From: Patescibacteria group bacterium
GTDB lineage: Bacteria > Patescibacteriota > Patescibacteriia > SG8-24
Assembly (NCBI GenBank): GCA_028714475.1
Contig: JAQTNC010000003.1
Coordinates: forward strand, 15,596 to 79,595
Length of the DNA: 64,000 nucleotides
Direction: 5' to 3'
Below are positions 1 through 64,000 of the stretch, one piece after another. The notes below the pieces were generated by a model, which saw only the letters and a list, made by a program, of their open reading frames with translations, was not told the DNA's origin and ran no database searches. The translations under genes were made by a program, and so were the position numbers. Numbering within the stretch: the first letter of the stretch is position 1; each line of letters starts with the position of its first letter.

Positions 1-451
1 AATTGCCGGCGGCCTTGATGTCAAAGGCATCGTGCAGCATCTGATGCTGGGCCGGATCGTTCTCGTCGAGCGCGAGGAAATTATCCTTGCCGACGATGTC
101 CGGCAGGACGAACAGGTATAGATGAAGGGCGTGATCGCGGACATTCAAACCGTCCATGGTGAGCCGCCGCAGTTCCAGCGTCTGCTCGGACGGCGTAATG
201 CCGGCCGCGCGTTCGCAGGCCTCGATGGCGCACATCTGATGGGCGTTTGAGCAGGTGCCGCAGATGCGCGACAGGAGTTGCGGCACGGCCATGAGCGGCT
301 TGCCTTCGATGCCCTTGGTATAGAAACGCTTGGCCTCGGCGATGACGTAATGGACGTATTCAACCTTGCCGGCGTCGTTAATGCGAACCGTGACGTCGGC
401 GTTGCCTTCGACCTTGGTCACGTGCTCCAGGGAGATATCTACATTGTGCAT
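1..451 (-). CDS. [NiFe]-hydrogenase large subunit, N-terminal part; the gene continues past the left edge of the window
   Basis: Minus-strand translation from the ATG at 451..449 gives MHNVDISLEHVTKVEGNADVTVRINDAGKVEYVHYVIAEAKRFYTKGIEGKPLMAVPQLLSRICGTCSNAHQMCAIEACERAAG..., which is open to position 1. It carries the N-terminal RxCGxCxxxH (L1) Ni-Fe ligand motif of [NiFe] large subunits. It is absent from the ORF track because it has no in-window stop codon. Confidence 0.75.
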   Translation of the reverse strand, partial: MHNVDISLEHVTKVEGNADVTVRINDAGKVEYVHYVIAEAKRFYTKGIEGKPLMAVPQLLSRICGTCSNAHQMCAIEACERAAGITPSEQTLELRRLTMDGLNVRDHALHLYLFVLPDIVGKDNFLALDENDPAQHQMLHDAFDIKAAGN

Positions 452-496
452 ATGGGTGGTGCAGGGATAAACCCTGCCGCTACGGTTTCATGTGGT

Positions 497-1009
497 TCAG
501 TTACCGGCCTGAATCTGGGCGATCAGCTTCGTGGCGGCCGCGACGAAGGCCTTGGGATCCATCGGGCAACCGCCGACTTCGGCGTCCACCTTGATGACCT
601 CGGAGAGCTTCTGAACCTTTGGGAAGGACTTGAAACGCGTCACCAAGAATTCGATCTCCTTCTTCTGCGCCTCCGAGAAGTTGTTGCGCTGGGCCGACGG
701 CATGCCGGTACAGGCGCAGGAACCGATGGCCACGACGATCTTGGCCAAGCCGCGGATTTTCTTCACCTCCTCGGCATGGTGGTCATTGGCGATGGCCCCC
801 TCGATGAAGGCGATGTCCATCGGCTCCCAGCGGTTGTTCGTCTGCAGGACGCGGGCGTGCACGAACTCAAGCAGGTTCTTCCAGTCCTGCCAATGGTCAT
901 TCAGGATTTCGGTGAAGACGATGGTGCTGTCCTCGCAGCAGGAGTACGAGAACCAGCCGACGCGGATTTTCTTGGCCGGCGCGACGGCCGGATTCGGAGT
1001 GTCAGTCAT
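497..1009 (-). CDS. [NiFe]-hydrogenase small subunit, minimal HoxY/NuoB-like form carrying only the proximal [4Fe-4S] cluster
   Basis: 170 aa. Contains the CCxxE (SYSCCEDS), GSCACTGM and GGCPMDP cysteine motifs typical of NuoB-like / HoxY-like small subunits. It lies immediately upstream of the large subunit. Confidence 0.75.
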   Translation of the reverse strand: MTDTPNPAVAPAKKIRVGWFSYSCCEDSTIVFTEILNDHWQDWKNLLEFVHARVLQTNNRWEPMDIAFIEGAIANDHHAEEVKKIRGLAKIVVAIGSCACTGMPSAQRNNFSEAQKKEIEFLVTRFKSFPKVQKLSEVIKVDAEVGGCPMDPKAFVAAATKLIAQIQAGN

Positions 1010-1034
1010 GGTCGTGACGGTAATTGTTCTTTCT

Positions 1035-2267
1035 TTAAAGAAGGGATTTGAGATCCACTGCCGGGTCGCCCAATTCCTTTAGCCGGCCGGACAGGTCCAC
1101 CTTGTTCTCGATGAGCTTCACGAGACAGCCGATTTCCGGCGTGCGGTTCAGAAGTGTCGCGCCCACGACGCGGTTGTCCTTGAGGATGACGCGGCCGTAG
1201 GCGTTCGCTTCGGCGGAGCCGCGCGGAACGACCTGGCGGCCGGGCACCGGCGCGACGTTGCCGACGAAGGCGATGTTGATGCCGAGCCCGGAAACCGCGT
1301 AGAAGGTGACGAGCTTGTACGGCTTCTTCTCCCCGGTCATGTTGGCGCCGGCCAGCTTGCCCTGCTGTTGGGCGTTGCTCCAGCTGCCGAATTGCACCGT
1401 CTCATCGAAAATCAGGTCGTGATATTCCGCCGCATCGCCCGCCGCCCAGACGTCCGGGACGCTGGTCTCCAGATATTCGTTTACGACCACGCCGCGGCTC
1501 ACCTTGACGCCGCCGTCCGCCGCCCACTTGTGCGGGCAAACGCCGCCGATGCCGACCGCCGCGACCTGACACGGGATGCGCGTGCCGTCCTCGAGCGTCA
1601 CGCCTTCCAGCCTTTCGCCGCCGGTCGCTTCCTTGACGTACTGGCCGCGATAGATCTTCACGCCGGCCTTTTCCAAAGCCGCCTCGATGATGTGGCCGGA
1701 CGTCTCGTCAAGAACCGGATCCCAATAATGCGGTTCACGGATGGAAAGCGCGGTCTCAAGACCCGACAGCCGGAACTGCTCGCACATCTCGAAGCCGATG
1801 GCGCCGCCACCCACGACAATCGCCTGCTTGGCGCCCTTCATGTCCTCCTGGATGCCGCGGAAATCGTCCACCGTGCGCACGTAATGCACGCCGCGCTTGT
1901 CCGCGCCAGGGATGCCCCAGCGACGCGCGCAAATGCCGAGCGCGAGCAGCAGCTTGTCATAAGCCAAAACGGTCCCGTCATCAAGCGTGACGGACTTCGC
2001 GGTTGCATCAAGCTTCGCGGCGGTCCGCCCGGCAATGAGGCGGATGTTGTTCTCCGGATACCACGATTCCTTCTTCAGCCAAATCTGTTCGAACGGCACC
2101 TTCCCGAGGAAGAAATGCGTCTTGGAAATCATGATGCGCGAATAAAGCCGGTACGGTTCGTCGGAGATGATGGTTATCTCCCCGTCCGGATCAGCCTTGC
2201 GGATGGTGTCGGCCGCTGTCGTGCCGGTGATGCCGCCGCCGATGATCAGATATCTGGTCGCGGCCAT
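1035..2267 (-). CDS. FAD-dependent pyridine nucleotide-disulfide oxidoreductase (NADH oxidase / rubredoxin-reductase-like); putative diaphorase partner of the hydrogenase
   Basis: 410 aa. N-terminal Rossmann motif IIGGGITG, a second GxGxxG (VVGGGAIGFE), and AAGDAA near the C-terminal dimerisation region. It sits in the same operon as the hydrogenase subunits. Confidence 0.85.
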   Translation of the reverse strand: MAATRYLIIGGGITGTTAADTIRKADPDGEITIISDEPYRLYSRIMISKTHFFLGKVPFEQIWLKKESWYPENNIRLIAGRTAAKLDATAKSVTLDDGTVLAYDKLLLALGICARRWGIPGADKRGVHYVRTVDDFRGIQEDMKGAKQAIVVGGGAIGFEMCEQFRLSGLETALSIREPHYWDPVLDETSGHIIEAALEKAGVKIYRGQYVKEATGGERLEGVTLEDGTRIPCQVAAVGIGGVCPHKWAADGGVKVSRGVVVNEYLETSVPDVWAAGDAAEYHDLIFDETVQFGSWSNAQQQGKLAGANMTGEKKPYKLVTFYAVSGLGINIAFVGNVAPVPGRQVVPRGSAEANAYGRVILKDNRVVGATLLNRTPEIGCLVKLIENKVDLSGRLKELGDPAVDLKSLL

Positions 2268-2275
2268 AGTCGTGA

Positions 2276-2551
2276 TTACGCTTCCGGGTAAACCTGCTTG
2301 CCCGTTTCGTCGTAGAGGAAAATCGCCTTGACCGGGCAGGACTGCGCGGCGATCAGCAGGGTGTCGTCGTCAACGGACGGATCCTCGAGCTGGGCGCGAT
2401 CAACCGGACCGGAAGAGCGCACGCCGTCCTTGAGCTTGTAGACGGCCTTGTTCTCGGCGTCCAGTTCCATGGCGGCAGGTGCGGCGACGACGCACGGGGT
2501 GGCGCCGATGCAGATGTCGCGCTTGACTTCGACTTTAGCGATTTTGGCCAT
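2276..2551 (-). CDS. Small ferredoxin (single [4Fe-4S]-type)
   Basis: ORF 2276..2644 trimmed to the internal ATG at 2551..2549 (MAKIAKVEVKRDICIGATPC...SCPVKAIFLYDE). Cys spacing matches a one-cluster ferredoxin. It is the first gene of the hydrogenase operon. Confidence 0.7.
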   Translation of the reverse strand: MAKIAKVEVKRDICIGATPCVVAAPAAMELDAENKAVYKLKDGVRSSGPVDRAQLEDPSVDDDTLLIAAQSCPVKAIFLYDETGKQVYPEA

Positions 2552-2587
2552 ATTTTGGCGGGTTATTGTTGATAAATCAGCTTTAAT

Positions 2588-2616
2588 AGTATAGCACGCC
2601 TCCCGCGTATTTGACA
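2588..2616 (-). promoter_or_regulatory. Sigma70-like promoter for the ferredoxin-hydrogenase operon
   Basis: On the minus strand: TGTCAA, a 17 bp spacer, then TATACT, located about 40 bp upstream of the ferredoxin ATG. Confidence 0.4.
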
Positions 2617-2669
2617 GCCAAGAACGGCAGGATTGCCGCTCCAATTATTTGATTTATTGCTTGGTGCCC

Positions 2670-2698
2670 TTGACAAAATCCTCTTAATCTGGCATAAT
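2670..2698 (+). promoter_or_regulatory. Consensus sigma70 promoter (TTGACA-17-CATAAT) driving the divergent plus-strand gene
   Basis: cccTTGACAaaatcctcttaatctggCATAATgc. The shared cccttgacaaaa box is also seen at 31268 and 36615. Confidence 0.55.
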
Positions 2699-2756
2699 GC
2701 GCCCAAACCGCGTTGCCGAAAAAACGGTGGACGCCACAAAAGAAAACGAGGCAAGA

Positions 2757-3752
2757 ATGCCGAACCCGCGACCCACGAGACGAGAACGACAAGAAAGTCT
2801 GGCCAGCGGCCTCGAAGCGACCGCGCTAAACCGCACGGCGGTGAGCGAGCACCACGCGACCGCAAAGGAAGCCCGACGACGCCCCTCGAAAATTGATCGC
2901 CAACGAAGTTTGGGCCGACGTCTCAACCGTGACATGTCGCCGCTCGAGATGAGCCGGCGCCTGGCCGAAGGCGAAAAGGAGCCCCTCCTCGTCTGCGAAC
3001 GCCTCATCCGCCTAGCCCAGCTTCTGGGCGAAAACCAGGCGGAACACGGACAAAGATGCGTCCTCATGGCGCTCGAGGAACTGGAAATCTACGGTCCGGC
3101 CATCGACGACTTCTATCGCCGACTGTGCGGCCAAAACATCGTCCTGACCTATGCCATCCTGCGAGCCTGTTCCAAGTCCGTGCCCGGCTTCACGATTCGG
3201 AAGCTGAAGGCCATGGTGCAGACAGCGCCGCCCGGCAGTCAGCTTTTCTACGACCAGACCCTCGCGGAACTGAAACGGATGTCCCCCCGTCTCATCGACT
3301 GGCAGCGGGCCGAAACGGAGTCACTGGCCTTGCTGAACGTCGTGGAACACCTCAATCCCGACCAGACCCTGGGCGAGATGATTGATATCTTGGCGGGCGA
3401 CGACGAACTGGCGCGGATAACGCTCGATCTGCTCCTTGGCCTGCCGGCCCTGCTCCGTGACGCGCCGTACGTTGCCGCCCAGCGCGCCATCCTTGCGGCC
3501 ATCGATGCCCTCGGCCTCATGGGCGAAGCCATCCATCGTTTCCACGCGCGTACCTGCGGCCGCAACGAACTTCTGACCTACGCGGTCCTGCGAGCAGTCT
3601 CGATGCGCATGCCTGGCTACGACGCCATTGTCGTCAGACGTTACTTTACGCCGGGTTCGGAACTGAAGCTCGACCAAACGGCTGTCCTTGCCGAACTTCA
3701 AGGCAAGATGCTGCGCTTCGATTGGGAGCGCGCCGCCGAAGCCTTGGTCTGA
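2757..3752 (+). CDS. Hypothetical protein built from two internally repeated halves (CGxN-x-LTYAxLRA...P(G)...KL repeat)
   Basis: ORF 2697..3752 with the start moved to the first ATG downstream of the promoter; a weak RBS gaggcaag precedes it. Two approximately 90-aa repeats (CGQNIVLTYAILRACSKSVPGF... and CGRNELLTYAVLRAVSMRMPGY...). No recognised domain. Confidence 0.6.
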   Translation: MPNPRPTRRERQESLASGLEATALNRTAVSEHHATAKEARRRPSKIDRQRSLGRRLNRDMSPLEMSRRLAEGEKEPLLVCERLIRLAQLLGENQAEHGQRCVLMALEELEIYGPAIDDFYRRLCGQNIVLTYAILRACSKSVPGFTIRKLKAMVQTAPPGSQLFYDQTLAELKRMSPRLIDWQRAETESLALLNVVEHLNPDQTLGEMIDILAGDDELARITLDLLLGLPALLRDAPYVAAQRAILAAIDALGLMGEAIHRFHARTCGRNELLTYAVLRAVSMRMPGYDAIVVRRYFTPGSELKLDQTAVLAELQGKMLRFDWERAAEALV

Positions 3753-3765
3753 CGCCGACCGCAAC

Positions 3766-3802
3766 GCCCTCCCCCGGAGCTTTCTGGGAGAGGGCGGTTT
3801 TG
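3766..3802 (+). terminator. Rho-independent terminator
   Basis: The hairpin gccctccc...gggagagggc is followed by ggtttt. Confidence 0.45.
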
Positions 3803-3962
3803 TTCACCTCCGCCGAATACCCCGGGCGTCAGCCCGGGGTTCCTGACGCGTGAATCCCCCGAAGCCCCGCAGTACTGCGGGGCGTAGGGGGCAGTGGGCT
3901 ACGGTGAATGAAACAGGATGGGGCGTTAGATACCCCGGGCGTGAGCCCGGGGAGTCTTCATA
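3800..3962 (+). repeat. R2 repeat element, copy a (about 165 bp, structured; second copy at 31070..31232)
   Basis: ttgttcacctccgcc-aataccccgggcgtcagcccgggg ... tgacgcgtgaatcccccgaag-[variable hairpin]-gggggca..gggctacggtgaatgaa ... gataccccgggcgtgagcccggggagtcttcatat. It is about 85% identical to copy b. Contains two CCCCGGGCGTNAGCCCGGGG hairpins and a CCCCGCAGTACTGCGGGG hairpin. Confidence 0.6.
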
Positions 3963-4037
3963 TCAGGAAACAAATTCGTAGATTCGCTCCGTTTAAGTGC
4001 CTTGTATCTTTCTCCTTTTGGACTTCGGCTCCCCTCT

Positions 4038-6020
4038 TTACCTCCGCGGCAAACACTCCTCGCAGAGGCCGAGTTCCTTGAGGCGCTTGAGATAATCCAC
4101 CATGGTCTGGACGAAGGCGGCGTGGCTCCAGGTGAGCGGCGTGGCCGAGCACTGATCGCCAGTGACGGCATTGAGCTGTTCGGAGAGGACACCCGACGGC
4201 AGGGCGTGAGACGAAACCCAGGTCAGAATCTCCCGCGCGTCCGCCAAGCCGGCCTCGTCCTTGGCGCGGCGGATAAGGTACTGCGCGTACCAAAGCGTGC
4301 AGATGAACCACGGATTGCTCGGCGCGCCTTCGTGATCGCGGAAATAAACGTCACCGACATAGCGCGCGAGGCCCCCCGCCGGGCCCGGCGCCCACAAGGC
4401 GCTTTTCGTCGCCTCCCAAGCGCTCGCGAGCCGCGGATCGCCGCTGTCCAGGACGCCGAACTCCATCACGCCGAACACGGACGAAGCGTCAAGGGTGGCG
4501 TCGCGAACCATTTGACCATCTTCGGTCCAGCGCACGGACTTGAGGAACGCCCCAGACGCCTCGTCATACAGGTATTTTATGATGCCTTCCTTCACCTCGG
4601 CCGCAGCCTTCTCGTACCTCTCCTCGCGCAGATCCTTGCCGAGGATGCGCGAGAATTCCGCCGCCGCCTTGAGTCCGCCGTATACGGAAGCACAGGTGAA
4701 GGTATGCACGGCCCGTCGCTCTTCCCAGAGATCATACGACGGCCGCGGCAACAGCGTCTTTTCGTGCCGGTACTCAACCAGGAAATTCGCCGCTGGCCTG
4801 ATGAACGAGTTATAGATGGACTCGATGAATTCCAAGTCGTGCTTCTGCTGATAGTGGTTGAGCAGCGACATCAGGACGAGTGCCGTTTCGTCCTCCTGGA
4901 TCGGCAAGTGGGCATGGCCCTCGCCGATCCACGGATGCCATGACGAGCCGAGTGACTGGTCGCAGTTGTACTTGTGCATGAGATAGCCGCCCGGCATGAC
5001 GACGCTGTTGCAGAAACGGAAGAATTCCGGCGTGCTCTCAAAGTAGCCGCAAGAATCAAGTGCCTTGGCCACGAAGGCGCCGTCGCGCGGCCACATGTAG
5101 GCGTAGGTATCGCGGCCGTGCTGAAGAAAGTCGGAATCGGCGGCGGCGATGACCGCCCCGCGGTTGTCCACGTGCGTCCGGATGACGAGGAGCGAGGTGC
5201 GGAACAGGTCGGCGAGACTTTGGGGCAAACCCTGAAAATCAAAATGATAGACGTCGAGCCAGGCGCGCCAGAAATCCCCCGTGGTCTTGAGCAGGTGGTC
5301 CGGGGTTCGCTCGATGCAGTACTGATTGATTTCGCGCGCCTCGACCAGGCTGTGGCCGGCGGCAATCCAGTAATGGACGACTGACTCCCCCTTGGCCGGC
5401 AGGCGGAAGGAGACGCCGATGACCGAATCCACCGAACCGTGATCAACGGGATTCTTGGAGAGCACACCGTCCTCCGCGTCGCGCCAGGTACCCTCCAAGC
5501 CGCGATGGTGCGCCGTCCCGATGGCATAGTCGCTGATGGCGCCATTGCAGCACCGGGCATTGATGAGGAAAACGCGCCGGCCCTTGTATTGGACAACGAC
5601 GTTGTCCGTCGGGTCGTAGAAGGCGCTGTTGGCCGTCGTGGTCTCGGAAACCTGAAATTCCTGCGCGAAGAACAAGCGAGCCTCGCGGTCGTTGTCGCGA
5701 CGATTGCGCACGGCCACGCGGCGGATGAACAGGTCCTTCTCGTTGTAGACGATGTCGCGGAACTCCAGCTCCACGCCCAATTCGTCGTTCACCGCCGTGA
5801 CGAGTCCGACCATGGTGCCGGTCTCGTAGCGAACCGTCCGCCGCCAACTCGGGTCGTCCAGCCAGCGAAACGCGCCGTCCACCCACAATCCGACATGGTG
5901 CCGGTGACCGCCGACGTGGTTTTCCTGTCCGACGTGGTCGTAAAAAAGGTCTCGCACTATGCCTTGCGCGTCGAGACAGACGAGAAGCTGGCCGTTGCCG
6001 AGGACGATGGAGCGAGACAT
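4038..6020 (-). CDS. Glycoside hydrolase family 15 (glucoamylase / glucodextranase-like)
   Basis: 660 aa with a GH15-like (alpha/alpha)6 catalytic region (…WPRDGAFVAKAL…, …LWEERRAVHTFT…). Its neighbours are GH57 and GT4 genes. Confidence 0.85.
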   Translation of the reverse strand: MSRSIVLGNGQLLVCLDAQGIVRDLFYDHVGQENHVGGHRHHVGLWVDGAFRWLDDPSWRRTVRYETGTMVGLVTAVNDELGVELEFRDIVYNEKDLFIRRVAVRNRRDNDREARLFFAQEFQVSETTTANSAFYDPTDNVVVQYKGRRVFLINARCCNGAISDYAIGTAHHRGLEGTWRDAEDGVLSKNPVDHGSVDSVIGVSFRLPAKGESVVHYWIAAGHSLVEAREINQYCIERTPDHLLKTTGDFWRAWLDVYHFDFQGLPQSLADLFRTSLLVIRTHVDNRGAVIAAADSDFLQHGRDTYAYMWPRDGAFVAKALDSCGYFESTPEFFRFCNSVVMPGGYLMHKYNCDQSLGSSWHPWIGEGHAHLPIQEDETALVLMSLLNHYQQKHDLEFIESIYNSFIRPAANFLVEYRHEKTLLPRPSYDLWEERRAVHTFTCASVYGGLKAAAEFSRILGKDLREERYEKAAAEVKEGIIKYLYDEASGAFLKSVRWTEDGQMVRDATLDASSVFGVMEFGVLDSGDPRLASAWEATKSALWAPGPAGGLARYVGDVYFRDHEGAPSNPWFICTLWYAQYLIRRAKDEAGLADAREILTWVSSHALPSGVLSEQLNAVTGDQCSATPLTWSHAAFVQTMVDYLKRLKELGLCEECLPRR

Positions 6021-6095
6021 GGGGGTAGTTGGTAGTTTGTAGTTTTTAGTTTGTAGTCGGCATAACGCCCTACAAACTACAAACTCAACATATTA
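6021..6095. repeat. Promoter-proximal tandem plus inverted short repeat (TAGTTTGTAG units and their complement CTACAAACTAC)
   Basis: ggtagtttgtagtttttagtttgtagtcggcataacgccctacaaactacaaactc forms a hairpin directly 5' of the GH15 start codon. Confidence 0.5.
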
Positions 6096-6104
6096 ATTAT
6101 ACCA

Positions 6105-6135
6105 CAAAAAACCGCCCTGGCGGGCGGCTTTTTTG
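6105..6135. terminator. Bidirectional rho-independent terminator
   Basis: aaaaaaCCGCCCtggCGGGCGGcttttttg. The GC hairpin is flanked by A and T runs, and it lies downstream of the minus-strand gene 6140..6526. Confidence 0.8.
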
Positions 6136-6139
6136 TTGG

Positions 6140-6526
6140 TCATTTCTTCTTAGCGACGCGCTTAGCGGATTTTTTCGGCGCCGCGACCCGATCCAACTCA
6201 AGCAGGCGTTTCTCCAGCACCGCGACCGCGTCCGACATGGTGCGCGTTTTTTCCAAGCGCTCCGCTAGCGTCCGGTCGCCGATGACCTCGCGCACCCAGG
6301 CGGCCAGGTCGTTCTTGACGGCGTTCACGTGATGCTCGAAAACCTCGCGCGAGAAACGCGGCAGGACCGAGGCCATCTCCTTCAGGCTCCGCACCACCGG
6401 CCCCTGGCTCACCCAGAAGGCGCGGTAATCCGGCTCGACAATCGCGAGCCATTGGCGCGCCTCCTCCGGCGCCGGTTTTTTACCAGTGGCAGGCTTGGTT
6501 TTAGAAACGATTTTTTTTGTTGCCAT
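6140..6526 (-). CDS. Hypothetical lysine-rich protein
   Basis: 128 aa ORF with compact spacing to the GH57 gene. No recognisable domain. Confidence 0.55.
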   Translation of the reverse strand: MATKKIVSKTKPATGKKPAPEEARQWLAIVEPDYRAFWVSQGPVVRSLKEMASVLPRFSREVFEHHVNAVKNDLAAWVREVIGDRTLAERLEKTRTMSDAVAVLEKRLLELDRVAAPKKSAKRVAKKK

Positions 6527-6529
6527 AGG

Positions 6530-7735
6530 CTATGCTGTTGGTGCGGCTTGAACCCGCAGCCGTAAATCCTCGACGACGTTCATATAACTCACGAACGCGT
6601 CGTAGGGTGATTCGTAAGGATTGAAGTAAGCGTGTACGTCGCCGTCCGCGAACCATTTGGTGCACATGTAGTAGAAATGATCCGAGGTCTGCAAACGGCG
6701 CCAATCGTCGATGACGGCGGCATTGCCGGACTCGAGCACTGGCCGTTCCAGGGAATAGACGGTGTGAAGCGCGTCCTGCTGAAGGCGGTTGCCGCGCCAC
6801 GCGGTCAGGTCCCGCTCGATGTCGGCCCAGGAAACGTAGTCCGGCGCGTCAATCGCGCCGACCGGAGCGAAACGCTCGGCGATTTCCGACGGCGTCGCGA
6901 AGGTGTTGTCCGGATGCTTCAGGATTTCCGCGGGCATCGCTCGAAGGAAATCGAAGATGCCCGTGTCCTCCCACTGGTGCTCGCCGACGGTCTCGTAGTC
7001 CATGAAAAGGTTGACGTTGGTGCCGTTGCCGTTGATCTCGCCCACCCACTTGGCGAACTTCTCGGCCGTCAGCGGCCAGTCGTTCCACTGCCGAGACGAG
7101 AACCGGAAGGCGATGTCGTCGGACAGGCGATAGTTCTTGAGGAGCAGGGCGATTTTCCCGCAGCCGGCCGGGCGGTAAACGAAATCCGGGCTGCGCCAGC
7201 CGAGCAGGCGCTCCGCGCCCTCGGCGAGGACCGCCTTGAAGCCGAGCCGTTCGGCTTCGGCCGCCACCTCGTTCGAATAGATGAGCTCGGTATTGCGGAA
7301 GACCTGCGGCGTGACGCCGAAGAGCCTCTCCACCTTGGCGGTGTGCATGGCCACCTGTCGGCGAAACTCGTCGCGCGAATACAGGAACGACAGCGAGTGA
7401 TGGAAGGTCTCGGCCAGGATTTCCACGCGGCCGGTCGCGACCAAGTCGCGGAAGGAATCCAGCACGTCGGGCGCAAAACGCTCGAACTGCTCCAAGGCCA
7501 CGCCGGAAAAGGAATAAGCCAGCCGGAATTCGGGATGACGCGTCAACAATTCGAGCATCAGCCGGTTGGCCGGCAAATAACACTTGCGCGCCACCCGTTC
7601 GAGGATGAAACGGTTGTTGAGCGACGACGGCGCCTCGTCATTGAAGTAGTCGTGATCGCGGCCGATGCCGAAATGCGCGTACTTCTTGACGCGGAACGGC
7701 TGGTGCACCTGAAAATATAGGCAAATGGCGGGCAT
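6530..7735 (-). CDS. Glycoside hydrolase family 57 (alpha-amylase / 4-alpha-glucanotransferase-type)
   Basis: 401 aa. The N-terminal YFQVHQPFR motif and the overall pattern are typical of GH57. Confidence 0.85.
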   Translation of the reverse strand: MPAICLYFQVHQPFRVKKYAHFGIGRDHDYFNDEAPSSLNNRFILERVARKCYLPANRLMLELLTRHPEFRLAYSFSGVALEQFERFAPDVLDSFRDLVATGRVEILAETFHHSLSFLYSRDEFRRQVAMHTAKVERLFGVTPQVFRNTELIYSNEVAAEAERLGFKAVLAEGAERLLGWRSPDFVYRPAGCGKIALLLKNYRLSDDIAFRFSSRQWNDWPLTAEKFAKWVGEINGNGTNVNLFMDYETVGEHQWEDTGIFDFLRAMPAEILKHPDNTFATPSEIAERFAPVGAIDAPDYVSWADIERDLTAWRGNRLQQDALHTVYSLERPVLESGNAAVIDDWRRLQTSDHFYYMCTKWFADGDVHAYFNPYESPYDAFVSYMNVVEDLRLRVQAAPTA

Positions 7736-7737
7736 GA

Positions 7738-7768
7738 TTTTAGGTTCTAGGTTCTAGGTGCTAGGTTC
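7738..7768. repeat. Tandem octamer repeat (GGTTCTAG x4) between the GT4 stop and the GH57 start
   Basis: ttttaggttctaggttctaggtgctaggttctagtgg. Confidence 0.5.
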
Positions 7769-8982
7769 TAGTGGCCAGACAACAAATTTTCATAAACCTT
7801 CTTGCAGCGGGCGCCGGCTTCGGCCCAACTGCGGCGGGCCACCTCGCGGGGCGCCTCGACGGCCAAGGTCTCGCGCAAGGCCGGATAACGCAGGATGGCG
7901 ATGATCTTCGCGGCCATGTCATCAACATCCCAGAAGTCGGTTTTCAGGCAATGCCGTGCCACCTCGCTCACGCCGGACTGCCGGGAAATCACCGACGGCA
8001 AGCCATATGACTGTGCTTCGAGACAGGTCAGCCCGAACGGCTCGGACACGGACGGCATCACGAAAACGTCGGCGTTCGCGTACGCCGCGGTCAATTCCGC
8101 GCCGCGCAGGAAACCGAGGAAATAAAAACGGTCGGCCACGCCCATCTCTTGGGTCAGTGCTTTCAGCTCGCCTTCCATCTCTCCGGAACCGGAGATGACG
8201 AACGCGGCTTCGGGAATGGCTTCGCTCACGCGGCGGGCGGCCCGCACGAGATAATCCACGCCTTTCTGGATGGTCAACCGACCGACGAAGAGCACGATTT
8301 TTCGACCCTGCCGCTTCAGTTCTGCGATGGCGGCCGGCGGCACGCCGGGCTCGCCAAGCGAATCGCTGGCGTTATGAACGACGGCGATCTTGTCCTCCGG
8401 CACGCCGTAACGCTCGACGAGAATGCGTTTCGTAAAGCCGCTGATGGCAACGACGGCGTCAGCCGCCTCGAAACCGAGCCGTTCGATGTCGTAAACGTCT
8501 TGGTTGGGCAAACCGCCGCCGGTACGGTCGAACTCGGTGGCATGGACATGCACGACGAGCGGCTTGCCGCTCACGCGCTTGGCCTCAAGGCCGGCCAGGT
8601 ACGTCAACCAGTCATGGGCGTGAATGACGTCGTGCGGCTCCTCGGCGGCGATGCGTCCGGCCTGCCGCGCGTACCAGAGAACCTTTTCATATAGGCTGCC
8701 GCCGCCGAATCCGCTGCGACCGACAAAACGCAAACGCCCGCGGAAACGCGCCGCGGGTCCGTATGGGTTGTACAATTCCTCGAATGGACGGCCGTTGGGT
8801 CGTCCGGTCGGGTCAGCAAAGCGAATGCGCGCCGTCGCGCCTTCGGTGTCCATCTTTTCGGGTAACACGAAAGTCACGTCCACACCGACCTCGTGCAAGC
8901 CGCGCACAAGACCCTTGCAGGCGATGCCCAAACCGCCAGCATAATGAGGCGGGAATTCCCACCCAAACATCAGGACGCGCAT
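7768..8982 (-). CDS. Glycosyltransferase family 4 (group-1 GT; putative alpha-glucan / glycogen synthase-like)
   Basis: 404 aa. N-terminal GT-B donor fold (MRVLMFGWEFPPHYAGGLG) and C-terminal EPFGLT..E..G.P GT4 motifs. Confidence 0.85.
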   Translation of the reverse strand: MRVLMFGWEFPPHYAGGLGIACKGLVRGLHEVGVDVTFVLPEKMDTEGATARIRFADPTGRPNGRPFEELYNPYGPAARFRGRLRFVGRSGFGGGSLYEKVLWYARQAGRIAAEEPHDVIHAHDWLTYLAGLEAKRVSGKPLVVHVHATEFDRTGGGLPNQDVYDIERLGFEAADAVVAISGFTKRILVERYGVPEDKIAVVHNASDSLGEPGVPPAAIAELKRQGRKIVLFVGRLTIQKGVDYLVRAARRVSEAIPEAAFVISGSGEMEGELKALTQEMGVADRFYFLGFLRGAELTAAYANADVFVMPSVSEPFGLTCLEAQSYGLPSVISRQSGVSEVARHCLKTDFWDVDDMAAKIIAILRYPALRETLAVEAPREVARRSWAEAGARCKKVYENLLSGH

Positions 8983-9108
8983 ATCTCTTTTCTTCCGCCT
9001 TACCCTGTGGATAAGTACGGTTTATTCCTGCCGCAATTATAGCAGAAATACGCCAAAAATACTCAACTTATTTCAATATTGGGCTAAAAGGCCGTTTGGT
9101 TCAGGTTT

Positions 9109-10146
9109 CTATATTATAAGCATCCCGTCACCGAAGGAAAACAAGCGGTAGCCTAGGCGGACAGCGTGGCGGTAGAGCCGCCTGACCGGTTCCCGTCCGG
9201 CAAAGGCGGCGACCAGCATGAGCAGGCTGGATTTGGGCACATGGAAATTGGTGATAAGGCCGTTCACGAAGGCGAAGCGGTAGCCTTCGCGGATAAAGAG
9301 GTCGGTTTCGCCCGTGAGCCGCGTGAGCCGAGCCTGGCCGGCGGCGGCTGATTCGAGCGTGCGCATCACGGTCGTGCCGACGGCGATGATGGGGCGGCCC
9401 GCCTGCTTGGCGGCGTTCAGCCGGGCGGCCGTCTTCTGGTCGATCCCGTAGCGCTCGACGTGCAACCGGCCGGTTCGCAGTTGCTCCTCGGAGAGCGGCG
9501 CGAAAGTGCCGAGGTTGACATGCAGCGTCACGAAAGCCGTCTCGAAACCTCGCCGCCGCAACTTCGCGAGCAACCGCTTGGTGAAATGCAGCGACGCCGT
9601 GGGCGCGGCCACGGAACCGGGCTCACGGGCAAAGACGGCCTGGTACTCCCGCTTGAGTTCGCTCGGCGTGAGCGGCGAGTGCTTGATGTATGGCGGCAGG
9701 GGCGCTCGCCCACGTTTCTCGAGCAAAGCGATGAACCTCTTCGCGGAAAACTGCGGCCGCAAGAACCAGAAGCGGCCGTCGTGCTTCTCGACCGCCAGCT
9801 TCTCTCCCCCATCAGCCGCGAGTATCGCTCCGAGTTCCAGCTTGCGATCAGCCATGACTTGAATCAATCCTTTGGCTTCTCCTATATATAGAACGTTCAC
9901 CCGTCCGCCGGTCGGCTTACGCAATTCCAGACGAGCCGGCAAGACTTTCGTTTCGTTGAACACCAGCAAGGTACCGGGCGGCAGAAAATCCGGCAAATCA
10001 GCGAACGTCCCTTCAGCGGTTTTTCCGGTTTTTCTGTCGAACGCCAAAAGCCGCGCCGCGTCGCGCGGTTTCGCCGGCCGCTGAGCGATGAGGCTCGGCG
10101 GAAAAGCGTAATCGTAGGGGGCGAGGGTTTGGTCGAAGGTGGGCAT
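9109..10146 (-). CDS. queA: S-adenosylmethionine:tRNA ribosyltransferase-isomerase
   Basis: ORF 9109..10191 trimmed to the ATG at 10146 (MPTFDQTLAPYDYAFPPSLIAQRP...). Full-length QueA signature, and it is adjacent to tgt. Confidence 0.9.
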   Translation of the reverse strand: MPTFDQTLAPYDYAFPPSLIAQRPAKPRDAARLLAFDRKTGKTAEGTFADLPDFLPPGTLLVFNETKVLPARLELRKPTGGRVNVLYIGEAKGLIQVMADRKLELGAILAADGGEKLAVEKHDGRFWFLRPQFSAKRFIALLEKRGRAPLPPYIKHSPLTPSELKREYQAVFAREPGSVAAPTASLHFTKRLLAKLRRRGFETAFVTLHVNLGTFAPLSEEQLRTGRLHVERYGIDQKTAARLNAAKQAGRPIIAVGTTVMRTLESAAAGQARLTRLTGETDLFIREGYRFAFVNGLITNFHVPKSSLLMLVAAFAGREPVRRLYRHAVRLGYRLFSFGDGMLII

Positions 10147-10225
10147 GGTGGTGGTTGGAGAAATAGAGAAACAGAGAGACAGAGTTAGCAAGAAAAATAT
10201 CTTACTCTGTCACTATGTCTCTTTT
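10147..10225. repeat. GAGACAGAG / CTATGTCTC repeat block directly 5' of queA
   Basis: gagaaacagagagacagag...ctctgtcactatgtctc. Related blocks lie at 11363..11410 and 24323..24433. Confidence 0.5.
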
Positions 10226-11362
10226 CTATAACTCTCCCCTTTTAATCTTCCCCCTCATCTCCGCCACGAGCGCGTTGAACCAATACAGGTTGTGGAACGT
10301 GAGCAGGGCGAGGCCGGTGATTTCCTTGGCGCGGACGAGGTGAGACAAGTAAGCGCGGCTGTGTTCCTGACAGACGAAACACGAGCAACGGGCGTCGAGG
10401 GGCTTTCGGTCAGTCAGGAAAACGCTCTTGGTCAGGTCAAGCCGACCGCGCGAGGTGAAGGCAACGCCATGACGAGCGTACTGCGTCGGCACAGTGCAAT
10501 CGAAAGTGTCAACGCCCTCGCGGATGATGTGCCTGATGTCCTCGGGGTGTCCGATGCCCAGCAAGTGTCGCGGCTTGTCGTCAGGCAATTCCTTGACGAC
10601 CCAGCTGATCATCCGGCTCATGAGCGACTTGTCATCACCGAACTCGCCGCCGATGCCGAAACCCTCGAAGTCCATGGAGGCCAAGGTGCGCGCGCTGGCG
10701 CGGCGAAGGACGGAAAATCGGCCGCCCTGCACGACGCCGTACATAGCCTGGTCGCCGCGCGTCCTCGCCTTGAGGCAACGCTCGGCCCAACGGTGCGTGC
10801 GCTCCATGGACAGCCGCGTATATTTCGCGTCGGCCACCGGGGACGTGCACTCGTCGAACGCCACGACGATGTCGGCGCCCAGCGCCTCCTGGATGCGAAT
10901 CGAGTCTTCGGGCGACATGAACAAGCGTCGGCCATCAACGTATGACGTGAAGTGCACGCCCTCTTCGGTAATCTTGAGCCAGGAGGGCTGCTCGCCGCTC
11001 TTCACCCGCGCCTTGGTCTTGCTCTTGAGCACCTTGCCGATGCCGTGATCACGCCCGAAACCCAACGAAAAAACCTGGTAACCGCCGGAGTCGGTCATGA
11101 GCGGCCCATCCCAACCCATGAAACGATGAAGGCCACCGGCTTTCCTGATGACCTGCTCCCCCGGACGAAGATGAAGGTGCAGGGTGTTGTTGATGAGCAG
11201 CCGCGAACCGGCCGCCCGCGCCTGTTCGTTCGTGAGCGTCTTGACCGAGGCTTGTGTTGCCACCGTCACCAAGGCAGGCGTCTCCACCTCACCGTGAGGC
11301 GTGACGATCCGGCCGAGTCGGGCACGACTGCGCTTTGATTTTTTCAGAATCTTGAATTCCAT
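10226..11362 (-). CDS. tgt: Queuine tRNA-ribosyltransferase (tRNA-guanine transglycosylase)
   Basis: 378 aa with the Tgt TIM-barrel and zinc-binding C-terminus (CxCxxC...H). It is in an operon with queA. Confidence 0.9.
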   Translation of the reverse strand: MEFKILKKSKRSRARLGRIVTPHGEVETPALVTVATQASVKTLTNEQARAAGSRLLINNTLHLHLRPGEQVIRKAGGLHRFMGWDGPLMTDSGGYQVFSLGFGRDHGIGKVLKSKTKARVKSGEQPSWLKITEEGVHFTSYVDGRRLFMSPEDSIRIQEALGADIVVAFDECTSPVADAKYTRLSMERTHRWAERCLKARTRGDQAMYGVVQGGRFSVLRRASARTLASMDFEGFGIGGEFGDDKSLMSRMISWVVKELPDDKPRHLLGIGHPEDIRHIIREGVDTFDCTVPTQYARHGVAFTSRGRLDLTKSVFLTDRKPLDARCSCFVCQEHSRAYLSHLVRAKEITGLALLTFHNLYWFNALVAEMRGKIKRGEL

Positions 11363-11423
11363 AGGGGCAGAGACCGAGTATTACGCCAAATCTCTATGTC
11401 TCTTCCAAGGACTCTACCTTAAA

Positions 11424-11448
11424 CGCCGGGCCGTTTCAATGGCCCGGG
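11424..11448 (-). terminator. Rho-independent terminator after histidine kinase 1
   Basis: On the minus strand, cccgggccattgaaacggcccggc is followed by gttt. Confidence 0.45.
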
Positions 11449-11460
11449 TTCAATGAATGA

Positions 11461-14400
11461 TTAGCCTTTCAACGGCAAATCAAACCAGAAGACGCTGCCT
11501 TTCCCCTCCTCGCTCGTGAAGCCGATGCGCCCGCCGTGCTGTTCGATATAATGCTTGGCGATGGACAAGCCAAGTCCTGAAGCGTCTGGCCTCGCGAGCA
11601 GGGCGTTGGTGGCGCGATAGAAACGGCCGAAGACGCGCGGCTGTTCGACGGCCGGGATGCCGATGCCGGTGTCCGCCGCCTCAAACCGAACCCGATCACC
11701 CACGATTCCCAACTTGGCCTTGACCGTGCCGCCGGCCGGCGTGTACGTGATGGCGTTATCAAGAATGACCCGCAGCGCTTCGCGGATCTTTTCCGCGTCA
11801 ATCAGCAATGACGGCATCTCGACGGTCGGCGGCTGGTACTCGACATGCACGTTCTTGGCTTGGCCGGCCCGCACCACCTCCGACATGACGGAAGTGCAGA
11901 GGTCGCCCAGGCCGGTTTCCTCCTTGTTGAGATTAAAGCGGCCCTCCTCGATATCCAAGGCCGCCACCATTTCGCGGATGCGGGCGATGATGGCCGTGTC
12001 CGCGTCCAAGACGACCTGGACGAAATTCTTCTGTTCGGGCTTGAGCTCACCAACCTCGCCTGACAGAAGCGATTCCAGACTCCAACGCATGGAGGTGAGC
12101 GGCATGCGCAGCTGATGTGATACGACCTGGATGAACTTGTGCCGCAGCCGATCGGTCTCGCGCAGGTGCTCCTCAACCTGATGTTTTTCGGTGATGTCCT
12201 CGATCAGGCCGTCCACGACTGCCTCGCCGCTTTCGCTGGTTTTCCCGAACAGCGTCAGCTTGGCCCAAAGCTCCTTGCCCCGACTGGTCCGCATTCTTGT
12301 CTCCGCGTTGCGCAGTTCCCCGGCCTGCTTGACGTCGCCGAGCAGCCGCCGGTATTCCGCGCCGTCGACGAAATACGACTCGACCGATGTCGGCGACAGC
12401 TGTTCAAACGAAGGGACGTCCAAAATGCGGTAAAGCGCCGCGTTGGCAAGCGTGAACCGGTTCGGCGCCGCAACGGTCACGCGGAAAACGCCGGCATTGA
12501 GGTTGTCGAGCAGATACTCGTAGCGACGCCGGGCTTCGGACAGGCGCGCTTCCGCCAGCCGACGCTCGGTGATGTCCTCAATGATACCGTCGTAAAAAAC
12601 CTGGCCGTCCTTTTTCAGGCGGACGGAACTCACGCTGACCCAGATTTCTCGCCCCTTGAGCGTCTTGAGCGGCATCTCGAAATTGCGGATCAAGCCCTTT
12701 TCGGCCATTACCTTCTCAAAGCGCTCGTTGTCCGCGGCATCGCGATAGATGGCGGCGGCCGGCAAGCCTTCGGCCTGCCGGCGGTCGGTGCCGTCAAAAA
12801 TCCGCACGAAAGCGTCGTTACATTCGACCAGCTTGCCGTCGAGACCGGGTGTGCGACGATAAATGCCGACCGTCAGGCTGTCCACGAGCGAGACGTAACG
12901 GGACTGCGATTCGGCCAAGGCGGTTTGGGTCTGCTTGAGGTCCGTGACGTCCACGTCCAAACACACGGCTTGTTGCTGCCCCCCTTCGCCGACGCTGAAG
13001 ACGGTGGACAAGACGTTTCTCATGGCGCCGTTACGGGTTCGCAACTCGCGCTCCGTCGGCCCGGCCGTCTGGCCGGTTTTCATGACGCCCAACAAGGTTC
13101 GGCTGAAAACGGACGCCGTCTTCGCTTCGAAACCCAACTGTTCCACGGTCTTGCCAGCGACTTCCCCGGTCGCGTAACCGTAAAGGCTTTCCGCCGCCCG
13201 ATTCCAGAAAACCAGCCGTCCCTGCCGGTCAAACAGGCTGATGGCTATTTGCGGCGTATTGCTGATGATGTTGCGGAACCCTGCCTCGCTCTGCCGCAAG
13301 CCTTCTTCCGTGCGCACGCGATCGGAGATGTCGCGCAGAACGCTGATGATGCCAGTGGTCTGTCCGCTCTCGTCGCGCTGCACGCGACTCGAAGCCTCGA
13401 CCCACAACACTTCGCCGCGGTCGTTGATGATGCGGAAGCGCGACGGCGTTTCATCGCCCTCCATGACGGAGCGGAAGTGTCCGGTCTCAATTCGCTGGCG
13501 ATCGTCGGGATGAACGTAGTTGAAGATCGATTGGTTCGTCATCGCCGAATCGATGCCGAAATTCCTCTGGAGGGCCGGGCTGAAATAAGTCACCGTGCCT
13601 TTCGGATCAATCTCCAGAATCGCGTCGCGCGACGTCTCGATGATTGATCGGTAGCGCTTTTCGCCGGCCGCCAGCTTTTCCCGGATTCCCCGCCAGTCAG
13701 TGACGTCGTGAGCCACGCCTTGCCCGCCCGTCATGACGCCATCCTGGCCACGGAAAGGGCTGGTCACGAATTCCAGCCAAACGTCACGCCCAGCCCGATC
13801 GCGAAAGCTGAACTCGGCCTTGCCCTCCCGGCCAGTTTTCATGATCTCGTCGAGGTAAGCCACGGCCTGCTCCTGATCGTCAGGCCGAAAGAGTTCCTTG
13901 ACCGGGCGACCGACCAGGCGCTGGGCATCCAGGCCGTAACGGGCCGCACCGGGACCGATAAAGGTCAGGTTCTTTTCCTGATCGAACGAATAAACCAATT
14001 CCGTGGCATTCTCGATGATCTGGCGGTAACGGCGTTCGCTCTCCGAGGCCGCCAAGACCGCCCGCTTGCGGTCCGTGACGTCCCGGATGGTCCAAAGAAC
14101 GATGTTCTGGCCGCCCAACTGCAAGGGAACGGTGATTATTTCCGCCGGTACGGTGGATCCGTCCTGCTTAGTCAGCATGAGATCGAAAGGCCCGGCGGCC
14201 TGACCCACGACGGACTTGGTCAGGATTTGCGTCGTCACGGCCGTCCCCAGCTTTTCCAAGACGCGTATCTTGAAGATGCTGACGCCAACCGTCTCGCCGT
14301 GGGTGTAGCCGGTCAGGAGCTCCGCCAAACGATTGGTGTCCTGGATGAAACCGTGCGCATCCGTCAGCACCAGCCCTTCCGGGGAAACCTCGAAAAAGGC

Positions 14401-15537
14401 CTTGAAGCGCTCTTCGGAAAGCTGCAGTTCCTCGGCCGCCTTTTTCCGATCGCTGATGTCATGGGCGATGCCGGCCAAACCGCGTACCGTGCCGTCGGCA
14501 TCATGAATCGCCGAGACGACTACCTCGAACCACTTGTCCGAATCGGCAGCCGACCATTGGACTTCCAGTTCGGCACTGGGACGAACGCCGGAGAGCACCT
14601 CGTCAACCGCCTTGGTCAGCGCCTGGCGATCCGCCTCGGCCACGACGGCCGCCATCGGCTGACCTATCATCGCCGAGGCGTCCAGACCGTGCCGCCCCGC
14701 TTGCGGACTCACGTAATCGAAACGTCCGTCCTTACCCAAGGAAAAGATTATGTCCCGCTGGTTCTCAACGTAGGCGCGGTAACGGCGTTCGCTGGCCGCC
14801 AGGTCAGCGGCCTTCTTTTCCACCTCGCGCTCCAAGTGATCGTGAACCGCCGCCAGGCGTTCAGCCATGTCATTGAAGGATTCGGACAAGGTGCCGATCT
14901 CGTCGCTGCCCGGCACCGAAACGCGCGTCGAGAAATCTCCGCCGCCGAACCGTCGCACGCCGGAGGTCAAAGCCACGATCGGCGCGGTCAACTGCCGCAG
15001 AATCAGGAATAACAGCAAGGCCAAGGCGCCGAGTACCGACAGCAGGACGATGACATCAGCGGCCATGATGGTGTATCGGAAGCCCTGCAATTCCTTAAGG
15101 CTAAAACCCATCACGACCTGCCAGGTCTCGGCGCCCACGGTCACCGGCGCGACATACAGGCCGAAGGCCTGGCCCGTTTCCAGCCGAATCTGTTCCCCGG
15201 CGGGTGCAACATCCAAGCCCGGAAAATAATCGACCGCCCGCGTGCCCATGAAATCCGTCCGGTCAGCCAAGCTGATGGTGCCGCTGTCGTTAATAAGCCA
15301 CCAGAACAGCAGATCCTCCCGTTCCTTTAGCCGCTCCAGGCTCTCGAACGGCCACTGGCCGCTTCTTGCGCCAGCCGTCAATTCGCTGGTCAGAAAATCC
15401 CCGGCCAAGCGCACCTCGCGCAAATAGTAGGTTTCCGCCTGATTGGCTTGCCAAGAATAAACCGCCGCCATGACGATAACCGTGACCGCCATGACCGTTA
15501 CGAGAACGGCAAAAAAGATTTTTGTGAGGAGTTTCAC
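11461..15537 (-). CDS. Membrane-anchored multi-PAS sensor histidine kinase (2 TM helices, extracytoplasmic domain, HAMP, about 7 PAS/PAC, HisKA, HATPase_c)
   Basis: 1358 aa. N-terminal TM (MKLLTKIFFAVLVTVMAVTVIV) and a second TM. Repeated PAS signatures, an H-box (...FIQVVSHQLRMPLTSM...) and G1/G2 ATPase boxes at the C-terminus. Confidence 0.9.
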   Translation of the reverse strand: MKLLTKIFFAVLVTVMAVTVIVMAAVYSWQANQAETYYLREVRLAGDFLTSELTAGARSGQWPFESLERLKEREDLLFWWLINDSGTISLADRTDFMGTRAVDYFPGLDVAPAGEQIRLETGQAFGLYVAPVTVGAETWQVVMGFSLKELQGFRYTIMAADVIVLLSVLGALALLLFLILRQLTAPIVALTSGVRRFGGGDFSTRVSVPGSDEIGTLSESFNDMAERLAAVHDHLEREVEKKAADLAASERRYRAYVENQRDIIFSLGKDGRFDYVSPQAGRHGLDASAMIGQPMAAVVAEADRQALTKAVDEVLSGVRPSAELEVQWSAADSDKWFEVVVSAIHDADGTVRGLAGIAHDISDRKKAAEELQLSEERFKAFFEVSPEGLVLTDAHGFIQDTNRLAELLTGYTHGETVGVSIFKIRVLEKLGTAVTTQILTKSVVGQAAGPFDLMLTKQDGSTVPAEIITVPLQLGGQNIVLWTIRDVTDRKRAVLAASESERRYRQIIENATELVYSFDQEKNLTFIGPGAARYGLDAQRLVGRPVKELFRPDDQEQAVAYLDEIMKTGREGKAEFSFRDRAGRDVWLEFVTSPFRGQDGVMTGGQGVAHDVTDWRGIREKLAAGEKRYRSIIETSRDAILEIDPKGTVTYFSPALQRNFGIDSAMTNQSIFNYVHPDDRQRIETGHFRSVMEGDETPSRFRIINDRGEVLWVEASSRVQRDESGQTTGIISVLRDISDRVRTEEGLRQSEAGFRNIISNTPQIAISLFDRQGRLVFWNRAAESLYGYATGEVAGKTVEQLGFEAKTASVFSRTLLGVMKTGQTAGPTERELRTRNGAMRNVLSTVFSVGEGGQQQAVCLDVDVTDLKQTQTALAESQSRYVSLVDSLTVGIYRRTPGLDGKLVECNDAFVRIFDGTDRRQAEGLPAAAIYRDAADNERFEKVMAEKGLIRNFEMPLKTLKGREIWVSVSSVRLKKDGQVFYDGIIEDITERRLAEARLSEARRRYEYLLDNLNAGVFRVTVAAPNRFTLANAALYRILDVPSFEQLSPTSVESYFVDGAEYRRLLGDVKQAGELRNAETRMRTSRGKELWAKLTLFGKTSESGEAVVDGLIEDITEKHQVEEHLRETDRLRHKFIQVVSHQLRMPLTSMRWSLESLLSGEVGELKPEQKNFVQVVLDADTAIIARIREMVAALDIEEGRFNLNKEETGLGDLCTSVMSEVVRAGQAKNVHVEYQPPTVEMPSLLIDAEKIREALRVILDNAITYTPAGGTVKAKLGIVGDRVRFEAADTGIGIPAVEQPRVFGRFYRATNALLARPDASGLGLSIAKHYIEQHGGRIGFTSEEGKGSVFWFDLPLKG

Positions 15538-15547
15538 GGAAGTGCTG

Positions 15548-18500
15548 TCAGTGGTTTTGGGGTTGCATGACGACGTCAGTCAAGGGCCGGTGTTGGGCCG
15601 AATCAACCGGCAACTCGAACCAGAAAGTGCTGCCTTCGCCTTCAGTGCTTTCGAAACCAAGTCGGCCCCCATGGCGTTCAGCGAAATAACGGGCGACGTA
15701 CAGCCCGAGTCCCGATGAATCCGGTTTCATGAGCGGCGCGTTGGTGGCGCGATAGAACCTTTCGCCGATGCGGTGCTGTTCGGCCCGCGGGATGCCAATG
15801 CCTCGGTCGGCCACCTCAAAACGGATGGCTTGAGGCGAAAACGACAGCTTGACGGTGATGTGACCGTTTGACGGCGAATAATCGACGGCGTTTTCGAACA
15901 GGGCGGTCATGGCCAGCCGCACCTTGTCCGGATCGGCGTAAACGACGGGCAACGGCCCGGTCGGTTTCACCAAATCCACCGTCAGGATCTTGGCCGCACA
16001 TCGGCTAGCCAGGGAACGGTGAACCGCTTCCCACAGGCTGTCCGCCGAAAACTCCTCTCGATTCAGGACGGTGCGCCCTTCCTGGATGTCCACCGCCGTC
16101 AGCATTTCGCCGATATTCCTGATGACGTCATTGGTCTCGTCACGAACCACCCGCAGGAATTCCTTCTGCGCCGACGGCAGTTCGCCTATTTGACCCTCAA
16201 GCATGGCCTGGATATTCCAGTTCACTGACGCGAGCGGCATCCGCAACTGTTGGGAAACGAACTGATTAAGCTTGTTCTGCAGCCGCTCGGCGTCGCGCAG
16301 CCGCCCTTCAGCCTGCCGGCTGGCGGTGATGTCCTGAACCAAACCATCCAGATAGGCGTGGCCAGCCGCGTCGGTCTGCCGACTGACCGATAACCTTACC
16401 CAGATCTTCCGCCCCTTGAAGGTCTTCACCATGATTTCCTCGTTCTTGAGTTGGCCTATATCGTTCAGCCTGGCTAGCATCTGGCCCCAAGCGGACTCGT
16501 CGACCCTCAAGTCGTTAAGCGGCAAGGTCAACAGATGTTCCAGCGAATCGACCTCGAGCAGGCTGACGGCCGCCGGATTGGCGTATAGGAACTTCCCCTC
16601 TGGGTCGGCCAAACACCGGAAAACGCCGACCGGCAAGCCGGACAACAACGTCTGACTGCGCTCGCGCTCCTCGGCCAATTGCGTTTCCGTCTGCCGCCGC
16701 TCGGTGATATCCTCGACGATGCAGTCGAAATAACCGCCGCTCGGCCCGCGCCGATACACGGCCGTAACCTCGCACAAAATTGGGCGACCCTTCAGTGTCC
16801 TTAGCTGCAAAGGGTAGTCGCGCAATGTCCCCTTTTCCTGCAAATCCTTCTCAAAAGCCTCACGGTCACGGTCGTTGACATACAGGTCGGCAATGGGATG
16901 ACTGTTCAACTCATCCCGCGAGGCCGCCTCGAACATGACGGCGGCGGCGTCATTCAGATCGACGAACCGGCCTTGCGGCCCGGGCGTCCGGCGATAGACG
17001 GCGACCGCGAGGTTGTCGAGCAGGGAGGCATACCTCTGTTGCGATTCCGCGAGTGCCTCCTCGGCGACACGCCTTTCGGTGACGTCACGCAAGGCCCCGA
17101 TGACCCCGTGCGGCTGGCCGTGCTCGTCCAAACGCTGTCGGACGACGGCCTCAAGCCAAACCGCCCGCTCACCGTCGCGCTTCAGGCGCACGATGACGGG
17201 CTGGCCGGACGGATGGCCGCCGTGAGCCATCTCGTCCCGCATCTGCTTTTCCACCCTTGGCCGGTCCTCGTCGGCGACGAAATCCATCAGGGGACGACCG
17301 ACGGCCTTTTCCGGCATCAAGCCCAAGCGGCTGGCCTGGGGACTGACGTAATCCAGGATGCCTTTCGGGTCAACACTGAAAACCACGTCATAAACGTTCT
17401 CGGCCAACAGGCGATAGCGCCGTTCGCTCTCCGCGAGTGCCTTCTCCGCCTCGTGTCGTTCGGTGATGTCGCGCACGAGCGAGATGACGCCGACCGGACG
17501 ACCCTGCTCGTCGCGCTGGACGCGCCCAATCTCCTCGACCCAGAAAATCTTTCCTTGAGGGCTGACGATGCGCATCTGCATCGGGTGCTGTTCGCCGGTG
17601 GTCAGCGTCATCTGGAGTTCCGCCGCGACCCGCTCCCGATCATCCGGATGGATGACTTCCAGGATGTTCCTCCCGATGTCGCCCGGCCCGTAACCGAACC
17701 GGCTGGCTTGCGGACTCAAGAAGGTGATGCGGCCGGTGCCGTCCACCACGTTCACCACGTCACTGGAGCCTTCGACGATGGCGCGATAACGCGCCTCGCT
17801 TTCCATGAGCGCCCCCTCCGCCAGCTTGCGTTCGGTGATGTCGTGAAGAACGCCGGTCAAGCCGATGATTTTCCCTGCCGGGTCGCGCTGGACGTGGTCC
17901 GACTCTTCCATCCAATGAACGTTGCCGGACCGGTCACGCACGCGGAACTCAATACGCACCTCCTCGCCGGTCTCCATCTCTCTCGTGAACATCGCCGCGA
18001 CATTTTCTGCGTCCTCCGCGACAATCAAGCCAATCTCCATGAACGACCGGCCCACGATCTCCTCCGGCGCCCGGCCTAACCGTCGGCATTGGGGGCTGAC
18101 GTAGGTGACCTTGCCGTCGCGATCAAGCGTAAAGATGATGTCCGGGCTGTTCTCGGCAAAGGCGCGGTAGCGAGCCTCGTTTTCGGCAAGTGCCTTCCCG
18201 GCCTTGACGCGGTCGGTGATGTCGCGGGCTATGCCCAACATCATCCGCCGACCCTGCGCCTCAACGGGATAAGCCGTGATCTCGATGCTGATGATGTCGG
18301 CGTGATTCGGCACCTTCGCGCTGAAAACCGTCGGCGGAACCGGCTGGCCGGACGCAACCATTTGGTTGATGCCTTGCAGGATTTTTTCGTCCTCGGGCGT
18401 AGCCGGATCGGTCTTGGCTGCCACCTGGCCGATCAAATCCTCACGGCTCACGCCGTTCAGGGCCGCCATCTGATAATTAACGTCCACGAAGGCGCCTGTT

Positions 18501-21500
18501 TCCACGTCAATCAAATACATCGCGTCCGGCGCCTTTTCGAAAATGACGCGGAAACGCTCCTCAGAAGTGCGCAAGTGTTCCTCCGCCATCCGGCGCCGGG
18601 TTACGTCGCGCATCACGCCGACAAATCCGGACGCCTGACCGGCGGCGTCGCGCTGAATGGCGACGGACGACTCAACCCAACGGGTGACACCGCTCTTGTC
18701 TCGGACGCGGAAGATGACCGGCGCGGCCGATGGCCCGAGCTCCGGCAAGGAACGCCAATACTCCTCGGCCACCTCGCGATCCTCCGGCAGGATGAGGTCG
18801 AGGAAGCGCTTGCCCAGGCACTCCTTCGCTTCATAACCCAATTGCCGCACTTGCGAAGAGCAATAGGTGAGCCATCCGTCAGGGGCGGCGGAAAAGACGA
18901 TCTCGTTGGAGTTGTCGATGATGGTGCGGAGCCGCTGTTCGTTTTCGGCGACGCGTTCCTCGGTCTGCAGGCGCGCGACGACCCCGCCGAAATTCGCCAC
19001 GTAAGCTTCCAAGGCGGCACGGCTCACGGGCGGGATCGTTTCCGCCTGATGGGATGCGAAAAGACAAACGGCCACCAAGCGCTCGGCGTGCCGCACCGGC
19101 AAGACCGCCGCGCAACGCAACCCCTCCTTCTTCATGACCGGACCAGAGGAACCGGCCGACAAGACGGTCGCCTTCAGGTAGGTCGGCGTTCCTTTGGCAA
19201 CCACGGCCAGCAAATCTGAACCTGCCGAATACTGGTAGACTGCCTGGACAAAGCTGTCGCTAAAGTTCCGATGAACGGTGAGCTTGAGCGAACCGTCCGG
19301 TTCGACCAGATAGACCCCGCCGCAATCCACTCCCTCTGCCTGAACAGCGGCCTCAAGCATGATGATGCCGGCTTCGGCCACGGAAGGCGCCAAGGCCAGG
19401 CGCTGGGCGAGCTCGCGCTCCATGTTGACGAGCCCCTCGACGCGCCGGCGTTCGCTGATGTCGCGCAAGGTGCCGATGATGCCGACCATCTGACCCGTCG
19501 GGCTGAAGCGCGCCTTGACCGTCGCCTCCACCCAAATCGGCTCGCCCTGCTCGTTCACGGCTTGGCCAGTCACGACCACCGGTTTCCGCACTTCGGCCAC
19601 ACGGGCCGGATCGGACACGGACGCGGCCTGTTCCCGGTCCTCCGGCACCAGAATCTCGACGAACGGCCGTCCGACGAACTTTTCCGCCTCCTTGCCGAAG
19701 TGCCGAATCTGCGGGCTGACGTATTCGACGCAACCGTCGGTTCCCGCGACAAAAACGGCGTCACTGATGTTTTCCGAATACTCGCGGTACCGCTGTTCCT
19801 CGTCAGCGATCCGCCTTTCCGCGCGCTTCAGTTCAGTGATGTCAGCGGCATAGACGCGGATGGCATCGGGTTCCGCCAAAACCGTCACCGCTTGCCAATA
19901 ACAGGCGTCGCCCACACATACTTCGCGAGCCGCCTGCCCGCTCGACGGCAACCCCTTGACGAAGGCCTCGATGCCCACGAGGAAAGGATGCCCCGAACCG
20001 CGCGCCGCGAGGTCAGGGAAAAGCGCCTTGGCCGCCGGGTTGGCATAGGTGATCTCAAAATGACGATTACATTCGAGCACCGGGTGCGGATTGCGTTCGG
20101 GAAAAGACGACAGCCGTTCCGTCTCCGCCTCCAGGCGCTTGAATTCCGTCATGTCCACGGCCACGCCGCTCATGCCCACGATCTGATCGCCGCGACGCAA
20201 GGGGGTCGTATAGAGGGCGGCCGTGATGACGTGGCCGTCCTTGCCGACCAACCGGTACTCGTTGGCGTGGTGAGTTTCGCCAGCCAACACCTTGGCGATG
20301 TTGGCGGCGGCACGGGCACGATCTTCCGGCGCCACCAAATCCGTGAGCCTGACGCCGGACCGAAAATCCTCGTCCGTGTAGCCGGACAATTCCTTGGCGC
20401 CGCGGTTCCAAAAGACCACCCGCCCCTCCAAATCCGCCGCGAAGACGATTTGCGGCAGGACGTCCATGGATTCGCGGAAGCGCTGTTCGGTTTCGCGCAC
20501 GGCCGACTCGGACTGCCGTTTGGCCTCGCGCAGGCGCAGGATCGCGATGCCGTAGGCCAAATCGTCTGTCAAAGCCATTAGCAAGCCCTCGCTTTCCTTG
20601 TCAAAGGCGTCAACCTCAGATGAAAAAAACTCGATGACGCCGATCGTGCCTTCGGCCAGACGAAGCGGCAAGGTCAGGCTCGATCGCAGGCCTTGCGCCA
20701 AGGCTGCCTGCCGCCACGGCTGGAACGTCGGCTCGGTAGCCAGGTCTTTCGCCAAGACCGGCAAGCCGGTGCGGATGCACGCCCCGGTCGGGCCGCGACC
20801 GCGCTGCGTGTCCGACCAAACCACCTGCAGCTCCTTCAGGAAATCGCCATGGGTGCCCGCGGAGGCGACTGGCCGTACGGTCTTGACCTCGTCTTGCTCG
20901 GCCAGGCCGACCCAAACCAGTCCGTAATCCCCGAAACGCGCGATGATGCTGCAGACGTCGTTCAGAAGAGCCGGCTCGCTGTCCGCCCTGGCCACGGCCT
21001 CATTGACCGCGACCAGGATGCGCAAGGACTTTTCGTGGCCTTTCGCTTGCCGTTCGAGCAGGCGCCGGTTGGTGATGTCGGAGAAAACCGTCACTACCCC
21101 GACGGTCTTGCCGGCCGCATCGCGCAAGGGGGCGGCGTTGACCGACAACATCTTTCGTTTTTCCGCCACGCGAACGGCGAACTCTACGCCCAGGACCGCT
21201 CGGCCGGTGGTCCGAACGACATTGAAAGGCAAGTGTTCTTCCGGGAACGGCCCGCCAGCCACGTCCTCTATCTGCCATCGGAGGTCATTTTGGGGCCGGC
21301 CAATGAATTCGCTGCGGCTGATGCCCAAGACGCCTTCGCCGGCCTCATTCACGAAGGTGAATCGTCCGGCTTCGTCGATCAGCGCCACACCTTCCGGCAC
21401 CGCCTCGATGATGGTCTTCAGCCGATCCGTCTGCTCGCGATTCAGGCGCTCGATTTCCTGCCGCGCGGCCGCGTCATGGATGATGCCGATGATGAGCGAA

Positions 21501-22612
21501 CGCCCCCCTTCCTCAACGGCCGCCAAATCCACTTCTGCCGGCATGTCCGGCTGGTCGCGGCGGCGATAAGCACTCTCGAAGGAAACGCGGCGCTTTTTCA
21601 ACGCCTCCTTCAGGCGCGCGCCGACCAGCTTGTCGAACGGCGCGGCGACGATGTCCTGAAGGTTCATTTCCATGAGTTCGCCGCGCTCGCGGCCGACCGT
21701 CTTGGTCAGGGCACTGTTCACGAAAACGAACCGGCCGTTCTCGTCCACGACATAAATGGCGTCCGCCGTTGAATCCAACAGCCGCGCCTTCAGTGCCAAT
21801 TCATCAACCAGCCGCTGGCGTTCAGTGACGTCCAAACCGGAACTCAAGATGCCAACGACCTGACCTTGGGCATCCCGCAGAATCGTATTGCGCCAAACCA
21901 ACAGCCGCTCCTCGCCGCCATGCGTCACCACCGGGTTCTCGAATGACGGCTGATTCTCGTCTTTCTCCGGCGGCACGGCCATAAGGCGCCGAAACTCCTT
22001 CGTCACGCGCGGCCGAATCGCCGCCGGCAGAAAACTTTCGAACCAGTCCCGACCGACCGCCTCGGCCTTGCTGACGCCCAGGATGTCCGCGCCCGTCTGG
22101 TTGATGGCCGTGACGCGCCCGCTCGCGTCCAAGGCGACCAGCATGGCGTTCGCCGTATCGAAATAGCGTTCGGCCCTGGTCTTCTCGAGGCTGATGGTTT
22201 CCTCGACTTGCCACCGGTCGGTGATGTCCCTTGAGACGACGCAGGCAAATTCCTGTTCGCCGGCCACGACGTAGCTCATGGTGGATTCGACCGGATAAAT
22301 CGTTCCGTCATGACGGCGATGAAACGATTCCATCACCCGGGACTGCCGATTCCTGATGTCGCCCCAGAACTGCTCCCACGTCTCCTTGGTTGCCCCTTCG
22401 CAGAAATCCGTGAGCCGCATCTTCAAAAGGCGGCTGCGGCCGTAACCGAGCGCCTTGACTGCCGCCTCGTTCACATAGTGGATTTCCGCTGACGCACCGA
22501 CCCAATAAACCTCGTCCGCCGAGGCCTCCAAAGTGGCGAGAGCCAACAAACAATCCTGGGCGGCCGTTCCAGCCGTCTTGTTGGCATTTGGAGCCTCTTT
22601 TTCCTGGACCAT
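15548..22612 (-). CDS. Giant cytoplasmic multi-PAS/GAF sensor histidine kinase (2354 aa; roughly 15 or more PAS/GAF modules, HisKA, HATPase_c)
   Basis: Single uninterrupted 7.06 kb ORF. The C-terminal HisKA/HATPase region is paralogous to that of the upstream kinase (FYRATNAPL...GLGLYVARYF vs FYRATNALL...GLGLSIAKHY). No response regulator is adjacent. Confidence 0.9.
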   Translation of the reverse strand: MVQEKEAPNANKTAGTAAQDCLLALATLEASADEVYWVGASAEIHYVNEAAVKALGYGRSRLLKMRLTDFCEGATKETWEQFWGDIRNRQSRVMESFHRRHDGTIYPVESTMSYVVAGEQEFACVVSRDITDRWQVEETISLEKTRAERYFDTANAMLVALDASGRVTAINQTGADILGVSKAEAVGRDWFESFLPAAIRPRVTKEFRRLMAVPPEKDENQPSFENPVVTHGGEERLLVWRNTILRDAQGQVVGILSSGLDVTERQRLVDELALKARLLDSTADAIYVVDENGRFVFVNSALTKTVGRERGELMEMNLQDIVAAPFDKLVGARLKEALKKRRVSFESAYRRRDQPDMPAEVDLAAVEEGGRSLIIGIIHDAAARQEIERLNREQTDRLKTIIEAVPEGVALIDEAGRFTFVNEAGEGVLGISRSEFIGRPQNDLRWQIEDVAGGPFPEEHLPFNVVRTTGRAVLGVEFAVRVAEKRKMLSVNAAPLRDAAGKTVGVVTVFSDITNRRLLERQAKGHEKSLRILVAVNEAVARADSEPALLNDVCSIIARFGDYGLVWVGLAEQDEVKTVRPVASAGTHGDFLKELQVVWSDTQRGRGPTGACIRTGLPVLAKDLATEPTFQPWRQAALAQGLRSSLTLPLRLAEGTIGVIEFFSSEVDAFDKESEGLLMALTDDLAYGIAILRLREAKRQSESAVRETEQRFRESMDVLPQIVFAADLEGRVVFWNRGAKELSGYTDEDFRSGVRLTDLVAPEDRARAAANIAKVLAGETHHANEYRLVGKDGHVITAALYTTPLRRGDQIVGMSGVAVDMTEFKRLEAETERLSSFPERNPHPVLECNRHFEITYANPAAKALFPDLAARGSGHPFLVGIEAFVKGLPSSGQAAREVCVGDACYWQAVTVLAEPDAIRVYAADITELKRAERRIADEEQRYREYSENISDAVFVAGTDGCVEYVSPQIRHFGKEAEKFVGRPFVEILVPEDREQAASVSDPARVAEVRKPVVVTGQAVNEQGEPIWVEATVKARFSPTGQMVGIIGTLRDISERRRVEGLVNMERELAQRLALAPSVAEAGIIMLEAAVQAEGVDCGGVYLVEPDGSLKLTVHRNFSDSFVQAVYQYSAGSDLLAVVAKGTPTYLKATVLSAGSSGPVMKKEGLRCAAVLPVRHAERLVAVCLFASHQAETIPPVSRAALEAYVANFGGVVARLQTEERVAENEQRLRTIIDNSNEIVFSAAPDGWLTYCSSQVRQLGYEAKECLGKRFLDLILPEDREVAEEYWRSLPELGPSAAPVIFRVRDKSGVTRWVESSVAIQRDAAGQASGFVGVMRDVTRRRMAEEHLRTSEERFRVIFEKAPDAMYLIDVETGAFVDVNYQMAALNGVSREDLIGQVAAKTDPATPEDEKILQGINQMVASGQPVPPTVFSAKVPNHADIISIEITAYPVEAQGRRMMLGIARDITDRVKAGKALAENEARYRAFAENSPDIIFTLDRDGKVTYVSPQCRRLGRAPEEIVGRSFMEIGLIVAEDAENVAAMFTREMETGEEVRIEFRVRDRSGNVHWMEESDHVQRDPAGKIIGLTGVLHDITERKLAEGALMESEARYRAIVEGSSDVVNVVDGTGRITFLSPQASRFGYGPGDIGRNILEVIHPDDRERVAAELQMTLTTGEQHPMQMRIVSPQGKIFWVEEIGRVQRDEQGRPVGVISLVRDITERHEAEKALAESERRYRLLAENVYDVVFSVDPKGILDYVSPQASRLGLMPEKAVGRPLMDFVADEDRPRVEKQMRDEMAHGGHPSGQPVIVRLKRDGERAVWLEAVVRQRLDEHGQPHGVIGALRDVTERRVAEEALAESQQRYASLLDNLAVAVYRRTPGPQGRFVDLNDAAAVMFEAASRDELNSHPIADLYVNDRDREAFEKDLQEKGTLRDYPLQLRTLKGRPILCEVTAVYRRGPSGGYFDCIVEDITERRQTETQLAEERERSQTLLSGLPVGVFRCLADPEGKFLYANPAAVSLLEVDSLEHLLTLPLNDLRVDESAWGQMLARLNDIGQLKNEEIMVKTFKGRKIWVRLSVSRQTDAAGHAYLDGLVQDITASRQAEGRLRDAERLQNKLNQFVSQQLRMPLASVNWNIQAMLEGQIGELPSAQKEFLRVVRDETNDVIRNIGEMLTAVDIQEGRTVLNREEFSADSLWEAVHRSLASRCAAKILTVDLVKPTGPLPVVYADPDKVRLAMTALFENAVDYSPSNGHITVKLSFSPQAIRFEVADRGIGIPRAEQHRIGERFYRATNAPLMKPDSSGLGLYVARYFAERHGGRLGFESTEGEGSTFWFELPVDSAQHRPLTDVVMQPQNH

Positions 22613-22789
22613 AGGGTGTCTTGCTCTTGCTGCCGCGGCCTTACATATATCATTAACAGTTTAGCACAAGCTGGCCGCCACCCAAAACGGGATGTCAGGG
22701 AAAGTAAAAAGGTGGAGTTTAGAGTTGAAAGTTAAGGGTGTTTTTGACTTTTTACCCTGCCCTTCTCGCGGCGTCACGGCGCCAATACA

Positions 22790-24322
22790 TCACCGCAAAA
22801 ACACCAGCGCCGCCTGACCGTCCGTGAAGAAAAGGTCGCCGGTCTCGTTCTTGCCCAGGGTCGGGTCAACGACGCCCATGAGATTTGTCTTCTCCACGTT
22901 CCCGGTCGCCGCCAGGTCATTCGTCGTTTTTTCGCGCTCCTTATCCACGGCCGGGTCGATGGAATGTGCCGGCACGAACAGCGAGGATTTCAGCTTCAGC
23001 CCCTTGTCGTAATGAGCCGTACCGACCCAGACGCGGCGTTCGCCGGTCGTCACGAAGGGCGTGCTCCAAAAATGGACGTGATGCCGCTCGCGGATGGTCT
23101 GGCGCAGGGTGGACTGCTCGTAGGCGAAGTCGTTTGGCCGCCCGTTCCAGAAGGCCGGGATGCCCGGTCCGGTCGGGTACGGTCCGTTGGTCAAGCCGGC
23201 CGCGAGCATCCGGCAGAAGCTTTTCGGGTTGATCCGGTCGGTCAACATCCAGCCGGCGTCGGTAAAGGCCTTGTTCACCTGTTCGCGCGTTCCCACCATG
23301 ATGACGTTAATCGGCTCCTTCGTGGCGCCGGTGATGCTTTCGCTCTGCCGCGGCAACTCCGTGAAGAGCCGCGTCGAGATTTCCTCGGGCGCCAGGTAGA
23401 AACTTGCGGCTTGTTCCTCATCCGTCACGGCCTGCAACGGATGGCTGACGAAATACGCCAGGAAAAATCCTGACCAGAGCGCTCCGGCGACAGCGGCATA
23501 GGCCATGAGTCGGCGGCGGCTCAAGATCGGCGCCGGGTCGCGGTGCCGATAGCGCCGGCGGATTTCCAAAGTCGTGATGAGCGCCGTGAGCCAGGCGGCG
23601 CCGGCGGCGTAGCTCGCGAAAACGTCGGACGGCCAATGGGCGCCGAGATAGACGCGCGAGAAGCCGATGGTCATGACCAACGCCGCGCCGGCCACGACCG
23701 TCAGCCAGCGGAGAAGGCGGTGTCGGATCTTGCGGAACAGGAAATAGGTCAACAGCCCGTAAAAGGCCACGGAAACCAGGGTGTGACTGCTCGGGAAGCT
23801 TGACCCATGGGTGTGGACGAGGACATTCACCAGTTCCGGCCGCGGCCGCTGGATGATCCAGCCGACCAGCCAGGCAAACACCTCGGCGCCGGCGACCGAC
23901 ACGATGAGCGCCATCAGGGCATACCGGCGGCGGTCGAGTGCCAGAACCGCGCCGACCGCCGCCACGCCCGCGAAAACCACCGGCCATTCGCCAAGGTCAG
24001 TGACGAGCAGCATGACGCGATTGAAAGCCGGCCCGCGCAGAACCTGTAGGAGGTTGATGATGTTAAGGTCGGACTGCAGGATTGGCTGCGGCCCGATGAA
24101 ATCCACCGTCACGCCGAAGAACAAATAAACGAAAAACGCGGCCACCACGGTGCCGATCGTCAGATACAGGCCAAATTCCTCGTCCGACGTCAGCCGACGA
24201 CGGATGAACTTGACGAGCCGCGGATGACGCGCCAAGAAATGGCGCCACTCGGCGTCATGGGCCACGCCGCGGCTGGCGCCGCGCCAAGCCGATTGGCAAA
24301 CGGATTTGATTAGGCGGAACAT
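22790..24322 (-). CDS. PAP2-family phosphatase fused to a C-terminal LssY-like domain (membrane)
   Basis: 510 aa with multiple TM helices. PAP2 motifs (...PSSHT... SRVYLGAHWPSDV) precede a soluble C-terminal domain. Confidence 0.75.
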   Translation of the reverse strand: MFRLIKSVCQSAWRGASRGVAHDAEWRHFLARHPRLVKFIRRRLTSDEEFGLYLTIGTVVAAFFVYLFFGVTVDFIGPQPILQSDLNIINLLQVLRGPAFNRVMLLVTDLGEWPVVFAGVAAVGAVLALDRRRYALMALIVSVAGAEVFAWLVGWIIQRPRPELVNVLVHTHGSSFPSSHTLVSVAFYGLLTYFLFRKIRHRLLRWLTVVAGAALVMTIGFSRVYLGAHWPSDVFASYAAGAAWLTALITTLEIRRRYRHRDPAPILSRRRLMAYAAVAGALWSGFFLAYFVSHPLQAVTDEEQAASFYLAPEEISTRLFTELPRQSESITGATKEPINVIMVGTREQVNKAFTDAGWMLTDRINPKSFCRMLAAGLTNGPYPTGPGIPAFWNGRPNDFAYEQSTLRQTIRERHHVHFWSTPFVTTGERRVWVGTAHYDKGLKLKSSLFVPAHSIDPAVDKEREKTTNDLAATGNVEKTNLMGVVDPTLGKNETGDLFFTDGQAALVFLR

Positions 24323-24433
24323 GGGTGGGGGGTTGTGGAGAGACAGAGAGACAAAGAGACAGAGAATCAGGGGTGCCTTACCACTATGTCTCTATGTCAC
24401 TATATCACTATGTCACCATGTCTCTATGTCACT
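24323..24433. repeat. GAGAGACAGAG / CACTATGTCTC tandem-repeat block 5' of the PAP2 gene
   Basis: ggagagacagagagacaaagagacagag...cactatgtctctatgtcactatatcactatgtcaccatgtctctatgtcac. Confidence 0.55.
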
Positions 24434-25345
24434 TCAATTCCCGTTTGGCGAATCATCCGGCGGCGCAACGACCGGTTCGGGTTGTCGGAAAATCGCGGCG
24501 AATCGCCTCATGTCTTCGGTCGCCGACACGGACTGCAGGTGAAAGACGGTCTCGTCAGAATTGTTGACGCCGCCGGGGAAAGCGCGCGCCGCTCGGTAGC
24601 CAGCCGCCTTGACTGCCGCCTCCTCCTCGGGCGACGTCACGCCGAACGGATAAGCGAACAGATCCACGATCACACCCAATTCTCGCTCGAGCGCCGTCTT
24701 GCTGCCGGACACTTCGGCAGCCATGGTTTTCTCGTCCTTGACCTTATGAAGGAACGGGTGCGTCTTTGAATGACAACCGATGGTCATGCCGCGGTCAAGA
24801 AGATCGCGCAACTGATCCCAAGTCATGAAGCGCTTGTCGCGGCCAATGGGGTTCGTGAAGACGAAGAAAGTGGCGTTGTAACCGTATTTCTCCAGGATGG
24901 GGGCGGCGTTCGCATACTGGTTTTCCCAGCCGTCGTCGAGCGTGATGACCACGGCCTTGGGCGGCAACACCTTGGCACCGCTCGTGGCCGCGACAAAGTC
25001 AGTGAGCGAAATGACCGCGTAGCCGTTATCGTGCAGAAAACGCATCTGCGTCTCGAAGGCGGTGACCGTAACGTCATAAACGGATTTCGGCTTGTCCTCG
25101 ACCACCTTGTGATAAACCAAAATTGGCGCGGTCACGGCGGTGCCGGACTTGATAGCCGCGACCAGCTCCACTACTGAAGGCGTCACCGTCACGGTCTCGC
25201 TCACCGGCGGTGGCATTTTGGCTTGATATGACTGGATCCTCTCGACGGCATCCTGCGGATCGGCGGCCGGCCAAAGGATGATGGCCGAGAGTGCCGCCAC
25301 CGCGAAGCTGCCAACGGCGATGACGTAAATCAAGTACCTGGGCAT
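24434..25345 (-). CDS. Polysaccharide deacetylase (NodB-homology domain) with an N-terminal signal anchor
   Basis: 303 aa. Contains ILVYHKV...TLDDGW...IGCHSKTHP motifs of the carbohydrate esterase 4 / NodB domain. Confidence 0.85.
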   Translation of the reverse strand: MPRYLIYVIAVGSFAVAALSAIILWPAADPQDAVERIQSYQAKMPPPVSETVTVTPSVVELVAAIKSGTAVTAPILVYHKVVEDKPKSVYDVTVTAFETQMRFLHDNGYAVISLTDFVAATSGAKVLPPKAVVITLDDGWENQYANAAPILEKYGYNATFFVFTNPIGRDKRFMTWDQLRDLLDRGMTIGCHSKTHPFLHKVKDEKTMAAEVSGSKTALERELGVIVDLFAYPFGVTSPEEEAAVKAAGYRAARAFPGGVNNSDETVFHLQSVSATEDMRRFAAIFRQPEPVVAPPDDSPNGN

Positions 25346-25353
25346 AGGGGTAA

Positions 25354-25409
25354 TGGAGTGCTGGAGTGCTGGAGTGCTGGAGTGCTGGAGTGCTGGAGTG
25401 CTGGAGTGC
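25354..25409. repeat. Perfect tandem repeat (GGAGTGCT)x7, followed downstream (25460..25535) by imperfect complementary CTTCAGCACTTCAGTACT copies
   Basis: Seven identical 8-mers were counted directly, starting 8 bp upstream of the deacetylase start codon. A similar CTGGAGT / TTCAGCACT block lies at 28640..28735. Confidence 0.7.
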
Positions 25410-25540
25410 TGGAGTGCTGGCTAATTATGGTGGGTAAATTTTTTGTCAAGTAATTTTTTCTTCAGCACTTCAGTACTTTTGCACTTATGCACTGACTTCT
25501 TCAGCACTTCAGTACTCCCCAACTTCAGCACTACCATGCT

Positions 25541-27157
<1,617 letters not shown>

Positions 27158-27320
27158 ATTAATAAATGCGACCCGACGCCAGCCGGGCCGCTTCCTTCCC
27201 TGCGGCGGAAACAGTGGCTCGAGTCCGTTAAAAGCCCTGATAGCAGGACTATAAGCAAGGCTTAATATACGCTAATCGCCACCTGGCGTCAATGCTCCAC
27301 GGACGGGTCTTTCCTTAGCC

Positions 27321-27354
27321 AACAAAAAACGACGGATCCGAGAGCGGTTCCGTC
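27321..27354 (-). terminator. Rho-independent terminator
   Basis: The hairpin cgacggatccgagagcggttccgtcg, with an A-run on plus (a T-run on the minus-strand RNA). It lies downstream of the gene 27394..27714. Confidence 0.7.
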
Positions 27355-27393
27355 GCTTGGCGCCAAAGGCGCGAGAGGGGCACAGGGTGGCGT

Positions 27394-27714
27394 TCAGTCG
27401 CTGCCGGTAAGTTCGTCGTCGTCCGGCTCGACCGCGCGCGAGGGCATCACCTCGACCCCAGGCCGGAGCTTCCAGCGATTGGTCTTGGCTCCCTCCGGCG
27501 AAGGCTCGATGAAGTGGCCCTCGATGAGCGGCGTTGTCACGGCCGTGGCGACGTCGTAATGGCTCTCTCGACCGTTCGCGTCCACGACGACGGCTTCGGA
27601 CCGCCCCCGTCCGCCGATGAGCAGGAGGTTGCGTTCACGTTGACCCGAGGCCAACAGGGACAGAACTGCGGATGGGCTGCTAATCATTGCGAATTCTCCT
27701 TTGTGACCTACCAT
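27394..27714 (-). CDS. Hypothetical protein
   Basis: 106 aa ORF followed by a clean terminator. No recognisable domain. Confidence 0.45.
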   Translation of the reverse strand: MVGHKGEFAMISSPSAVLSLLASGQRERNLLLIGGRGRSEAVVVDANGRESHYDVATAVTTPLIEGHFIEPSPEGAKTNRWKLRPGVEVMPSRAVEPDDDELTGSD

Positions 27715-27822
27715 TCAAGGCTTACGGGCACCTCGAAAAGACCACAACCTGACTTTTAACCATTTTATTCAATTTGTCAAGCCCGCCTGAACTTCTAAGG
27801 GTTTTCCCTGTCGGGATAGACC

Positions 27823-28626
27823 CTAAGTCGCGTCCACCCCCATCTCGATGGCGCGGCGGATCTGCGGCAGGTCCTCCGGCGCGATTTTCGCCAAGGCGTT
27901 GCCGGGATATTGCTGGATGATGCGCACGCCTTCCTTATCAAGGTCAATGCGGTTCGTACCGGCGAGAATCAAATTTGGTTCGCGGACCTCGCCGGAAAAC
28001 GGCCCGCCGGTGATGAAACAGCGCCGCGCGTCCATGATGACAAGATGCGGCCGTATGACCGAAGCGAGCTCGCCAATCTTTTCCTGCAGATGACCCGCGT
28101 GCAGGGCGAGACGCTCCCCTTTCTTCATGAACCCGATTGCCAGCTTGAGCGCGCCGGTGTATTGGGCATACTTGTGCGTCTTGAGGCAGGGCAAGAAAAT
28201 CACCTTCTCGAAATCGTCGAGAGCGGCGGGAACGGAAATGCATTTCAAATATTTTCCGCCGACCACGTCGCGCTGAACCCAACGGCCGCTGTCGAAGGGA
28301 CTGACGCGCAGCCACGGCCTGGTCTCGGCCAAATACGTTAACCCCGTCTGCTCCATCACGCGACGCGTGTCCGCCACCAAGGTCGAGGAGTCCGCAATCG
28401 TGACTTCCGCGGCGCCAGCGGCTTGGCAGGCATCGGCCACGGCGGCCACGAAGGCCGCGTCGCTTGATGCCGGAAAAGCGTCGGCCGTGTTGCAGTTCAC
28501 CTTCAGCAGGACGCGGTCTCCGAGCGCGATGAACCGGCCGAAACCGCCCAATTGCCCGACCGCTTCGGCAACCGACGCCGCCAAATCACCGCTGAATGTT
28601 GCTTGCCCGATTTTTTCATGATTCAT
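27823..28626 (-). CDS. DUF362-domain protein
   Basis: 267 aa with the LLKVNCN and CLKTHKYAQ motifs characteristic of DUF362. Confidence 0.7.
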   Translation of the reverse strand: MNHEKIGQATFSGDLAASVAEAVGQLGGFGRFIALGDRVLLKVNCNTADAFPASSDAAFVAAVADACQAAGAAEVTIADSSTLVADTRRVMEQTGLTYLAETRPWLRVSPFDSGRWVQRDVVGGKYLKCISVPAALDDFEKVIFLPCLKTHKYAQYTGALKLAIGFMKKGERLALHAGHLQEKIGELASVIRPHLVIMDARRCFITGGPFSGEVREPNLILAGTNRIDLDKEGVRIIQQYPGNALAKIAPEDLPQIRRAIEMGVDAT

Positions 28627-28639
28627 ATGGATAACGCTA

Positions 28640-28735
28640 AAATGCTGGAGTTCTGGATTGCTGAAGAATCTTCAGCGCTTCAGAGCTTCCCCGCTCCAGC
28701 ACTGACATCTTCAGCACTCTTACATAATACCACTT
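28640..28735. repeat. CTGGAGT / TTCAGCACT short-repeat block in the divergent promoter region between the DUF362 and DedA genes
   Basis: gctggagttctggattgctgaagaatcttcagcgcttcagagcttccccgctccagcactgacatcttcagcactc. Same motif family as 25354..25535. Confidence 0.5.
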
Positions 28736-28778
28736 CGACACCTTGAAAGAGCAGCGCGCGTCCGCTAGAATTCAAGCC

Positions 28779-29393
28779 ATGTTCGACGCCCTCGCCAGCT
28801 TCATCACCGTGAACATCGCCGCGTTCGGCTACGCGGCCGTCGTTTTTCTCATGGGCGTGGAGTCGGCCAACCTGCCGGTGCCAAGCGAGATTGTCCTTCC
28901 ATACGCCGGTTTTCTCGTCGCGCAGGGCCAGATGAACTTTCACGCGGCTGCCTTGGCCGGTGCCGTCGGCTGCCTCTGGGGCTCGCTCGTTTCCTATTGG
29001 CTCGGCGTCCGTTTCGGCCGGCCTTTCATCGAGAAACACGGCCGTTGGTTCATGCTCGGGCCAAAGGAGCTCGCCCACGGCGACCGCCTGTTCGCCCGTT
29101 ACGGGCAGACGGCCGCCTTCATCGCCCGCCTTCTGCCGGTCGTGCGCACTTTCATCTCTCTCATCGCCGGCATCTGGCGCATCCGGCTCCTGCCTTTTGC
29201 GATCATGACCTTCATCGGCTCCTGGGCCTGGTCTTACCTGCTCGTCTATGTCGGCTGGAAGCTTGGGCAGAACTGGGAAATGTTGCGCCCGCTCTGGCAC
29301 CGCTTTGACGCCATCATCATTTCCCTTGGTCTGGCCGCCGTGCTCGGCTATGTCATCCATCACGTGCGTCCGTGGCAACGGCCGAAAAGATAG
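28779..29393 (+). CDS. DedA / TVP38 family membrane protein
   Basis: ORF 28743..29393 (TTG start in the track); ATG at 28779 preferred (MFDALASFITVNIAAFGYAAVVFLMGVESANLPVPSE...). DedA signature present. Confidence 0.8.
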   Translation: MFDALASFITVNIAAFGYAAVVFLMGVESANLPVPSEIVLPYAGFLVAQGQMNFHAAALAGAVGCLWGSLVSYWLGVRFGRPFIEKHGRWFMLGPKELAHGDRLFARYGQTAAFIARLLPVVRTFISLIAGIWRIRLLPFAIMTFIGSWAWSYLLVYVGWKLGQNWEMLRPLWHRFDAIIISLGLAAVLGYVIHHVRPWQRPKR

Positions 29394-29409
29394 GACACAA
29401 AGATATTTT

Positions 29410-29906
29410 GTGCGAAGCACACTTTGCGGAATAGATGACTTCATTTCGCGAGGCCGCCCCTCCCGTCGTGACGGGAGGGGCCCGCAGGCCGAGCGCATAC
29501 GATTATTTAGTTGGTGAATGTTTGGTTTCTAGAAGAGGCCGGGCGGGGTCGCCCTTTAAGGCCACTCGACGCCCGCGTCGGCTCGGTCCCCGAGCTTGCC
29601 CTGAACCATTACGGTTCAGGGCTTGTCGAGGGGCGACGCGGGTCGGCGACGTGAGCGACGGCCGCCGCTGGAGCGGCCGAGCGTGCCGTAAGGCACCGGA
29701 CAGAACCTCGCCTCGCTCGGTTCGTCCGATGGTGTGCCTTTCGGCGATCGGTTGCGGCCTTGGCCGCGCCTTTCGGTGTCCGCCCGCGCGCGGGCGGACT
29801 TCGCCGTAAGGGCGACCCCGACGGCCGGACGCCTGTTACTTGTTCTGCCCCTCGACTTCGCTCGGGGAAGAACAGGTATCGCGGGGCGGTGGTCGAAGTG
29901 CACACT
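29410..29906 (+). repeat. R1 structured repeat element, copy A (about 495 bp, with an internal about 100 bp partial duplication)
   Basis: Begins gtgcgaagcacac-tttgcggaa..gacttc..cgcgagg, then a hairpin, then the conserved cccgcaggccgagcgcatacgatt. Ends ...cgcggggcggtggtcgaagtgcacac. Paralogous to elements at 48682, 61614(-) and 62680. Confidence 0.75.
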
Positions 29907-29917
29907 ATAAAATAAAA

Positions 29918-29948
29918 TGCCGGCTACCCGCCGGCGTTTTCGTTTTTT
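29918..29948. terminator. Bidirectional rho-independent terminator
   Basis: aaaatGCCGGCtacccGCCGGCgttttcgtttttt. Confidence 0.8.
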
Positions 29949-30615
29949 ATGTCGGGTTCTGTGGCGATCTATTCTGTCGCCGGTATTCGCGATAGCTGAA
30001 AACAACGATGACGGTAATCGCTATCAATATGCCGAACATCATCACCAGAAACGGCACCGGCGCCGGCAAGCAGGCGCTCAAGGCGATGGCACCCGCGAGC
30101 CAACGGAAAACCAGGCCGCCAAAATGATGCGTCGTCTCCCAAACGGCATCGGACTCAAGCGTCCAAGGCAAGCGCAAGCCGATGGAATAATTGCGTCGCG
30201 TCTGCGGCAAGAGCCAGGCGACTTCCCAAAGGAGCGCGGCCATGGCGACGCTGATGACCGGCACCATCGGCACGGCCACGCCAGCGCCAGCGAGCAGGGT
30301 AGCGGCCTGAAGAAACGCCATGAACAGGACGAACGCCAATCGGAAACGGGCGTAGGCGTTCGCGAACACGGCGATGTTGACGCGGAGCGGATCGAACCGC
30401 GGCACGAACGCGAGCAGTATCGCCAAACCGGCCGTGAAAAGCGGCAGAAACAGCACCGCCGCCGTCCGGCTCCACCAGCCGTCCGGCTGGCCATTCACCC
30501 CCCAGTGCGCAGGCACGACCGCCGGCAGAAAATTCCAAGCCGCCGCGCTGGCGAGCGCGGTCACGACCAAGACGACAACGGAAAGCCAATCGTAGCGGGA
30601 CAGTCGTAGGTTCAT
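29947..30615 (-). CDS. SdpI/YhfL-like integral membrane protein (DUF1648 + SdpI-type)
   Basis: ORF 29947..30732 trimmed to the ATG at 30615 (MNLRLSRYDWLSVVVLVVTALA...). Six predicted TM helices. Confidence 0.6.
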   Translation of the reverse strand: MNLRLSRYDWLSVVVLVVTALASAAAWNFLPAVVPAHWGVNGQPDGWWSRTAAVLFLPLFTAGLAILLAFVPRFDPLRVNIAVFANAYARFRLAFVLFMAFLQAATLLAGAGVAVPMVPVISVAMAALLWEVAWLLPQTRRNYSIGLRLPWTLESDAVWETTHHFGGLVFRWLAGAIALSACLPAPVPFLVMMFGILIAITVIVVFSYREYRRQNRSPQNPT

Positions 30616-30750
30616 ATTTATTGGTCGTCTCCATGATAAGCCGAGAAAGACAAACCGGCAAACGCCCTCCCCTTGACAACCCGACAATAACATGCTAAGA
30701 CGAGGGCAAGCTTCATTTGAAGCCAACCACACACCGAGGAGAACAGTTCC

Positions 30751-31002
30751 ATGAGATTAGCGCTATTCTGCGTCGCTGCAGTCCTGTCTGCCTGTGCCGC
30801 GGCCCCGACGGTCAAGCCGACCACGCCGGCCGATGACGCGGTCTCCGCCGCCTACGATGACAACCTGCCGCCCGGCGAAGACGTCACCTTCAACGAGACC
30901 GGCGTACCGTACACCCAGACGGAGCGCGTGGTTCCACCCACGGACGCCACTCCTAACGATCTGCGCAACCATCGCGAGTTGCGCAACCGACGGGCGCGGT
31001 AG
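30751..31002 (+). CDS. Small lipoprotein
   Basis: 83 aa. RBS gaggag, and a signal peptide with the lipobox LSAC. Confidence 0.7.
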   Translation: MRLALFCVAAVLSACAAAPTVKPTTPADDAVSAAYDDNLPPGEDVTFNETGVPYTQTERVVPPTDATPNDLRNHRELRNRRAR

Positions 31003-31043
31003 CCGAAGTCTCGTCGCCCCCTTGAGCCAAGACCGGCTCCGAA

Positions 31044-31073
31044 GCCCCCAGCATGCTGATGGGGCTTTTTTTG
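31044..31073 (+). terminator. Rho-independent terminator
   Basis: agcccccagcatgctgatggggct followed by ttttttt. Confidence 0.8.
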
Positions 31074-31232
31074 TTCACCTCCGCCAAATACCCCGGGCGT
31101 CAGCCCGGGATTTATGACGCGTGAATCCCCCGAAGTCGCCCGAAGGGTGACGAAGGGGGCATCGGGCTACGGTGAATGAAGTATGAAGGGGTCCTAGATA
31201 CCCCGGGCATGCGCCCGGGGAGTCTTCATATT
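31070..31232 (+). repeat. R2 repeat element, copy b
   Basis: Same architecture as 3800..3962 and about 85% identical to it, except for the variable central hairpin. Confidence 0.6.
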
Positions 31233-31270
31233 TTAAGCGTAATTTCTGGTATCAACGCGTCCCTCCACCC

Positions 31271-31299
31271 TTGACAAAAGGCTGTTTTTGTGCTATATT
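31271..31299 (+). promoter_or_regulatory. Consensus sigma70 promoter (TTGACA-17-TATATT)
   Basis: cccTTGACAaaaggctgtttttgtgcTATATTatc. Confidence 0.55.
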
Positions 31300-31352
31300 A
31301 TCTACAGCAAAAGTCGCGAGGCTGATGCAAAAACCACCGAAAGAGGTAGCCG

Positions 31353-31600
31353 TGAAGTTTCTCAAGACCCTGGCTCTTTCCTCCCTGCTGACCCTTTCCG
31401 CTGCCTGTGCCTCCACCTCCCCGCCCCCGGCGGCTGCCCCGGAGCCTCCCCAGACCGAGGCGGAGCGCGTCTGCGAGCAGACCGGCGAATGTGGCGAGGT
31501 CACCTGGACGGAGCGCGAGCGCCCTGAGCGGCCGCGAAGCGAGGTCGCCATCCCGTACGAGCGGCCGAAAGACCCCTCGGACGCCGATCGCATCCGGTGA
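31353..31600 (+). CDS. Small lipoprotein (GTG start; an alternative ATG lies at 31325)
   Basis: RBS aagagg lies 5 nt upstream of the GTG. VKFLKTLALSSLLTLSAACAST carries the lipobox LSAAC. Confidence 0.6.
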
Positions 31601-31728
31601 GGCAGGACAACTAAGAATCTTCTTCACATGAGGTTGGGCCACTCCCGACCCATGGCCAAAGAACCGCTGTCACACGCGACTGGCGGTTCTTTCAATTTCA
31701 GGCCAGTGTCGGACACCGAACGATCGCG

Positions 31729-32115
31729 CTACCCTCTCCCCTTTTCCTCCAACCGATACGCGTCATCCTCGCCGAATCCGAGATGATGCGCCACTTCGTG
31801 CCAAACCGTCTCGCGGACGACGACGGCGATTTCCGCCGCATCGCCGCCGGCCTCGTCCTCGATGGCCTCGCGGAAAAGGGTGATTTTCCCAGGCAACAAC
31901 CCGCTGATTTCTATCCCCTGTTCCAGCATCGGCACGCCTTCGTACAGGCCAAGCAGGTCGTCGTCCTCGCTCCACAGCCCGTCATCCGTCGCCGCCTGTT
32001 GCGGCGTCGGGCAATCCTCCACGACGATATCCAAATTGACCAGCCGTTCCCGAAACCGCTCGGGGATGGATTTGACCGCCTCGGCGACCAACTGTTCGAA
32101 CTCATTTTCTGTCAT
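31729..32115 (-). CDS. Zincin-like metallopeptidase (DUF1025 / Zincin_1 family, HExxH)
   Basis: 128 aa with TVWHEVAHHLGF. Confidence 0.65.
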   Translation of the reverse strand: MTENEFEQLVAEAVKSIPERFRERLVNLDIVVEDCPTPQQAATDDGLWSEDDDLLGLYEGVPMLEQGIEISGLLPGKITLFREAIEDEAGGDAAEIAVVVRETVWHEVAHHLGFGEDDAYRLEEKGRG

Positions 32116-32211
32116 AAAAACAGGCCTTTCAAAAACTACCCGGCAGTTTTGACCCCAAATCTACCCGGCAGTTTTTCACTACGGCGACCAACTGTTCGAA
32201 TTCGGCGAGAT

Positions 32212-32418
32212 TCACAGGTTGAAATTGCCGACGCTGCCCATGGACTGCAGGAAGGTCGGGATGGCGAACAAGAGGCCGATGACCGGCAAAATAAGCGTCA
32301 CCAGCGCCAAAATGACCGTCCAAAGGAAATACAGCCGCAGCTTGTCCACGGATCGGGCGGCCGCGTCCACGCGTTCCTGCAGGTTGTCGAGGCGCTTGAT
32401 GAGTTCTTTGTCTTCCAT
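32212..32418 (-). CDS. Small hydrophobic protein (68 aa, one TM)
   Basis: MEDKELIKRLDNLQERVDAAARSVDKLRLYFLWTVILALVTLILPVIGLLFAIPTFLQS. Its start abuts the palindromic motif pair. Confidence 0.45.
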   Translation of the reverse strand: MEDKELIKRLDNLQERVDAAARSVDKLRLYFLWTVILALVTLILPVIGLLFAIPTFLQSMGSVGNFNL

Positions 32419-32523
32419 ATTATTGGTAGCGGCAGGGCTTGTCCCTGCGCCACCATAAACGAACGGCTGGATTGACGTTGCCGAGGCGTTAAGGTGGTGG
32501 CGGGGTAAACCCGCCCGCTACTG
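32405..32523. repeat. Pair of inverted copies of the GTAGCGG-CAGGG-loop-CCCTG-CGCCACC palindromic motif, about 50 bp apart
   Basis: ggtagcggcagggcttgtccctgcgccacc ... ggtggtggcggggtaaacccgcccgctactgg. Confidence 0.6.
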
Positions 32524-32657
32524 GTTATATTTATAGGCAGAATTTGCCTCTGTGCCACTTTATTATACCGCAAATCACCCTGCCGACCACTGGCCACCGC
32601 CAAACGACAACCAAAACGGCGCCCCGTCGGGACGCCGCTGTTCACTAAAATTATTCA

Positions 32658-33278
32658 TCATTTAAGCGCCACTGTTTGGGTGGCCGCCTGCTTGGGCGCC
32701 GGCTCCATCTCGTTCCAGAGACGTTCGCCAAGACGCGTGACGGAAGCCGCGTAGCCGTTAGCGATGCCGCAACCGTTATGACACTGGATGGCGTAGCGCG
32801 GGTATTTCGGGTAGCCGTTGCTTTCCATGTATGAAATCGTCCAGTTGGCCGAACAGCGCCAGTCCTGGGCGCAGGACAGGGAAACCCTATGGGTCTTGAT
32901 GTGAATCTGGAAACAGCCTTGGGCCAAGCCGTGGTCGCCGACGGCCGTGCAGTCGAAAACCGACTCGCGCCGGGCCATGCCGAGGAGCGCCTTGGCGCAA
33001 GCTTCGCCGTAGCCGCGGTCTCGGCAGACGTCGAGCAGAACCTCCTTGAGAGGTGGCGGTTTCTCCGGTCCGAGAACGGGTCGCTTCGGGTCGAGCAAGC
33101 CGGCATTGACGCCTTGGGTATTGAGAAGAGGACCGATGTAGTCCTGCCCAAGACCCGCCGCCACGACCGGTTTGGCCAGGGCGACGAACAACAGGGCATA
33201 AACGGCCCAAGCGAGGGTCTGGTTAATCCAGGGCCTTTCCCGGTACCAGGCACGTGATTTTCTGACAGATTGTTTCAT
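32658..33278 (-). CDS. Putative lytic transglycosylase (SLT-like) with an N-terminal membrane anchor
   Basis: 206 aa. RRESVFD...GDHGLAQGCFQI resembles the SLT catalytic E-S ... GLMQ motif. Tentative call. Confidence 0.5.
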   Translation of the reverse strand: MKQSVRKSRAWYRERPWINQTLAWAVYALLFVALAKPVVAAGLGQDYIGPLLNTQGVNAGLLDPKRPVLGPEKPPPLKEVLLDVCRDRGYGEACAKALLGMARRESVFDCTAVGDHGLAQGCFQIHIKTHRVSLSCAQDWRCSANWTISYMESNGYPKYPRYAIQCHNGCGIANGYAASVTRLGERLWNEMEPAPKQAATQTVALK

Positions 33279-33411
33279 ATCAAAGCGACCGCTTTCGCGG
33301 CCGACGGCTTACCTTACACCATCTGCCGAAAAATGTCAACCCCCCGAGCAGCCAATAATGACAAAAAATGGCTTAAATAAGCCATTTAACCTAAGCGTGT
33401 TTTTCAAAAAA

Positions 33412-34371
33412 TCACTCCAAACGACACTGAAAGCGCAGGCTAGCCATATCGCCGGCCGACAGGCTGGAAACCCCGCCTTCATTGAGACGGTACATGATGT
33501 CTTCTGGGGCATCGGTGTGCTCAAGACCCAAAGCATGACCGAATTCGTGGATGAGAACCCTCACGAGCTGGGTCTGGTTCTGGAATTCGTAGATATCGAT
33601 GCTTTCCACCCCTCCCTCGTTCCGGTAACGCCCCTCCTCGAACTCCCGACCCCGGGAATCAGCCACGTCGCCGTACTCGTCGGCCTTCAGGTTCAGCTCC
33701 TTGGCCAAGCCATTCAGGGTCGTAACCATGGCGTTTATCTGAACAGCTGTTTTGTTCATCTCGTCAGCCTCGGCATTGAGGCGCGAAATGTCGGCATTGA
33801 GCTGATCCTTCGTCTGGTTAAGGCGCTGCGCCTCGCCGGGCGTCGCGCCGCCTCGGCTATTCCAATATTCCACCTGCCCCTGCAAATCAGCCCGCCTCGC
33901 CTCAATGCTTTTCGCGTCGGCCTCATGAGCGGTTTTCTTGGCGTCAAAATCCGCCTTCGTCTGCTCGTACTTTGCATGCAGGGCGTCATAACCCTGGCGA
34001 TTCCGCTGGATGTCAATGCCCATCTCGCCCAAACGGTCAGTGGCCTGTTGGCGGTAATCGTAAAGCAGGTTGACCGTAACCTCCCCTCCGGCACCCTCGG
34101 CAAAGACCGGCCGGCCGACGGCTTTGTCCCAAACCGCCGCCGCATCGCCCACAGCCAACTCAAACTGTTCGCGGCTCATGCCGAACCGATCGTCAACCTG
34201 GCCGATTGAATATTCAATTGGCTGGCGGCAAGGAAAATATTCTCGCCAAAACAGGCGGTAGGCCTCCTTCAAGTCGGCTCGATATAACCAAAAGGCGCCA
34301 CCTAAAAACACCAAAAGCAACAAGTCCAAGATAATAATCAGGGGGCGTCGCATATCATTCGGTGGCCTCAA
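33412..34371 (-). CDS. Matrixin-like zinc metalloprotease (metzincin, HEFGHALGLEH) with a coiled-coil region and an N-terminal TM
   Basis: 319 aa with the HExxHxxGxxH motif and a Met-turn region. Confidence 0.75.
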   Translation of the reverse strand: MRPPNDMRRPLIIILDLLLLVFLGGAFWLYRADLKEAYRLFWREYFPCRQPIEYSIGQVDDRFGMSREQFELAVGDAAAVWDKAVGRPVFAEGAGGEVTVNLLYDYRQQATDRLGEMGIDIQRNRQGYDALHAKYEQTKADFDAKKTAHEADAKSIEARRADLQGQVEYWNSRGGATPGEAQRLNQTKDQLNADISRLNAEADEMNKTAVQINAMVTTLNGLAKELNLKADEYGDVADSRGREFEEGRYRNEGGVESIDIYEFQNQTQLVRVLIHEFGHALGLEHTDAPEDIMYRLNEGGVSSLSAGDMASLRFQCRLE

Positions 34372-34874
34372 TACAACCGTCCGCCGCGCTTCTTCCAGTC
34401 ACGGAAAACGGCTTCACTGTCCGCCGGAGTCGCCGGATGCTTGACCGTGACTAACTTGCGCCGACTGCCGGGCAGGGCTAATTCGCGGTACAGGAACGCG
34501 TCCCGGAAACCGAATTTCGCCGCCACGCGCCGCGACAGGCCGTAATAGACGACCGCCACGCCGGACCAATAGGCAGCCGCGAGGCACATCGGGCACGGCT
34601 CGGACGAGGCGATGAGCACACAACCGATAAGATGCGGCGATTTCAGGCGGCGTCCGGCGGCCGTCAAGGCGTTCATCTCGGCGTGACGCGTCGGGTCAGA
34701 GTCGCGCAGGACCGTGTTGTGACCACGGCCAATCACCTTGCCGTCCTTGATGACGACCGCGCCAAACGGGCCACCGTGGCCGGCCTGACTGCCTAGGCGA
34801 GCCTCAAGAAGCGCGTCCCGAATGGCCGCCGCTCCCCCGTCGCCAGGTAGGCCCTTTATCATGATTTTTTTCAT
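34368..34874 (-). CDS. Nucleoside deaminase (CMP/dCMP-type zinc deaminase; TadA / guanine-deaminase-like)
   Basis: 168 aa with the HAEMNAL and PCPMC zinc-binding motifs. Confidence 0.85.
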   Translation of the reverse strand: MKKIMIKGLPGDGGAAAIRDALLEARLGSQAGHGGPFGAVVIKDGKVIGRGHNTVLRDSDPTRHAEMNALTAAGRRLKSPHLIGCVLIASSEPCPMCLAAAYWSGVAVVYYGLSRRVAAKFGFRDAFLYRELALPGSRRKLVTVKHPATPADSEAVFRDWKKRGGRLY

Positions 34875-34884
34875 ATATCCTTAG

Positions 34885-35649
34885 CTATGCCAGCACCCGT
34901 GGCGCGACACGTTGGCCGCCAGCAAAATTTACCTTATGGATGACGTCCTTACGCTCGATGACCACGGTCCAGCCGGCCCTCTTGGCGTACCGGTAAAGCC
35001 GTTGGTTCGGGTTGAAGCAAACGGGGCGGTCAACGAGCTTGAGGAAGCGGATGTCGCTTTCCGTGTCGCCCACGCCGACTGACCCAGCCAGGGTCAGGTT
35101 TTCGAGGCGCACGGCGCGCTTCAGGATTTTCGCCTTGTCGGAGATGATGTCCAGATACTCCGTCCGGCCGGTACAGCGTCCGTCGGCGTCGGTTTCGTAG
35201 ATGCGGCCGTAAACCTTGTCGAAACCGAGGCGGGTGCAAAACGGCATGACGACATCGTGCGGCGAATGGGAGATGGCGACGAGGAAATAGCCGCGCTTCT
35301 TCAGGTCGCGCACCAAATCGCGGGTGTATCGATAGACGCGGTTCTGACGAAAGGCCACCACCTGCCGGGCCACGTGGAGAAAGTCCGCCCGGCGCAATCC
35401 CTTAAGGTGGCTGTCAAAAGCCGTCACCACGTCATGAATGTACTCGTCGTACGACCCCTCACGATCCAGCCATCGGCGGAACGAACGGGAATAGCTTCGG
35501 CGCAGCCGCTCGCCGTTCGGACCGAACAGCCCGGCCTGGATCATGGCCTCCGTCACCTCGATGAGCAGGCTGGAACGGAAAATCGTGCCATCAATGTCGA
35601 AGAAGGCCGCTTTTCGTTTTTTCCGACTGGACGGGCGCGGGATGACCAT
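34885..35649 (-). CDS. HAD-IB family hydrolase
   Basis: 254 aa with FFDIDGTIF motif I and GDTESD motif IV. Confidence 0.8.
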   Translation of the reverse strand: MVIPRPSSRKKRKAAFFDIDGTIFRSSLLIEVTEAMIQAGLFGPNGERLRRSYSRSFRRWLDREGSYDEYIHDVVTAFDSHLKGLRRADFLHVARQVVAFRQNRVYRYTRDLVRDLKKRGYFLVAISHSPHDVVMPFCTRLGFDKVYGRIYETDADGRCTGRTEYLDIISDKAKILKRAVRLENLTLAGSVGVGDTESDIRFLKLVDRPVCFNPNQRLYRYAKRAGWTVVIERKDVIHKVNFAGGQRVAPRVLA

Positions 35650-35668
35650 AACAGGCCGGTGACCGGCA

Positions 35669-36469
35669 TCAGTTCCCGCTGATGCGCGTCGCGACCGTGT
35701 TCATGGTGCCGGCCGCGTCGGTGGTCTTGACGAGGCCGATGCCCGCCACCCACCACTGATACGTCACGGACTTCGACGGCTGTGGCGGCGTCGGCATGCC
35801 GGGAACGGTGGCGGTCGAGGTCGTCTCACTCTCCACCTTGAGCGCGCGGAATTTTCCGGCCGGCACCTCGACATCCTCTTCCGCCGTCACCTTGTTCTTC
35901 GCCGTGACCTTCCCGGCAACCTGCCCCTTAAGCCCGGGGACATTCATGCCGGAATAATCCATCACCGTCTCGTAGGTCGTCGTCCATTCGGAGCCGACCG
36001 CGAGCGACTTGGGCATCATGTCGCCGACCACGTTTTTCGTTTCCGTCTTGACCGTGCCGGTCATGGCGCCGCCGAGATCGAGATAGCCGTCCGTGCGGAT
36101 GTTGCCCTTGTCGCAAATGATGTTTTGCGTGGCGGTGAAGCTCTTCGGATACGTGAAGGCGAAGGACAGCTTGGCCGAGGCGTCCGTCACGTCGCTCTGC
36201 TTCATGACGTAATCGAACGAGCGGCCGGCGGCATCCACGCGATAGGCGATCTCGTAGCCGTTCTTGAGCGGGAAATACGGATGGCGGCAGAGGTTGCTTT
36301 CGGGCGTAACGGCGGTCGGGGCGGCGGGCGCCGCGGCCGATGGCGCTTGAGCCGAAGGCGCCGCGGGTTTTGGCGCGGGCGGGGTGGCGGACTTATTGCC
36401 GCAGCCGGCACCCAACAAGGCAAGTGCCAAGAGGGGCGCTGTCAATGCGACGACAGACAATTTTTTCAT
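35669..36469 (-). CDS. Lipoprotein with an Ala/Pro-rich linker
   Basis: ORF 35669..36691 trimmed to the ATG at 36469 (MKKLSVVALTAPLLALALLGAGCGN; lipobox LGAGC). Confidence 0.65.
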   Translation of the reverse strand: MKKLSVVALTAPLLALALLGAGCGNKSATPPAPKPAAPSAQAPSAAAPAAPTAVTPESNLCRHPYFPLKNGYEIAYRVDAAGRSFDYVMKQSDVTDASAKLSFAFTYPKSFTATQNIICDKGNIRTDGYLDLGGAMTGTVKTETKNVVGDMMPKSLAVGSEWTTTYETVMDYSGMNVPGLKGQVAGKVTAKNKVTAEEDVEVPAGKFRALKVESETTSTATVPGMPTPPQPSKSVTYQWWVAGIGLVKTTDAAGTMNTVATRISGN

Positions 36470-36617
36470 ACAGATAAAAAATATTTGAATATCGTTGATT
36501 AACGCGGCTCTGGATTTTGCCGCCCATATAGAATACCAACCGCCGACCGCGTCGGCAAACGATGCCAAGCGGCCGACGTTCCTCAAACCAAGCATTTTCC
36601 TTTTGCTGCCCCGCCTC

Positions 36618-36646
36618 TTGACAAAAAGCGGCATTCCTGCTAATTT
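36618..36646 (+). promoter_or_regulatory. Consensus sigma70 promoter (TTGACA-17-TAATTT)
   Basis: cctcTTGACAaaaagcggcattcctgcTAATTTtg, about 60 bp upstream of the ATG at 36706. Confidence 0.5.
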
Positions 36647-36705
36647 TGCCGCGACCGAAAATGGGTGGTGGTAAAACACCCCACAGAACACACAGGAGAT
36701 TCAGC

Positions 36706-37824
36706 ATGAAACGTTTTCCGTATGTGACCGCGCTTCTTTCGGCCTTGTTCCTTGCCCATTCCGCGTTCGCACTCGACGAGCAACCGGCGGCCACCGAGGC
36801 CGCTCCCGCGGATTCGGCTCCGGCATCCGCCGAGGCCGCTCCGGCTCCGGCTCCCGTAGAGCCAGCGCCTGCCGAGGCTACTCCCGCTGCGGCCCCGGCA
36901 CCTGCTGCCGAGCCCAAGGCTGCCGAGGCCGCTCCGGCCGCTGCTCCGGCTCCGGCTCCCGCCGACGACGCCGAGAAGGTGGCCTTGCTGGCCAAGCTGA
37001 ACGCGCAAGAGGCGCTGCTGCGAAAGCAGAGTCTCCAACTCAGCCAGCAGTCCGGGTTGATCAGCAACATGGGGAGGTCGCACGAGTCGCTACAAGAGCA
37101 GAACACCGCCCTGACCAAGGAGCTCAACCGGCCGTGGCACTTCAACTACATCGAGTTGGGTGTCACCACGGATTCGGGAATGAAACCCAACGGCGTCTCG
37201 TTCAGCTACTCGCACGCCTTCCCGCTCTTCCCCAAGACCTTGAGCGACCGGCTGGGACTCCTGCTCACGCTCCAACTGCCACCCCTGCTGCCGAACGTGC
37301 AGTATGGGCAAGCGGACGGCCAAACGGTGCTCGACGTCTACTACGGCGCCAGCCTCGGACCGGTCGTGGAGGTCGTCCGTGACTTCCTGAACGTGAGCGT
37401 CCAGGCCGGCGCCTTCGTGGACGTGCAGGCCAGGGCCTACAGCAACGCCTCGACGCCGGAGCTGGAGAAGCTGCTGACAGCCAGCGGCAGTATCGACGCC
37501 AACGGCGCCGTGCTCCCGACTTGGGGGTACATGATTACGCCCAAGGCGCGCATCACCCTGAAGGCCCTCACCCTGGGATTCGGGATGGAGTTCTACCGTC
37601 TCGACCAAGAGATCGGCAAGCTCACGCCTGGAATCCTGGTGAACAACCCCGTGGTGGGGTTCGACCCGAACTCGGTCAACCAGAACACGACTGTCGCCCA
37701 AGGCCAAAGCATGGTGAACGACGCCGTGAACCACACCGTCAACACCGACAATCTCGGCAAGGGGCAGTCGGTGCCCGGCCAGTGGCGCCAGCGATTCGTG
37801 TTCTCGTTCGGTCTCAACTTCTAG
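36706..37824 (+). CDS. Secreted protein: signal peptide, Ala/Pro-rich linker, coiled coil, and a C-terminal beta-rich domain ending in Phe (putative outer-membrane beta-barrel)
   Basis: ORF 36646..37824 trimmed to the ATG at 36706 with RBS aggag. MKRFPYVTALLSALFLAHSAFA-LDE is a signal peptide. The C-terminus ...QRFVFSFGLNF ends in an aromatic residue typical of OMPs. Confidence 0.7.
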   Translation: MKRFPYVTALLSALFLAHSAFALDEQPAATEAAPADSAPASAEAAPAPAPVEPAPAEATPAAAPAPAAEPKAAEAAPAAAPAPAPADDAEKVALLAKLNAQEALLRKQSLQLSQQSGLISNMGRSHESLQEQNTALTKELNRPWHFNYIELGVTTDSGMKPNGVSFSYSHAFPLFPKTLSDRLGLLLTLQLPPLLPNVQYGQADGQTVLDVYYGASLGPVVEVVRDFLNVSVQAGAFVDVQARAYSNASTPELEKLLTASGSIDANGAVLPTWGYMITPKARITLKALTLGFGMEFYRLDQEIGKLTPGILVNNPVVGFDPNSVNQNTTVAQGQSMVNDAVNHTVNTDNLGKGQSVPGQWRQRFVFSFGLNF

Positions 37825-37930
37825 AGCACGTCAGCCCTCTCGGTCGCCGTCTCCACGGCCACCGAGCGGCGACTCGCCAGCGAGCCTCGTCCCACCCTCG
37901 GGACAGGCTCGCTATTGTTTTTGCGGGAAT

Positions 37931-38071
37931 GAGAGCGTTGAAAAAATCAACAAATTCTTGTCATTGCGAGGAGGCCCGCAGGCCGACGAAGCAATCCCGA
38001 GCTTAACCTGGACGGGATTGCTTCGGCCTCCGGCCTCGCAATGACAGCAAATGGAGTTTTTCAACGCTCTC
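37931..38071. repeat. About 140 bp near-perfect palindrome (about 65 bp arms) between two co-directional genes
   Basis: gagagcgttgaaaaaatcaacaaattcttgtcattgcgaggaggcccgcaggccgacgaagcaatcccg -loop- cgggattgcttcggcctccggcctcgcaatgacagcaaatggagtttttcaacgctctc. Confidence 0.7.
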
Positions 38072-38141
38072 GGAACGAGGCTTGACTTTCGCCGTCCGCG
38101 GTGCTAGTTTCCATCCAAACCGTCGAACCAGGAGGCTGACG

Positions 38142-38804
38142 ATGGAACTCGCTGTTATCTTGAGCGGGGCGGCCATTGTTGCCCACCTGCTCGCGTACGC
38201 CCTTTACCTGTGGCTCGTCTGCCGCCGTCCGCCCGAGCGCGCGGAGGCCGCTGGACGCTGGTCGGTCTTCAACGTCCGACCGGACCCCAAAGCCGCGTCA
38301 TGGCTGCCGTGGATTTACATTGCCGCGCTCAACTCCACGAGCTTCCACAGCATGACGAATGACTGGCTCAAGGCCATGCCGATGTTCACGCCGGTGCTTG
38401 GCTGCCTGGCCGTCACTGTCGCAACCGCCTGGCTGAAGCGTTGGGGCACAATGCCGCTCACCGATCTGACTTCGTTCGCCGTGGCCATCGCCGCCACTAC
38501 GGTCTGGGCCGTGAGCCGCGAGGCGCAGTACGCCAACCTCTCGCTCCAGCTCGCGGCCATCATCTCGTTCGCCCCGATCATTCTCGGCCTGCTCCGACGA
38601 ACCGACCGGGAGAATCCTCTGCCGTGGCTCGTCTTCTCGGCCGCGTACCTGCTGAACGGCTCCGTGGTCGTTCTCCGCTGGTCCGGCCATTGGCAGGACG
38701 CCGTGGCGTTATCCGTGGATTTCTCCGGCCATCTCCTCATCGGCCTCCTGGCCCTGCGCGCGCCGCGCGCCGCGAAGCCAGCGCTCCGACCCCTCTCGGC
38801 CTAA
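38142..38804 (+). CDS. Hypothetical integral membrane protein
   Basis: ORF 38082..38804 trimmed to the ATG at 38142, which is preceded by aggagg. Six hydrophobic segments. Confidence 0.6.
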   Translation: MELAVILSGAAIVAHLLAYALYLWLVCRRPPERAEAAGRWSVFNVRPDPKAASWLPWIYIAALNSTSFHSMTNDWLKAMPMFTPVLGCLAVTVATAWLKRWGTMPLTDLTSFAVAIAATTVWAVSREAQYANLSLQLAAIISFAPIILGLLRRTDRENPLPWLVFSAAYLLNGSVVVLRWSGHWQDAVALSVDFSGHLLIGLLALRAPRAAKPALRPLSA

Positions 38805-38873
38805 AGCCTGGAGGGGGTTTTGTTTGCCTACCAAAAAGCCTGCCGGATGAAATCCAGGCAGGCCGGGGGCGCG

Positions 38874-39296
38874 TCAGCATTCGAAACTGACTGCGGGAGA
38901 AGGGAGCGGCAGGGCGTAGAGGGTCAGGTCGTTGCCAACGATGACCAACGCGTAGAATCTCCCCTCCGGCGGCGGCTGGCGCAACTGGGCAACGGCGGCC
39001 GGGGAACATTCTGCGATGCTTATGGCCGTATCAGGCCCGACTGCACGGCAGGCGACCCGGCGAGCGCCAGGATTTACCGCGCGGTCGTTTGGCTGTCCGC
39101 CAGACTGGCCTGCCTCAACGACATCCGTCACCACGTCAGCCAATATGGCGAACATCCGAGGGTCAGTCACATCGAGAGCCAAGACCACGAAATCCGTAGG
39201 CGAGTAACCTTGGGCTAACGCTTCGCTGGCCAGCCCATCCAATTTGGCGCGCACCTGACTGAAAACGGAAGCACATGGTTGTGAAATCGGCATCAT
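38874..39296 (-). CDS. Hypothetical protein
   Basis: 140 aa. RBS aggagg precedes the ATG at 39296. Confidence 0.5.
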   Translation of the reverse strand: MMPISQPCASVFSQVRAKLDGLASEALAQGYSPTDFVVLALDVTDPRMFAILADVVTDVVEAGQSGGQPNDRAVNPGARRVACRAVGPDTAISIAECSPAAVAQLRQPPPEGRFYALVIVGNDLTLYALPLPSPAVSFEC

Positions 39297-39429
39297 TGTT
39301 CGACCTCCTATGAAGCGAAATCTTCGGCTGTTGCGCCCATTTAATCAGAAATCATACATTTTGTCAACCGGCATGCCTAACGAACAGGCTTTCAGGGCAA
39401 CAACCGGAGAATCCCCGGTCTGCCAAACT

Positions 39430-39471
39430 AAAAGGGGCGTGAGCGGTAACCAGCCGGTTACCCTCACGCCC
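39430..39471 (-). terminator. Rho-independent terminator after pepD
   Basis: The hairpin ggggcgtgagcggtaacc / ggttaccctcacgccc with a T-run on the minus-strand RNA. Confidence 0.65.
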
Positions 39472-39489
39472 GCGTTTGACGAATCGTCC

Positions 39490-41022
39490 TCAGCTCGCGG
39501 CGAGGATCGCCTTGAGCAGTCTCCAGAACCGTTTCACCGACGCTGTCTCAACGTACTCGTCCGGCGAGTGAACATTGCACATCGTCGGGCCGAAGGAGAC
39601 GATCTTGGCGCTCGGCAGACTCTGGGCGAGGAGGGCACACTCGAGTCCGGCATGCATCGTCTGAACGTCCGGCATCACGCCTAACGTCTCAAGGTGAATT
39701 TGCTTCACATTCCGAAGCAGGCCGAAATCGTATTTCGGTGGCCAGGCCGGAAAAACGTTACCGACTGTCATTCGTCCGCCCGCCAAGGCGAACAGCGCTT
39801 CCATGGACCGCGCCACGGCGTCCATTTCCGGCATGACCGAGCTTCGGAACATGCTCGTGATGCAGGCTTGGCGCCCGTCGAACCGCAGGAGTCCGACGTT
39901 GTTCGATGTCTGGACGACCAAGGATTCGGCGTTCGGATCGACCGCGAGAACGCCATTCGGCAGGGCGGACAGAACGCGAAGCAGCTTGAATTCGCTCAAA
40001 CTGGACGCCACCCGTTCCGCTGGCAAACGACGAACCCGCACGAAACAGATGCGAAGTTTCGGTTTTCGAAGGCCATATTCCTTGGCGATGGCGGCCGCTT
40101 CACGCGCTACCGCGTCAGATACCGTCTTGAAATCGCTGCCGTGACCGAGGATGAGCCGCGCCGACGCGTCGCGAGGGATGGCATTGGCCGCCTCGCCGCC
40201 CTGCATGGAAAGCAGGTGAAACGAGCTTGGCGGGAGCGACAGCAAAATCCGCGCGAGCAGCTTGATGGCGTTGCCACGGCCGCGATGGATATCGTCACCG
40301 GAATGTCCGCCCGCGAGATTGCTCACCGACAGACAGCAGGCCTTGTTCGACTCCACGGCTCGGAGAGTGCTGAACCTGCAAGGCAGGACGCCCTCGGCCT
40401 GTCCACCGCCCGCACACCCCACGTAAACGATGTTTTCGCTTTCAGAATCGAGGTTGATGACGCGACGACTCTTGAGACGGCTGAAATCGAAACCCTTGAT
40501 GCCGCCAAAACCGACTTCCTCGTCGGCGGTGAACAGCAACTCCAACGGCCCATGCTTCAAGCCACGGTCCGACATGATGGCGAGCATGGCCGCCACACCG
40601 ATGCCGTTGTCCGCACCGAGGCTCGTGCCGTCGGCGTACAGTCGCTTGCCTTTGCGTACGAGCCCGATGGCGTCAGTCGCGAAGTTGTGACGGACACCCT
40701 TCCTTTTCACGCACACCATGTCAAGATGACACTGCACGCAAAGCGGCGCCCAACGCTCGCAGCCACGACTGGCTGGAACGAGGACAAGGACGTTGCCCGC
40801 GTCGTCGAGCGATGCAGACAAATTGTTCACATCTGCCTTTTCCATCACCAGATGCGCGGCCGGCCCTTCGTGACCAGACCGTCGTGGCCTTTCACAGAGC
40901 TCCGCGAAATTTCTCCACAATGCTACCGGCTTCAAGCCGGCCACAACTCGAAGATTCCTTCTTAGTTTTCCCACGGTCCTTCTCCCTCGTTGATAGAAAC
41001 GATTCAATTGGCAAAAGACCAA
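39490..41022 (-). CDS. pepD: Aminoacyl-histidine (Xaa-His) dipeptidase, M20C family
   Basis: 510 aa. The N-terminal LKPVALWRNFAELCERPRRSGHE matches the PepD start region, and M20 metal ligands are present. The true start may be an internal GTG about 30 codons downstream. Confidence 0.8.
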   Translation of the reverse strand: MVFCQLNRFYQRGRRTVGKLRRNLRVVAGLKPVALWRNFAELCERPRRSGHEGPAAHLVMEKADVNNLSASLDDAGNVLVLVPASRGCERWAPLCVQCHLDMVCVKRKGVRHNFATDAIGLVRKGKRLYADGTSLGADNGIGVAAMLAIMSDRGLKHGPLELLFTADEEVGFGGIKGFDFSRLKSRRVINLDSESENIVYVGCAGGGQAEGVLPCRFSTLRAVESNKACCLSVSNLAGGHSGDDIHRGRGNAIKLLARILLSLPPSSFHLLSMQGGEAANAIPRDASARLILGHGSDFKTVSDAVAREAAAIAKEYGLRKPKLRICFVRVRRLPAERVASSLSEFKLLRVLSALPNGVLAVDPNAESLVVQTSNNVGLLRFDGRQACITSMFRSSVMPEMDAVARSMEALFALAGGRMTVGNVFPAWPPKYDFGLLRNVKQIHLETLGVMPDVQTMHAGLECALLAQSLPSAKIVSFGPTMCNVHSPDEYVETASVKRFWRLLKAILAAS

Positions 41023-41142
41023 CGATATCTTCCCGAACCTTAGTGGAAAACGACCCGACCGTCAACATGCCGCGCACGCATATCTTGTTGACAGGAAACC
41101 GCCCCGTGTTAAGCTGTGGCCAGCTCATTAAGGAGGCCATCA

Positions 41143-42081
41143 GTGGCTAAAATCATCGTTACGCCCGAACGTCTTGCTGCCATCCTGCCGTACGTCTGCG
41201 ACCACGAAACCAGCAGCGACCCTGATGGTTGGACGCCGGAAAACCCTCTCCACGGCCACTGCGCCGTGGTCGCTCTCGTCGCGCAGAGTCTGTTCGGCGG
41301 GGAGCTCGTGCGGGGTTCGCTCGCCGGATACCCAAAATGGGCCCACCTGCGGTCGCATTACTGGAACCGGTTGGGGTCAGACCAGGAAGTCCGATTCGCG
41401 GATTTCACCGCCGCCCAGTTCGGCAACGACCGTCCGGATTTCGGCCTCGACGTGGAGTTGAGGCCCCGCGACTACGTCATCGGGTATCCGGAGACGGCGC
41501 GGCGCTACGAAATCCTGACCTGGCGCATAGCGTCCGAACTCCTCGAGCCGGGTCCGCTCGCGGACGACGGCATCCACCGTCTCTGCCTGAAAACGGCCGT
41601 GCGGTCACCATGCCAGAAGATGCGCTTCGGCGCCGTCCTCACGCGCGCGGGACGAATCGTCAACGCCGACTGCAACCGGACCATCACGGCCCTCTTCTCG
41701 CTGTGCAAACCGCAATGCATCCGGCTCGGCATCCAGTCTCGGACCGAGTCCATGATCGGCGCCTGCGCTCACGCGGAGGAAGGAGCCGTGTGGGGAGCAA
41801 TCCACGAGGGCATTCCGCCCAGTGAGTGCGAACTCTACGTGGCTGGCCTCGACATGCGCGGCGTGCCGATCTTGAGGGATGAGCCAGAGTACACTTGCCT
41901 GCGCTGCGCGGTCATGATGCACCACGCCCGCCTTGGCGCCATCTACGTTCCGATGGCAACCGGCTGGGCTCGCCTCTCGGCGGATGATGCCCTCGTCACC
42001 GCCAAGCGCTACGCTCTCGGCGAAAAGAAGCTCGACCCCGACCATGTCGCGGCCGCCCTAAAGCAACTAGGAATACCCTGA
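41143..42081 (+). CDS. Two-domain protein: N-terminal domain of unknown function fused to a C-terminal dCMP/cytidine-deaminase-fold domain
   Basis: GTG start 6 nt after RBS aaggagg (the track ORF starts at 41116). The C-terminal half has FGAVLTR..G.IV..DCN, CAHAEEGAV and TCLRCAVMM (H-A-E / PCxxC zinc motifs). Confidence 0.65.
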   Translation: MAKIIVTPERLAAILPYVCDHETSSDPDGWTPENPLHGHCAVVALVAQSLFGGELVRGSLAGYPKWAHLRSHYWNRLGSDQEVRFADFTAAQFGNDRPDFGLDVELRPRDYVIGYPETARRYEILTWRIASELLEPGPLADDGIHRLCLKTAVRSPCQKMRFGAVLTRAGRIVNADCNRTITALFSLCKPQCIRLGIQSRTESMIGACAHAEEGAVWGAIHEGIPPSECELYVAGLDMRGVPILRDEPEYTCLRCAVMMHHARLGAIYVPMATGWARLSADDALVTAKRYALGEKKLDPDHVAAALKQLGIP

Positions 42082-42199
42082 CTTCTCGCCCACCTTCAAC
42101 AGCCGCCCCAGCGGCTGTTTCTAGTTGGAAAATATTCAGCATAACTAAAGACGCCGTCGGGAGTATCCCAACCGCGTCGTGAGCCCGCGCTGACACCAC

Positions 42200-42838
42200 T
42201 CAACGAGGAACGGTGTTGTTCAGCCGGTCGCCGGCATCGCCCAGACCGGGCAAAATGAAGCCCCTATCGTCGAGGCCGTCATCAACAGCGGCCACGTAGA
42301 TGTCCACGTCAGGGTGAGCGTCAGACAGGCGCTGCACGCCTTCCGGAGCCGCTATCAACCCGACGAAGACAACACGCGATGCCCCGCGTTGCTTGAGTAG
42401 ATCCACGGCCACCACGGCCGAACCGCCCGTGGCCAGCATCGGATCCAGGACAAAACAGGTTCTGCCTTCCAGGCTCTCCGGCAAGTAGCGGTCACTGTCG
42501 AGCACTGGCTGACAGGTCCGCTCGTCCCGATGAAGCCCGAGGGGGCGGAGTTCCGTGTCCGGCAGAAGTTCCTGAAAACCCTTGAGCAGACCCTCACCCG
42601 CCCGCAGAACCGGAACCAGAACGACTGACTCCAGGGTTATTCCATCGGCCATTTCGCCGAGCGGCGTAACCACCTGGGTCGGATAGAAGTCCAAACCCTG
42701 CGTTGCCGCGCTGGCCAAAGGACCCGAAATCGCCCCCATCAGTCTCCTGAACTCGTCCGGCGGCGTTTTCTCGTCGCGCAGCCTCGTCAACAGAGCCGCT
42801 GCCGCGTTGTGATGCAAAATGTGCAATCTTTCGTTCAT
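42200..42838 (-). CDS. upp: Uracil phosphoribosyltransferase
   Basis: ORF 42200..42958 trimmed to MNERLHILHHN... UPRTase PRPP-binding motif VLDPMLATGGS. Confidence 0.9.
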   Translation of the reverse strand: MNERLHILHHNAAAALLTRLRDEKTPPDEFRRLMGAISGPLASAATQGLDFYPTQVVTPLGEMADGITLESVVLVPVLRAGEGLLKGFQELLPDTELRPLGLHRDERTCQPVLDSDRYLPESLEGRTCFVLDPMLATGGSAVVAVDLLKQRGASRVVFVGLIAAPEGVQRLSDAHPDVDIYVAAVDDGLDDRGFILPGLGDAGDRLNNTVPR

Positions 42839-42954
42839 GGTCGGTGCCTCCAAATACTGATGACCACCCCTTTTATAACAGCGCCGATGTGTTGCGTCAA
42901 GCGGCAAGAAATGCAAAAAAGAGGGCCGACGCCCCTTCTTTCCCCTCCCCCTTT

Positions 42955-43617
42955 TCACCTTTTCACTCGCGGCAAAAACGGCCAGTTCGGCGTCGCGACG
43001 AGCGTGACTGGCTCGTCGCCGACCACCTTACTAAAGGTGAGCGAACGGGCGAAGAGGGCGATGGTGCGGTCGAGCCGTTCGCGGGAGCCGTACTTCACGT
43101 CGCCGAGAATCGGGCAGCCGAGTGTGCTCATGGCGAGGCGGATTTGGTGCGAGCGGCCGGTTTCCGGCTCGATTTCCACGAGCGAACGGCCGTTTTCCGT
43201 GGCGAGCACGCGATAGGTCAGCTTGGCATATTGCGCGCCGGGTTTTTCATAAGCGTAGCCGCGGGCCACGTTCGTCTTCTTGTTTTTCTCAATCCACTGG
43301 ATAACTTCGCCGGATTTTTCCTTCGGCTCCCCTTCCACGACCGCCCAGTAGATTTTTTTCGTCTCGCGCTCGCGAAACTGCTCCGAAAGCCGCGCCGCGC
43401 CCTTGCTGGTCTTCGCGAACACGACGATGCCGCCGACCGGACGATCTAGGCGATGAACCAGGCCGACATACGCCTCGCCCGGCTTGTTGTATTTTTCCTT
43501 CAGATATTTCTTCACCTCATCCAAAAGCGACGGGTCGCCGGTCAAATCGCCCTGCACCGGCATCCCGGCGGGCTTCACGACGGCGATGCTGTGGTTGTCC
43601 TCGTACAAAATTTCCAT
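42955..43617 (-). CDS. RluA-family pseudouridine synthase
   Basis: 220 aa with the HRLDRPVGG catalytic Asp motif. Confidence 0.85.
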   Translation of the reverse strand: MEILYEDNHSIAVVKPAGMPVQGDLTGDPSLLDEVKKYLKEKYNKPGEAYVGLVHRLDRPVGGIVVFAKTSKGAARLSEQFRERETKKIYWAVVEGEPKEKSGEVIQWIEKNKKTNVARGYAYEKPGAQYAKLTYRVLATENGRSLVEIEPETGRSHQIRLAMSTLGCPILGDVKYGSRERLDRTIALFARSLTFSKVVGDEPVTLVATPNWPFLPRVKR

Positions 43618-43635
43618 GCTGATGATATAAATTGT

Positions 43636-43735
43636 AGCGGCCGGGCTTGTCCCGGCACCACCTTAGACGAACTAATGAATTTATAAGCGGTGATGCGTTT
43701 TTGGTGGGGCAGGGATAAACCCTGCCGCTACAATT
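43636..43735. repeat. Pair of inverted copies of the palindromic motif (GTAGCGGCCGGGCTTGTCCCGGCACCACC ... GGTGGGGCAGGGATAAACCCTGCCGCTAC), 35 bp apart
   Basis: Direct reading of the sequence. The same motif is found at 455..485 and at 32405/32490. Confidence 0.6.
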
Positions 43736-44596
43736 TTAGATGACCGCGCGGACGGTGATGCCAGCCGGCAGAAGGAAGCCGCGTGGGGATTTTTCCTGCA
43801 GGACCAATTCTACGCTTTCAATGCTCGCGGCATCAGGAAAAACGTCGCGCACGGCCTGCTCGACGGCGATGGCCGGAAAACCCATGGAGTAGGCGTTGAG
43901 CAGAAGCAGGCCGCCGGGTTTCAAGATTATCCGGCACGAATGCAATAGCGGCAGGAGGTCAGACTCAAAACGCCACAGCTCCTTATTCGGTCCGCGCCCA
44001 AACGCGGGTGGATCCATGATGATGGCGTCATAGATTCGTTCACGCCGTGCCTCGCGCATCACGAATGTCGCGGCGTCGTCCTCAATCCACCGGACCGGAC
44101 GGTCGGCAAATCCGGAAAGCTCGGCGTTGTGTTTCGCCGCCGCAATGGCCGGCCGGCTCGCGTCCAGGTGCACGACCGACGCGCCAGCGCTCAAGGCCGC
44201 GAGCGTCGCTCCACCGGTATAGCCGAAAAGATTCAACACCTGCGCCTCCGGCTTCAACCAACCGCGTAGGTACGCCCAGTTCGCCGCCTGTTCAGGAAAA
44301 ACGCCGGTGTGCTTGAAGGACGAGAGGCGCAAGCCGAACTTGAGATTCTCCCAGCGCACGCTCCAGTCATCCGGCGGATTATTGCGCACCTGCCAGGAGC
44401 CTTCCTCGCCGCGCTGTTCGAATCGCGCCACCGCCCGTTCCCAAACTTCCGGCAAACCCGGCGACCACAAAGCATGCGGCTCCGGCCGCGCCACCACGAC
44501 CGCGCCGAACCGTTCGCATTTCATCTGGTCGCCGCTGTCGAGGAGCTCATAGTCCTGCCAGACGGCGATTTCCCTGTTTAATGTCTCACCGGCCAT
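43736..44596 (-). CDS. Class I SAM-dependent rRNA methyltransferase (RlmI/RlmK-like)
   Basis: 286 aa with SAM-binding motifs VLNLFGYTGGA...DPPAF. Confidence 0.8.
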   Translation of the reverse strand: MAGETLNREIAVWQDYELLDSGDQMKCERFGAVVVARPEPHALWSPGLPEVWERAVARFEQRGEEGSWQVRNNPPDDWSVRWENLKFGLRLSSFKHTGVFPEQAANWAYLRGWLKPEAQVLNLFGYTGGATLAALSAGASVVHLDASRPAIAAAKHNAELSGFADRPVRWIEDDAATFVMREARRERIYDAIIMDPPAFGRGPNKELWRFESDLLPLLHSCRIILKPGGLLLLNAYSMGFPAIAVEQAVRDVFPDAASIESVELVLQEKSPRGFLLPAGITVRAVI

Positions 44597-44686
44597 AGGT
44601 CAATTTATGCAAATTTATCAGAAGTGGTGGTTTCTTTCAACGTTACAACACGAGCCGCATGGAAGCCCATGCGGCTCAAGGTGCGT

Positions 44687-45235
44687 CTACTGCTTGGTCT
44701 CTGCTGGCGCCAGCTCTGGCGCGACGGCCGTGATGGCCATCAATTCCTGCCGCAGTTTGGCAAGCGCCGCCTGGTAAAGGCGGACGTATTGTTCTTCTAC
44801 CTCGGCGGTCTGTCGGTCGCACGCCTGATGTGCCTCGAGACAACGAACGTACTCGGGCGTGGCCATGACCAGGCTTCTGAAAGACGGGTACAGCCCGTCC
44901 CAGATGCGCCGGCCAAACAGGCATTCCAAGGCGTGGAACGAGTAAGTGACGCCCTCCTTCATTTCGGCAGCCATTTGCCGAATGAAGTCCGGTTGGGTCG
45001 AGACGAATTCCCTGGCCACCCGGGCATCGACATCATCCTTGGCAGGAAAATGATAATGAACGTTTTCGCCGAGCTGGGCGACCAGCTTCTGCTCGCAGAA
45101 CCTCCGGGCCTCGTCCACCAAGTGCGGAGGAATCGGTTCCGCGCCCGCGTTGGGCTCGGTCGCCTCGGCAGATTCGGCAGTCATCCGGGAAACGGCGGCG
45201 GAAACATCAGCAGACCCCAAATCATGTGTTTTCAT
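44687..45235 (-). CDS. Hypothetical protein
   Basis: 182 aa. No recognisable domain. Confidence 0.5.
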   Translation of the reverse strand: MKTHDLGSADVSAAVSRMTAESAEATEPNAGAEPIPPHLVDEARRFCEQKLVAQLGENVHYHFPAKDDVDARVAREFVSTQPDFIRQMAAEMKEGVTYSFHALECLFGRRIWDGLYPSFRSLVMATPEYVRCLEAHQACDRQTAEVEEQYVRLYQAALAKLRQELMAITAVAPELAPAETKQ

Positions 45236-45574
45236 TTGAACCTCACCCAGGCGTTGGTTTTACTCAATGATCTCACGCACACCGACAGGATATAGGCAGT
45301 TGCCGCCATCGTCAATAGCACCCCTGGTTTCGTCCGGTATGTCCGAGCGCCGTAATTCACCCAATCGCCTCGTGCCTACCCTTCAGTGCGCGCGACGGCA
45401 AGGTTTTTTCCGTCCGCCCAACTCGCTTCATGTCGAACACAAAACCAGCCGAAGCCGGTAGTTGATTACTGGTCAGAAAAGCCGCCCAGGAAGGCCCGAG
45501 CGGCTCAATCAAATAGAAAGAGAACCAGAAAGCCACTCAGGAGAAATCCAGAGTGGCCCCATAAGAAAGTCGAG

Positions 45575-46213
45575 CTAGTCGACCTTGACCGCGGTGTAGT
45601 CGCCGTCCGGCGAGCACATCGATTCGAGCTGATAGCGACAAAGGTCTTGATAGACGACATCGTCCCAGGTTCGGCTCAGCGTTCTGGCGTCGATGTCCGG
45701 CCAGATGCCGCGCGCGACCCGGAGCATGAACTCCAAGTGTTCGTTCAGGACCTGTCCGGCCATGCGTCGGTCAACGGCCTCGCGGTCTTCCGTCCGGCAC
45801 ACCAGCCTGGCGCGAAAGATCTCGATGAGCCGCTTGGCGCAGTAAGTCCTGGCCATGTTGACGCGCACGAAAGCCGGATCAGAGAGGGACATGACCAGAC
45901 CCGGCAGCATCTCCCAGCGAAGGCGGCTGCCGAAAGCGTTCTCGAGTCCGACCTCGTCGTGGTTGTGCCAGCCTTCTGTCTCGAGGACCAGACCCGCCAC
46001 GTAGTCAGAGTGAAGGTCGACGCATGCTTCGGCCGCAAACCAATCCGGTATGTCGCGCCGCGCCGACTCGCATGGCACATTACTGTTGAAAAGTAGCCAA
46101 GCCAGCCTCTTCGTGCAGTATCTTTTGACCTGCGCTGCCCAATCAGTTTCCTGTTCCATCGATTCCTCCTCCTTGACGGCCGGATGCCGAGAAAGGACGT
46201 TGACTGCCAACAC
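45575..46213 (-). CDS. Hypothetical protein (the start may be at MEQETDW, 46159)
   Basis: 212 aa. No recognisable domain. Confidence 0.5.
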   Translation of the reverse strand: MLAVNVLSRHPAVKEEESMEQETDWAAQVKRYCTKRLAWLLFNSNVPCESARRDIPDWFAAEACVDLHSDYVAGLVLETEGWHNHDEVGLENAFGSRLRWEMLPGLVMSLSDPAFVRVNMARTYCAKRLIEIFRARLVCRTEDREAVDRRMAGQVLNEHLEFMLRVARGIWPDIDARTLSRTWDDVVYQDLCRYQLESMCSPDGDYTAVKVD

Positions 46214-46371
46214 CCTACTCTTTGGCCGCGATTATGTCAACAAAGGCAGATGAACGCCTTGACCGCCGCTCCCCTTACCAGTCGAAAACGCCCTATTTCA
46301 TCGTTTCGGAATCAAAAAAGCTGGTTCGGAATAAACCAACATTAATAAATCGCTCGAATTGCCCGACACCT

Positions 46372-46788
46372 TCACCACCCGTTTTGAGGAGGTCTCCGCA
46401 GCTTCTTTTGCTCGCTTTGACGGCGCTTGTCGTCTAGGCGTTTCTGCTTCTGCGCGCGGCTTATTTTCGTGGGCCGCCGCGTTTTTTTCGGCGTAAGCGC
46501 ACGGGCGACCAAATCCTGAAGCCGTCTCACTGCCTCATCACGATTTTGATACTGTGACCGCTCGGCGTCGGCGACAATGATGATCTCGTCGTCCGCGTTC
46601 AACCGATGTCCGGCCGCCTTGCGGATGAGAGCCTTCTGCTCTTCCGCAAAAACACCCGACTCCCCCACTCGCCACCGCAACTGAACCTTGCTCGATGTCT
46701 TGTTCACCTTCTGCCCTCCGGGACCAGAAGAACGGACGAAGTCGAGGTGGAGTTCGTGCGCGGGAATCGAATTCATGTCGCGGTTCAT
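46372..46788 (-). CDS. arfB: Alternative ribosome-rescue factor, peptidyl-tRNA hydrolase ArfB (YaeJ)
   Basis: 138 aa with the GGQ motif (SSGPGGQKVNKTSS) and a basic C-terminal tail. Confidence 0.85.
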   Translation of the reverse strand: MNRDMNSIPAHELHLDFVRSSGPGGQKVNKTSSKVQLRWRVGESGVFAEEQKALIRKAAGHRLNADDEIIIVADAERSQYQNRDEAVRRLQDLVARALTPKKTRRPTKISRAQKQKRLDDKRRQSEQKKLRRPPQNGW

Positions 46789-46800
46789 AACGGAAAACGG

Positions 46801-47334
46801 CTACTTCAATTTCTTGACCATCCTCACGGAGTAATCCTCGTAGCCGTGCCGTTCGTAAAACCGGTGCGCGTCCCCGTTGGCCGCCATGCAGGTGAGAGCG
46901 ATGTAATCGCACTTCTGCGACCGGAAATATTCCTCCATCGCGGCCATGAGCCGTTCGCCGACCCCCTTGCCGCGGTGCGCCTCGGCCACTAACAGATCCG
47001 AAACGTAAGCCCGCCGGCGCCGGTAACACTCGACCTGTTCGTCGCAATCCTCGTTCTTGAAAAATCCGGCAATCGCGCCGACCACCGCGCCGTCGCTTTC
47101 AGCCACCAAAATCCGGCCGGACTTTTCCTGAACCGTCTTGAACTGCATCTGGAAGTACTTTTCCTTGTCAAACTCTTCATACGGAACGTACTGCTTGAGC
47201 TGGTCGATCTGCGCGATAAAATCCTGTAACCGCGCCAGCAACTCCGCCACCGCCGCCGCGTCGCGGTCCTCGTATTCACGGATGGAAACTTCGCTGTTTG
47301 TTGTTGTCGTCATAATGATGGTGGTTTTATGCAT
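46801..47334 (-). CDS. GNAT family N-acetyltransferase
   Basis: 177 aa with the acetyl-CoA motif (AEAHRGKGVGERLM). Confidence 0.8.
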   Translation of the reverse strand: MHKTTIIMTTTTNSEVSIREYEDRDAAAVAELLARLQDFIAQIDQLKQYVPYEEFDKEKYFQMQFKTVQEKSGRILVAESDGAVVGAIAGFFKNEDCDEQVECYRRRRAYVSDLLVAEAHRGKGVGERLMAAMEEYFRSQKCDYIALTCMAANGDAHRFYERHGYEDYSVRMVKKLK

Positions 47335-47409
47335 TATACAACAAAGCGCCCCGAGCAGAATATGCCAAGGGCGCGAATGTCTCGAAAAACAAAAAGGGCG
47401 GCGACGCCG

Positions 47410-47628
47410 TTACGACCACGGCGACTTCAGGGCCGCCCACCGCGCGATAGACGAGGCGGCTTCCTGCACCTCCGGGCTCTCATGACCCGTGCCGCGCCCG
47501 GTCAACCGCAGCGCAATCTCTTTCGCGACAGGACCTATTTGATCGATTTGTGCCTGAACATCCGGGGCGTCCGGATATTCAGCCAAATACGCCAGAACCG
47601 TCGCTTCGGTGCCAGAAAGAACAATCAC
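47410..47628 (-). CDS. Hypothetical small protein
   Basis: 72 aa ORF. Weak call. Confidence 0.3.
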   Translation of the reverse strand: MIVLSGTEATVLAYLAEYPDAPDVQAQIDQIGPVAKEIALRLTGRGTGHESPEVQEAASSIARWAALKSPWS

Positions 47629-47918
47629 GTTTCAGCTCCTCAATGTCTGGTTGGGCTAACCTGGGGCAAGCTTGCCGCAAACACGTCAAAATGTCAACGA
47701 TTGTTGCCGCATACAAAAACCCGAGACGCTTTAGGTCTCAGGCTTTTGGCGGGGGTGTAAGGCGCGGCCATGCGCCTTTCGGCGATAGGTGGCGCCCGTA
47801 GGCGCTTACTCCATGGTCCGGTCGGCTCCGCCGATCGGCCGCGCCGCAGGAGTCGAAAGTCGACTCCTTTCGCGCCCCATACACAAATTCCCCCGCCCAA
47901 AACGGGAGGGGGAATTTG

Positions 47919-47992
47919 TGGCGGGGGCTGTAGGAGTCGAACCTACCACAGCGGTTTTGGAGACCGCAGTTATACCGATTAACTAAACCCCC
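47919..47992 (-). tRNA. tRNA-Trp (anticodon CCA)
   Basis: Manual fold: acceptor GGGGGTT / AGCCCCC, anticodon loop CTCCAAA, T-arm GTAGG-TTCGACT-CCTAC, encoded CCA. Followed by a strong hairpin cacaaattccccc...gggggaatttgtg at 47882..47920. Confidence 0.85.
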
Positions 47993-48118
47993 ATGAATAA
48001 CTGGCTGACTGTCGTTAATTTCCAAAGGGTGAAGCTGGGTCGCCTTAATGCTACGGAACGTAGAATACTTTAGCCACTATCCCAAGGCTTGGCAATACCA
48101 AACGAAAGAGAGCCACCA

Positions 48119-48364
48119 TCACCACTCCCGATATGTCGTATCCGAGCGCCTCTCAATGGCCAACACCCGCCATCCGTCGGCCTTCCGCAAAAAGATTATC
48201 CGCAACTCGCCATGGCGTACCCGATAGACGTCGTCGCTTCCATGCAGTTTCTTGATATCCAGGCCGGCCAAGTGCCCGGCCTCAACAGCCTCGATAATTC
48301 TAGCAACAGAAACAACCTCCTTGGCGCTCATCTTGCGAATCGCCTTTTGGATGCGGTCAACCAT
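48119..48364 (-). CDS. RelE/ParE-family type II toxin
   Basis: ORF 48119..48484 trimmed to MVDRIQKAIRK... The C-terminal YRVRHGELRIIFLRKADGWRVLAIERRSD matches RelE/ParE. Confidence 0.75.
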   Translation of the reverse strand: MVDRIQKAIRKMSAKEVVSVARIIEAVEAGHLAGLDIKKLHGSDDVYRVRHGELRIIFLRKADGWRVLAIERRSDTTYREW

Positions 48365-48371
48365 AGCGTGG

Positions 48372-48593
48372 CTAGCGCCGTTTGAGCCGCGTGAGCAGCT
48401 CCTTGGCCGAGATGCCGTTCTTGCGGAAAGACGTGAAGTCAACGACGGTTTCCCAGCCGTCCTGCTCCACCGGTCCAACGGCAAAAATGGGCTTGGATCG
48501 CCTCATAACCATGAACGACTTGCCCGCCGCCACTTGGCGCACGTACGTTGCCATGTTTTCACGAAATTCCCTTAATCCAACGGCTGCTACCAT
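48372..48593 (-). CDS. Type II antitoxin (Phd/YefM-like)
   Basis: 73 aa and 7 bp upstream of the toxin. LREFRENMATYVRQVAAGKSFMVMRRSKPIFAV resembles Phd/YefM N-termini. Confidence 0.6.
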   Translation of the reverse strand: MVAAVGLREFRENMATYVRQVAAGKSFMVMRRSKPIFAVGPVEQDGWETVVDFTSFRKNGISAKELLTRLKRR

Positions 48594-48681
48594 ATAATCC
48601 CATGTTAATCTTTAGATTAACCTTATTGTAACCCCCTGTCGCCCTCCAAGTCAACACCGCGATACGTACAATAAATAAATC

Positions 48682-48987
48682 GTGCGAAGCACACTATGCG
48701 GAAAAATGACTTCTTATCGCGAGGTCTGGCGACGCCCAGCGTCGCCGCCGCAGGCCGAGCGCGCATACGATTTTTTTTGGGGAGGTGGCGCGGAGGCCGC
48801 CGCCCCTAGCGTCATCTTAGAGCTTCCGTAGGAGCCGTTCGTCTGGAGGCCGCAGGCCGCGACCGGAATGAGGGAGCGGCGCGGCCGCAAGGCGGAGGCG
48901 GCGACACAGGAAGCGACCTGATGACGCGGGGCGGCGGCCGGAAGCGCCCGGCGACCTTCTGGATTCCCCCGCAAAGCGGGACTTCAC
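48682..48987 (+). repeat. R1 structured repeat element, copy C (conserved 5' and 3' modules, divergent middle)
   Basis: Begins gtgcgaagcacac-tatgcggaa..gacttc..cgcgagg, then hairpin ggcgacgcccagcgtcgcc, then gccgcaggccgagcgcgcatacgatt. Ends ...cgcggggcggcggccggaagcgcccggcgaccttctggattccc. Confidence 0.7.
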
Positions 48988-49082
48988 ATCATATTACATT
49001 AAGGTTGGTCGCGGTTTTCGCCGGAATGACGGCATGCGACCACAACGCCAAACCCCCCGCAGTATTGCGGGGGGTTTAAACT

Positions 49083-49238
49083 CTACTTCGTCTCCTTGTG
49101 CGGCGCGTGGCCCTTGCAGTGCTTACAGAACTTCGAGAGCTCCAGGCGATCCTTGGTGTTCTTCTTGTTCTTCCGCGAGTTGTAGTTGACGCGATGGCAC
49201 TTGGTGCACTCGATCTTGATGATATTTTCCTGGGACAT
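49083..49238 (-). CDS. rpmG: 50S ribosomal protein L33
   Basis: ORF 49083..49328 trimmed to MSQENIIKIECTKCHRVNYNSRKNKKNTKDRLELSKFCKHCKGHAPHKETK. CxxC...CxxC zinc-ribbon L33. A hairpin ccccccgcagtattgcgggggg follows the stop. Confidence 0.85.
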   Translation of the reverse strand: MSQENIIKIECTKCHRVNYNSRKNKKNTKDRLELSKFCKHCKGHAPHKETK

Positions 49239-49341
49239 AATTGTATGGTTACTTGCGGACGTTATCAGTCTTCGATGATTTTGTCCAGACACCGTTATTT
49301 CGGCGGAGCCCACCCAAGGCGAGCCCATGTTATCTTTTTGC

Positions 49342-49417
49342 TGGAGCCGACGGAGGGATTCGAACCCACGACCCGCACTTTACAAAAGTGCCGCTCTGCC
49401 AGCTGAGCTACGTCGGC
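49342..49417 (-). tRNA. tRNA-Thr (anticodon TGT)
   Basis: Manual fold: GCCGACG-TA-GCTC-AGCTGGCA-GAGC-G-GCACT-TTTGTAA-AGTGC-GGGTC-GTGGG-TTCGAAT-CCCTC-CGTCGGC-T-CCA. One U-U mismatch in the T-stem. Confidence 0.8.
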
Positions 49418-49418
49418 G

Positions 49419-49503
49419 TGGTGGGCAGTCTAGGATTCGAACCTAGGAAGGCGAAGCCAGCAGATTTACAGTCTGCCCCGTTTGACCGCTCCGGAAACTG
49501 CCC
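49419..49503 (-). tRNA. tRNA-Tyr (anticodon GTA), long variable arm
   Basis: GGGCAGT..CCGG-AGCGGTCAAA..GCAGA-CTGTAAA-TCTGC-[13-nt variable arm]-CTAGG-TTCGAAT-CCTAG-ACTGCCC-A-CCA. Confidence 0.85.
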
Positions 49504-49504
49504 A

Positions 49505-49560
49505 TGGGGGGATATGTTGACAGTTATTAGTTGTTGGTTGTTGGTTACAACTAACAACTA
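49505..49560. repeat. Tandem heptamer plus inverted copy (AGTTGTTGGTTGTTGG / CAACTAACAACTAACAACC) directly 5' of tRNA-Tyr
   Basis: gttgacagttattagttgttggttgttggttacaactaacaactaacaacc. Confidence 0.5.
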
Positions 49561-49736
49561 ACAACCAAGAACCAATAACCGCGTCTTTCCACCCGCCGCC
49601 GAATTTCGGGTTTGTGCCCCGAATTTCAGCGACGGGTGGACCCCACTTCGCCTAGGCTTCGTGGGGTTGTACCACTCTTCGATGAATCTTCTAAATGACG
49701 AGTCCGTTTGGCTCGCCACCCGAAGCTTTAGCGAAG

Positions 49737-49785
49737 GGTGGAGCCGACGACCGGGTTCGAACCGGTGACCTCCCCGCATTTTTCC
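49737..49785 (-). pseudogene. tRNA-Thr 3'-half fragment (T-arm plus acceptor 3' strand) fused to GGAAAAATGCGG
   Basis: The minus strand reads GGAAAAATGCGGGGAGGTCACCGGTTCGAACCCGGTCGTCGGCTCCA, identical to the 3' 35 nt of the neighbouring tRNA-Thr(GGT). Confidence 0.6.
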
Positions 49786-49861
49786 TGGAGCCGACGACCG
49801 GGTTCGAACCGGTGACCTTCTCCTTACCATGGAGATGCTCTACCAGCTGAGCTACGTCGGC
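49786..49861 (-). tRNA. tRNA-Thr (anticodon GGT)
   Basis: GCCGACG-TA-GCTC-AGCTGGTA-GAGC-A-TCTCC-ATGGTAA-GGAGA-AGGTC-ACCGG-TTCGAAC-CCGGT-CGTCGGC-T-CCA. Confidence 0.75.
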
Positions 49862-50241
49862 ACGAGGAAATATGCGGGGAAAGAACTGACTTAGCCCTCG
49901 GTCGTCGGCTCCCTGCGGAAAAATGCGGGGTGCTCTACCAGCTGAGCTACGTCGGCGTGATCGATTTTTTTTACTATGTGCAAGGACCTGGGCTGAACCG
50001 GTGACCTCCCCGCGTTGCCGCGGGGTGCTCTACCAGCTGAGCTACGTCGGCACGAGGAAATATGCGGGGAAAGAACTGACTTAGCCCTCGGTCGTCGGCT
50101 CCCTGCGGAAAAATGCGGGGTGCTCTACCAGCTGAGCTACGTCGGCGTGATCGATTTTTTTTACTATGTGCAAGGACCTGGGCTGAACCGGTGACCTCCC
50201 CGCGTTGCCGCGGGGTGCTCTACCAACTGAGCTACGTCGGC
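49862..50241 (-). repeat. Two tandem 190 bp repeat units (about 99% identical), each carrying two tRNA-Thr 5'-half-like fragments (acceptor + D-arm) joined to non-tRNA hairpins
   Basis: Unit 49861..50050 recurs at 50051..50240 with 1 mismatch. Fragments GCCGACGTAGCTCAGCTGGTAGAGCACC are followed by CCCGCGGCAACGCGGGG or CCGCATTTTTCCGCAGGGAGCCGACGACCG. Confidence 0.8.
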
Positions 50242-50485
50242 ACGCTCACTTGCCGCCTGCGCTATCGTTCGGGCTCGCCCATTTTGAAGGCTCGCCCTCA
50301 CTGGTGCACAGGCGCCGCTCGCTCCTGGCCGGCGCTGCGCGCCGTGCCAAGTTACATATAGGTGTCGCCCATCGCAGGGGCGCGCTGGGCGACTTTTTTA
50401 ATACGCCAATCTACCCGACTTATTCTAACCTCTTCCAGAAAAAAAACAACCCTGCCTTATTCGCTGGAAAAAGGCTGAATCCGAA

Positions 50486-51454
50486 CTAACTGACGCCGGG
50501 GCCTTCTGTCGGGCTAGGGGAAACGTCCGCCACGGAAGGCGTTTCGATCGGTTTTTCCGCCGGTTTATGTGCCACCACCGGCGCTGGCAAGGCCGCAATG
50601 CGCTCCTCCAAGGCACCCAGCTTCTGGTTGTCCGGATTTGCGGCCTTTAGTCGCCCCAAAACCTCCTCGGCCCGCGCCTTGTCGCCTACCAGTATACACG
50701 CTTCGAGCAGCAAATCAAGGGTCCGGGGGTTGGCCGGCTCATGTGCCGCCGCCATCTCCAAAGCCGCCTTGGCCTTCTCCCCCTCCCCCAACTGCCGACA
50801 AGCCGCCGCCAGACTCGCGTAATTCTTGGAGACGAAAGCCGCCTGCGCCGCCGGAGCGTCACAGGGATACTCCAAAGACACGTGCCGCGGCTGTTGCCCG
50901 CGCCCGCGTCGCCCGCAACACTCCCTGATGCTGGATCTGGCGAGAAAATCGTACGCCTCCCGCGCCTGAAGGTAATTCTTCTGCCCAAAATAGAGATCGC
51001 CCAACACGCGATAAGCGTCGAGGTTCTTGGGGTCGAGACCGATGGCCTCGACCAGCAGTTTTTCCGCTTCGCCCTCTTTCCCCGCCTGATCAACCAAGGC
51101 CGCCGCCCGCTCGATGAGTCTGGCCGCTTTCAGCCGTTTCTCGAAAGCGGTGGGCTGTTTGCCCGGACGCTGGTACATCTTATCGAGCGACAGGAGCCGA
51201 CCATACGCGACGCGGAAACCGTCACGCAGGCGTTCCCAAACGGGCTTCAGCGCCGCCCCCAACAAGCGCGTCCGCTCCGCGGCCACGCGCCGGACCCGGG
51301 ACTCGATGATTTCCTTCTTCTTTTTCGTTTCCCGTTCCTTGGGCAGGGCTTCGGCGTCGATCATCGTGAGCTGCGGAAACTTGCGCGCCACAATCACGCC
51401 GATGCCGACGAGACAAAGAGCGATGACGATGAGGATGGCGATGTAGAACAGCAT
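50486..51454 (-). CDS. TPR-repeat protein with an N-terminal transmembrane anchor
   Basis: ORF 50486..51616 trimmed to MLFYIAILIVIALCLVGIGVIVA... so it does not overrun tpiA. TPR-like helical repeats. Confidence 0.65.
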   Translation of the reverse strand: MLFYIAILIVIALCLVGIGVIVARKFPQLTMIDAEALPKERETKKKKEIIESRVRRVAAERTRLLGAALKPVWERLRDGFRVAYGRLLSLDKMYQRPGKQPTAFEKRLKAARLIERAAALVDQAGKEGEAEKLLVEAIGLDPKNLDAYRVLGDLYFGQKNYLQAREAYDFLARSSIRECCGRRGRGQQPRHVSLEYPCDAPAAQAAFVSKNYASLAAACRQLGEGEKAKAALEMAAAHEPANPRTLDLLLEACILVGDKARAEEVLGRLKAANPDNQKLGALEERIAALPAPVVAHKPAEKPIETPSVADVSPSPTEGPGVS

Positions 51455-51485
51455 GGAGTGGGTGATGTCCACCTTGGGCGGACCG

Positions 51486-52271
51486 CTACGGTTTAATTGA
51501 ATCAGCGGCGATCTCCGCCAGCCGCACGAACTCGTCGGCCTTGAGCGCCGCGCCGCCGACGAGCGCGCCGTGAATGACGTCGAAGGAGAGGAAGCCGGCC
51601 AGGTTGGTCGAATCAACCGAACCGCCGTAAATCACGGAGAACTGCCGCTCGACGATGTCGTTCGGGTAGAGATCAAACAGCGTTTGAATAATGAGATTGT
51701 GCATGGAAGCGGCGTCCTCCGGCGCGACCGCCTGGCCGGTGCCGATGACCCAACGCGGTTCGTAAGCGATGACGATGCGTTGCGTCCCAACCGGGCGGAT
51801 GTTCGCGAGCGCGGCTCGCACCTGCCCGATGACGACGGCATCGCGCCTTCCGGCCGTGCGCTCCTCGCGCGTTTCGCCGACGCAGACGATGGGGTTAATG
51901 CCGCTGCGCATGAGCGCCGCGACCTTGCGGTTCACCATCTCGTCGGTCTCGTTCAGGAATCCCCGCCGTTCCGAATGCCCGACGATGCACCATTCGCAGC
52001 CGAGCTGCTTGAGCGTGACCGGGGAGACTTCGCCGGTGTAGGCGCCCTTGTCCTCCCAGAAGCAGTCCTGCGCCCCGAGCCACACCGCTGTCCCTTTCAC
52101 GACCGGATGCACGCGCTCCAAGGCGACGTGCGACGGGCACAGCACCACGGTCACGTCCGAGCGCGTCGCTCCCTGGCCGGCCCAGCGCCGCACGACTTCC
52201 TGCGCTAGCGCCTCGCTCGCCGCGTCATCGAGCTGCATCTTCCAGTTGGCGATGATGAAAACGTTCTTCAT
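51486..52271 (-). CDS. tpiA: Triosephosphate isomerase
   Basis: 261 aa with the ANWKM, VCVGETREER, YEPRWVIGTG and YGGSV motifs. Confidence 0.9.
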   Translation of the reverse strand: MKNVFIIANWKMQLDDAASEALAQEVVRRWAGQGATRSDVTVVLCPSHVALERVHPVVKGTAVWLGAQDCFWEDKGAYTGEVSPVTLKQLGCEWCIVGHSERRGFLNETDEMVNRKVAALMRSGINPIVCVGETREERTAGRRDAVVIGQVRAALANIRPVGTQRIVIAYEPRWVIGTGQAVAPEDAASMHNLIIQTLFDLYPNDIVERQFSVIYGGSVDSTNLAGFLSFDVIHGALVGGAALKADEFVRLAEIAADSIKP

Positions 52272-53548
52272 AGGGATTTGGCATGCGCCAGAAACTTGTC
52301 GCCCTTGTCATACGGGCCGATGAGCGCGAGGGTCATCCGCTCGCGGCGGAAGATGTCGTGCGCCACGCGCTGAACCTGCGCCGGCGTCACCGCAAAAATC
52401 TTCTTCAGCTTCTCTTCCGGCGACTCGGTCTTGCGGATGAGGAGTTCCTGCTTGGCGTACCAGTCAGCGAGCCGGCTCGAATCCTCAAGCGCCAGCGTCA
52501 GACGCCCTTTGATGTTCTCCTTAGCGCGACTCAACTCGGCCGCCGCGACCGGCTTCTCGCTGATGCGCTTCAGCTCGCGGACGATGAGCTGAAGCCCCTT
52601 CTCGAACTTGTCCTTGGCCAGGCCGGCCTGAACCATCAGGTTGCCGATGTCCTGATACGGGTTGACCGAGGAGTGGACGAAATATGCCAAGCCCGCCTTC
52701 TCGCGCACGGTCGTGAAGAGGCGCGAACTCATCGTGCCGCCGAGGATGTTGCTCATGACGTTGAGCGCCGCCATGCGCTCGTCGCCGTAGGCGTACGCCG
52801 GAAAGCCGAGGGCCATCTGGACCTGCTCGGTTTCGCGGGTGCGCAACTTGACGCGCGGGGCGCGGTAGCCGGCTTTCTTTAGCTCGAAACGCCGGTAATT
52901 CGCGCCGGAGCGCCGCGCGGGACGGGTGCCGAAATGCTTCTCCAGCAATTCCGTGACTGCGGCCTCGTCGAACCGCCCGGCCACGGCAATGACCGTCCGT
53001 TCCGGCACGTAATATTCGTCGCGGTACTTGAGCAGGGGCTTGCGGTCAATGCCGTTCATGGTCTCGACCGAGCCGGCGATGCTGCGCCCGAGCGGCGACC
53101 CGCGATACAGCTCCTCCTCCATGAGCGTGTCCACGAGCATCATCGGGTTGTCCTCGTACATGCGGATCTCCTCGATGATGACGTTGCGCTCGGACCGCAA
53201 GTCCGTCTCGCGGTAAAGCGAGCCGTGGAGCATGTCGGAAAGCATGTCCGCCGCGAGCCCGAATTGATCCGCCGGCAGCTTGATGTAATAGCCGGTATAA
53301 TCCTTGCCAGTGAAGGCGTTGTACTCCGCGCCGACTGAATCGAGATCGCGCGAGATGTCCATGGTCGTCGGGCGGCGCTCGGTGCCCTTGAACATCATGT
53401 GCTCGATGTAGTGCGAGGCGCCGTTCAGCTTGAGAGTCTCGTAGCGCGAGCCGATCTCGTACTGGACGAGCAGGGTCACGGCCTGGGTGTCGTGGCTCGG
53501 CACCAACACGACGCGCGTGCCGTTTTTGAGTTTAATCAATTTGAACAT
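52268..53548 (-). CDS. M16-family zinc peptidase (pitrilysin/insulinase-like)
   Basis: 426 aa with the inverted zincin HxxEH motif (HYIEHMMFKGT). Confidence 0.85.
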   Translation of the reverse strand: MFKLIKLKNGTRVVLVPSHDTQAVTLLVQYEIGSRYETLKLNGASHYIEHMMFKGTERRPTTMDISRDLDSVGAEYNAFTGKDYTGYYIKLPADQFGLAADMLSDMLHGSLYRETDLRSERNVIIEEIRMYEDNPMMLVDTLMEEELYRGSPLGRSIAGSVETMNGIDRKPLLKYRDEYYVPERTVIAVAGRFDEAAVTELLEKHFGTRPARRSGANYRRFELKKAGYRAPRVKLRTRETEQVQMALGFPAYAYGDERMAALNVMSNILGGTMSSRLFTTVREKAGLAYFVHSSVNPYQDIGNLMVQAGLAKDKFEKGLQLIVRELKRISEKPVAAAELSRAKENIKGRLTLALEDSSRLADWYAKQELLIRKTESPEEKLKKIFAVTPAQVQRVAHDIFRRERMTLALIGPYDKGDKFLAHAKSL

Positions 53549-53690
53549 AATTTGGTTAGCCCCTCGACTCCCCCGGGTCGCGGCCCGGGGTCGCTCAGGG
53601 TCCGCTCGGGGAAAAATATATTCTGGCCCGACCTTGCTTGCCCCGTGGACGCGAAGCGTCTTTACGGGGTGGAGGGCCTTCTGGAGACGA

Positions 53691-55097
53691 CTACTCGCCT
53701 AGCCTCTCCGCAATCATCGTCGGCAACTCCGCGATGGCGACGCGCTCCTGTTTCATCGTGTCACGGTCGCGCACGGTCACGGTCTGGTCGTCGAGCGTCT
53801 CGAAATCCACGGTCACGCACCACGGCGTGCCGATTTCGTCGTGACGGCGATACGACTTGCCGATGTTGCCGCCACTCTCCCGCTCGGTCATGAAGCGGCC
53901 ACGCAGGAGGTTGTGCACCTCGTCAGCCTTGGCCGTCAGCTCCGGCTTGTTCTTCGCGAGTTGACAAATGGCGACCTTCACCGGCGCGAGCCGCGGGTCG
54001 AGCCTTAGCACCGTGCGCGTCTCGCCCTCCTTCACCTCTTCTTCCGTATAGGCCTGATCGAGGAACATCAGGAACAGCCGGTTCAAACCGACCGAAGTCT
54101 CGACGATGTGCGGGATGTAACGCTCCTTGGTCGCCTCGTCGAAGTAGCTCAAGTCCACGCCGGAGAATTTCGAATGCTGGGACAAATCCCAATCGCCACG
54201 GGCATGGATGCCCTCGACCTCCTTGAATCCGCCGAGCGCGTTGAAGCTGTACTCGATGTCATACGCGGCCGAGGCGTAATGCGCCAGCTTCTCGTGCTTG
54301 TACCAGCGGATCTGCTCCGGCTTGATGCCGTACTTCAGGAACCACGCCCAGCGCACCTCGCGCCACATTTCGTATGCCTTGTCGGTCATCGACGGATGGA
54401 TGAAATACTGCATCTCCATCTGTTCGAACTCGCGCGTACGGAAGATAAACTGCCGCGCCACGATCTCGTTCCTAAACGCCTTGCCGACCTGCGCGATGCC
54501 GAACGGAATCTTCGGATGCAGGCTGTCGAGCGTGTTCTTGTATTCCAAATAGATGCCGCCGCAGGTTTCCGGCCGCAGATAGACGACGTTCTCCTCGGTC
54601 AGTGCCTCGGTCGGCGAGCCGAGGTTGGATTTCACCATGAGCGAGAAGACTTTCGCCTCGGTCAAATCCTTCGAGCCGCAGGACGGACACTTGAGCTTGC
54701 CTTCGGCGCGCAAGCCGTCGAGATACCCGTTGATGACCTCGATGGTCTGCTTGTCAGCGTTGATGCCGTAGTCCTCAAGCAGATGGTCGGCGCGGAAGCG
54801 ATTCTTACACTCACGACAATCCACCATCGGGTCATTGAACCCACCGACGTGCCCGGACGCGACCCAAGTCTGCGGATGCATGAAAATGGCGCTGTCGAGC
54901 CCGATTACGTCGTCGCGCAGCTGGATCATCTCCTTCCACCAAGCGTCGCGAATGTTGTTCTTGAGGAGCGCGCCGTAGTGACCATAGTCGTAAATGGCGC
55001 CGAGACCGCCGTAAATCTCCGAAGACGGGAAGACGAAGCCGCGCCGCTTGCAGAGGGCGACCAGTTTCTCCATTGTCTGTTCATTAGCCATAGTCAA
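53691..55097 (-). CDS. glyQS: Glycine--tRNA ligase (alpha2 dimeric class II type)
   Basis: 468 aa. Class II motifs, and the N-terminal GFVFPSSEIYGGLGAIYDYGHYGALLKNN is typical of archaeal/eukaryal-type GlyRS. Confidence 0.9.
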   Translation of the reverse strand: MTMANEQTMEKLVALCKRRGFVFPSSEIYGGLGAIYDYGHYGALLKNNIRDAWWKEMIQLRDDVIGLDSAIFMHPQTWVASGHVGGFNDPMVDCRECKNRFRADHLLEDYGINADKQTIEVINGYLDGLRAEGKLKCPSCGSKDLTEAKVFSLMVKSNLGSPTEALTEENVVYLRPETCGGIYLEYKNTLDSLHPKIPFGIAQVGKAFRNEIVARQFIFRTREFEQMEMQYFIHPSMTDKAYEMWREVRWAWFLKYGIKPEQIRWYKHEKLAHYASAAYDIEYSFNALGGFKEVEGIHARGDWDLSQHSKFSGVDLSYFDEATKERYIPHIVETSVGLNRLFLMFLDQAYTEEEVKEGETRTVLRLDPRLAPVKVAICQLAKNKPELTAKADEVHNLLRGRFMTERESGGNIGKSYRRHDEIGTPWCVTVDFETLDDQTVTVRDRDTMKQERVAIAELPTMIAERLGE

Positions 55098-55193
55098 AAA
55101 AGATGATATTTGCGCTGAATAAAAATATCATGCCGACGCGGTTGGGGCAAGCGGCGGTTATGCCTGGGGGAAGCTAAAAAACAGGTGCCATTC

Positions 55194-55222
55194 TTGACAG
55201 AAAGGGTAATTTATGCTATTAT
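55194..55222 (+). promoter_or_regulatory. Consensus sigma70 promoter (TTGACA-17-TATTAT)
   Basis: ttcTTGACAgaaagggtaatttatgcTATTATttc. Confidence 0.55.
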
Positions 55223-55279
55223 TTCTTTCAAGAAGCTAACGCCCGAACCAAAAAATGGGCAGAAAATCGGAGCAGGAAG

Positions 55280-55561
55280 ATGAACGAGTCCAAAAAGGCA
55301 GATCCTCGTAGCTGGAAAAAATGGCTACAGAATGGCGCGGTGGGCATCCCTGGTGTAGAAATTCAACGCGTAAGAGGACAATTCGCACTCATGCGAACCA
55401 CCAAGTCAATGAGTGTCCGAAACCTGCTAGATGCCGTTGAGGGTTTGGGCCTGCGCCAAGCAACAGTGGAGGAGTTGGTAGCCTACTCGGGCGACACAAT
55501 TCCCTACCTACCAAATCGGTTCGTTGGGCCGTCTACCCGTTTCTTGGCTGTCAGGAAATAG
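55280..55561 (+). CDS. Hypothetical protein (93 aa)
   Basis: Preceded by a consensus promoter and RBS ggagcaggaag, and followed by a terminator. Confidence 0.55.
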   Translation: MNESKKADPRSWKKWLQNGAVGIPGVEIQRVRGQFALMRTTKSMSVRNLLDAVEGLGLRQATVEELVAYSGDTIPYLPNRFVGPSTRFLAVRK

Positions 55562-55580
55562 CACCCTGAGGAAAACATTC

Positions 55581-55620
55581 GCGACCGACGAAGGCGCTTC
55601 TCCGCTTGGAGAGGCGCCGC
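55581..55620 (+). terminator. Rho-independent terminator
   Basis: ggcgcttctcc-gcttg-gagaggcgcc followed by gcgttgtttt. Confidence 0.55.
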
Positions 55621-55738
55621 GTTGTTTTATGGCGCGGTTTGGGCAAGCGGGATAGCGCCATCACACTTGACGGGTGGTGATAAATAAGTAAAAATTGCGG
55701 TGCGGGCGGGTTTCCGGCCGTACTTCTAGGAGGGACCT

Positions 55739-56446
55739 ATGAGTTTCACAAAACGACAAGTCGCGATGGCTATTGACCATACGGCTCTCAAGCAGGTGGT
55801 TGGCCCGGAGCAAATCCGGCAGCTTTGCGCGGAGGCCAAGCAACATGGCTTTGGGACAGTATGCGTAAACCCGGCCTGGGTCAGCCTGTGCGATTCGTTG
55901 CTGGCAGACTCGGCCGTTCGCATCTGCTCCGTCGTGGGTTTCCCGCTGGGCGAAAACCACACCGACACCAAGGTCTTCGAGGCTCTCAAAGCCATGCAAG
56001 AAGGTGCCGATGAAGTGGACATGGTCATCGCCATTGGCCAACTCATCGCCGGTGACGACGCCTACGTGCGCGATGACATCGCCGCGGTCGCGAGAGCCGT
56101 CAAGTCGCGCGGGAAAACCCTGAAGGTCATCATCGAAACGTGCCTGTTGAGCGATGACCAGAAGAAGCTCGCCTGCCGACTCATCGCCGAAGCCGCTGCG
56201 GAAGTGGAGCTCGTCAACATCTTCGCCAAGACCAGTACTGGTTTCGGCGCAAGCGGCGCTACAGTCGCGGACGTCACGCTCATGCGCGAGGCCCTCGTCG
56301 GCACGCCTGTCCAAATCAAGGCGGCGGGCGGTTGCAAGACGTGGGAAGACGCGGTCGCCCTCATGGAAGCCGGCGCCACGCGCCTCGGCACCTCGTCCGG
56401 AGTCGCCATCGTCACCGGCGCCCCGGCGGACGCGGGCAGCTACTGA
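55739..56446 (+). CDS. deoC: Deoxyribose-phosphate aldolase
   Basis: 235 aa. RBS aggagg. The Schiff-base lysine context (VKVIIET...) and the TSTGF / KAAGG motifs are present. Confidence 0.9.
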   Translation: MSFTKRQVAMAIDHTALKQVVGPEQIRQLCAEAKQHGFGTVCVNPAWVSLCDSLLADSAVRICSVVGFPLGENHTDTKVFEALKAMQEGADEVDMVIAIGQLIAGDDAYVRDDIAAVARAVKSRGKTLKVIIETCLLSDDQKKLACRLIAEAAAEVELVNIFAKTSTGFGASGATVADVTLMREALVGTPVQIKAAGGCKTWEDAVALMEAGATRLGTSSGVAIVTGAPADAGSY

Positions 56447-56682
56447 CGCCGCGCCCGACAACTCTCCCTGAGCCACCCTCGGCTCCCCGACCGCGCCCGT
56501 TCTACGACGACGCGGTTTTGTTTTCCTTCAACCGCCGACAATTCTACCGGTGCCTGTCCCCCTTATCCACAGGGACAGTCCCTTTGGGGACTGTCCCCTT
56601 AACATAAAAACCCGTGGCCAAAACGCCACGGGCCTCCTCCTGAAAAAATATTCCTGAAAAACGATCTGGAGAGGAACCCGGG

Positions 56683-56945
56683 CTTTGCCGAAGCTGCCTA
56701 GGCAATGGTGCCTCGTTCGGCTGCTGCCAGTCGGAACCGGCGGCGGCCGAGTCGGCGCCTCCCCTGAACCGTTATGGTTCAGGGGTCCCTCCTCCATGTC
56801 GCTTGTCAGGAACGCTGTTATGTTGCGAATCACCACCCGGAAAACAAGATGGAGATGGAACCTAGGCTTTGCCGAAGCTGCCTAGGCAATGGTGCCTCGT
56901 TCGGCTGCTGCCAGTCGGAACCGGCGGCGGCCGAGTCGGCGCCTC
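56683..56945 (+). repeat. Two direct copies of an about 95-130 bp repeat (56683..56762 and 56866..56945), each followed by a CTCC-TCCAT-TCGCTT box. Flanked by hairpins gggacagtccctttggggactgtccc (56559..56588) and ccctgaaccgttatggttcagggg
   Basis: ctttgccgaagctgcctaggcaatggtgcctcgttcggctgctgccagtcggaaccggcggcggccgagtcggcgcctcc occurs twice. The track ORFs in it (MPKLPRQWCLV...) are duplicated and probably non-coding. Confidence 0.65.
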
Positions 56946-57222
56946 CTCAACCCACCGAGGCGGATTAAGGCTCCCCCCTCCATTTCGCTTTCAAGGTGTT
57001 CATTTTCGAACAGATAACCATAGCACAAAAAACCCTTCTTGTCAAGGGTCGGCGGCATTATTTGAACACGGATTTTATTCAGCAAAATCGCGTCAAATAC
57101 AGACGAAAATTAATCAACAACTGGGCCATATTTGACATTCACTCTCCCCACAGATAATCTTCAGCCGGTCGGCCGGTCCAACCAACCCACCGATCCGCAA
57201 CTAGAACAGCAAAGGAGCCTCC

Positions 57223-57360
57223 ATGGCCGTCTATCATGGCTGTGTAAGTCCGGCTACGAAACACCAACGCCAATTGAGGAACAAGCGGGTAGCAGGCGTT
57301 ACGCTGATGGTCTTTGGCGTGCTGATGCTGGTCATCGGCGTGCTCATCCTCTTCATCTAA
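57223..57360 (+). CDS. Small membrane protein (45 aa), not in the ORF track
   Basis: Strong RBS aaaggag lies 6 nt before the ATG. MAVYHGCVSPATKHQRQLRNKRVAGVTLMVFGVLMLVIGVLILFI has a single TM helix. A hairpin + TTTTT follows the stop. Confidence 0.45.
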   Translation: MAVYHGCVSPATKHQRQLRNKRVAGVTLMVFGVLMLVIGVLILFI

Positions 57361-57674
57361 ACCGGAGTCGAGCCTCTCTCGCCGCCGACTGCCGCATCAC
57401 CCACCCTTGGGTCGCGCCGGTCGGTTTTTGTATACTCGAATTGGAATGAATTCGTGGATACCCTCCTTCGCCTGACGGCTACGGAGGGTAGGTCGACCCG
57501 GCGGAGCCGCCAGCGGGGGCTGGCGCGGAGGGCCGTCCCGAGGGCGCGGGCGGAACGCGCCCGGCCCGGAGCGCCTGCCCGCGCGGGCGGCGGAGCGGGT
57601 CGCGAGCGGCCCGGACCCGCCCGGTCTCCACACTAAACGACGAAGAACCGTTTATTTAGAAAACCGTCAACCAC

Positions 57675-57699
57675 TAAAAACGCCCCGTTGCCGGGGCGT
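57675..57699 (-). terminator. Rho-independent terminator after frr
   Basis: acgccccg-ttgc-cggggcgt with an A-run on plus (a T-run on the transcript). Confidence 0.8.
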
Positions 57700-57714
57700 C
57701 TTACCAACTAATAC

Positions 57715-58272
57715 CTAAATCGTCATTATCTCTTTCTCTTTCTCCTCCCCCATCTCCTTGATCTTCTCATTCCACCCGGCGGCGGTCTTGTCGAGCGCTT
57801 CGAGCAGACGGTACTTCTCGTCCTCGCCGATCTCCTTGCTCTTCTCGGCCTCGACAATCTCCGACTTCGCGGCCTCGCGCACGCCGCGGACGCCGATGCG
57901 TGCCTGCTCGAGCTTCTCGCCCATGATCTTGATGAGATCGCGGCGCGATTCCTCGGTGAGCGGTTGGAGCGAGATGCGGATGAGCTTGCCCTGGACGTTC
58001 GGGGTCAGGCCAACATTGGCGTCGGCGATGGCCCGCTCGATGTCCTTGACCACGTTCTTGTCCCACGGGTCGATGTTGATGGTACGGCTGTCCGGCGTCG
58101 AGATCGACGCCAAGCCCTTGATCTGCGTCCGCGAGCCGTACGCCTCGACCATGATGTTCTCGACGAGCGCCGGCGTGGCGCGGCCGGTCCGGAGCCCGCC
58201 GAGCTCGAGCTTGAGGAAATCGATGGCGTCCTGGAATTCCTGCTGATGAGCGGAGATGATGTCGCTTGGCAT
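57715..58272 (-). CDS. frr: Ribosome recycling factor
   Basis: 185 aa with canonical RRF sequence (…NVGLTPNVQGKLIRISLQPLTEESRRDLIKI…). Confidence 0.9.
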   Translation of the reverse strand: MPSDIISAHQQEFQDAIDFLKLELGGLRTGRATPALVENIMVEAYGSRTQIKGLASISTPDSRTINIDPWDKNVVKDIERAIADANVGLTPNVQGKLIRISLQPLTEESRRDLIKIMGEKLEQARIGVRGVREAAKSEIVEAEKSKEIGEDEKYRLLEALDKTAAGWNEKIKEMGEEKEKEIMTI

Positions 58273-58273
58273 A

Positions 58274-59350
58274 TTATTTCTTGAATTTGGTCGTACCCAT
58301 ATAGAGGATGGCCGAGTTGGCGCGATCCACCAGCAGCTGCGTCGCGGCGCGCGTGGTCACGAGCTTCTTCGGCACCCAGTTGAGGCCGCCGTCGCTCGTG
58401 CGATGAAAGGTCGTCGCCGTGCCGTAGTAGATGACGTTCGCGTCACGCGGATCGAGGGCGAGCGAATAGATGGCCGAGCCGCCCGGCGGCGTGAGCAGGT
58501 TGATGGCCTCCCAATTCTCGCCGTTGTCCTTGGAGCGGATGAGGCCGTACTTCGAGGCCAGGATGATCGTCTTCGGATCCGCCACGCTGACGGCGAAATC
58601 GCGGAATTCCTTGGCCCCATCGAAATCCTTGTACTTCTCGCTCAAGTCCAACCAGGTCGGGGTCATGCCGCCGTCGTCCGTGCGCCAGACACCGTGCTTC
58701 AGACTGCAGACGTACATCTGCCTCGAATCAATCGGGTTGAAGGCAATCTTCACGACCTCGGTGCCGAAATTGTCCACCTTCTCCCAGGACTTGCCGCCGT
58801 CGGTGCTGCGGAGCAGGTCGCCGGCGTCCTCGCCAAGCCAGACGATATCCGGATTGAACCAGTCAACGGTCACGGCGGACGTCTTGCGCTCAGGTCGGGC
58901 ATCAACGAAAACGGCGGTCCAGGTGCGCGAACAGTCGTCGGTCTTCATCAGGCGGTTGCCGCTCGTCGCATAGATCGTGCACTTATTCTTCGGATGAACG
59001 GCGATGCCCGCGACCATGCCGCTCTTGAGCCCGGGCGCCTGTGCCCAGGATTCGCCGCCGTCGTAGGAGTAAAGGATGCCGGCGTCAGCCGTGCCGACGT
59101 AGAGCGCGTTCGGGTCCTGCGGATCCTGCGCCAGTGCGGACACGGACAGGCCGCTGAAGCTCTTCTTTTCCCCGGTCGCGGTCAGGATGGCGGTTTTCTG
59201 CACCCAAGTCTCGCCGCGGTCGCCGGATTTGAAGACGCCGCCGTCCGAGCCGGAATTATCCGAACCGGAACCGCCGACGGTGACGCAGCCCGCGCCCATA
59301 AGCGCCAAGGTCGCCAAAACGCAGACCAAAATTTTATATCTCGTGTTCAT
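58274..59350 (-). CDS. BNR/Asp-box repeat lipoprotein (Ycf48-like beta-propeller)
   Basis: ORF 58274..59500 trimmed to MNTRYKILVCVLATLALMGAGC (lipobox). Five S-x-D-x-G-x-(S/T)-W Asp-boxes (SGDRGETW, SYDGGESW, STDGGKSW, SKDNGENW, TSDGGLNW). Confidence 0.75.
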   Translation of the reverse strand: MNTRYKILVCVLATLALMGAGCVTVGGSGSDNSGSDGGVFKSGDRGETWVQKTAILTATGEKKSFSGLSVSALAQDPQDPNALYVGTADAGILYSYDGGESWAQAPGLKSGMVAGIAVHPKNKCTIYATSGNRLMKTDDCSRTWTAVFVDARPERKTSAVTVDWFNPDIVWLGEDAGDLLRSTDGGKSWEKVDNFGTEVVKIAFNPIDSRQMYVCSLKHGVWRTDDGGMTPTWLDLSEKYKDFDGAKEFRDFAVSVADPKTIILASKYGLIRSKDNGENWEAINLLTPPGGSAIYSLALDPRDANVIYYGTATTFHRTSDGGLNWVPKKLVTTRAATQLLVDRANSAILYMGTTKFKK

Positions 59351-59496
59351 AACAAATGATAGATTGACCTCGACGCCGACGATTTCGTCTGCCGTCCAGG
59401 CATGAGGCATTAACGGGAAAATCTTATCATGGCTGATATTTAAGCGGAAGACCTGACAAAAAATACAGAGATGCGGGGTGGCTTTTTTGCGTCCAG

Positions 59497-60540
59497 TCAC
59501 TTAGCTGTTGCCGCCGCGAGACAGCCGAGGGCGACGCGGCCAGCGACGTTCTCCGACAGCATCCGGCGGCTTTCCTCCAAGGCTTCCAACGTCGCCGCAA
59601 TGCGGCTCGACCCAACTCGGCTGGCCCAGGCGGCGATGCGTTCGCGCACGTCAAGATGCGTCACGAGTTCAGGACACCCGTTCGCCGCGAAAAGCGCGTC
59701 CTGCAGGAGTTCGGCGAGCAGGGCCAGCGTTTCGCGAGCGCGGTCGGTCGCTTCGTTGAACGGCAATTTCTCCGGCACGTTCGACTCCAGCGCGAGCCAA
59801 CGGTCGGCGAGCCCGGCTTCCAGCGCGTCGAGCAAGCGGTTGCGCTGATCCAACATGGCGGCCAGCCTATCCGGTTCGTTGAAATAGGTCAGGGCCCGGC
59901 CAGGACAGCCGGACGACAATCTGGCGAGGAGTTGCGCATCTTCATCCGTCGCTCCGGCCGCGCGCATCGCTTCGGCAATTGCCTCCTCCGGCACGCGGCC
60001 CAGCGCCACAATCTGACAGCGCGATCGCACTGTCGGCAAGACGCTATCCGCCGAATCCGCCGTGAGCAGGAGCACGGTCTTTTCCTTCGGCTCCTCCAGA
60101 CTCTTCAGAAGCGCGTTGCCGGACTCCTTGTTGAGATGTTGGGCGCCTTCGAGCACGACCGCTTTCCATCCGCTGCCCATCGCGCCGAGCGACAGCCATC
60201 CGACCAGATGCTGAACCTGTTCAAGCGCGATGTCCTTGCGTGGCTTGCCGGTCTTGGGATCATCGCCGCGTTCAACGAGCAGGAAGTCAGGATGAATCTC
60301 CGGTCGTTCGGCGCCGAGCACGCGTCCGACAAACCACCGCGCGAGCGTCGCCTTGCCCACGCCATCCGGACCGGTCAACAGATACGCATGCGCCAACTTT
60401 CCGTTCGTCCACGCGCGGTCGAGAAAACTCGTGATCTGCCCGTGGCCAATCACGTTCCGGTTCACGGCGATCTTCCGCCTTTGGGTCGCGCCTTTCGACC
60501 CTGCGTCAGGTCCAGCTGATCTCGTTTTCCTCACCGGCAT
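59497..60540 (-). CDS. holB: DNA polymerase III subunit delta'
   Basis: ORF 59497..60654 trimmed to MPVRKTRS... AAA+ clamp-loader fold (HAYLLTGPDGVGKATLA) without a functional Walker B/arginine-finger context typical of delta'. Confidence 0.75.
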   Translation of the reverse strand: MPVRKTRSAGPDAGSKGATQRRKIAVNRNVIGHGQITSFLDRAWTNGKLAHAYLLTGPDGVGKATLARWFVGRVLGAERPEIHPDFLLVERGDDPKTGKPRKDIALEQVQHLVGWLSLGAMGSGWKAVVLEGAQHLNKESGNALLKSLEEPKEKTVLLLTADSADSVLPTVRSRCQIVALGRVPEEAIAEAMRAAGATDEDAQLLARLSSGCPGRALTYFNEPDRLAAMLDQRNRLLDALEAGLADRWLALESNVPEKLPFNEATDRARETLALLAELLQDALFAANGCPELVTHLDVRERIAAWASRVGSSRIAATLEALEESRRMLSENVAGRVALGCLAAATAK

Positions 60541-60846
60541 AGCAGGAAAAGGATAACAAATCTGCCTTGATGCGTTAAATGACGCTTCAAGTCTTGTGAC
60601 GCAGATATTCGAGCCATTGAAATGTAGCGACCGCCTTGAGCGGTGCCCGCCCAAGGCAAAAGAAATCTTTTTCGAAATCCTCTGTGGATAACTTTTTACT
60701 TAAAAATAATAACGATGTGAATATTTGCTTCTATTTAGCCATTTTTTTGAAATGTTTCCGTATCATGTCAATTATTTGACACTTTCTAATCTGGTCGGTA
60801 ATGTCTCCGCAACCCATGGGTTCCTTTCATTCCCCTAGCCGCCATT

Positions 60847-61386
60847 ATGGGCAAAGACAAAACCCCTTCCGCCGCCAGCACGTCGGTGGAAACGGCTCCG
60901 AACAGCGAGCAGCAAGCGGCCGTCGCGGCCGCCATCGCCAGCTTTCGGGGGCTTGGTTCGCTGCGCCTCACTTTCTGTGACCGCTCGCCCAATCCTTACG
61001 CCGACGAAACAAAATCCTTAATCGACATCTATGTTGACGACAAAGGCCACGAATACTGGTTCGACCCTACCGCTGACCGGCTGGTCCAAGTTGGTCCGCA
61101 CGCGGGTCGCCATCAAAAGGCACTTCAAGTTAAATCAGCCGATCGCCTGCCGGTCGCGCGCCTCCGCGAGCTAGCGCTGGAACTCGCCGGCAAGGCCGTG
61201 GAGAATTTCCAGACGCGCCGCGAGAACCTTCATCCGCTCGAGGACAACCGCAAGGGGCAGATCTATTTCTTCCGGTGGGACGATTTCTCACAGCCCGTGA
61301 AGGAATCCGAGATGCCGCCGTTCCTGCAGGTCGCGCTCTACGCCGACGGCCGCTTGGCCAGCTTCACCGATACTCTGCGACATTAG
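60847..61386 (+). CDS. Hypothetical protein
   Basis: 179 aa. No recognisable domain. Confidence 0.5.
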   Translation: MGKDKTPSAASTSVETAPNSEQQAAVAAAIASFRGLGSLRLTFCDRSPNPYADETKSLIDIYVDDKGHEYWFDPTADRLVQVGPHAGRHQKALQVKSADRLPVARLRELALELAGKAVENFQTRRENLHPLEDNRKGQIYFFRWDDFSQPVKESEMPPFLQVALYADGRLASFTDTLRH

Positions 61387-61613
61387 AATAGACACCGGCA
61401 CGGAGATTGACTGCCGGCCGGAATAAAACAAAAAGAGGCCTCGTCGCATCCTCCCGCTGGGTGCAAGCGGAAAACCAATACAGAAACCCGAAATCGTCCG
61501 CCTTTTCGGCAAATCGCTCCTTTCGAAGCATGACAAGACACGCAAAACCGGTCCGTTTCGTGGGAGAGGGACCGGTTTGCGTTTGCGACAATAAATAATT
61601 ACCCATCTATTGC

Positions 61614-62000
61614 CACCACCCCCGCGAAAGCGGGGGCCCAGAAACAACACGTGCGCTCCGGCCGCCGCCCCGCGGCATAATGTTCTTCCACGAGCGGAGC
61701 GAAGCGGAGTCGAGGGGCAGAACACGAACAACGTCCGGCCGGTCGGGGCCGCCCTTACGGCACGCTCGCCGCTCCGGCGGCGGCTTCGCTCGACTTCGCT
61801 CGCGATGTCCCCCCGCAGTACTGCGGGGGGCACCAAGCCATCGCTCGCTCGAACGGCCTTAAAGGGCGGCCCCGCCCGACCTCATCCAGAAACTCACCTC
61901 AACCTATAATAGATAAGCGCTCGGCCTGCGGGGGCCGCCAAGCATGGCGGCCCGGCCTCGCGTAATGAAGACATCTTTTCCGCAAGGTGTGCTACGCACG
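61614..62000 (-). repeat. R1 structured repeat element, copy D (inverted orientation; its 5' end faces the low-GC cargo)
   Basis: Reverse complement reads cgtgcgtagcacacc-ttgcggaa..gtcttc..cgcgagg, then hairpin gggccgccatgcttggcggccc, then ccgcaggccgagcgc ... ccccccgcagtactgcgggggg ... gccgcggggcggcggccggagcgc. Confidence 0.7.
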
Positions 62001-62045
62001 TTTAAAAAAGGACAAATCCAAAAGATTTTCTAATCGCTGAAAATG

Positions 62046-62633
62046 CTAACAACAATTAGCGAAAAAAAGTTCGTCATCTTCGGCAATCGGCATCCACGGT
62101 CCCAACATTCTCACATCGCCATCTTTAAATGAGACTTCAACATCGATGCCCTGCTTTCTAGTTTTATAAACCAATTTGTCAATCGAAAATATATCCTTTT
62201 CATTTGAACGAATTTCAAGAGGTATATCACTAATGTGCTTTAACAGCCATTCTTGAAAATCAAACCATTTCGGCAATCTAACGATATCATCAGGCAATTT
62301 ATTCAATTTCAATACCGCACATAATTCCCTTCGCAGAGAATATAGGAGCGCGAAATCGGATAATTCTTTTCTTAAGGTCGCGTTTGGCTGCGTTAAATAT
62401 TGTTCAAACTTATCTAGCCAATATCTTGCACAAGACCAACGCAACGCATTATGTACTGACCAATTCCGAAATAGTGTTACTTGTCTAAATTGATCATCGT
62501 CTGATATTCCATCTCTTTCAAACAATCGGCCCAACTGCACCAGTATATATACTACGTCACTTTCACTATCAATATTGCCATGAATCTTTTTAGACAACTT
62601 TTCCAATATTTCATCTGTCATACAATATTGCAT
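62046..62633 (-). CDS. Orphan hypothetical protein in an about 0.7 kb low-GC (about 35-40%) foreign segment
   Basis: 195 aa ORF (MQYCMTDEILEKLSKKIHGN...). Sharp compositional contrast with the high-GC flanks. No recognisable motif. Confidence 0.6.
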   Translation of the reverse strand: MQYCMTDEILEKLSKKIHGNIDSESDVVYILVQLGRLFERDGISDDDQFRQVTLFRNWSVHNALRWSCARYWLDKFEQYLTQPNATLRKELSDFALLYSLRRELCAVLKLNKLPDDIVRLPKWFDFQEWLLKHISDIPLEIRSNEKDIFSIDKLVYKTRKQGIDVEVSFKDGDVRMLGPWMPIAEDDELFFANCC

Positions 62634-62679
62634 CTTATGCTTAACACCCTCGCGTACTTCAATAATATTTCATACTTTC

Positions 62680-63050
62680 CTTGCGGACGACTTGTCATCC
62701 TTACGCGAGGCCAAGCGGCGCCTAATGCGCCGCTCCCGCAGGCCGAGCGCATACATTTTAAAGGGGTTGGGGTTGTTTTCAAGGCGAGGCCGGGCGGGGT
62801 CGCCCTTTAAGGCCACTCGACGCCCGCGTCGGCTCGGTTCCCCCGCAGTACTGCGGGGGACGACGCGGGTCGGCGACGTGAGCGAAGGCCGCCGCTGGAG
62901 CGGCCGAGCGTGCCGTAAGGGCGACCCCGCCCGGCCGGACGTCCGTTATTTGTTCTTCCCCTCGACTTAGCTCGGGGCAGAACGCTTGCCGCGGGGCGGC
63001 GGCCGGAAGCGCCGGCTGTTCCTGGATTCCCACCTTCGCGGGAATGGCGT
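62680..63050 (+). repeat. R1 structured repeat element, copy B (5' end faces the low-GC cargo; 3' end abuts the murD stop codon)
   Basis: cttgcggacgacttgtcatccttacgcgagg, then hairpin agcggcgcctaatgcgccgct, then cccgcaggccgagcgcatac ... ccccgcagtactgcgggg ... gccgcggggcggcggccggaagcgccggctgttcctggattccc. Confidence 0.7.
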
Positions 63051-64000
63051 TCATTTTTTCCCCTTCACCCCACGCACAAACTGCTCCCCCCGATCAAATT
63101 CGTTGATGAACATTCCAAAACTCGCGCAGCCGGGCGAGAGCAAGACGATGTCGCCGCGGGAGGCGCAGACGCGGGCGGCAGCGAGGGCATCGTTCATTGA
63201 GCCCGCGACCAAATATGGCGTCTTGGCGCGCACGGCGTTCAAAGCCGCAACCATTTTCGGTGTCGCGGTGCCGTCAAAGAAAACGATCGCCTTGGCATAA
63301 CGCTTGGCTTCCTTGGCCCAATCGTCGAAACGCAGGGCCTTGTCCGCGCCGCCGGCGAGCAAGATGATTCTTTTCTTTTTCCCGCCGAGCGCCTTGAGCG
63401 CCGCGATAGCGGCATCCGGCGCGGTCGCGGTCGTGTCGTTAATATATGTAACCCCGCCCTTCACGGCGATTTCTTCCAGCCGATTCGGCACACCGCGAAA
63501 AGCGCGCACCGTAGCCGCAATGGTTTTGGCTGGCACGTCGAGCGCCATCGCTGCCGCCGTCGCCGCCAAAACGTTGGCAACATTATGCTGACCGAGCAGT
63601 TTGATGGAGCTAACCGGAAAAATCCGACGCAGCTTGCCGCCGACGGAAAAGACGACGAACCCGGCAACCACGGAACACCCTTCGCCGCTGCGCATCGGAT
63701 GCCCCGAAAACCAGATGACTTTCGGTCCAGCGGCCCTTTTCTCCAACAATCTCTCCCCCATCGCCCGGACCCGCGCGTCGTCGTGGTTGAGAACGGCGAC
63801 GTCGCCGGTTTTTTGTGAAGTGACAATCAATTCCTTTGCCCGCGCGTAATCATCAATGTCGCGATAGGTGTTTAGATGGTCCTCCTTGATGTTGGTGATG
63901 ACCGCGACGTGAGGGCTCAAGCGATGCTGTTCCAGTCCTTCAACCTGCCAAGAGGAAAGCTCCAATACTACCGGTGGCGGAATCAGGCGCCGGCGACGGG
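63051..64000 (-). CDS. murD: UDP-N-acetylmuramoyl-L-alanine--D-glutamate ligase, C-terminal approximately 315 aa; the gene continues past the right edge of the window
   Basis: Mur-ligase central and C-terminal domains (VAVITNIKEDHLNTY...). The frame remains open from 63965 to 64000; the track start is a TTG. Confidence 0.85.
   Translation of the reverse strand, partial: RRRRLIPPPVVLELSSWQVEGLEQHRLSPHVAVITNIKEDHLNTYRDIDDYARAKELIVTSQKTGDVAVLNHDDARVRAMGERLLEKRAAGPKVIWFSGHPMRSGEGCSVVAGFVVFSVGGKLRRIFPVSSIKLLGQHNVANVLAATAAAMALDVPAKTIAATVRAFRGVPNRLEEIAVKGGVTYINDTTATAPDAAIAALKALGGKKKRIILLAGGADKALRFDDWAKEAKRYAKAIVFFDGTATPKMVAALNAVRAKTPYLVAGSMNDALAAARVCASRGDIVLLSPGCASFGMFINEFDRGEQFVRGVKGKK

Follow-up and report, generated by a model that had tools for sequence, protein, structure and literature searches.

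The 64-kb stretch of DNA analysed here, referred to below as the window, contains an apparently foreign cassette that carries a single gene and lies precisely at the 5'-5' junction between two copies of a structured intergenic repeat, termed R1, one of them being a hairpin-less variant termed R1'. Our reading is therefore that this locus is an occupied landing site at the junction of an R1/R1' pair, and not a transposon; we put the probability of this reading at about one half. It draws on the anatomy of the locus, its recurrence elsewhere with another cargo, the existence of empty pairs, a solo R1 in a relative, and the foreign composition of the cargo. The features of the locus, together with the other R1 copies of the window, are:

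29410..29905, + strand: solo R1 with an additional 110-nt insert; an intrinsic terminator lies downstream at 29914-29950.
48682..48985, + strand: solo R1 whose 5' and 3' modules are the same as in the other copies and whose central domain is different.
60847..61386, + strand: conserved hypothetical gene of 179 aa, the left anchor of the locus (open reading frame; homologues of 50-65% identity in the same synteny).
61545..61578, + strand: hairpin, the likely terminator of the 179-aa gene (inverted repeat I10, 15-nt arms 4 nt apart, then a T-rich tract).
61612..61999, - strand: R1_L, the complete left copy, with its 5' end (61999) toward the cargo and its 3' hairpin at ~61619-61636 (alignment A1).
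61987..61999, - strand: near-palindromic 5' hairpin of R1_L, GTGCGTAGCACAC, read from the sequence; the next base is the start of the cargo.
62000..62666, no strand: low-GC cargo segment, 667 nt, GC 0.36, filling the gap between the R1 5' ends exactly.
62046..62621, - strand: cargo gene, 191 aa from M5, or 195 aa if the upstream ATG at 62633 is used instead.
62641..62668, + strand: promoter-like site TTAACA-16-TAATAT, a consensus-scan match only, with a putative start of R1' near 62675-62679.
62667..63050, + strand: R1', the hairpin-less right copy, with AT box ATTTCATACTTT at 62667-62678, body from CCTTGCGG at 62679 and terminal hairpin at 63026-63045.
62755..62782, - strand: putative promoter-like site TTGAAA-16-TAAAAT in the AU-rich linker of R1', pointing at the cargo open reading frame (10/12 matches in the consensus scan).
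63051..64000, - strand: 3' part of murD, the right anchor (Mur_ligase_M and Mur_ligase_C), running past the window edge.

The dip in GC content that a preliminary description of this DNA had placed between about 62000 and 62680 is real. From ~0.62-0.70 the GC content goes down to ~0.36 at 62000-62666. In 200-nt windows, 62000-62699 has a GC content of 0.345-0.38, compared with 0.64-0.72 in the R1 copies on either side and 0.604 for the 64 kb overall, and in 300-nt windows only the cargo stretch and the intergenic region 60501-60900 fall below 0.45. Both boundaries of the segment coincide with the 5' ends of R1_L and R1', as set by a covariance-model alignment of the R1 5' modules from 24 copies. 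Between them lies a cassette in which a short leader and a short trailer accompany one gene: the single 195-aa open reading frame reported earlier (62046..62633) is present on the minus strand, with the start at M5 (62621) favoured by homologues and by the NCBI annotation. The GC3 of this gene is 0.34, against 0.70-0.73 in adjoining genes. Composition far under host values in both GC and GC3, together with absence of the gene from the same slot in six relatives (distant ones, at 50-65% amino-acid identity), supports the earlier view of the segment as a horizontally acquired island.

The encoded protein has, as first described, no recognisable domain, and searches of Pfam, NCBIfam, PADLOC and PHROGs returned no profile match. 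The label of orphan, however, was wrong, given that we found 222 remote homologues, which make up a rare family of ~190 aa with an invariant W..H. The best identity of the cargo protein to any of these is 31%, and of the 80 homologues scanned, at most 2 are matched by any one profile family. Structure prediction, proposed earlier as a check, yielded a confident alignment-based AF2 model (pLDDT 90.9; 37.6 for the single-sequence model), for which there was no structural match in the PDB or among viral models; neither was a nuclease motif or fold detected in the window's cargo. In three other hosts the homologues also lie below the GC content of their flanks, and homologues elsewhere have no conserved neighbour or partner and no R1. 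An exonuclease fusion, P0020, was rejected as a functional clue: its RNase_T match covers only profile positions 3-72 of 164, and it represents a truncated gene joined to the family's open reading frame, as opposed to a domain architecture. Our best guess is that the cargo protein stands alone, is selfish or accessory, and possibly acts on nucleic acids. The defence or abortive-infection role put forward earlier is conjectural; PADLOC returned no hit for the protein.

There are exactly four R1 copies in the window, at 29410-29905 (+), 48682-48985 (+), 61999-61612 (-) and 62667-63050 (+). The last two had been described as an inverted pair that brackets the cargo with 5' modules facing inward, and this is borne out by inverted-repeat arms (61849-61904/62765-62820, 61731-61768/62905-62942 and 61947-61987/62679-62719, plus others), by BLAST (61621-61987 to 62679-63042, 76% over 383 nt) and by global alignment (82% identity over 366 aligned nt). 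Each is 84-86% identical to the 29-kb copy, and mutually they are no closer (82%); positions 62773-62920 of R1' reach 93-96% identity to the 29-kb copy. The covariance model matches R1_L at 61909-61999 with 105.9 bits and R1' at 62667-62758 with 61.3 bits, and the two fold better than shuffled sequence with z = -3.7 and z = -4.7, respectively. The canonical start GTGCGAAGCACAC is indeed missing from the right copy, which has ATTTCATACTTT instead, yet the suggestion that the cargo junction lies inside this element is not supported: starts without the hairpin recur as a natural variant whose AT box is conserved, and cargo-less pairs have them also. At its other end, the terminal hairpin stops 5 nt before the murD stop codon (63051-63053), and the statement that this copy ends exactly at that codon is therefore true within a few bases, though not to the base. 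The 29-kb copy appears to carry an antisense promoter-like site equivalent to that at 62755..62782 in R1'.

R1 is best explained as an intergenic repeat that is dispersed in a clade of high-GC Patescibacteria and is itself GC-rich, modular and highly structured. Copies measure 200-500 nt, have no coding capacity and share a conserved 5' module (~85 nt) and a common 3' module, with a body between them that varies; neither an open reading frame nor terminal inverted repeats are present in the ORF list or alignment A1. The two ends are unlike each other, with a GTGCGAAGCACAC hairpin or an AT box at the 5' end and variable hairpins at the 3' end. An AT-rich box (e.g. TTTAAAT, ATAAAAC or TTTAAAC) adjoins every 5' end. 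The 5' module is ~75-87% identical across genomes; the flanking proteins are 50-65% identical in the one comparable case (L074). Most copies are solo and stand beside ordinary genes. R1 is often seen at gene 3' ends beside terminators. A first genome-wide pattern scan returned 58 loci, comprising 9 R1 copies and 49 chance matches in GC-rich genomes.

Folding of R1 copies is far stronger than that of shuffled sequence (z between -3.7 and -8.1). Among the 24 copies of the covariance model, helix P1 is 94.8% paired, and in helix P3 compensatory changes affect both sides of 8/8 pairs. P3 scores 0.182 for covariation, compared with 0.071 for shuffles (0/500 reach 0.182) and at most 0.057 for slid partners, in an alignment that was fitted by the model and therefore leans toward the structure; free folding of each P3 region agrees with the modelled helix. 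These results support a structure that is probably under selection, with covariation backing the 5'-module hairpin. The wobble asymmetry (G.T 10, A.C 15) is compatible with either strand and with RNA or DNA. Only tRNAs in the window reached the Rfam gathering score, and the R1 copies had no meaningful Rfam match even at E <= 10. Neither R1 nor the cargo had a match in collections of phages, plasmids and viruses, and a literature search for repeats of this type in Patescibacteria returned nothing relevant. Two candidate identities were discarded: a group II intron (GUGCG start), given no Rfam intron match, no domain V-like hairpin by eye and a centre that is too variable, and an IS200/IS605-type PATE, given no fixed tetra- or pentanucleotide among the left-flank sequences.

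Four R1/R1' pairs, two empty and two occupied, are known among the 24 R1 copies, and their design recurs: a complete copy, with the hairpin, abuts 5'-to-5' an R1' variant that starts with an AT box of 12-13 nt, so that the pair forms a long quasi-palindrome with an AT-rich centre and arms of at least 42-78 nt. Exactly one copy per pair is hairpin-less (4/4 pairs). The empty pairs, L010 and L028, are both from another MAG. Their copies abut exactly, and one copy of each pair carries the AT box where the GTGCGAAGCACAC hairpin would otherwise stand; 27 nt separate the arms in L010, and 21 nt those in L028 (50-109/131-190, reading hairpin, ATTTAAAACTAC, TTTGCGG). A second occupied pair lies beside serS on L070, a metagenome contig from an independent JGI assembly. 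There a hairpin-bearing R1 with its 5' end at 4262 is followed by 899 nt of cargo (GC 0.32-0.43), and then by an R1' starting with ATTTAAATACATT at 5162, the arms being 78 nt long and 83% complementary. The 247-aa open reading frame of this cargo contains a NERD domain (PF08378; 63.9 bits against a cut-off of 22.1, E = 2.4e-17). Cargo and R1 copies differ between the two units, the former in kind and the latter by divergence. The same architecture with a different gene in another genome makes the junction look like a recurring landing site and not a transposon, which agrees with an alternative offered in the preliminary description, namely that foreign DNA was captured between two R1 units. 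The orientation of the open reading frame relative to R1 and R1' is the same in 2/2 occupied sites, with the complete R1 co-oriented with it in both; this agreement lends the landing-site reading weak support.

The locus occupies a variable slot in an otherwise shared gene order, GlyRS-RRF-BNR-holB-x-179-aa gene-variable-murD, which is found in L073, L074/75, L076, L077 and L078, with murD orthologues at 53-62% identity. What precedes murD differs across 6/6 relatives (ASCH; YgjP plus two ORFs; DUF2196 plus a methyltransferase; a DEAH helicase; a 175-aa gene only). The cargo gene is missing from the slot in all six, but they are only 50-65% identical to the window at the amino-acid level, so this is not a clean empty-site test. 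L074/L075 carry a solo R1 on the same strand and at the same position between the 179-aa homologue and murD, with neither an R1' nor a low-GC gene in the slot.

The preliminary description had taken the locus for a composite-transposon-like unit. A true composite or foldback transposon, in which R1, cargo and R1' move as one and a transposase acting in trans recognises R1, would account for one foreign gene between inverted flanking repeats and for the repetition of this layout at L070, and R1, being multicopy, is therefore probably mobile or was so formerly. We nevertheless regard such a transposon as very unlikely. No transposase is encoded within 61612-63050 according to the ORF list. The target-site duplication that had been looked for at 61612/63050 is absent from the outer ends, the longest word shared by 61570-61635 and 63030-63095 being 6 nt, a length reached or exceeded in 60% of shuffles. 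R1 has neither terminal inverted repeats nor an ORF; its outer 3' ends vary in length and sequence, and its conserved modules point inward. At 82% identity the two flanks resemble each other no more than either resembles the 29-kb copy. Known composite transposons and MITE-flanked units, such as integron mobilisation units between two inverted MITE-like repeats, also place inverted non-coding repeat copies around a short foreign cargo. The R1 locus departs from them in lacking both target-site duplication and terminal inverted repeats, in flanks that are not near-identical, in conserved ends that face inward, in having cargo-less counterparts, and in one flank that is ancestral at the locus, the left R1 standing alone at the orthologous site in L074. 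Moreover, the same R1-cargo-R1' block was not found at other loci or genomes (the best identity for the cargo is 31%, and that of L070 is different), and the two occupied units have neither a common cargo nor near-identical R1 copies. If R1 is mobile and prefers AT-rich targets, the cargo could instead have come first, with two independent R1 insertions at the edges of an older island. The AT-rich box at every R1 5' end is consistent with such a preference, and a low-GC island in a 60% GC genome would offer targets on both sides. This order of events accounts neither for exactly one hairpin-less copy in each of four pairs, nor for cargo-less pairs that abut exactly, nor for the R1 of L074 at the same locus with no low-GC gene, and we consider it unlikely.

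It is also conceivable that R1/R1' transcripts regulate or neutralise the cargo protein, as in a toxin-antitoxin-like or riboregulated defence module whose parts are co-selected. The shared orientation in both occupied sites, the promoter-like sites that predict divergent, overlapping transcription on the R1' side, a complete R1 that would form the 3' UTR of the cargo mRNA, and an R1 structure under selection would all suit such a module. However, the two cargos are unrelated (W..H family and NERD), R1 copies are mostly solo next to ordinary genes, cargo homologues occur without R1 or a conserved partner, and PADLOC is blank for the cargo; these make a functional RNA-protein module rather improbable. 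We are more sceptical again of an assembly artefact, in which a chimeric join mediated by the repeat would have brought DNA of another population in between two R1 copies. L079 and L080, short-read contigs from Logan that match the window at 100% identity, are broken off within R1_L, and the exact cargo protein is on record from the NCBI MAG only, being missing from Logan assemblies that hold the neighbouring gene, so the population may be heterogeneous, or the outer context may contain a join mediated by the repeat. Such a join would have to fall within R1, and in its native genome the cargo would therefore have R1 5' modules on both sides too. Both junctions lie at precise element ends, and the independent JGI assembly of L070 has the same architecture with another cargo. 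We thus think an artefact highly improbable.

Returning to the landing-site reading, R1 itself most resembles the modular dispersed intergenic repeats, such as pneumococcal BOX (boxA-boxB(n)-boxC), enterobacterial REP/BIME and the Correia elements of Neisseria. Like these it is multicopy, intergenic, non-coding and strongly folding, with conserved end modules around a variable middle, is often near gene 3' ends or terminators, and breaks short-read assemblies. It differs in having no sequence or Rfam relationship to them, in its larger size (200-500 nt), and in forming specific 5'-5' pairs with a hairpin-less partner. In integrons, attC is directly repeated after each cassette, alongside an IntI integrase and attI. 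The R1 locus is similar in that lone, promoter-poor foreign genes lie by structured repeats whose structure is kept while the stem sequence varies, but its repeats are inverted, not direct, are 3-5 times the length of attC (380-390 nt), and form no cassette arrays; where gene tables of R1 loci were read, no integron integrase was noted in them. Free-standing homing endonuclease genes and other selfish single-gene insertions offer a further parallel, being, like the cargos, low-GC genes that stand alone at a target that is precise, repeated and conserved. One cargo is nuclease-related (NERD, L070) and one W..H homologue is fused behind a truncated exonuclease gene, whereas the window's cargo has no detected nuclease motif or fold, and cleavage of the junction is analogy only.

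According to the landing-site reading, the R1/R1' pair would predate the cargo. Long palindromes are unstable, since hairpins or cruciforms are cleaved at the centre (by SbcCD in E. coli), leading to breaks and rearrangements, and R1/R1' is likewise a quasi-palindrome, with the cargo exactly at its centre. A break there, through hairpin or cruciform fragility, might have admitted the cargo by end joining or recombination with incoming DNA; this step is pure inference, as no recombinase, nuclease or other insertion machinery was identified, and some site-specific activity at the junction might have served instead. Once occupied, the slot would supply expression signals, through the promoter-like sites on the R1' side, and the complete R1 would act as a structured 3' UTR or terminator of the open reading frame. 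A bolder version, which we hold to be doubtful, is that the R1/R1' junction is a dedicated cassette-acquisition site of a Patescibacteria lineage: R1 modules would be the targets of a recombinase or of cargo-encoded homing nucleases, and would also provide an expression slot (a promoter in R1', a terminator and 3' stabiliser in R1), so that small foreign genes are repeatedly captured and expressed.

The genomes of Patescibacteria (CPR) are tiny, and little is known about the ways in which foreign genes enter them and come to be expressed. At the locus described here, the insertion point is precise, recurs elsewhere, takes single AT-rich genes and lies in the middle of the quasi-palindrome that two R1 copies form. 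R1 is a previously undescribed structured repeat that matches no Rfam family, and the W..H cargo family is a new family of ~190-aa proteins with a confident predicted fold that has no known relative. If repeats and variable slot merely coincide, this is an ordinary small genomic island. If the junction is a general landing site, it would provide a simple marker of recently acquired accessory genes in Patescibacteria MAGs, an example through which to study the influence of dispersed structured repeats on gene flow and, because no Rfam family matches, a reason to ask whether R1 is RNA. Should the cassette-acquisition version be true, it would amount to an integron-like function that arises from a new kind of repeat in reduced genomes.

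Across positions 62000-62699 the GC content is 0.345-0.38 in 200-nt windows, as against 0.64-0.72 in the flanking repeats and 0.60 window-wide, and ORF calling confirms a single 195-aa ORF within this dip, its GC3 being 0.34 versus 0.70-0.73 in both adjacent genes. Alignment and inverted-repeat analysis bear out that two oppositely oriented copies of R1, a GC-rich folded repeat, bracket this ORF (hereafter the cargo). The region's anatomy is real, and more regular than a reading of the sequence alone could show. The sequence comes from an NCBI MAG recorded as 'Patescibacteria group bacterium' (111,814-bp contig; locus tags PHT12_01800 and PHT12_01805). Four R1 copies, and no more, lie in the window; they are listed here with the cargo ORF.

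29410-29905, plus strand: R1 copy
48682-48985, plus strand: R1 copy
61999-61612, minus strand: R1 copy left of the cargo (R1_L)
62046-62633, minus strand: cargo ORF, 195 aa, sole long ORF of the low-GC segment
62667-63050, plus strand: R1 copy right of the cargo (R1')

R1 comprises a conserved 5' module of ∼85 nt (GTGCGAAGCACAC, CYTTGCGGA..CGCGAGG, a variable hairpin and CCGCAGGCCGAGCG), a middle part made of an AU-rich linker and a GC-rich body whose length and content differ between copies, and a common 3' module with a terminal hairpin. The copies fold far better than shuffled sequence (z = -3.7, -4.7, -5.6 and -8.1), and no Rfam family matches R1 even at E <= 10. We scanned public genomes and metagenomes by pattern, then applied nhmmer and a covariance model, and so obtained 24 copies of the 5' module, distributed among the window, the MAGs CAYPMU01 and JBAIXY01, seven metagenome contigs and one syntenic relative; the loci outside the window are L003, L006, L010, L017, L023, L028, L032, L049, L054, L064-L070 and L074. 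Conservation between genomes is usually confined to the 5' module (∼75-87% identity), while three metagenome copies align into the body too (∼71% over ∼270 nt). Only at L074 are the flanking genes orthologous, and there the flanking proteins are just 50-65% identical. At L069, the sequence ∼420 nt upstream of one R1 5' end holds an ORF (2019-2306) that by eye resembles a GIY-YIG (URI-type) nuclease gene.

In the variable hairpin, P3, the stem sequences differ wholly among copies yet still pair, with changes on both sides at 8 of 8 pairs. Its covariation score is 0.182 versus 0.071 in shuffles (0 of 500 reach the observed value) and at most 0.057 for slid partners; the alignment used is model-fitted, yet each P3 region, when folded freely, agrees with it. 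The outer stem, in which CGCGAGGCC pairs with GGCCGAGCG, is invariant across copies, and is therefore neither backed nor contradicted by covariation. Wobble asymmetry (10 G.T versus 15 A.C) favours no strand, nor RNA over DNA. Our conclusion is that R1 belongs to a new, undescribed family of intergenic elements that are multicopy, modular and structured, and that it behaves like BOX/REP-type repeats but is unlike them in sequence.

Several other repeats occur in the window. A perfect 190-nt tandem duplication (49836-50215, 100% identical), beginning within the tRNA gene at 49789-49861 (minus strand), could be real or else an assembly artefact. A second repeat family, unrelated to R1, has two ∼165-nt copies (3798-3963 and 31069-31231; 85-94% identity), both of them containing GC-rich hairpins (CCCCGGGCGTCAGCCCGGGG). 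There is also a 90-nt direct repeat (56673-56762 and 56857-56946; 98% identity, 184 nt start to start), and a large stand-alone hairpin at 43629-43736, formed by a 41-nt inverted repeat (80% complementary, 26 nt between arms). Within two very long minus-strand ORFs (∼11.5-15.6 and 15.6-22.7 kb), direct repeats recur every 370-385 nt (12081-19496) and are probably repeated protein domains.

At its start the right-hand copy has, instead of the 13-nt hairpin, an AT box of 12-13 nt. It is not a truncated R1, since hairpin-less starts recur in other copies; the preliminary description had suggested that the cargo junction lies inside this copy, a reading that finds no support, as the same R1' start also occurs in pairs without cargo. 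The AT boxes are as follows.

Window: ATTTCATACTTT
L070, a metagenome contig with an occupied pair: ATTTAAATACATT
L028, a cargo-less pair: ATTTAAAACTAC
L010, a cargo-less pair: ATTAAATATTT

Among the 24 copies, R1' is found solely as the head-to-head partner of a complete R1, and just four such pairs are known. In CAYPMU01, two pairs abut exactly in the order hairpin, AT box, R1' body, with no cargo and with inverted arms 21 and 27 nt apart; therefore the R1/R1' pair is a quasi-palindrome with an AT-rich centre that exists without cargo. Of the known pairs, these two are empty, and L070 (contig Ga0316628_100020634) has, beside serS, another low-GC gene in the same layout as the window.

5' end at 4262, minus strand: complete R1
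899 nt, GC 0.32-0.43: cargo, with a 247-aa minus-strand ORF carrying a NERD domain (PF08378, E = 2.4e-17)
From 5162, plus strand: R1'

The inverted L070 arms (78 nt, 83% complementary) are separated by 924 nt. At each occupied site, the cargo takes up precisely the gap between the two 5' ends (62000-62666 in the window), and the ORF runs towards the complete R1 (2/2). The NERD ORF has, by eye, an N-terminal hydrophobic stretch that is possibly membrane-spanning.

The window's cargo protein, at first taken for an orphan, has 222 homologues at E <= 0.001 (exhaustive phmmer), all ∼180-220 aa, 25-35% identical and starting where M5 lies. W54 and H57 are invariant, and K8, E20, Y25, K32, W119, F122 and P134 nearly so. 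The homologues are singletons from metagenomes, their neighbourhoods hold no conserved neighbour, their GC in three other hosts is 0.48-0.50 versus 0.55-0.59 in the flanks, and one adjoins a transposase. In P0020 (294 aa, JGI), the family ORF is fused behind a truncated exonuclease matching the first 72 positions of the RNase_T profile; from its sequence, it looks as if a family gene landed inside an exonuclease gene. Taken together, these properties are what one would expect of an accessory or selfish gene that is rare and moves horizontally. We see no sign of a defence role for the protein (PADLOC: no match).

How, then, did the cargo come to lie between two repeats? A composite transposon, as initially suggested, is rejected because the defining tests go against it: the outer ends carry no target-site duplication (the longest common word, 6 nt, is equalled or exceeded in 60% of shuffles), R1 has neither terminal inverted repeats nor an ORF, the two flanks are 82% identical to each other and each is closer to the 29-kb copy (84-86%), it is the variable ends of R1 that point outward and the conserved modules that face the cargo, and the occupied units of the window and L070 have different cargo and no near-identical repeats in common. 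We favour instead the other early suggestion, now the best-supported reading, that a foreign cassette was captured at the junction of a pre-existing R1/R1' pair. Most economically, a break would arise at the centre of the quasi-palindrome, and the broken centre would then be joined to incoming DNA.

Alternatively, a site-specific activity, perhaps encoded by the cargo, may have let the cassette in. An assembly join through R1 may also have shaped the outer context of the cargo, given that the exact protein is on record solely from the NCBI MAG and not from the Logan runs SRR22315509 and SRR22315508. Independent short-read contigs from these runs match window 57551-61642 and 60706-61807, respectively, at 100% identity, and both end inside R1_L, as is expected of a repeat. 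Even with such a join, however, R1 5' modules would still lie on both sides of the cargo, and the L070 contig was assembled independently.

Captured cargo might be expressed from within the repeats. A consensus scan finds a candidate promoter, TTAACA-16-TAATAT (62641-62668, plus), that would start R1' near CCTTGCGG, and another, TTGAAA-16-TAAAAT (62782-62755, minus), in the AU-rich linker of R1' and directed at the ORF; an equivalent site lies antisense in the 29-kb copy (29502-29531, minus). Antisense to the linker, two copies read as a sigma-70-like promoter, and a third as a perfect TATAAT (61907-61912, plus). Judged by these motifs, R1 may carry an outward-facing promoter directed past its 5' end. 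The complete R1 follows the ORF on the ORF's own strand, and would form a structured 3' UTR of the cargo, closed at its end by the terminal hairpin of R1. As first described, the right copy ends at the murD stop codon, to within a few bases, its terminal hairpin (63026-63045) lying 5 nt away; this hairpin could act for both strands.

The 179-aa gene left of the cargo has homologues in relatives, where five syntenic loci share the order GlyRS, RRF, BNR protein, holB, small gene, 179-aa homologue, variable slot, murD. The slot contains the following.

L074/L075: solo R1 and an ASCH gene
L073: 175-aa gene, 134-aa gene and YgjP-like gene
L076: 180-aa gene, DUF2196 and methyltransferase
L077: 175-aa gene, nothing else
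L078: DEAH helicase

The solo R1 matches the window's left copy in position and strand, and its slot has genes of normal GC and no R1', which shows that the left R1 can occupy the locus without cargo. The low-GC ORF is absent from the slot in all five loci, yet with proteins only 50-65% identical these relatives are not a clean empty-site test. The closest 179-aa homologue (63-71% identical, depending on alignment) lies at 2926-3432 of L071 (JBINNZ010000517.1), an 8.6-kb contig whose small genes run in one direction and encode HNH, HTH_36 and ParB domains; its phage- or plasmid-like look suggests that this 'core' neighbour, too, is carried by a mobile element.

The slot (61386-63051 in the window) is a hypervariable accessory slot within an otherwise syntenic core region. 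There is a modest chance that the locus is a dedicated cassette site; we class it as a small genomic island that lies where two repeats of a new family meet.
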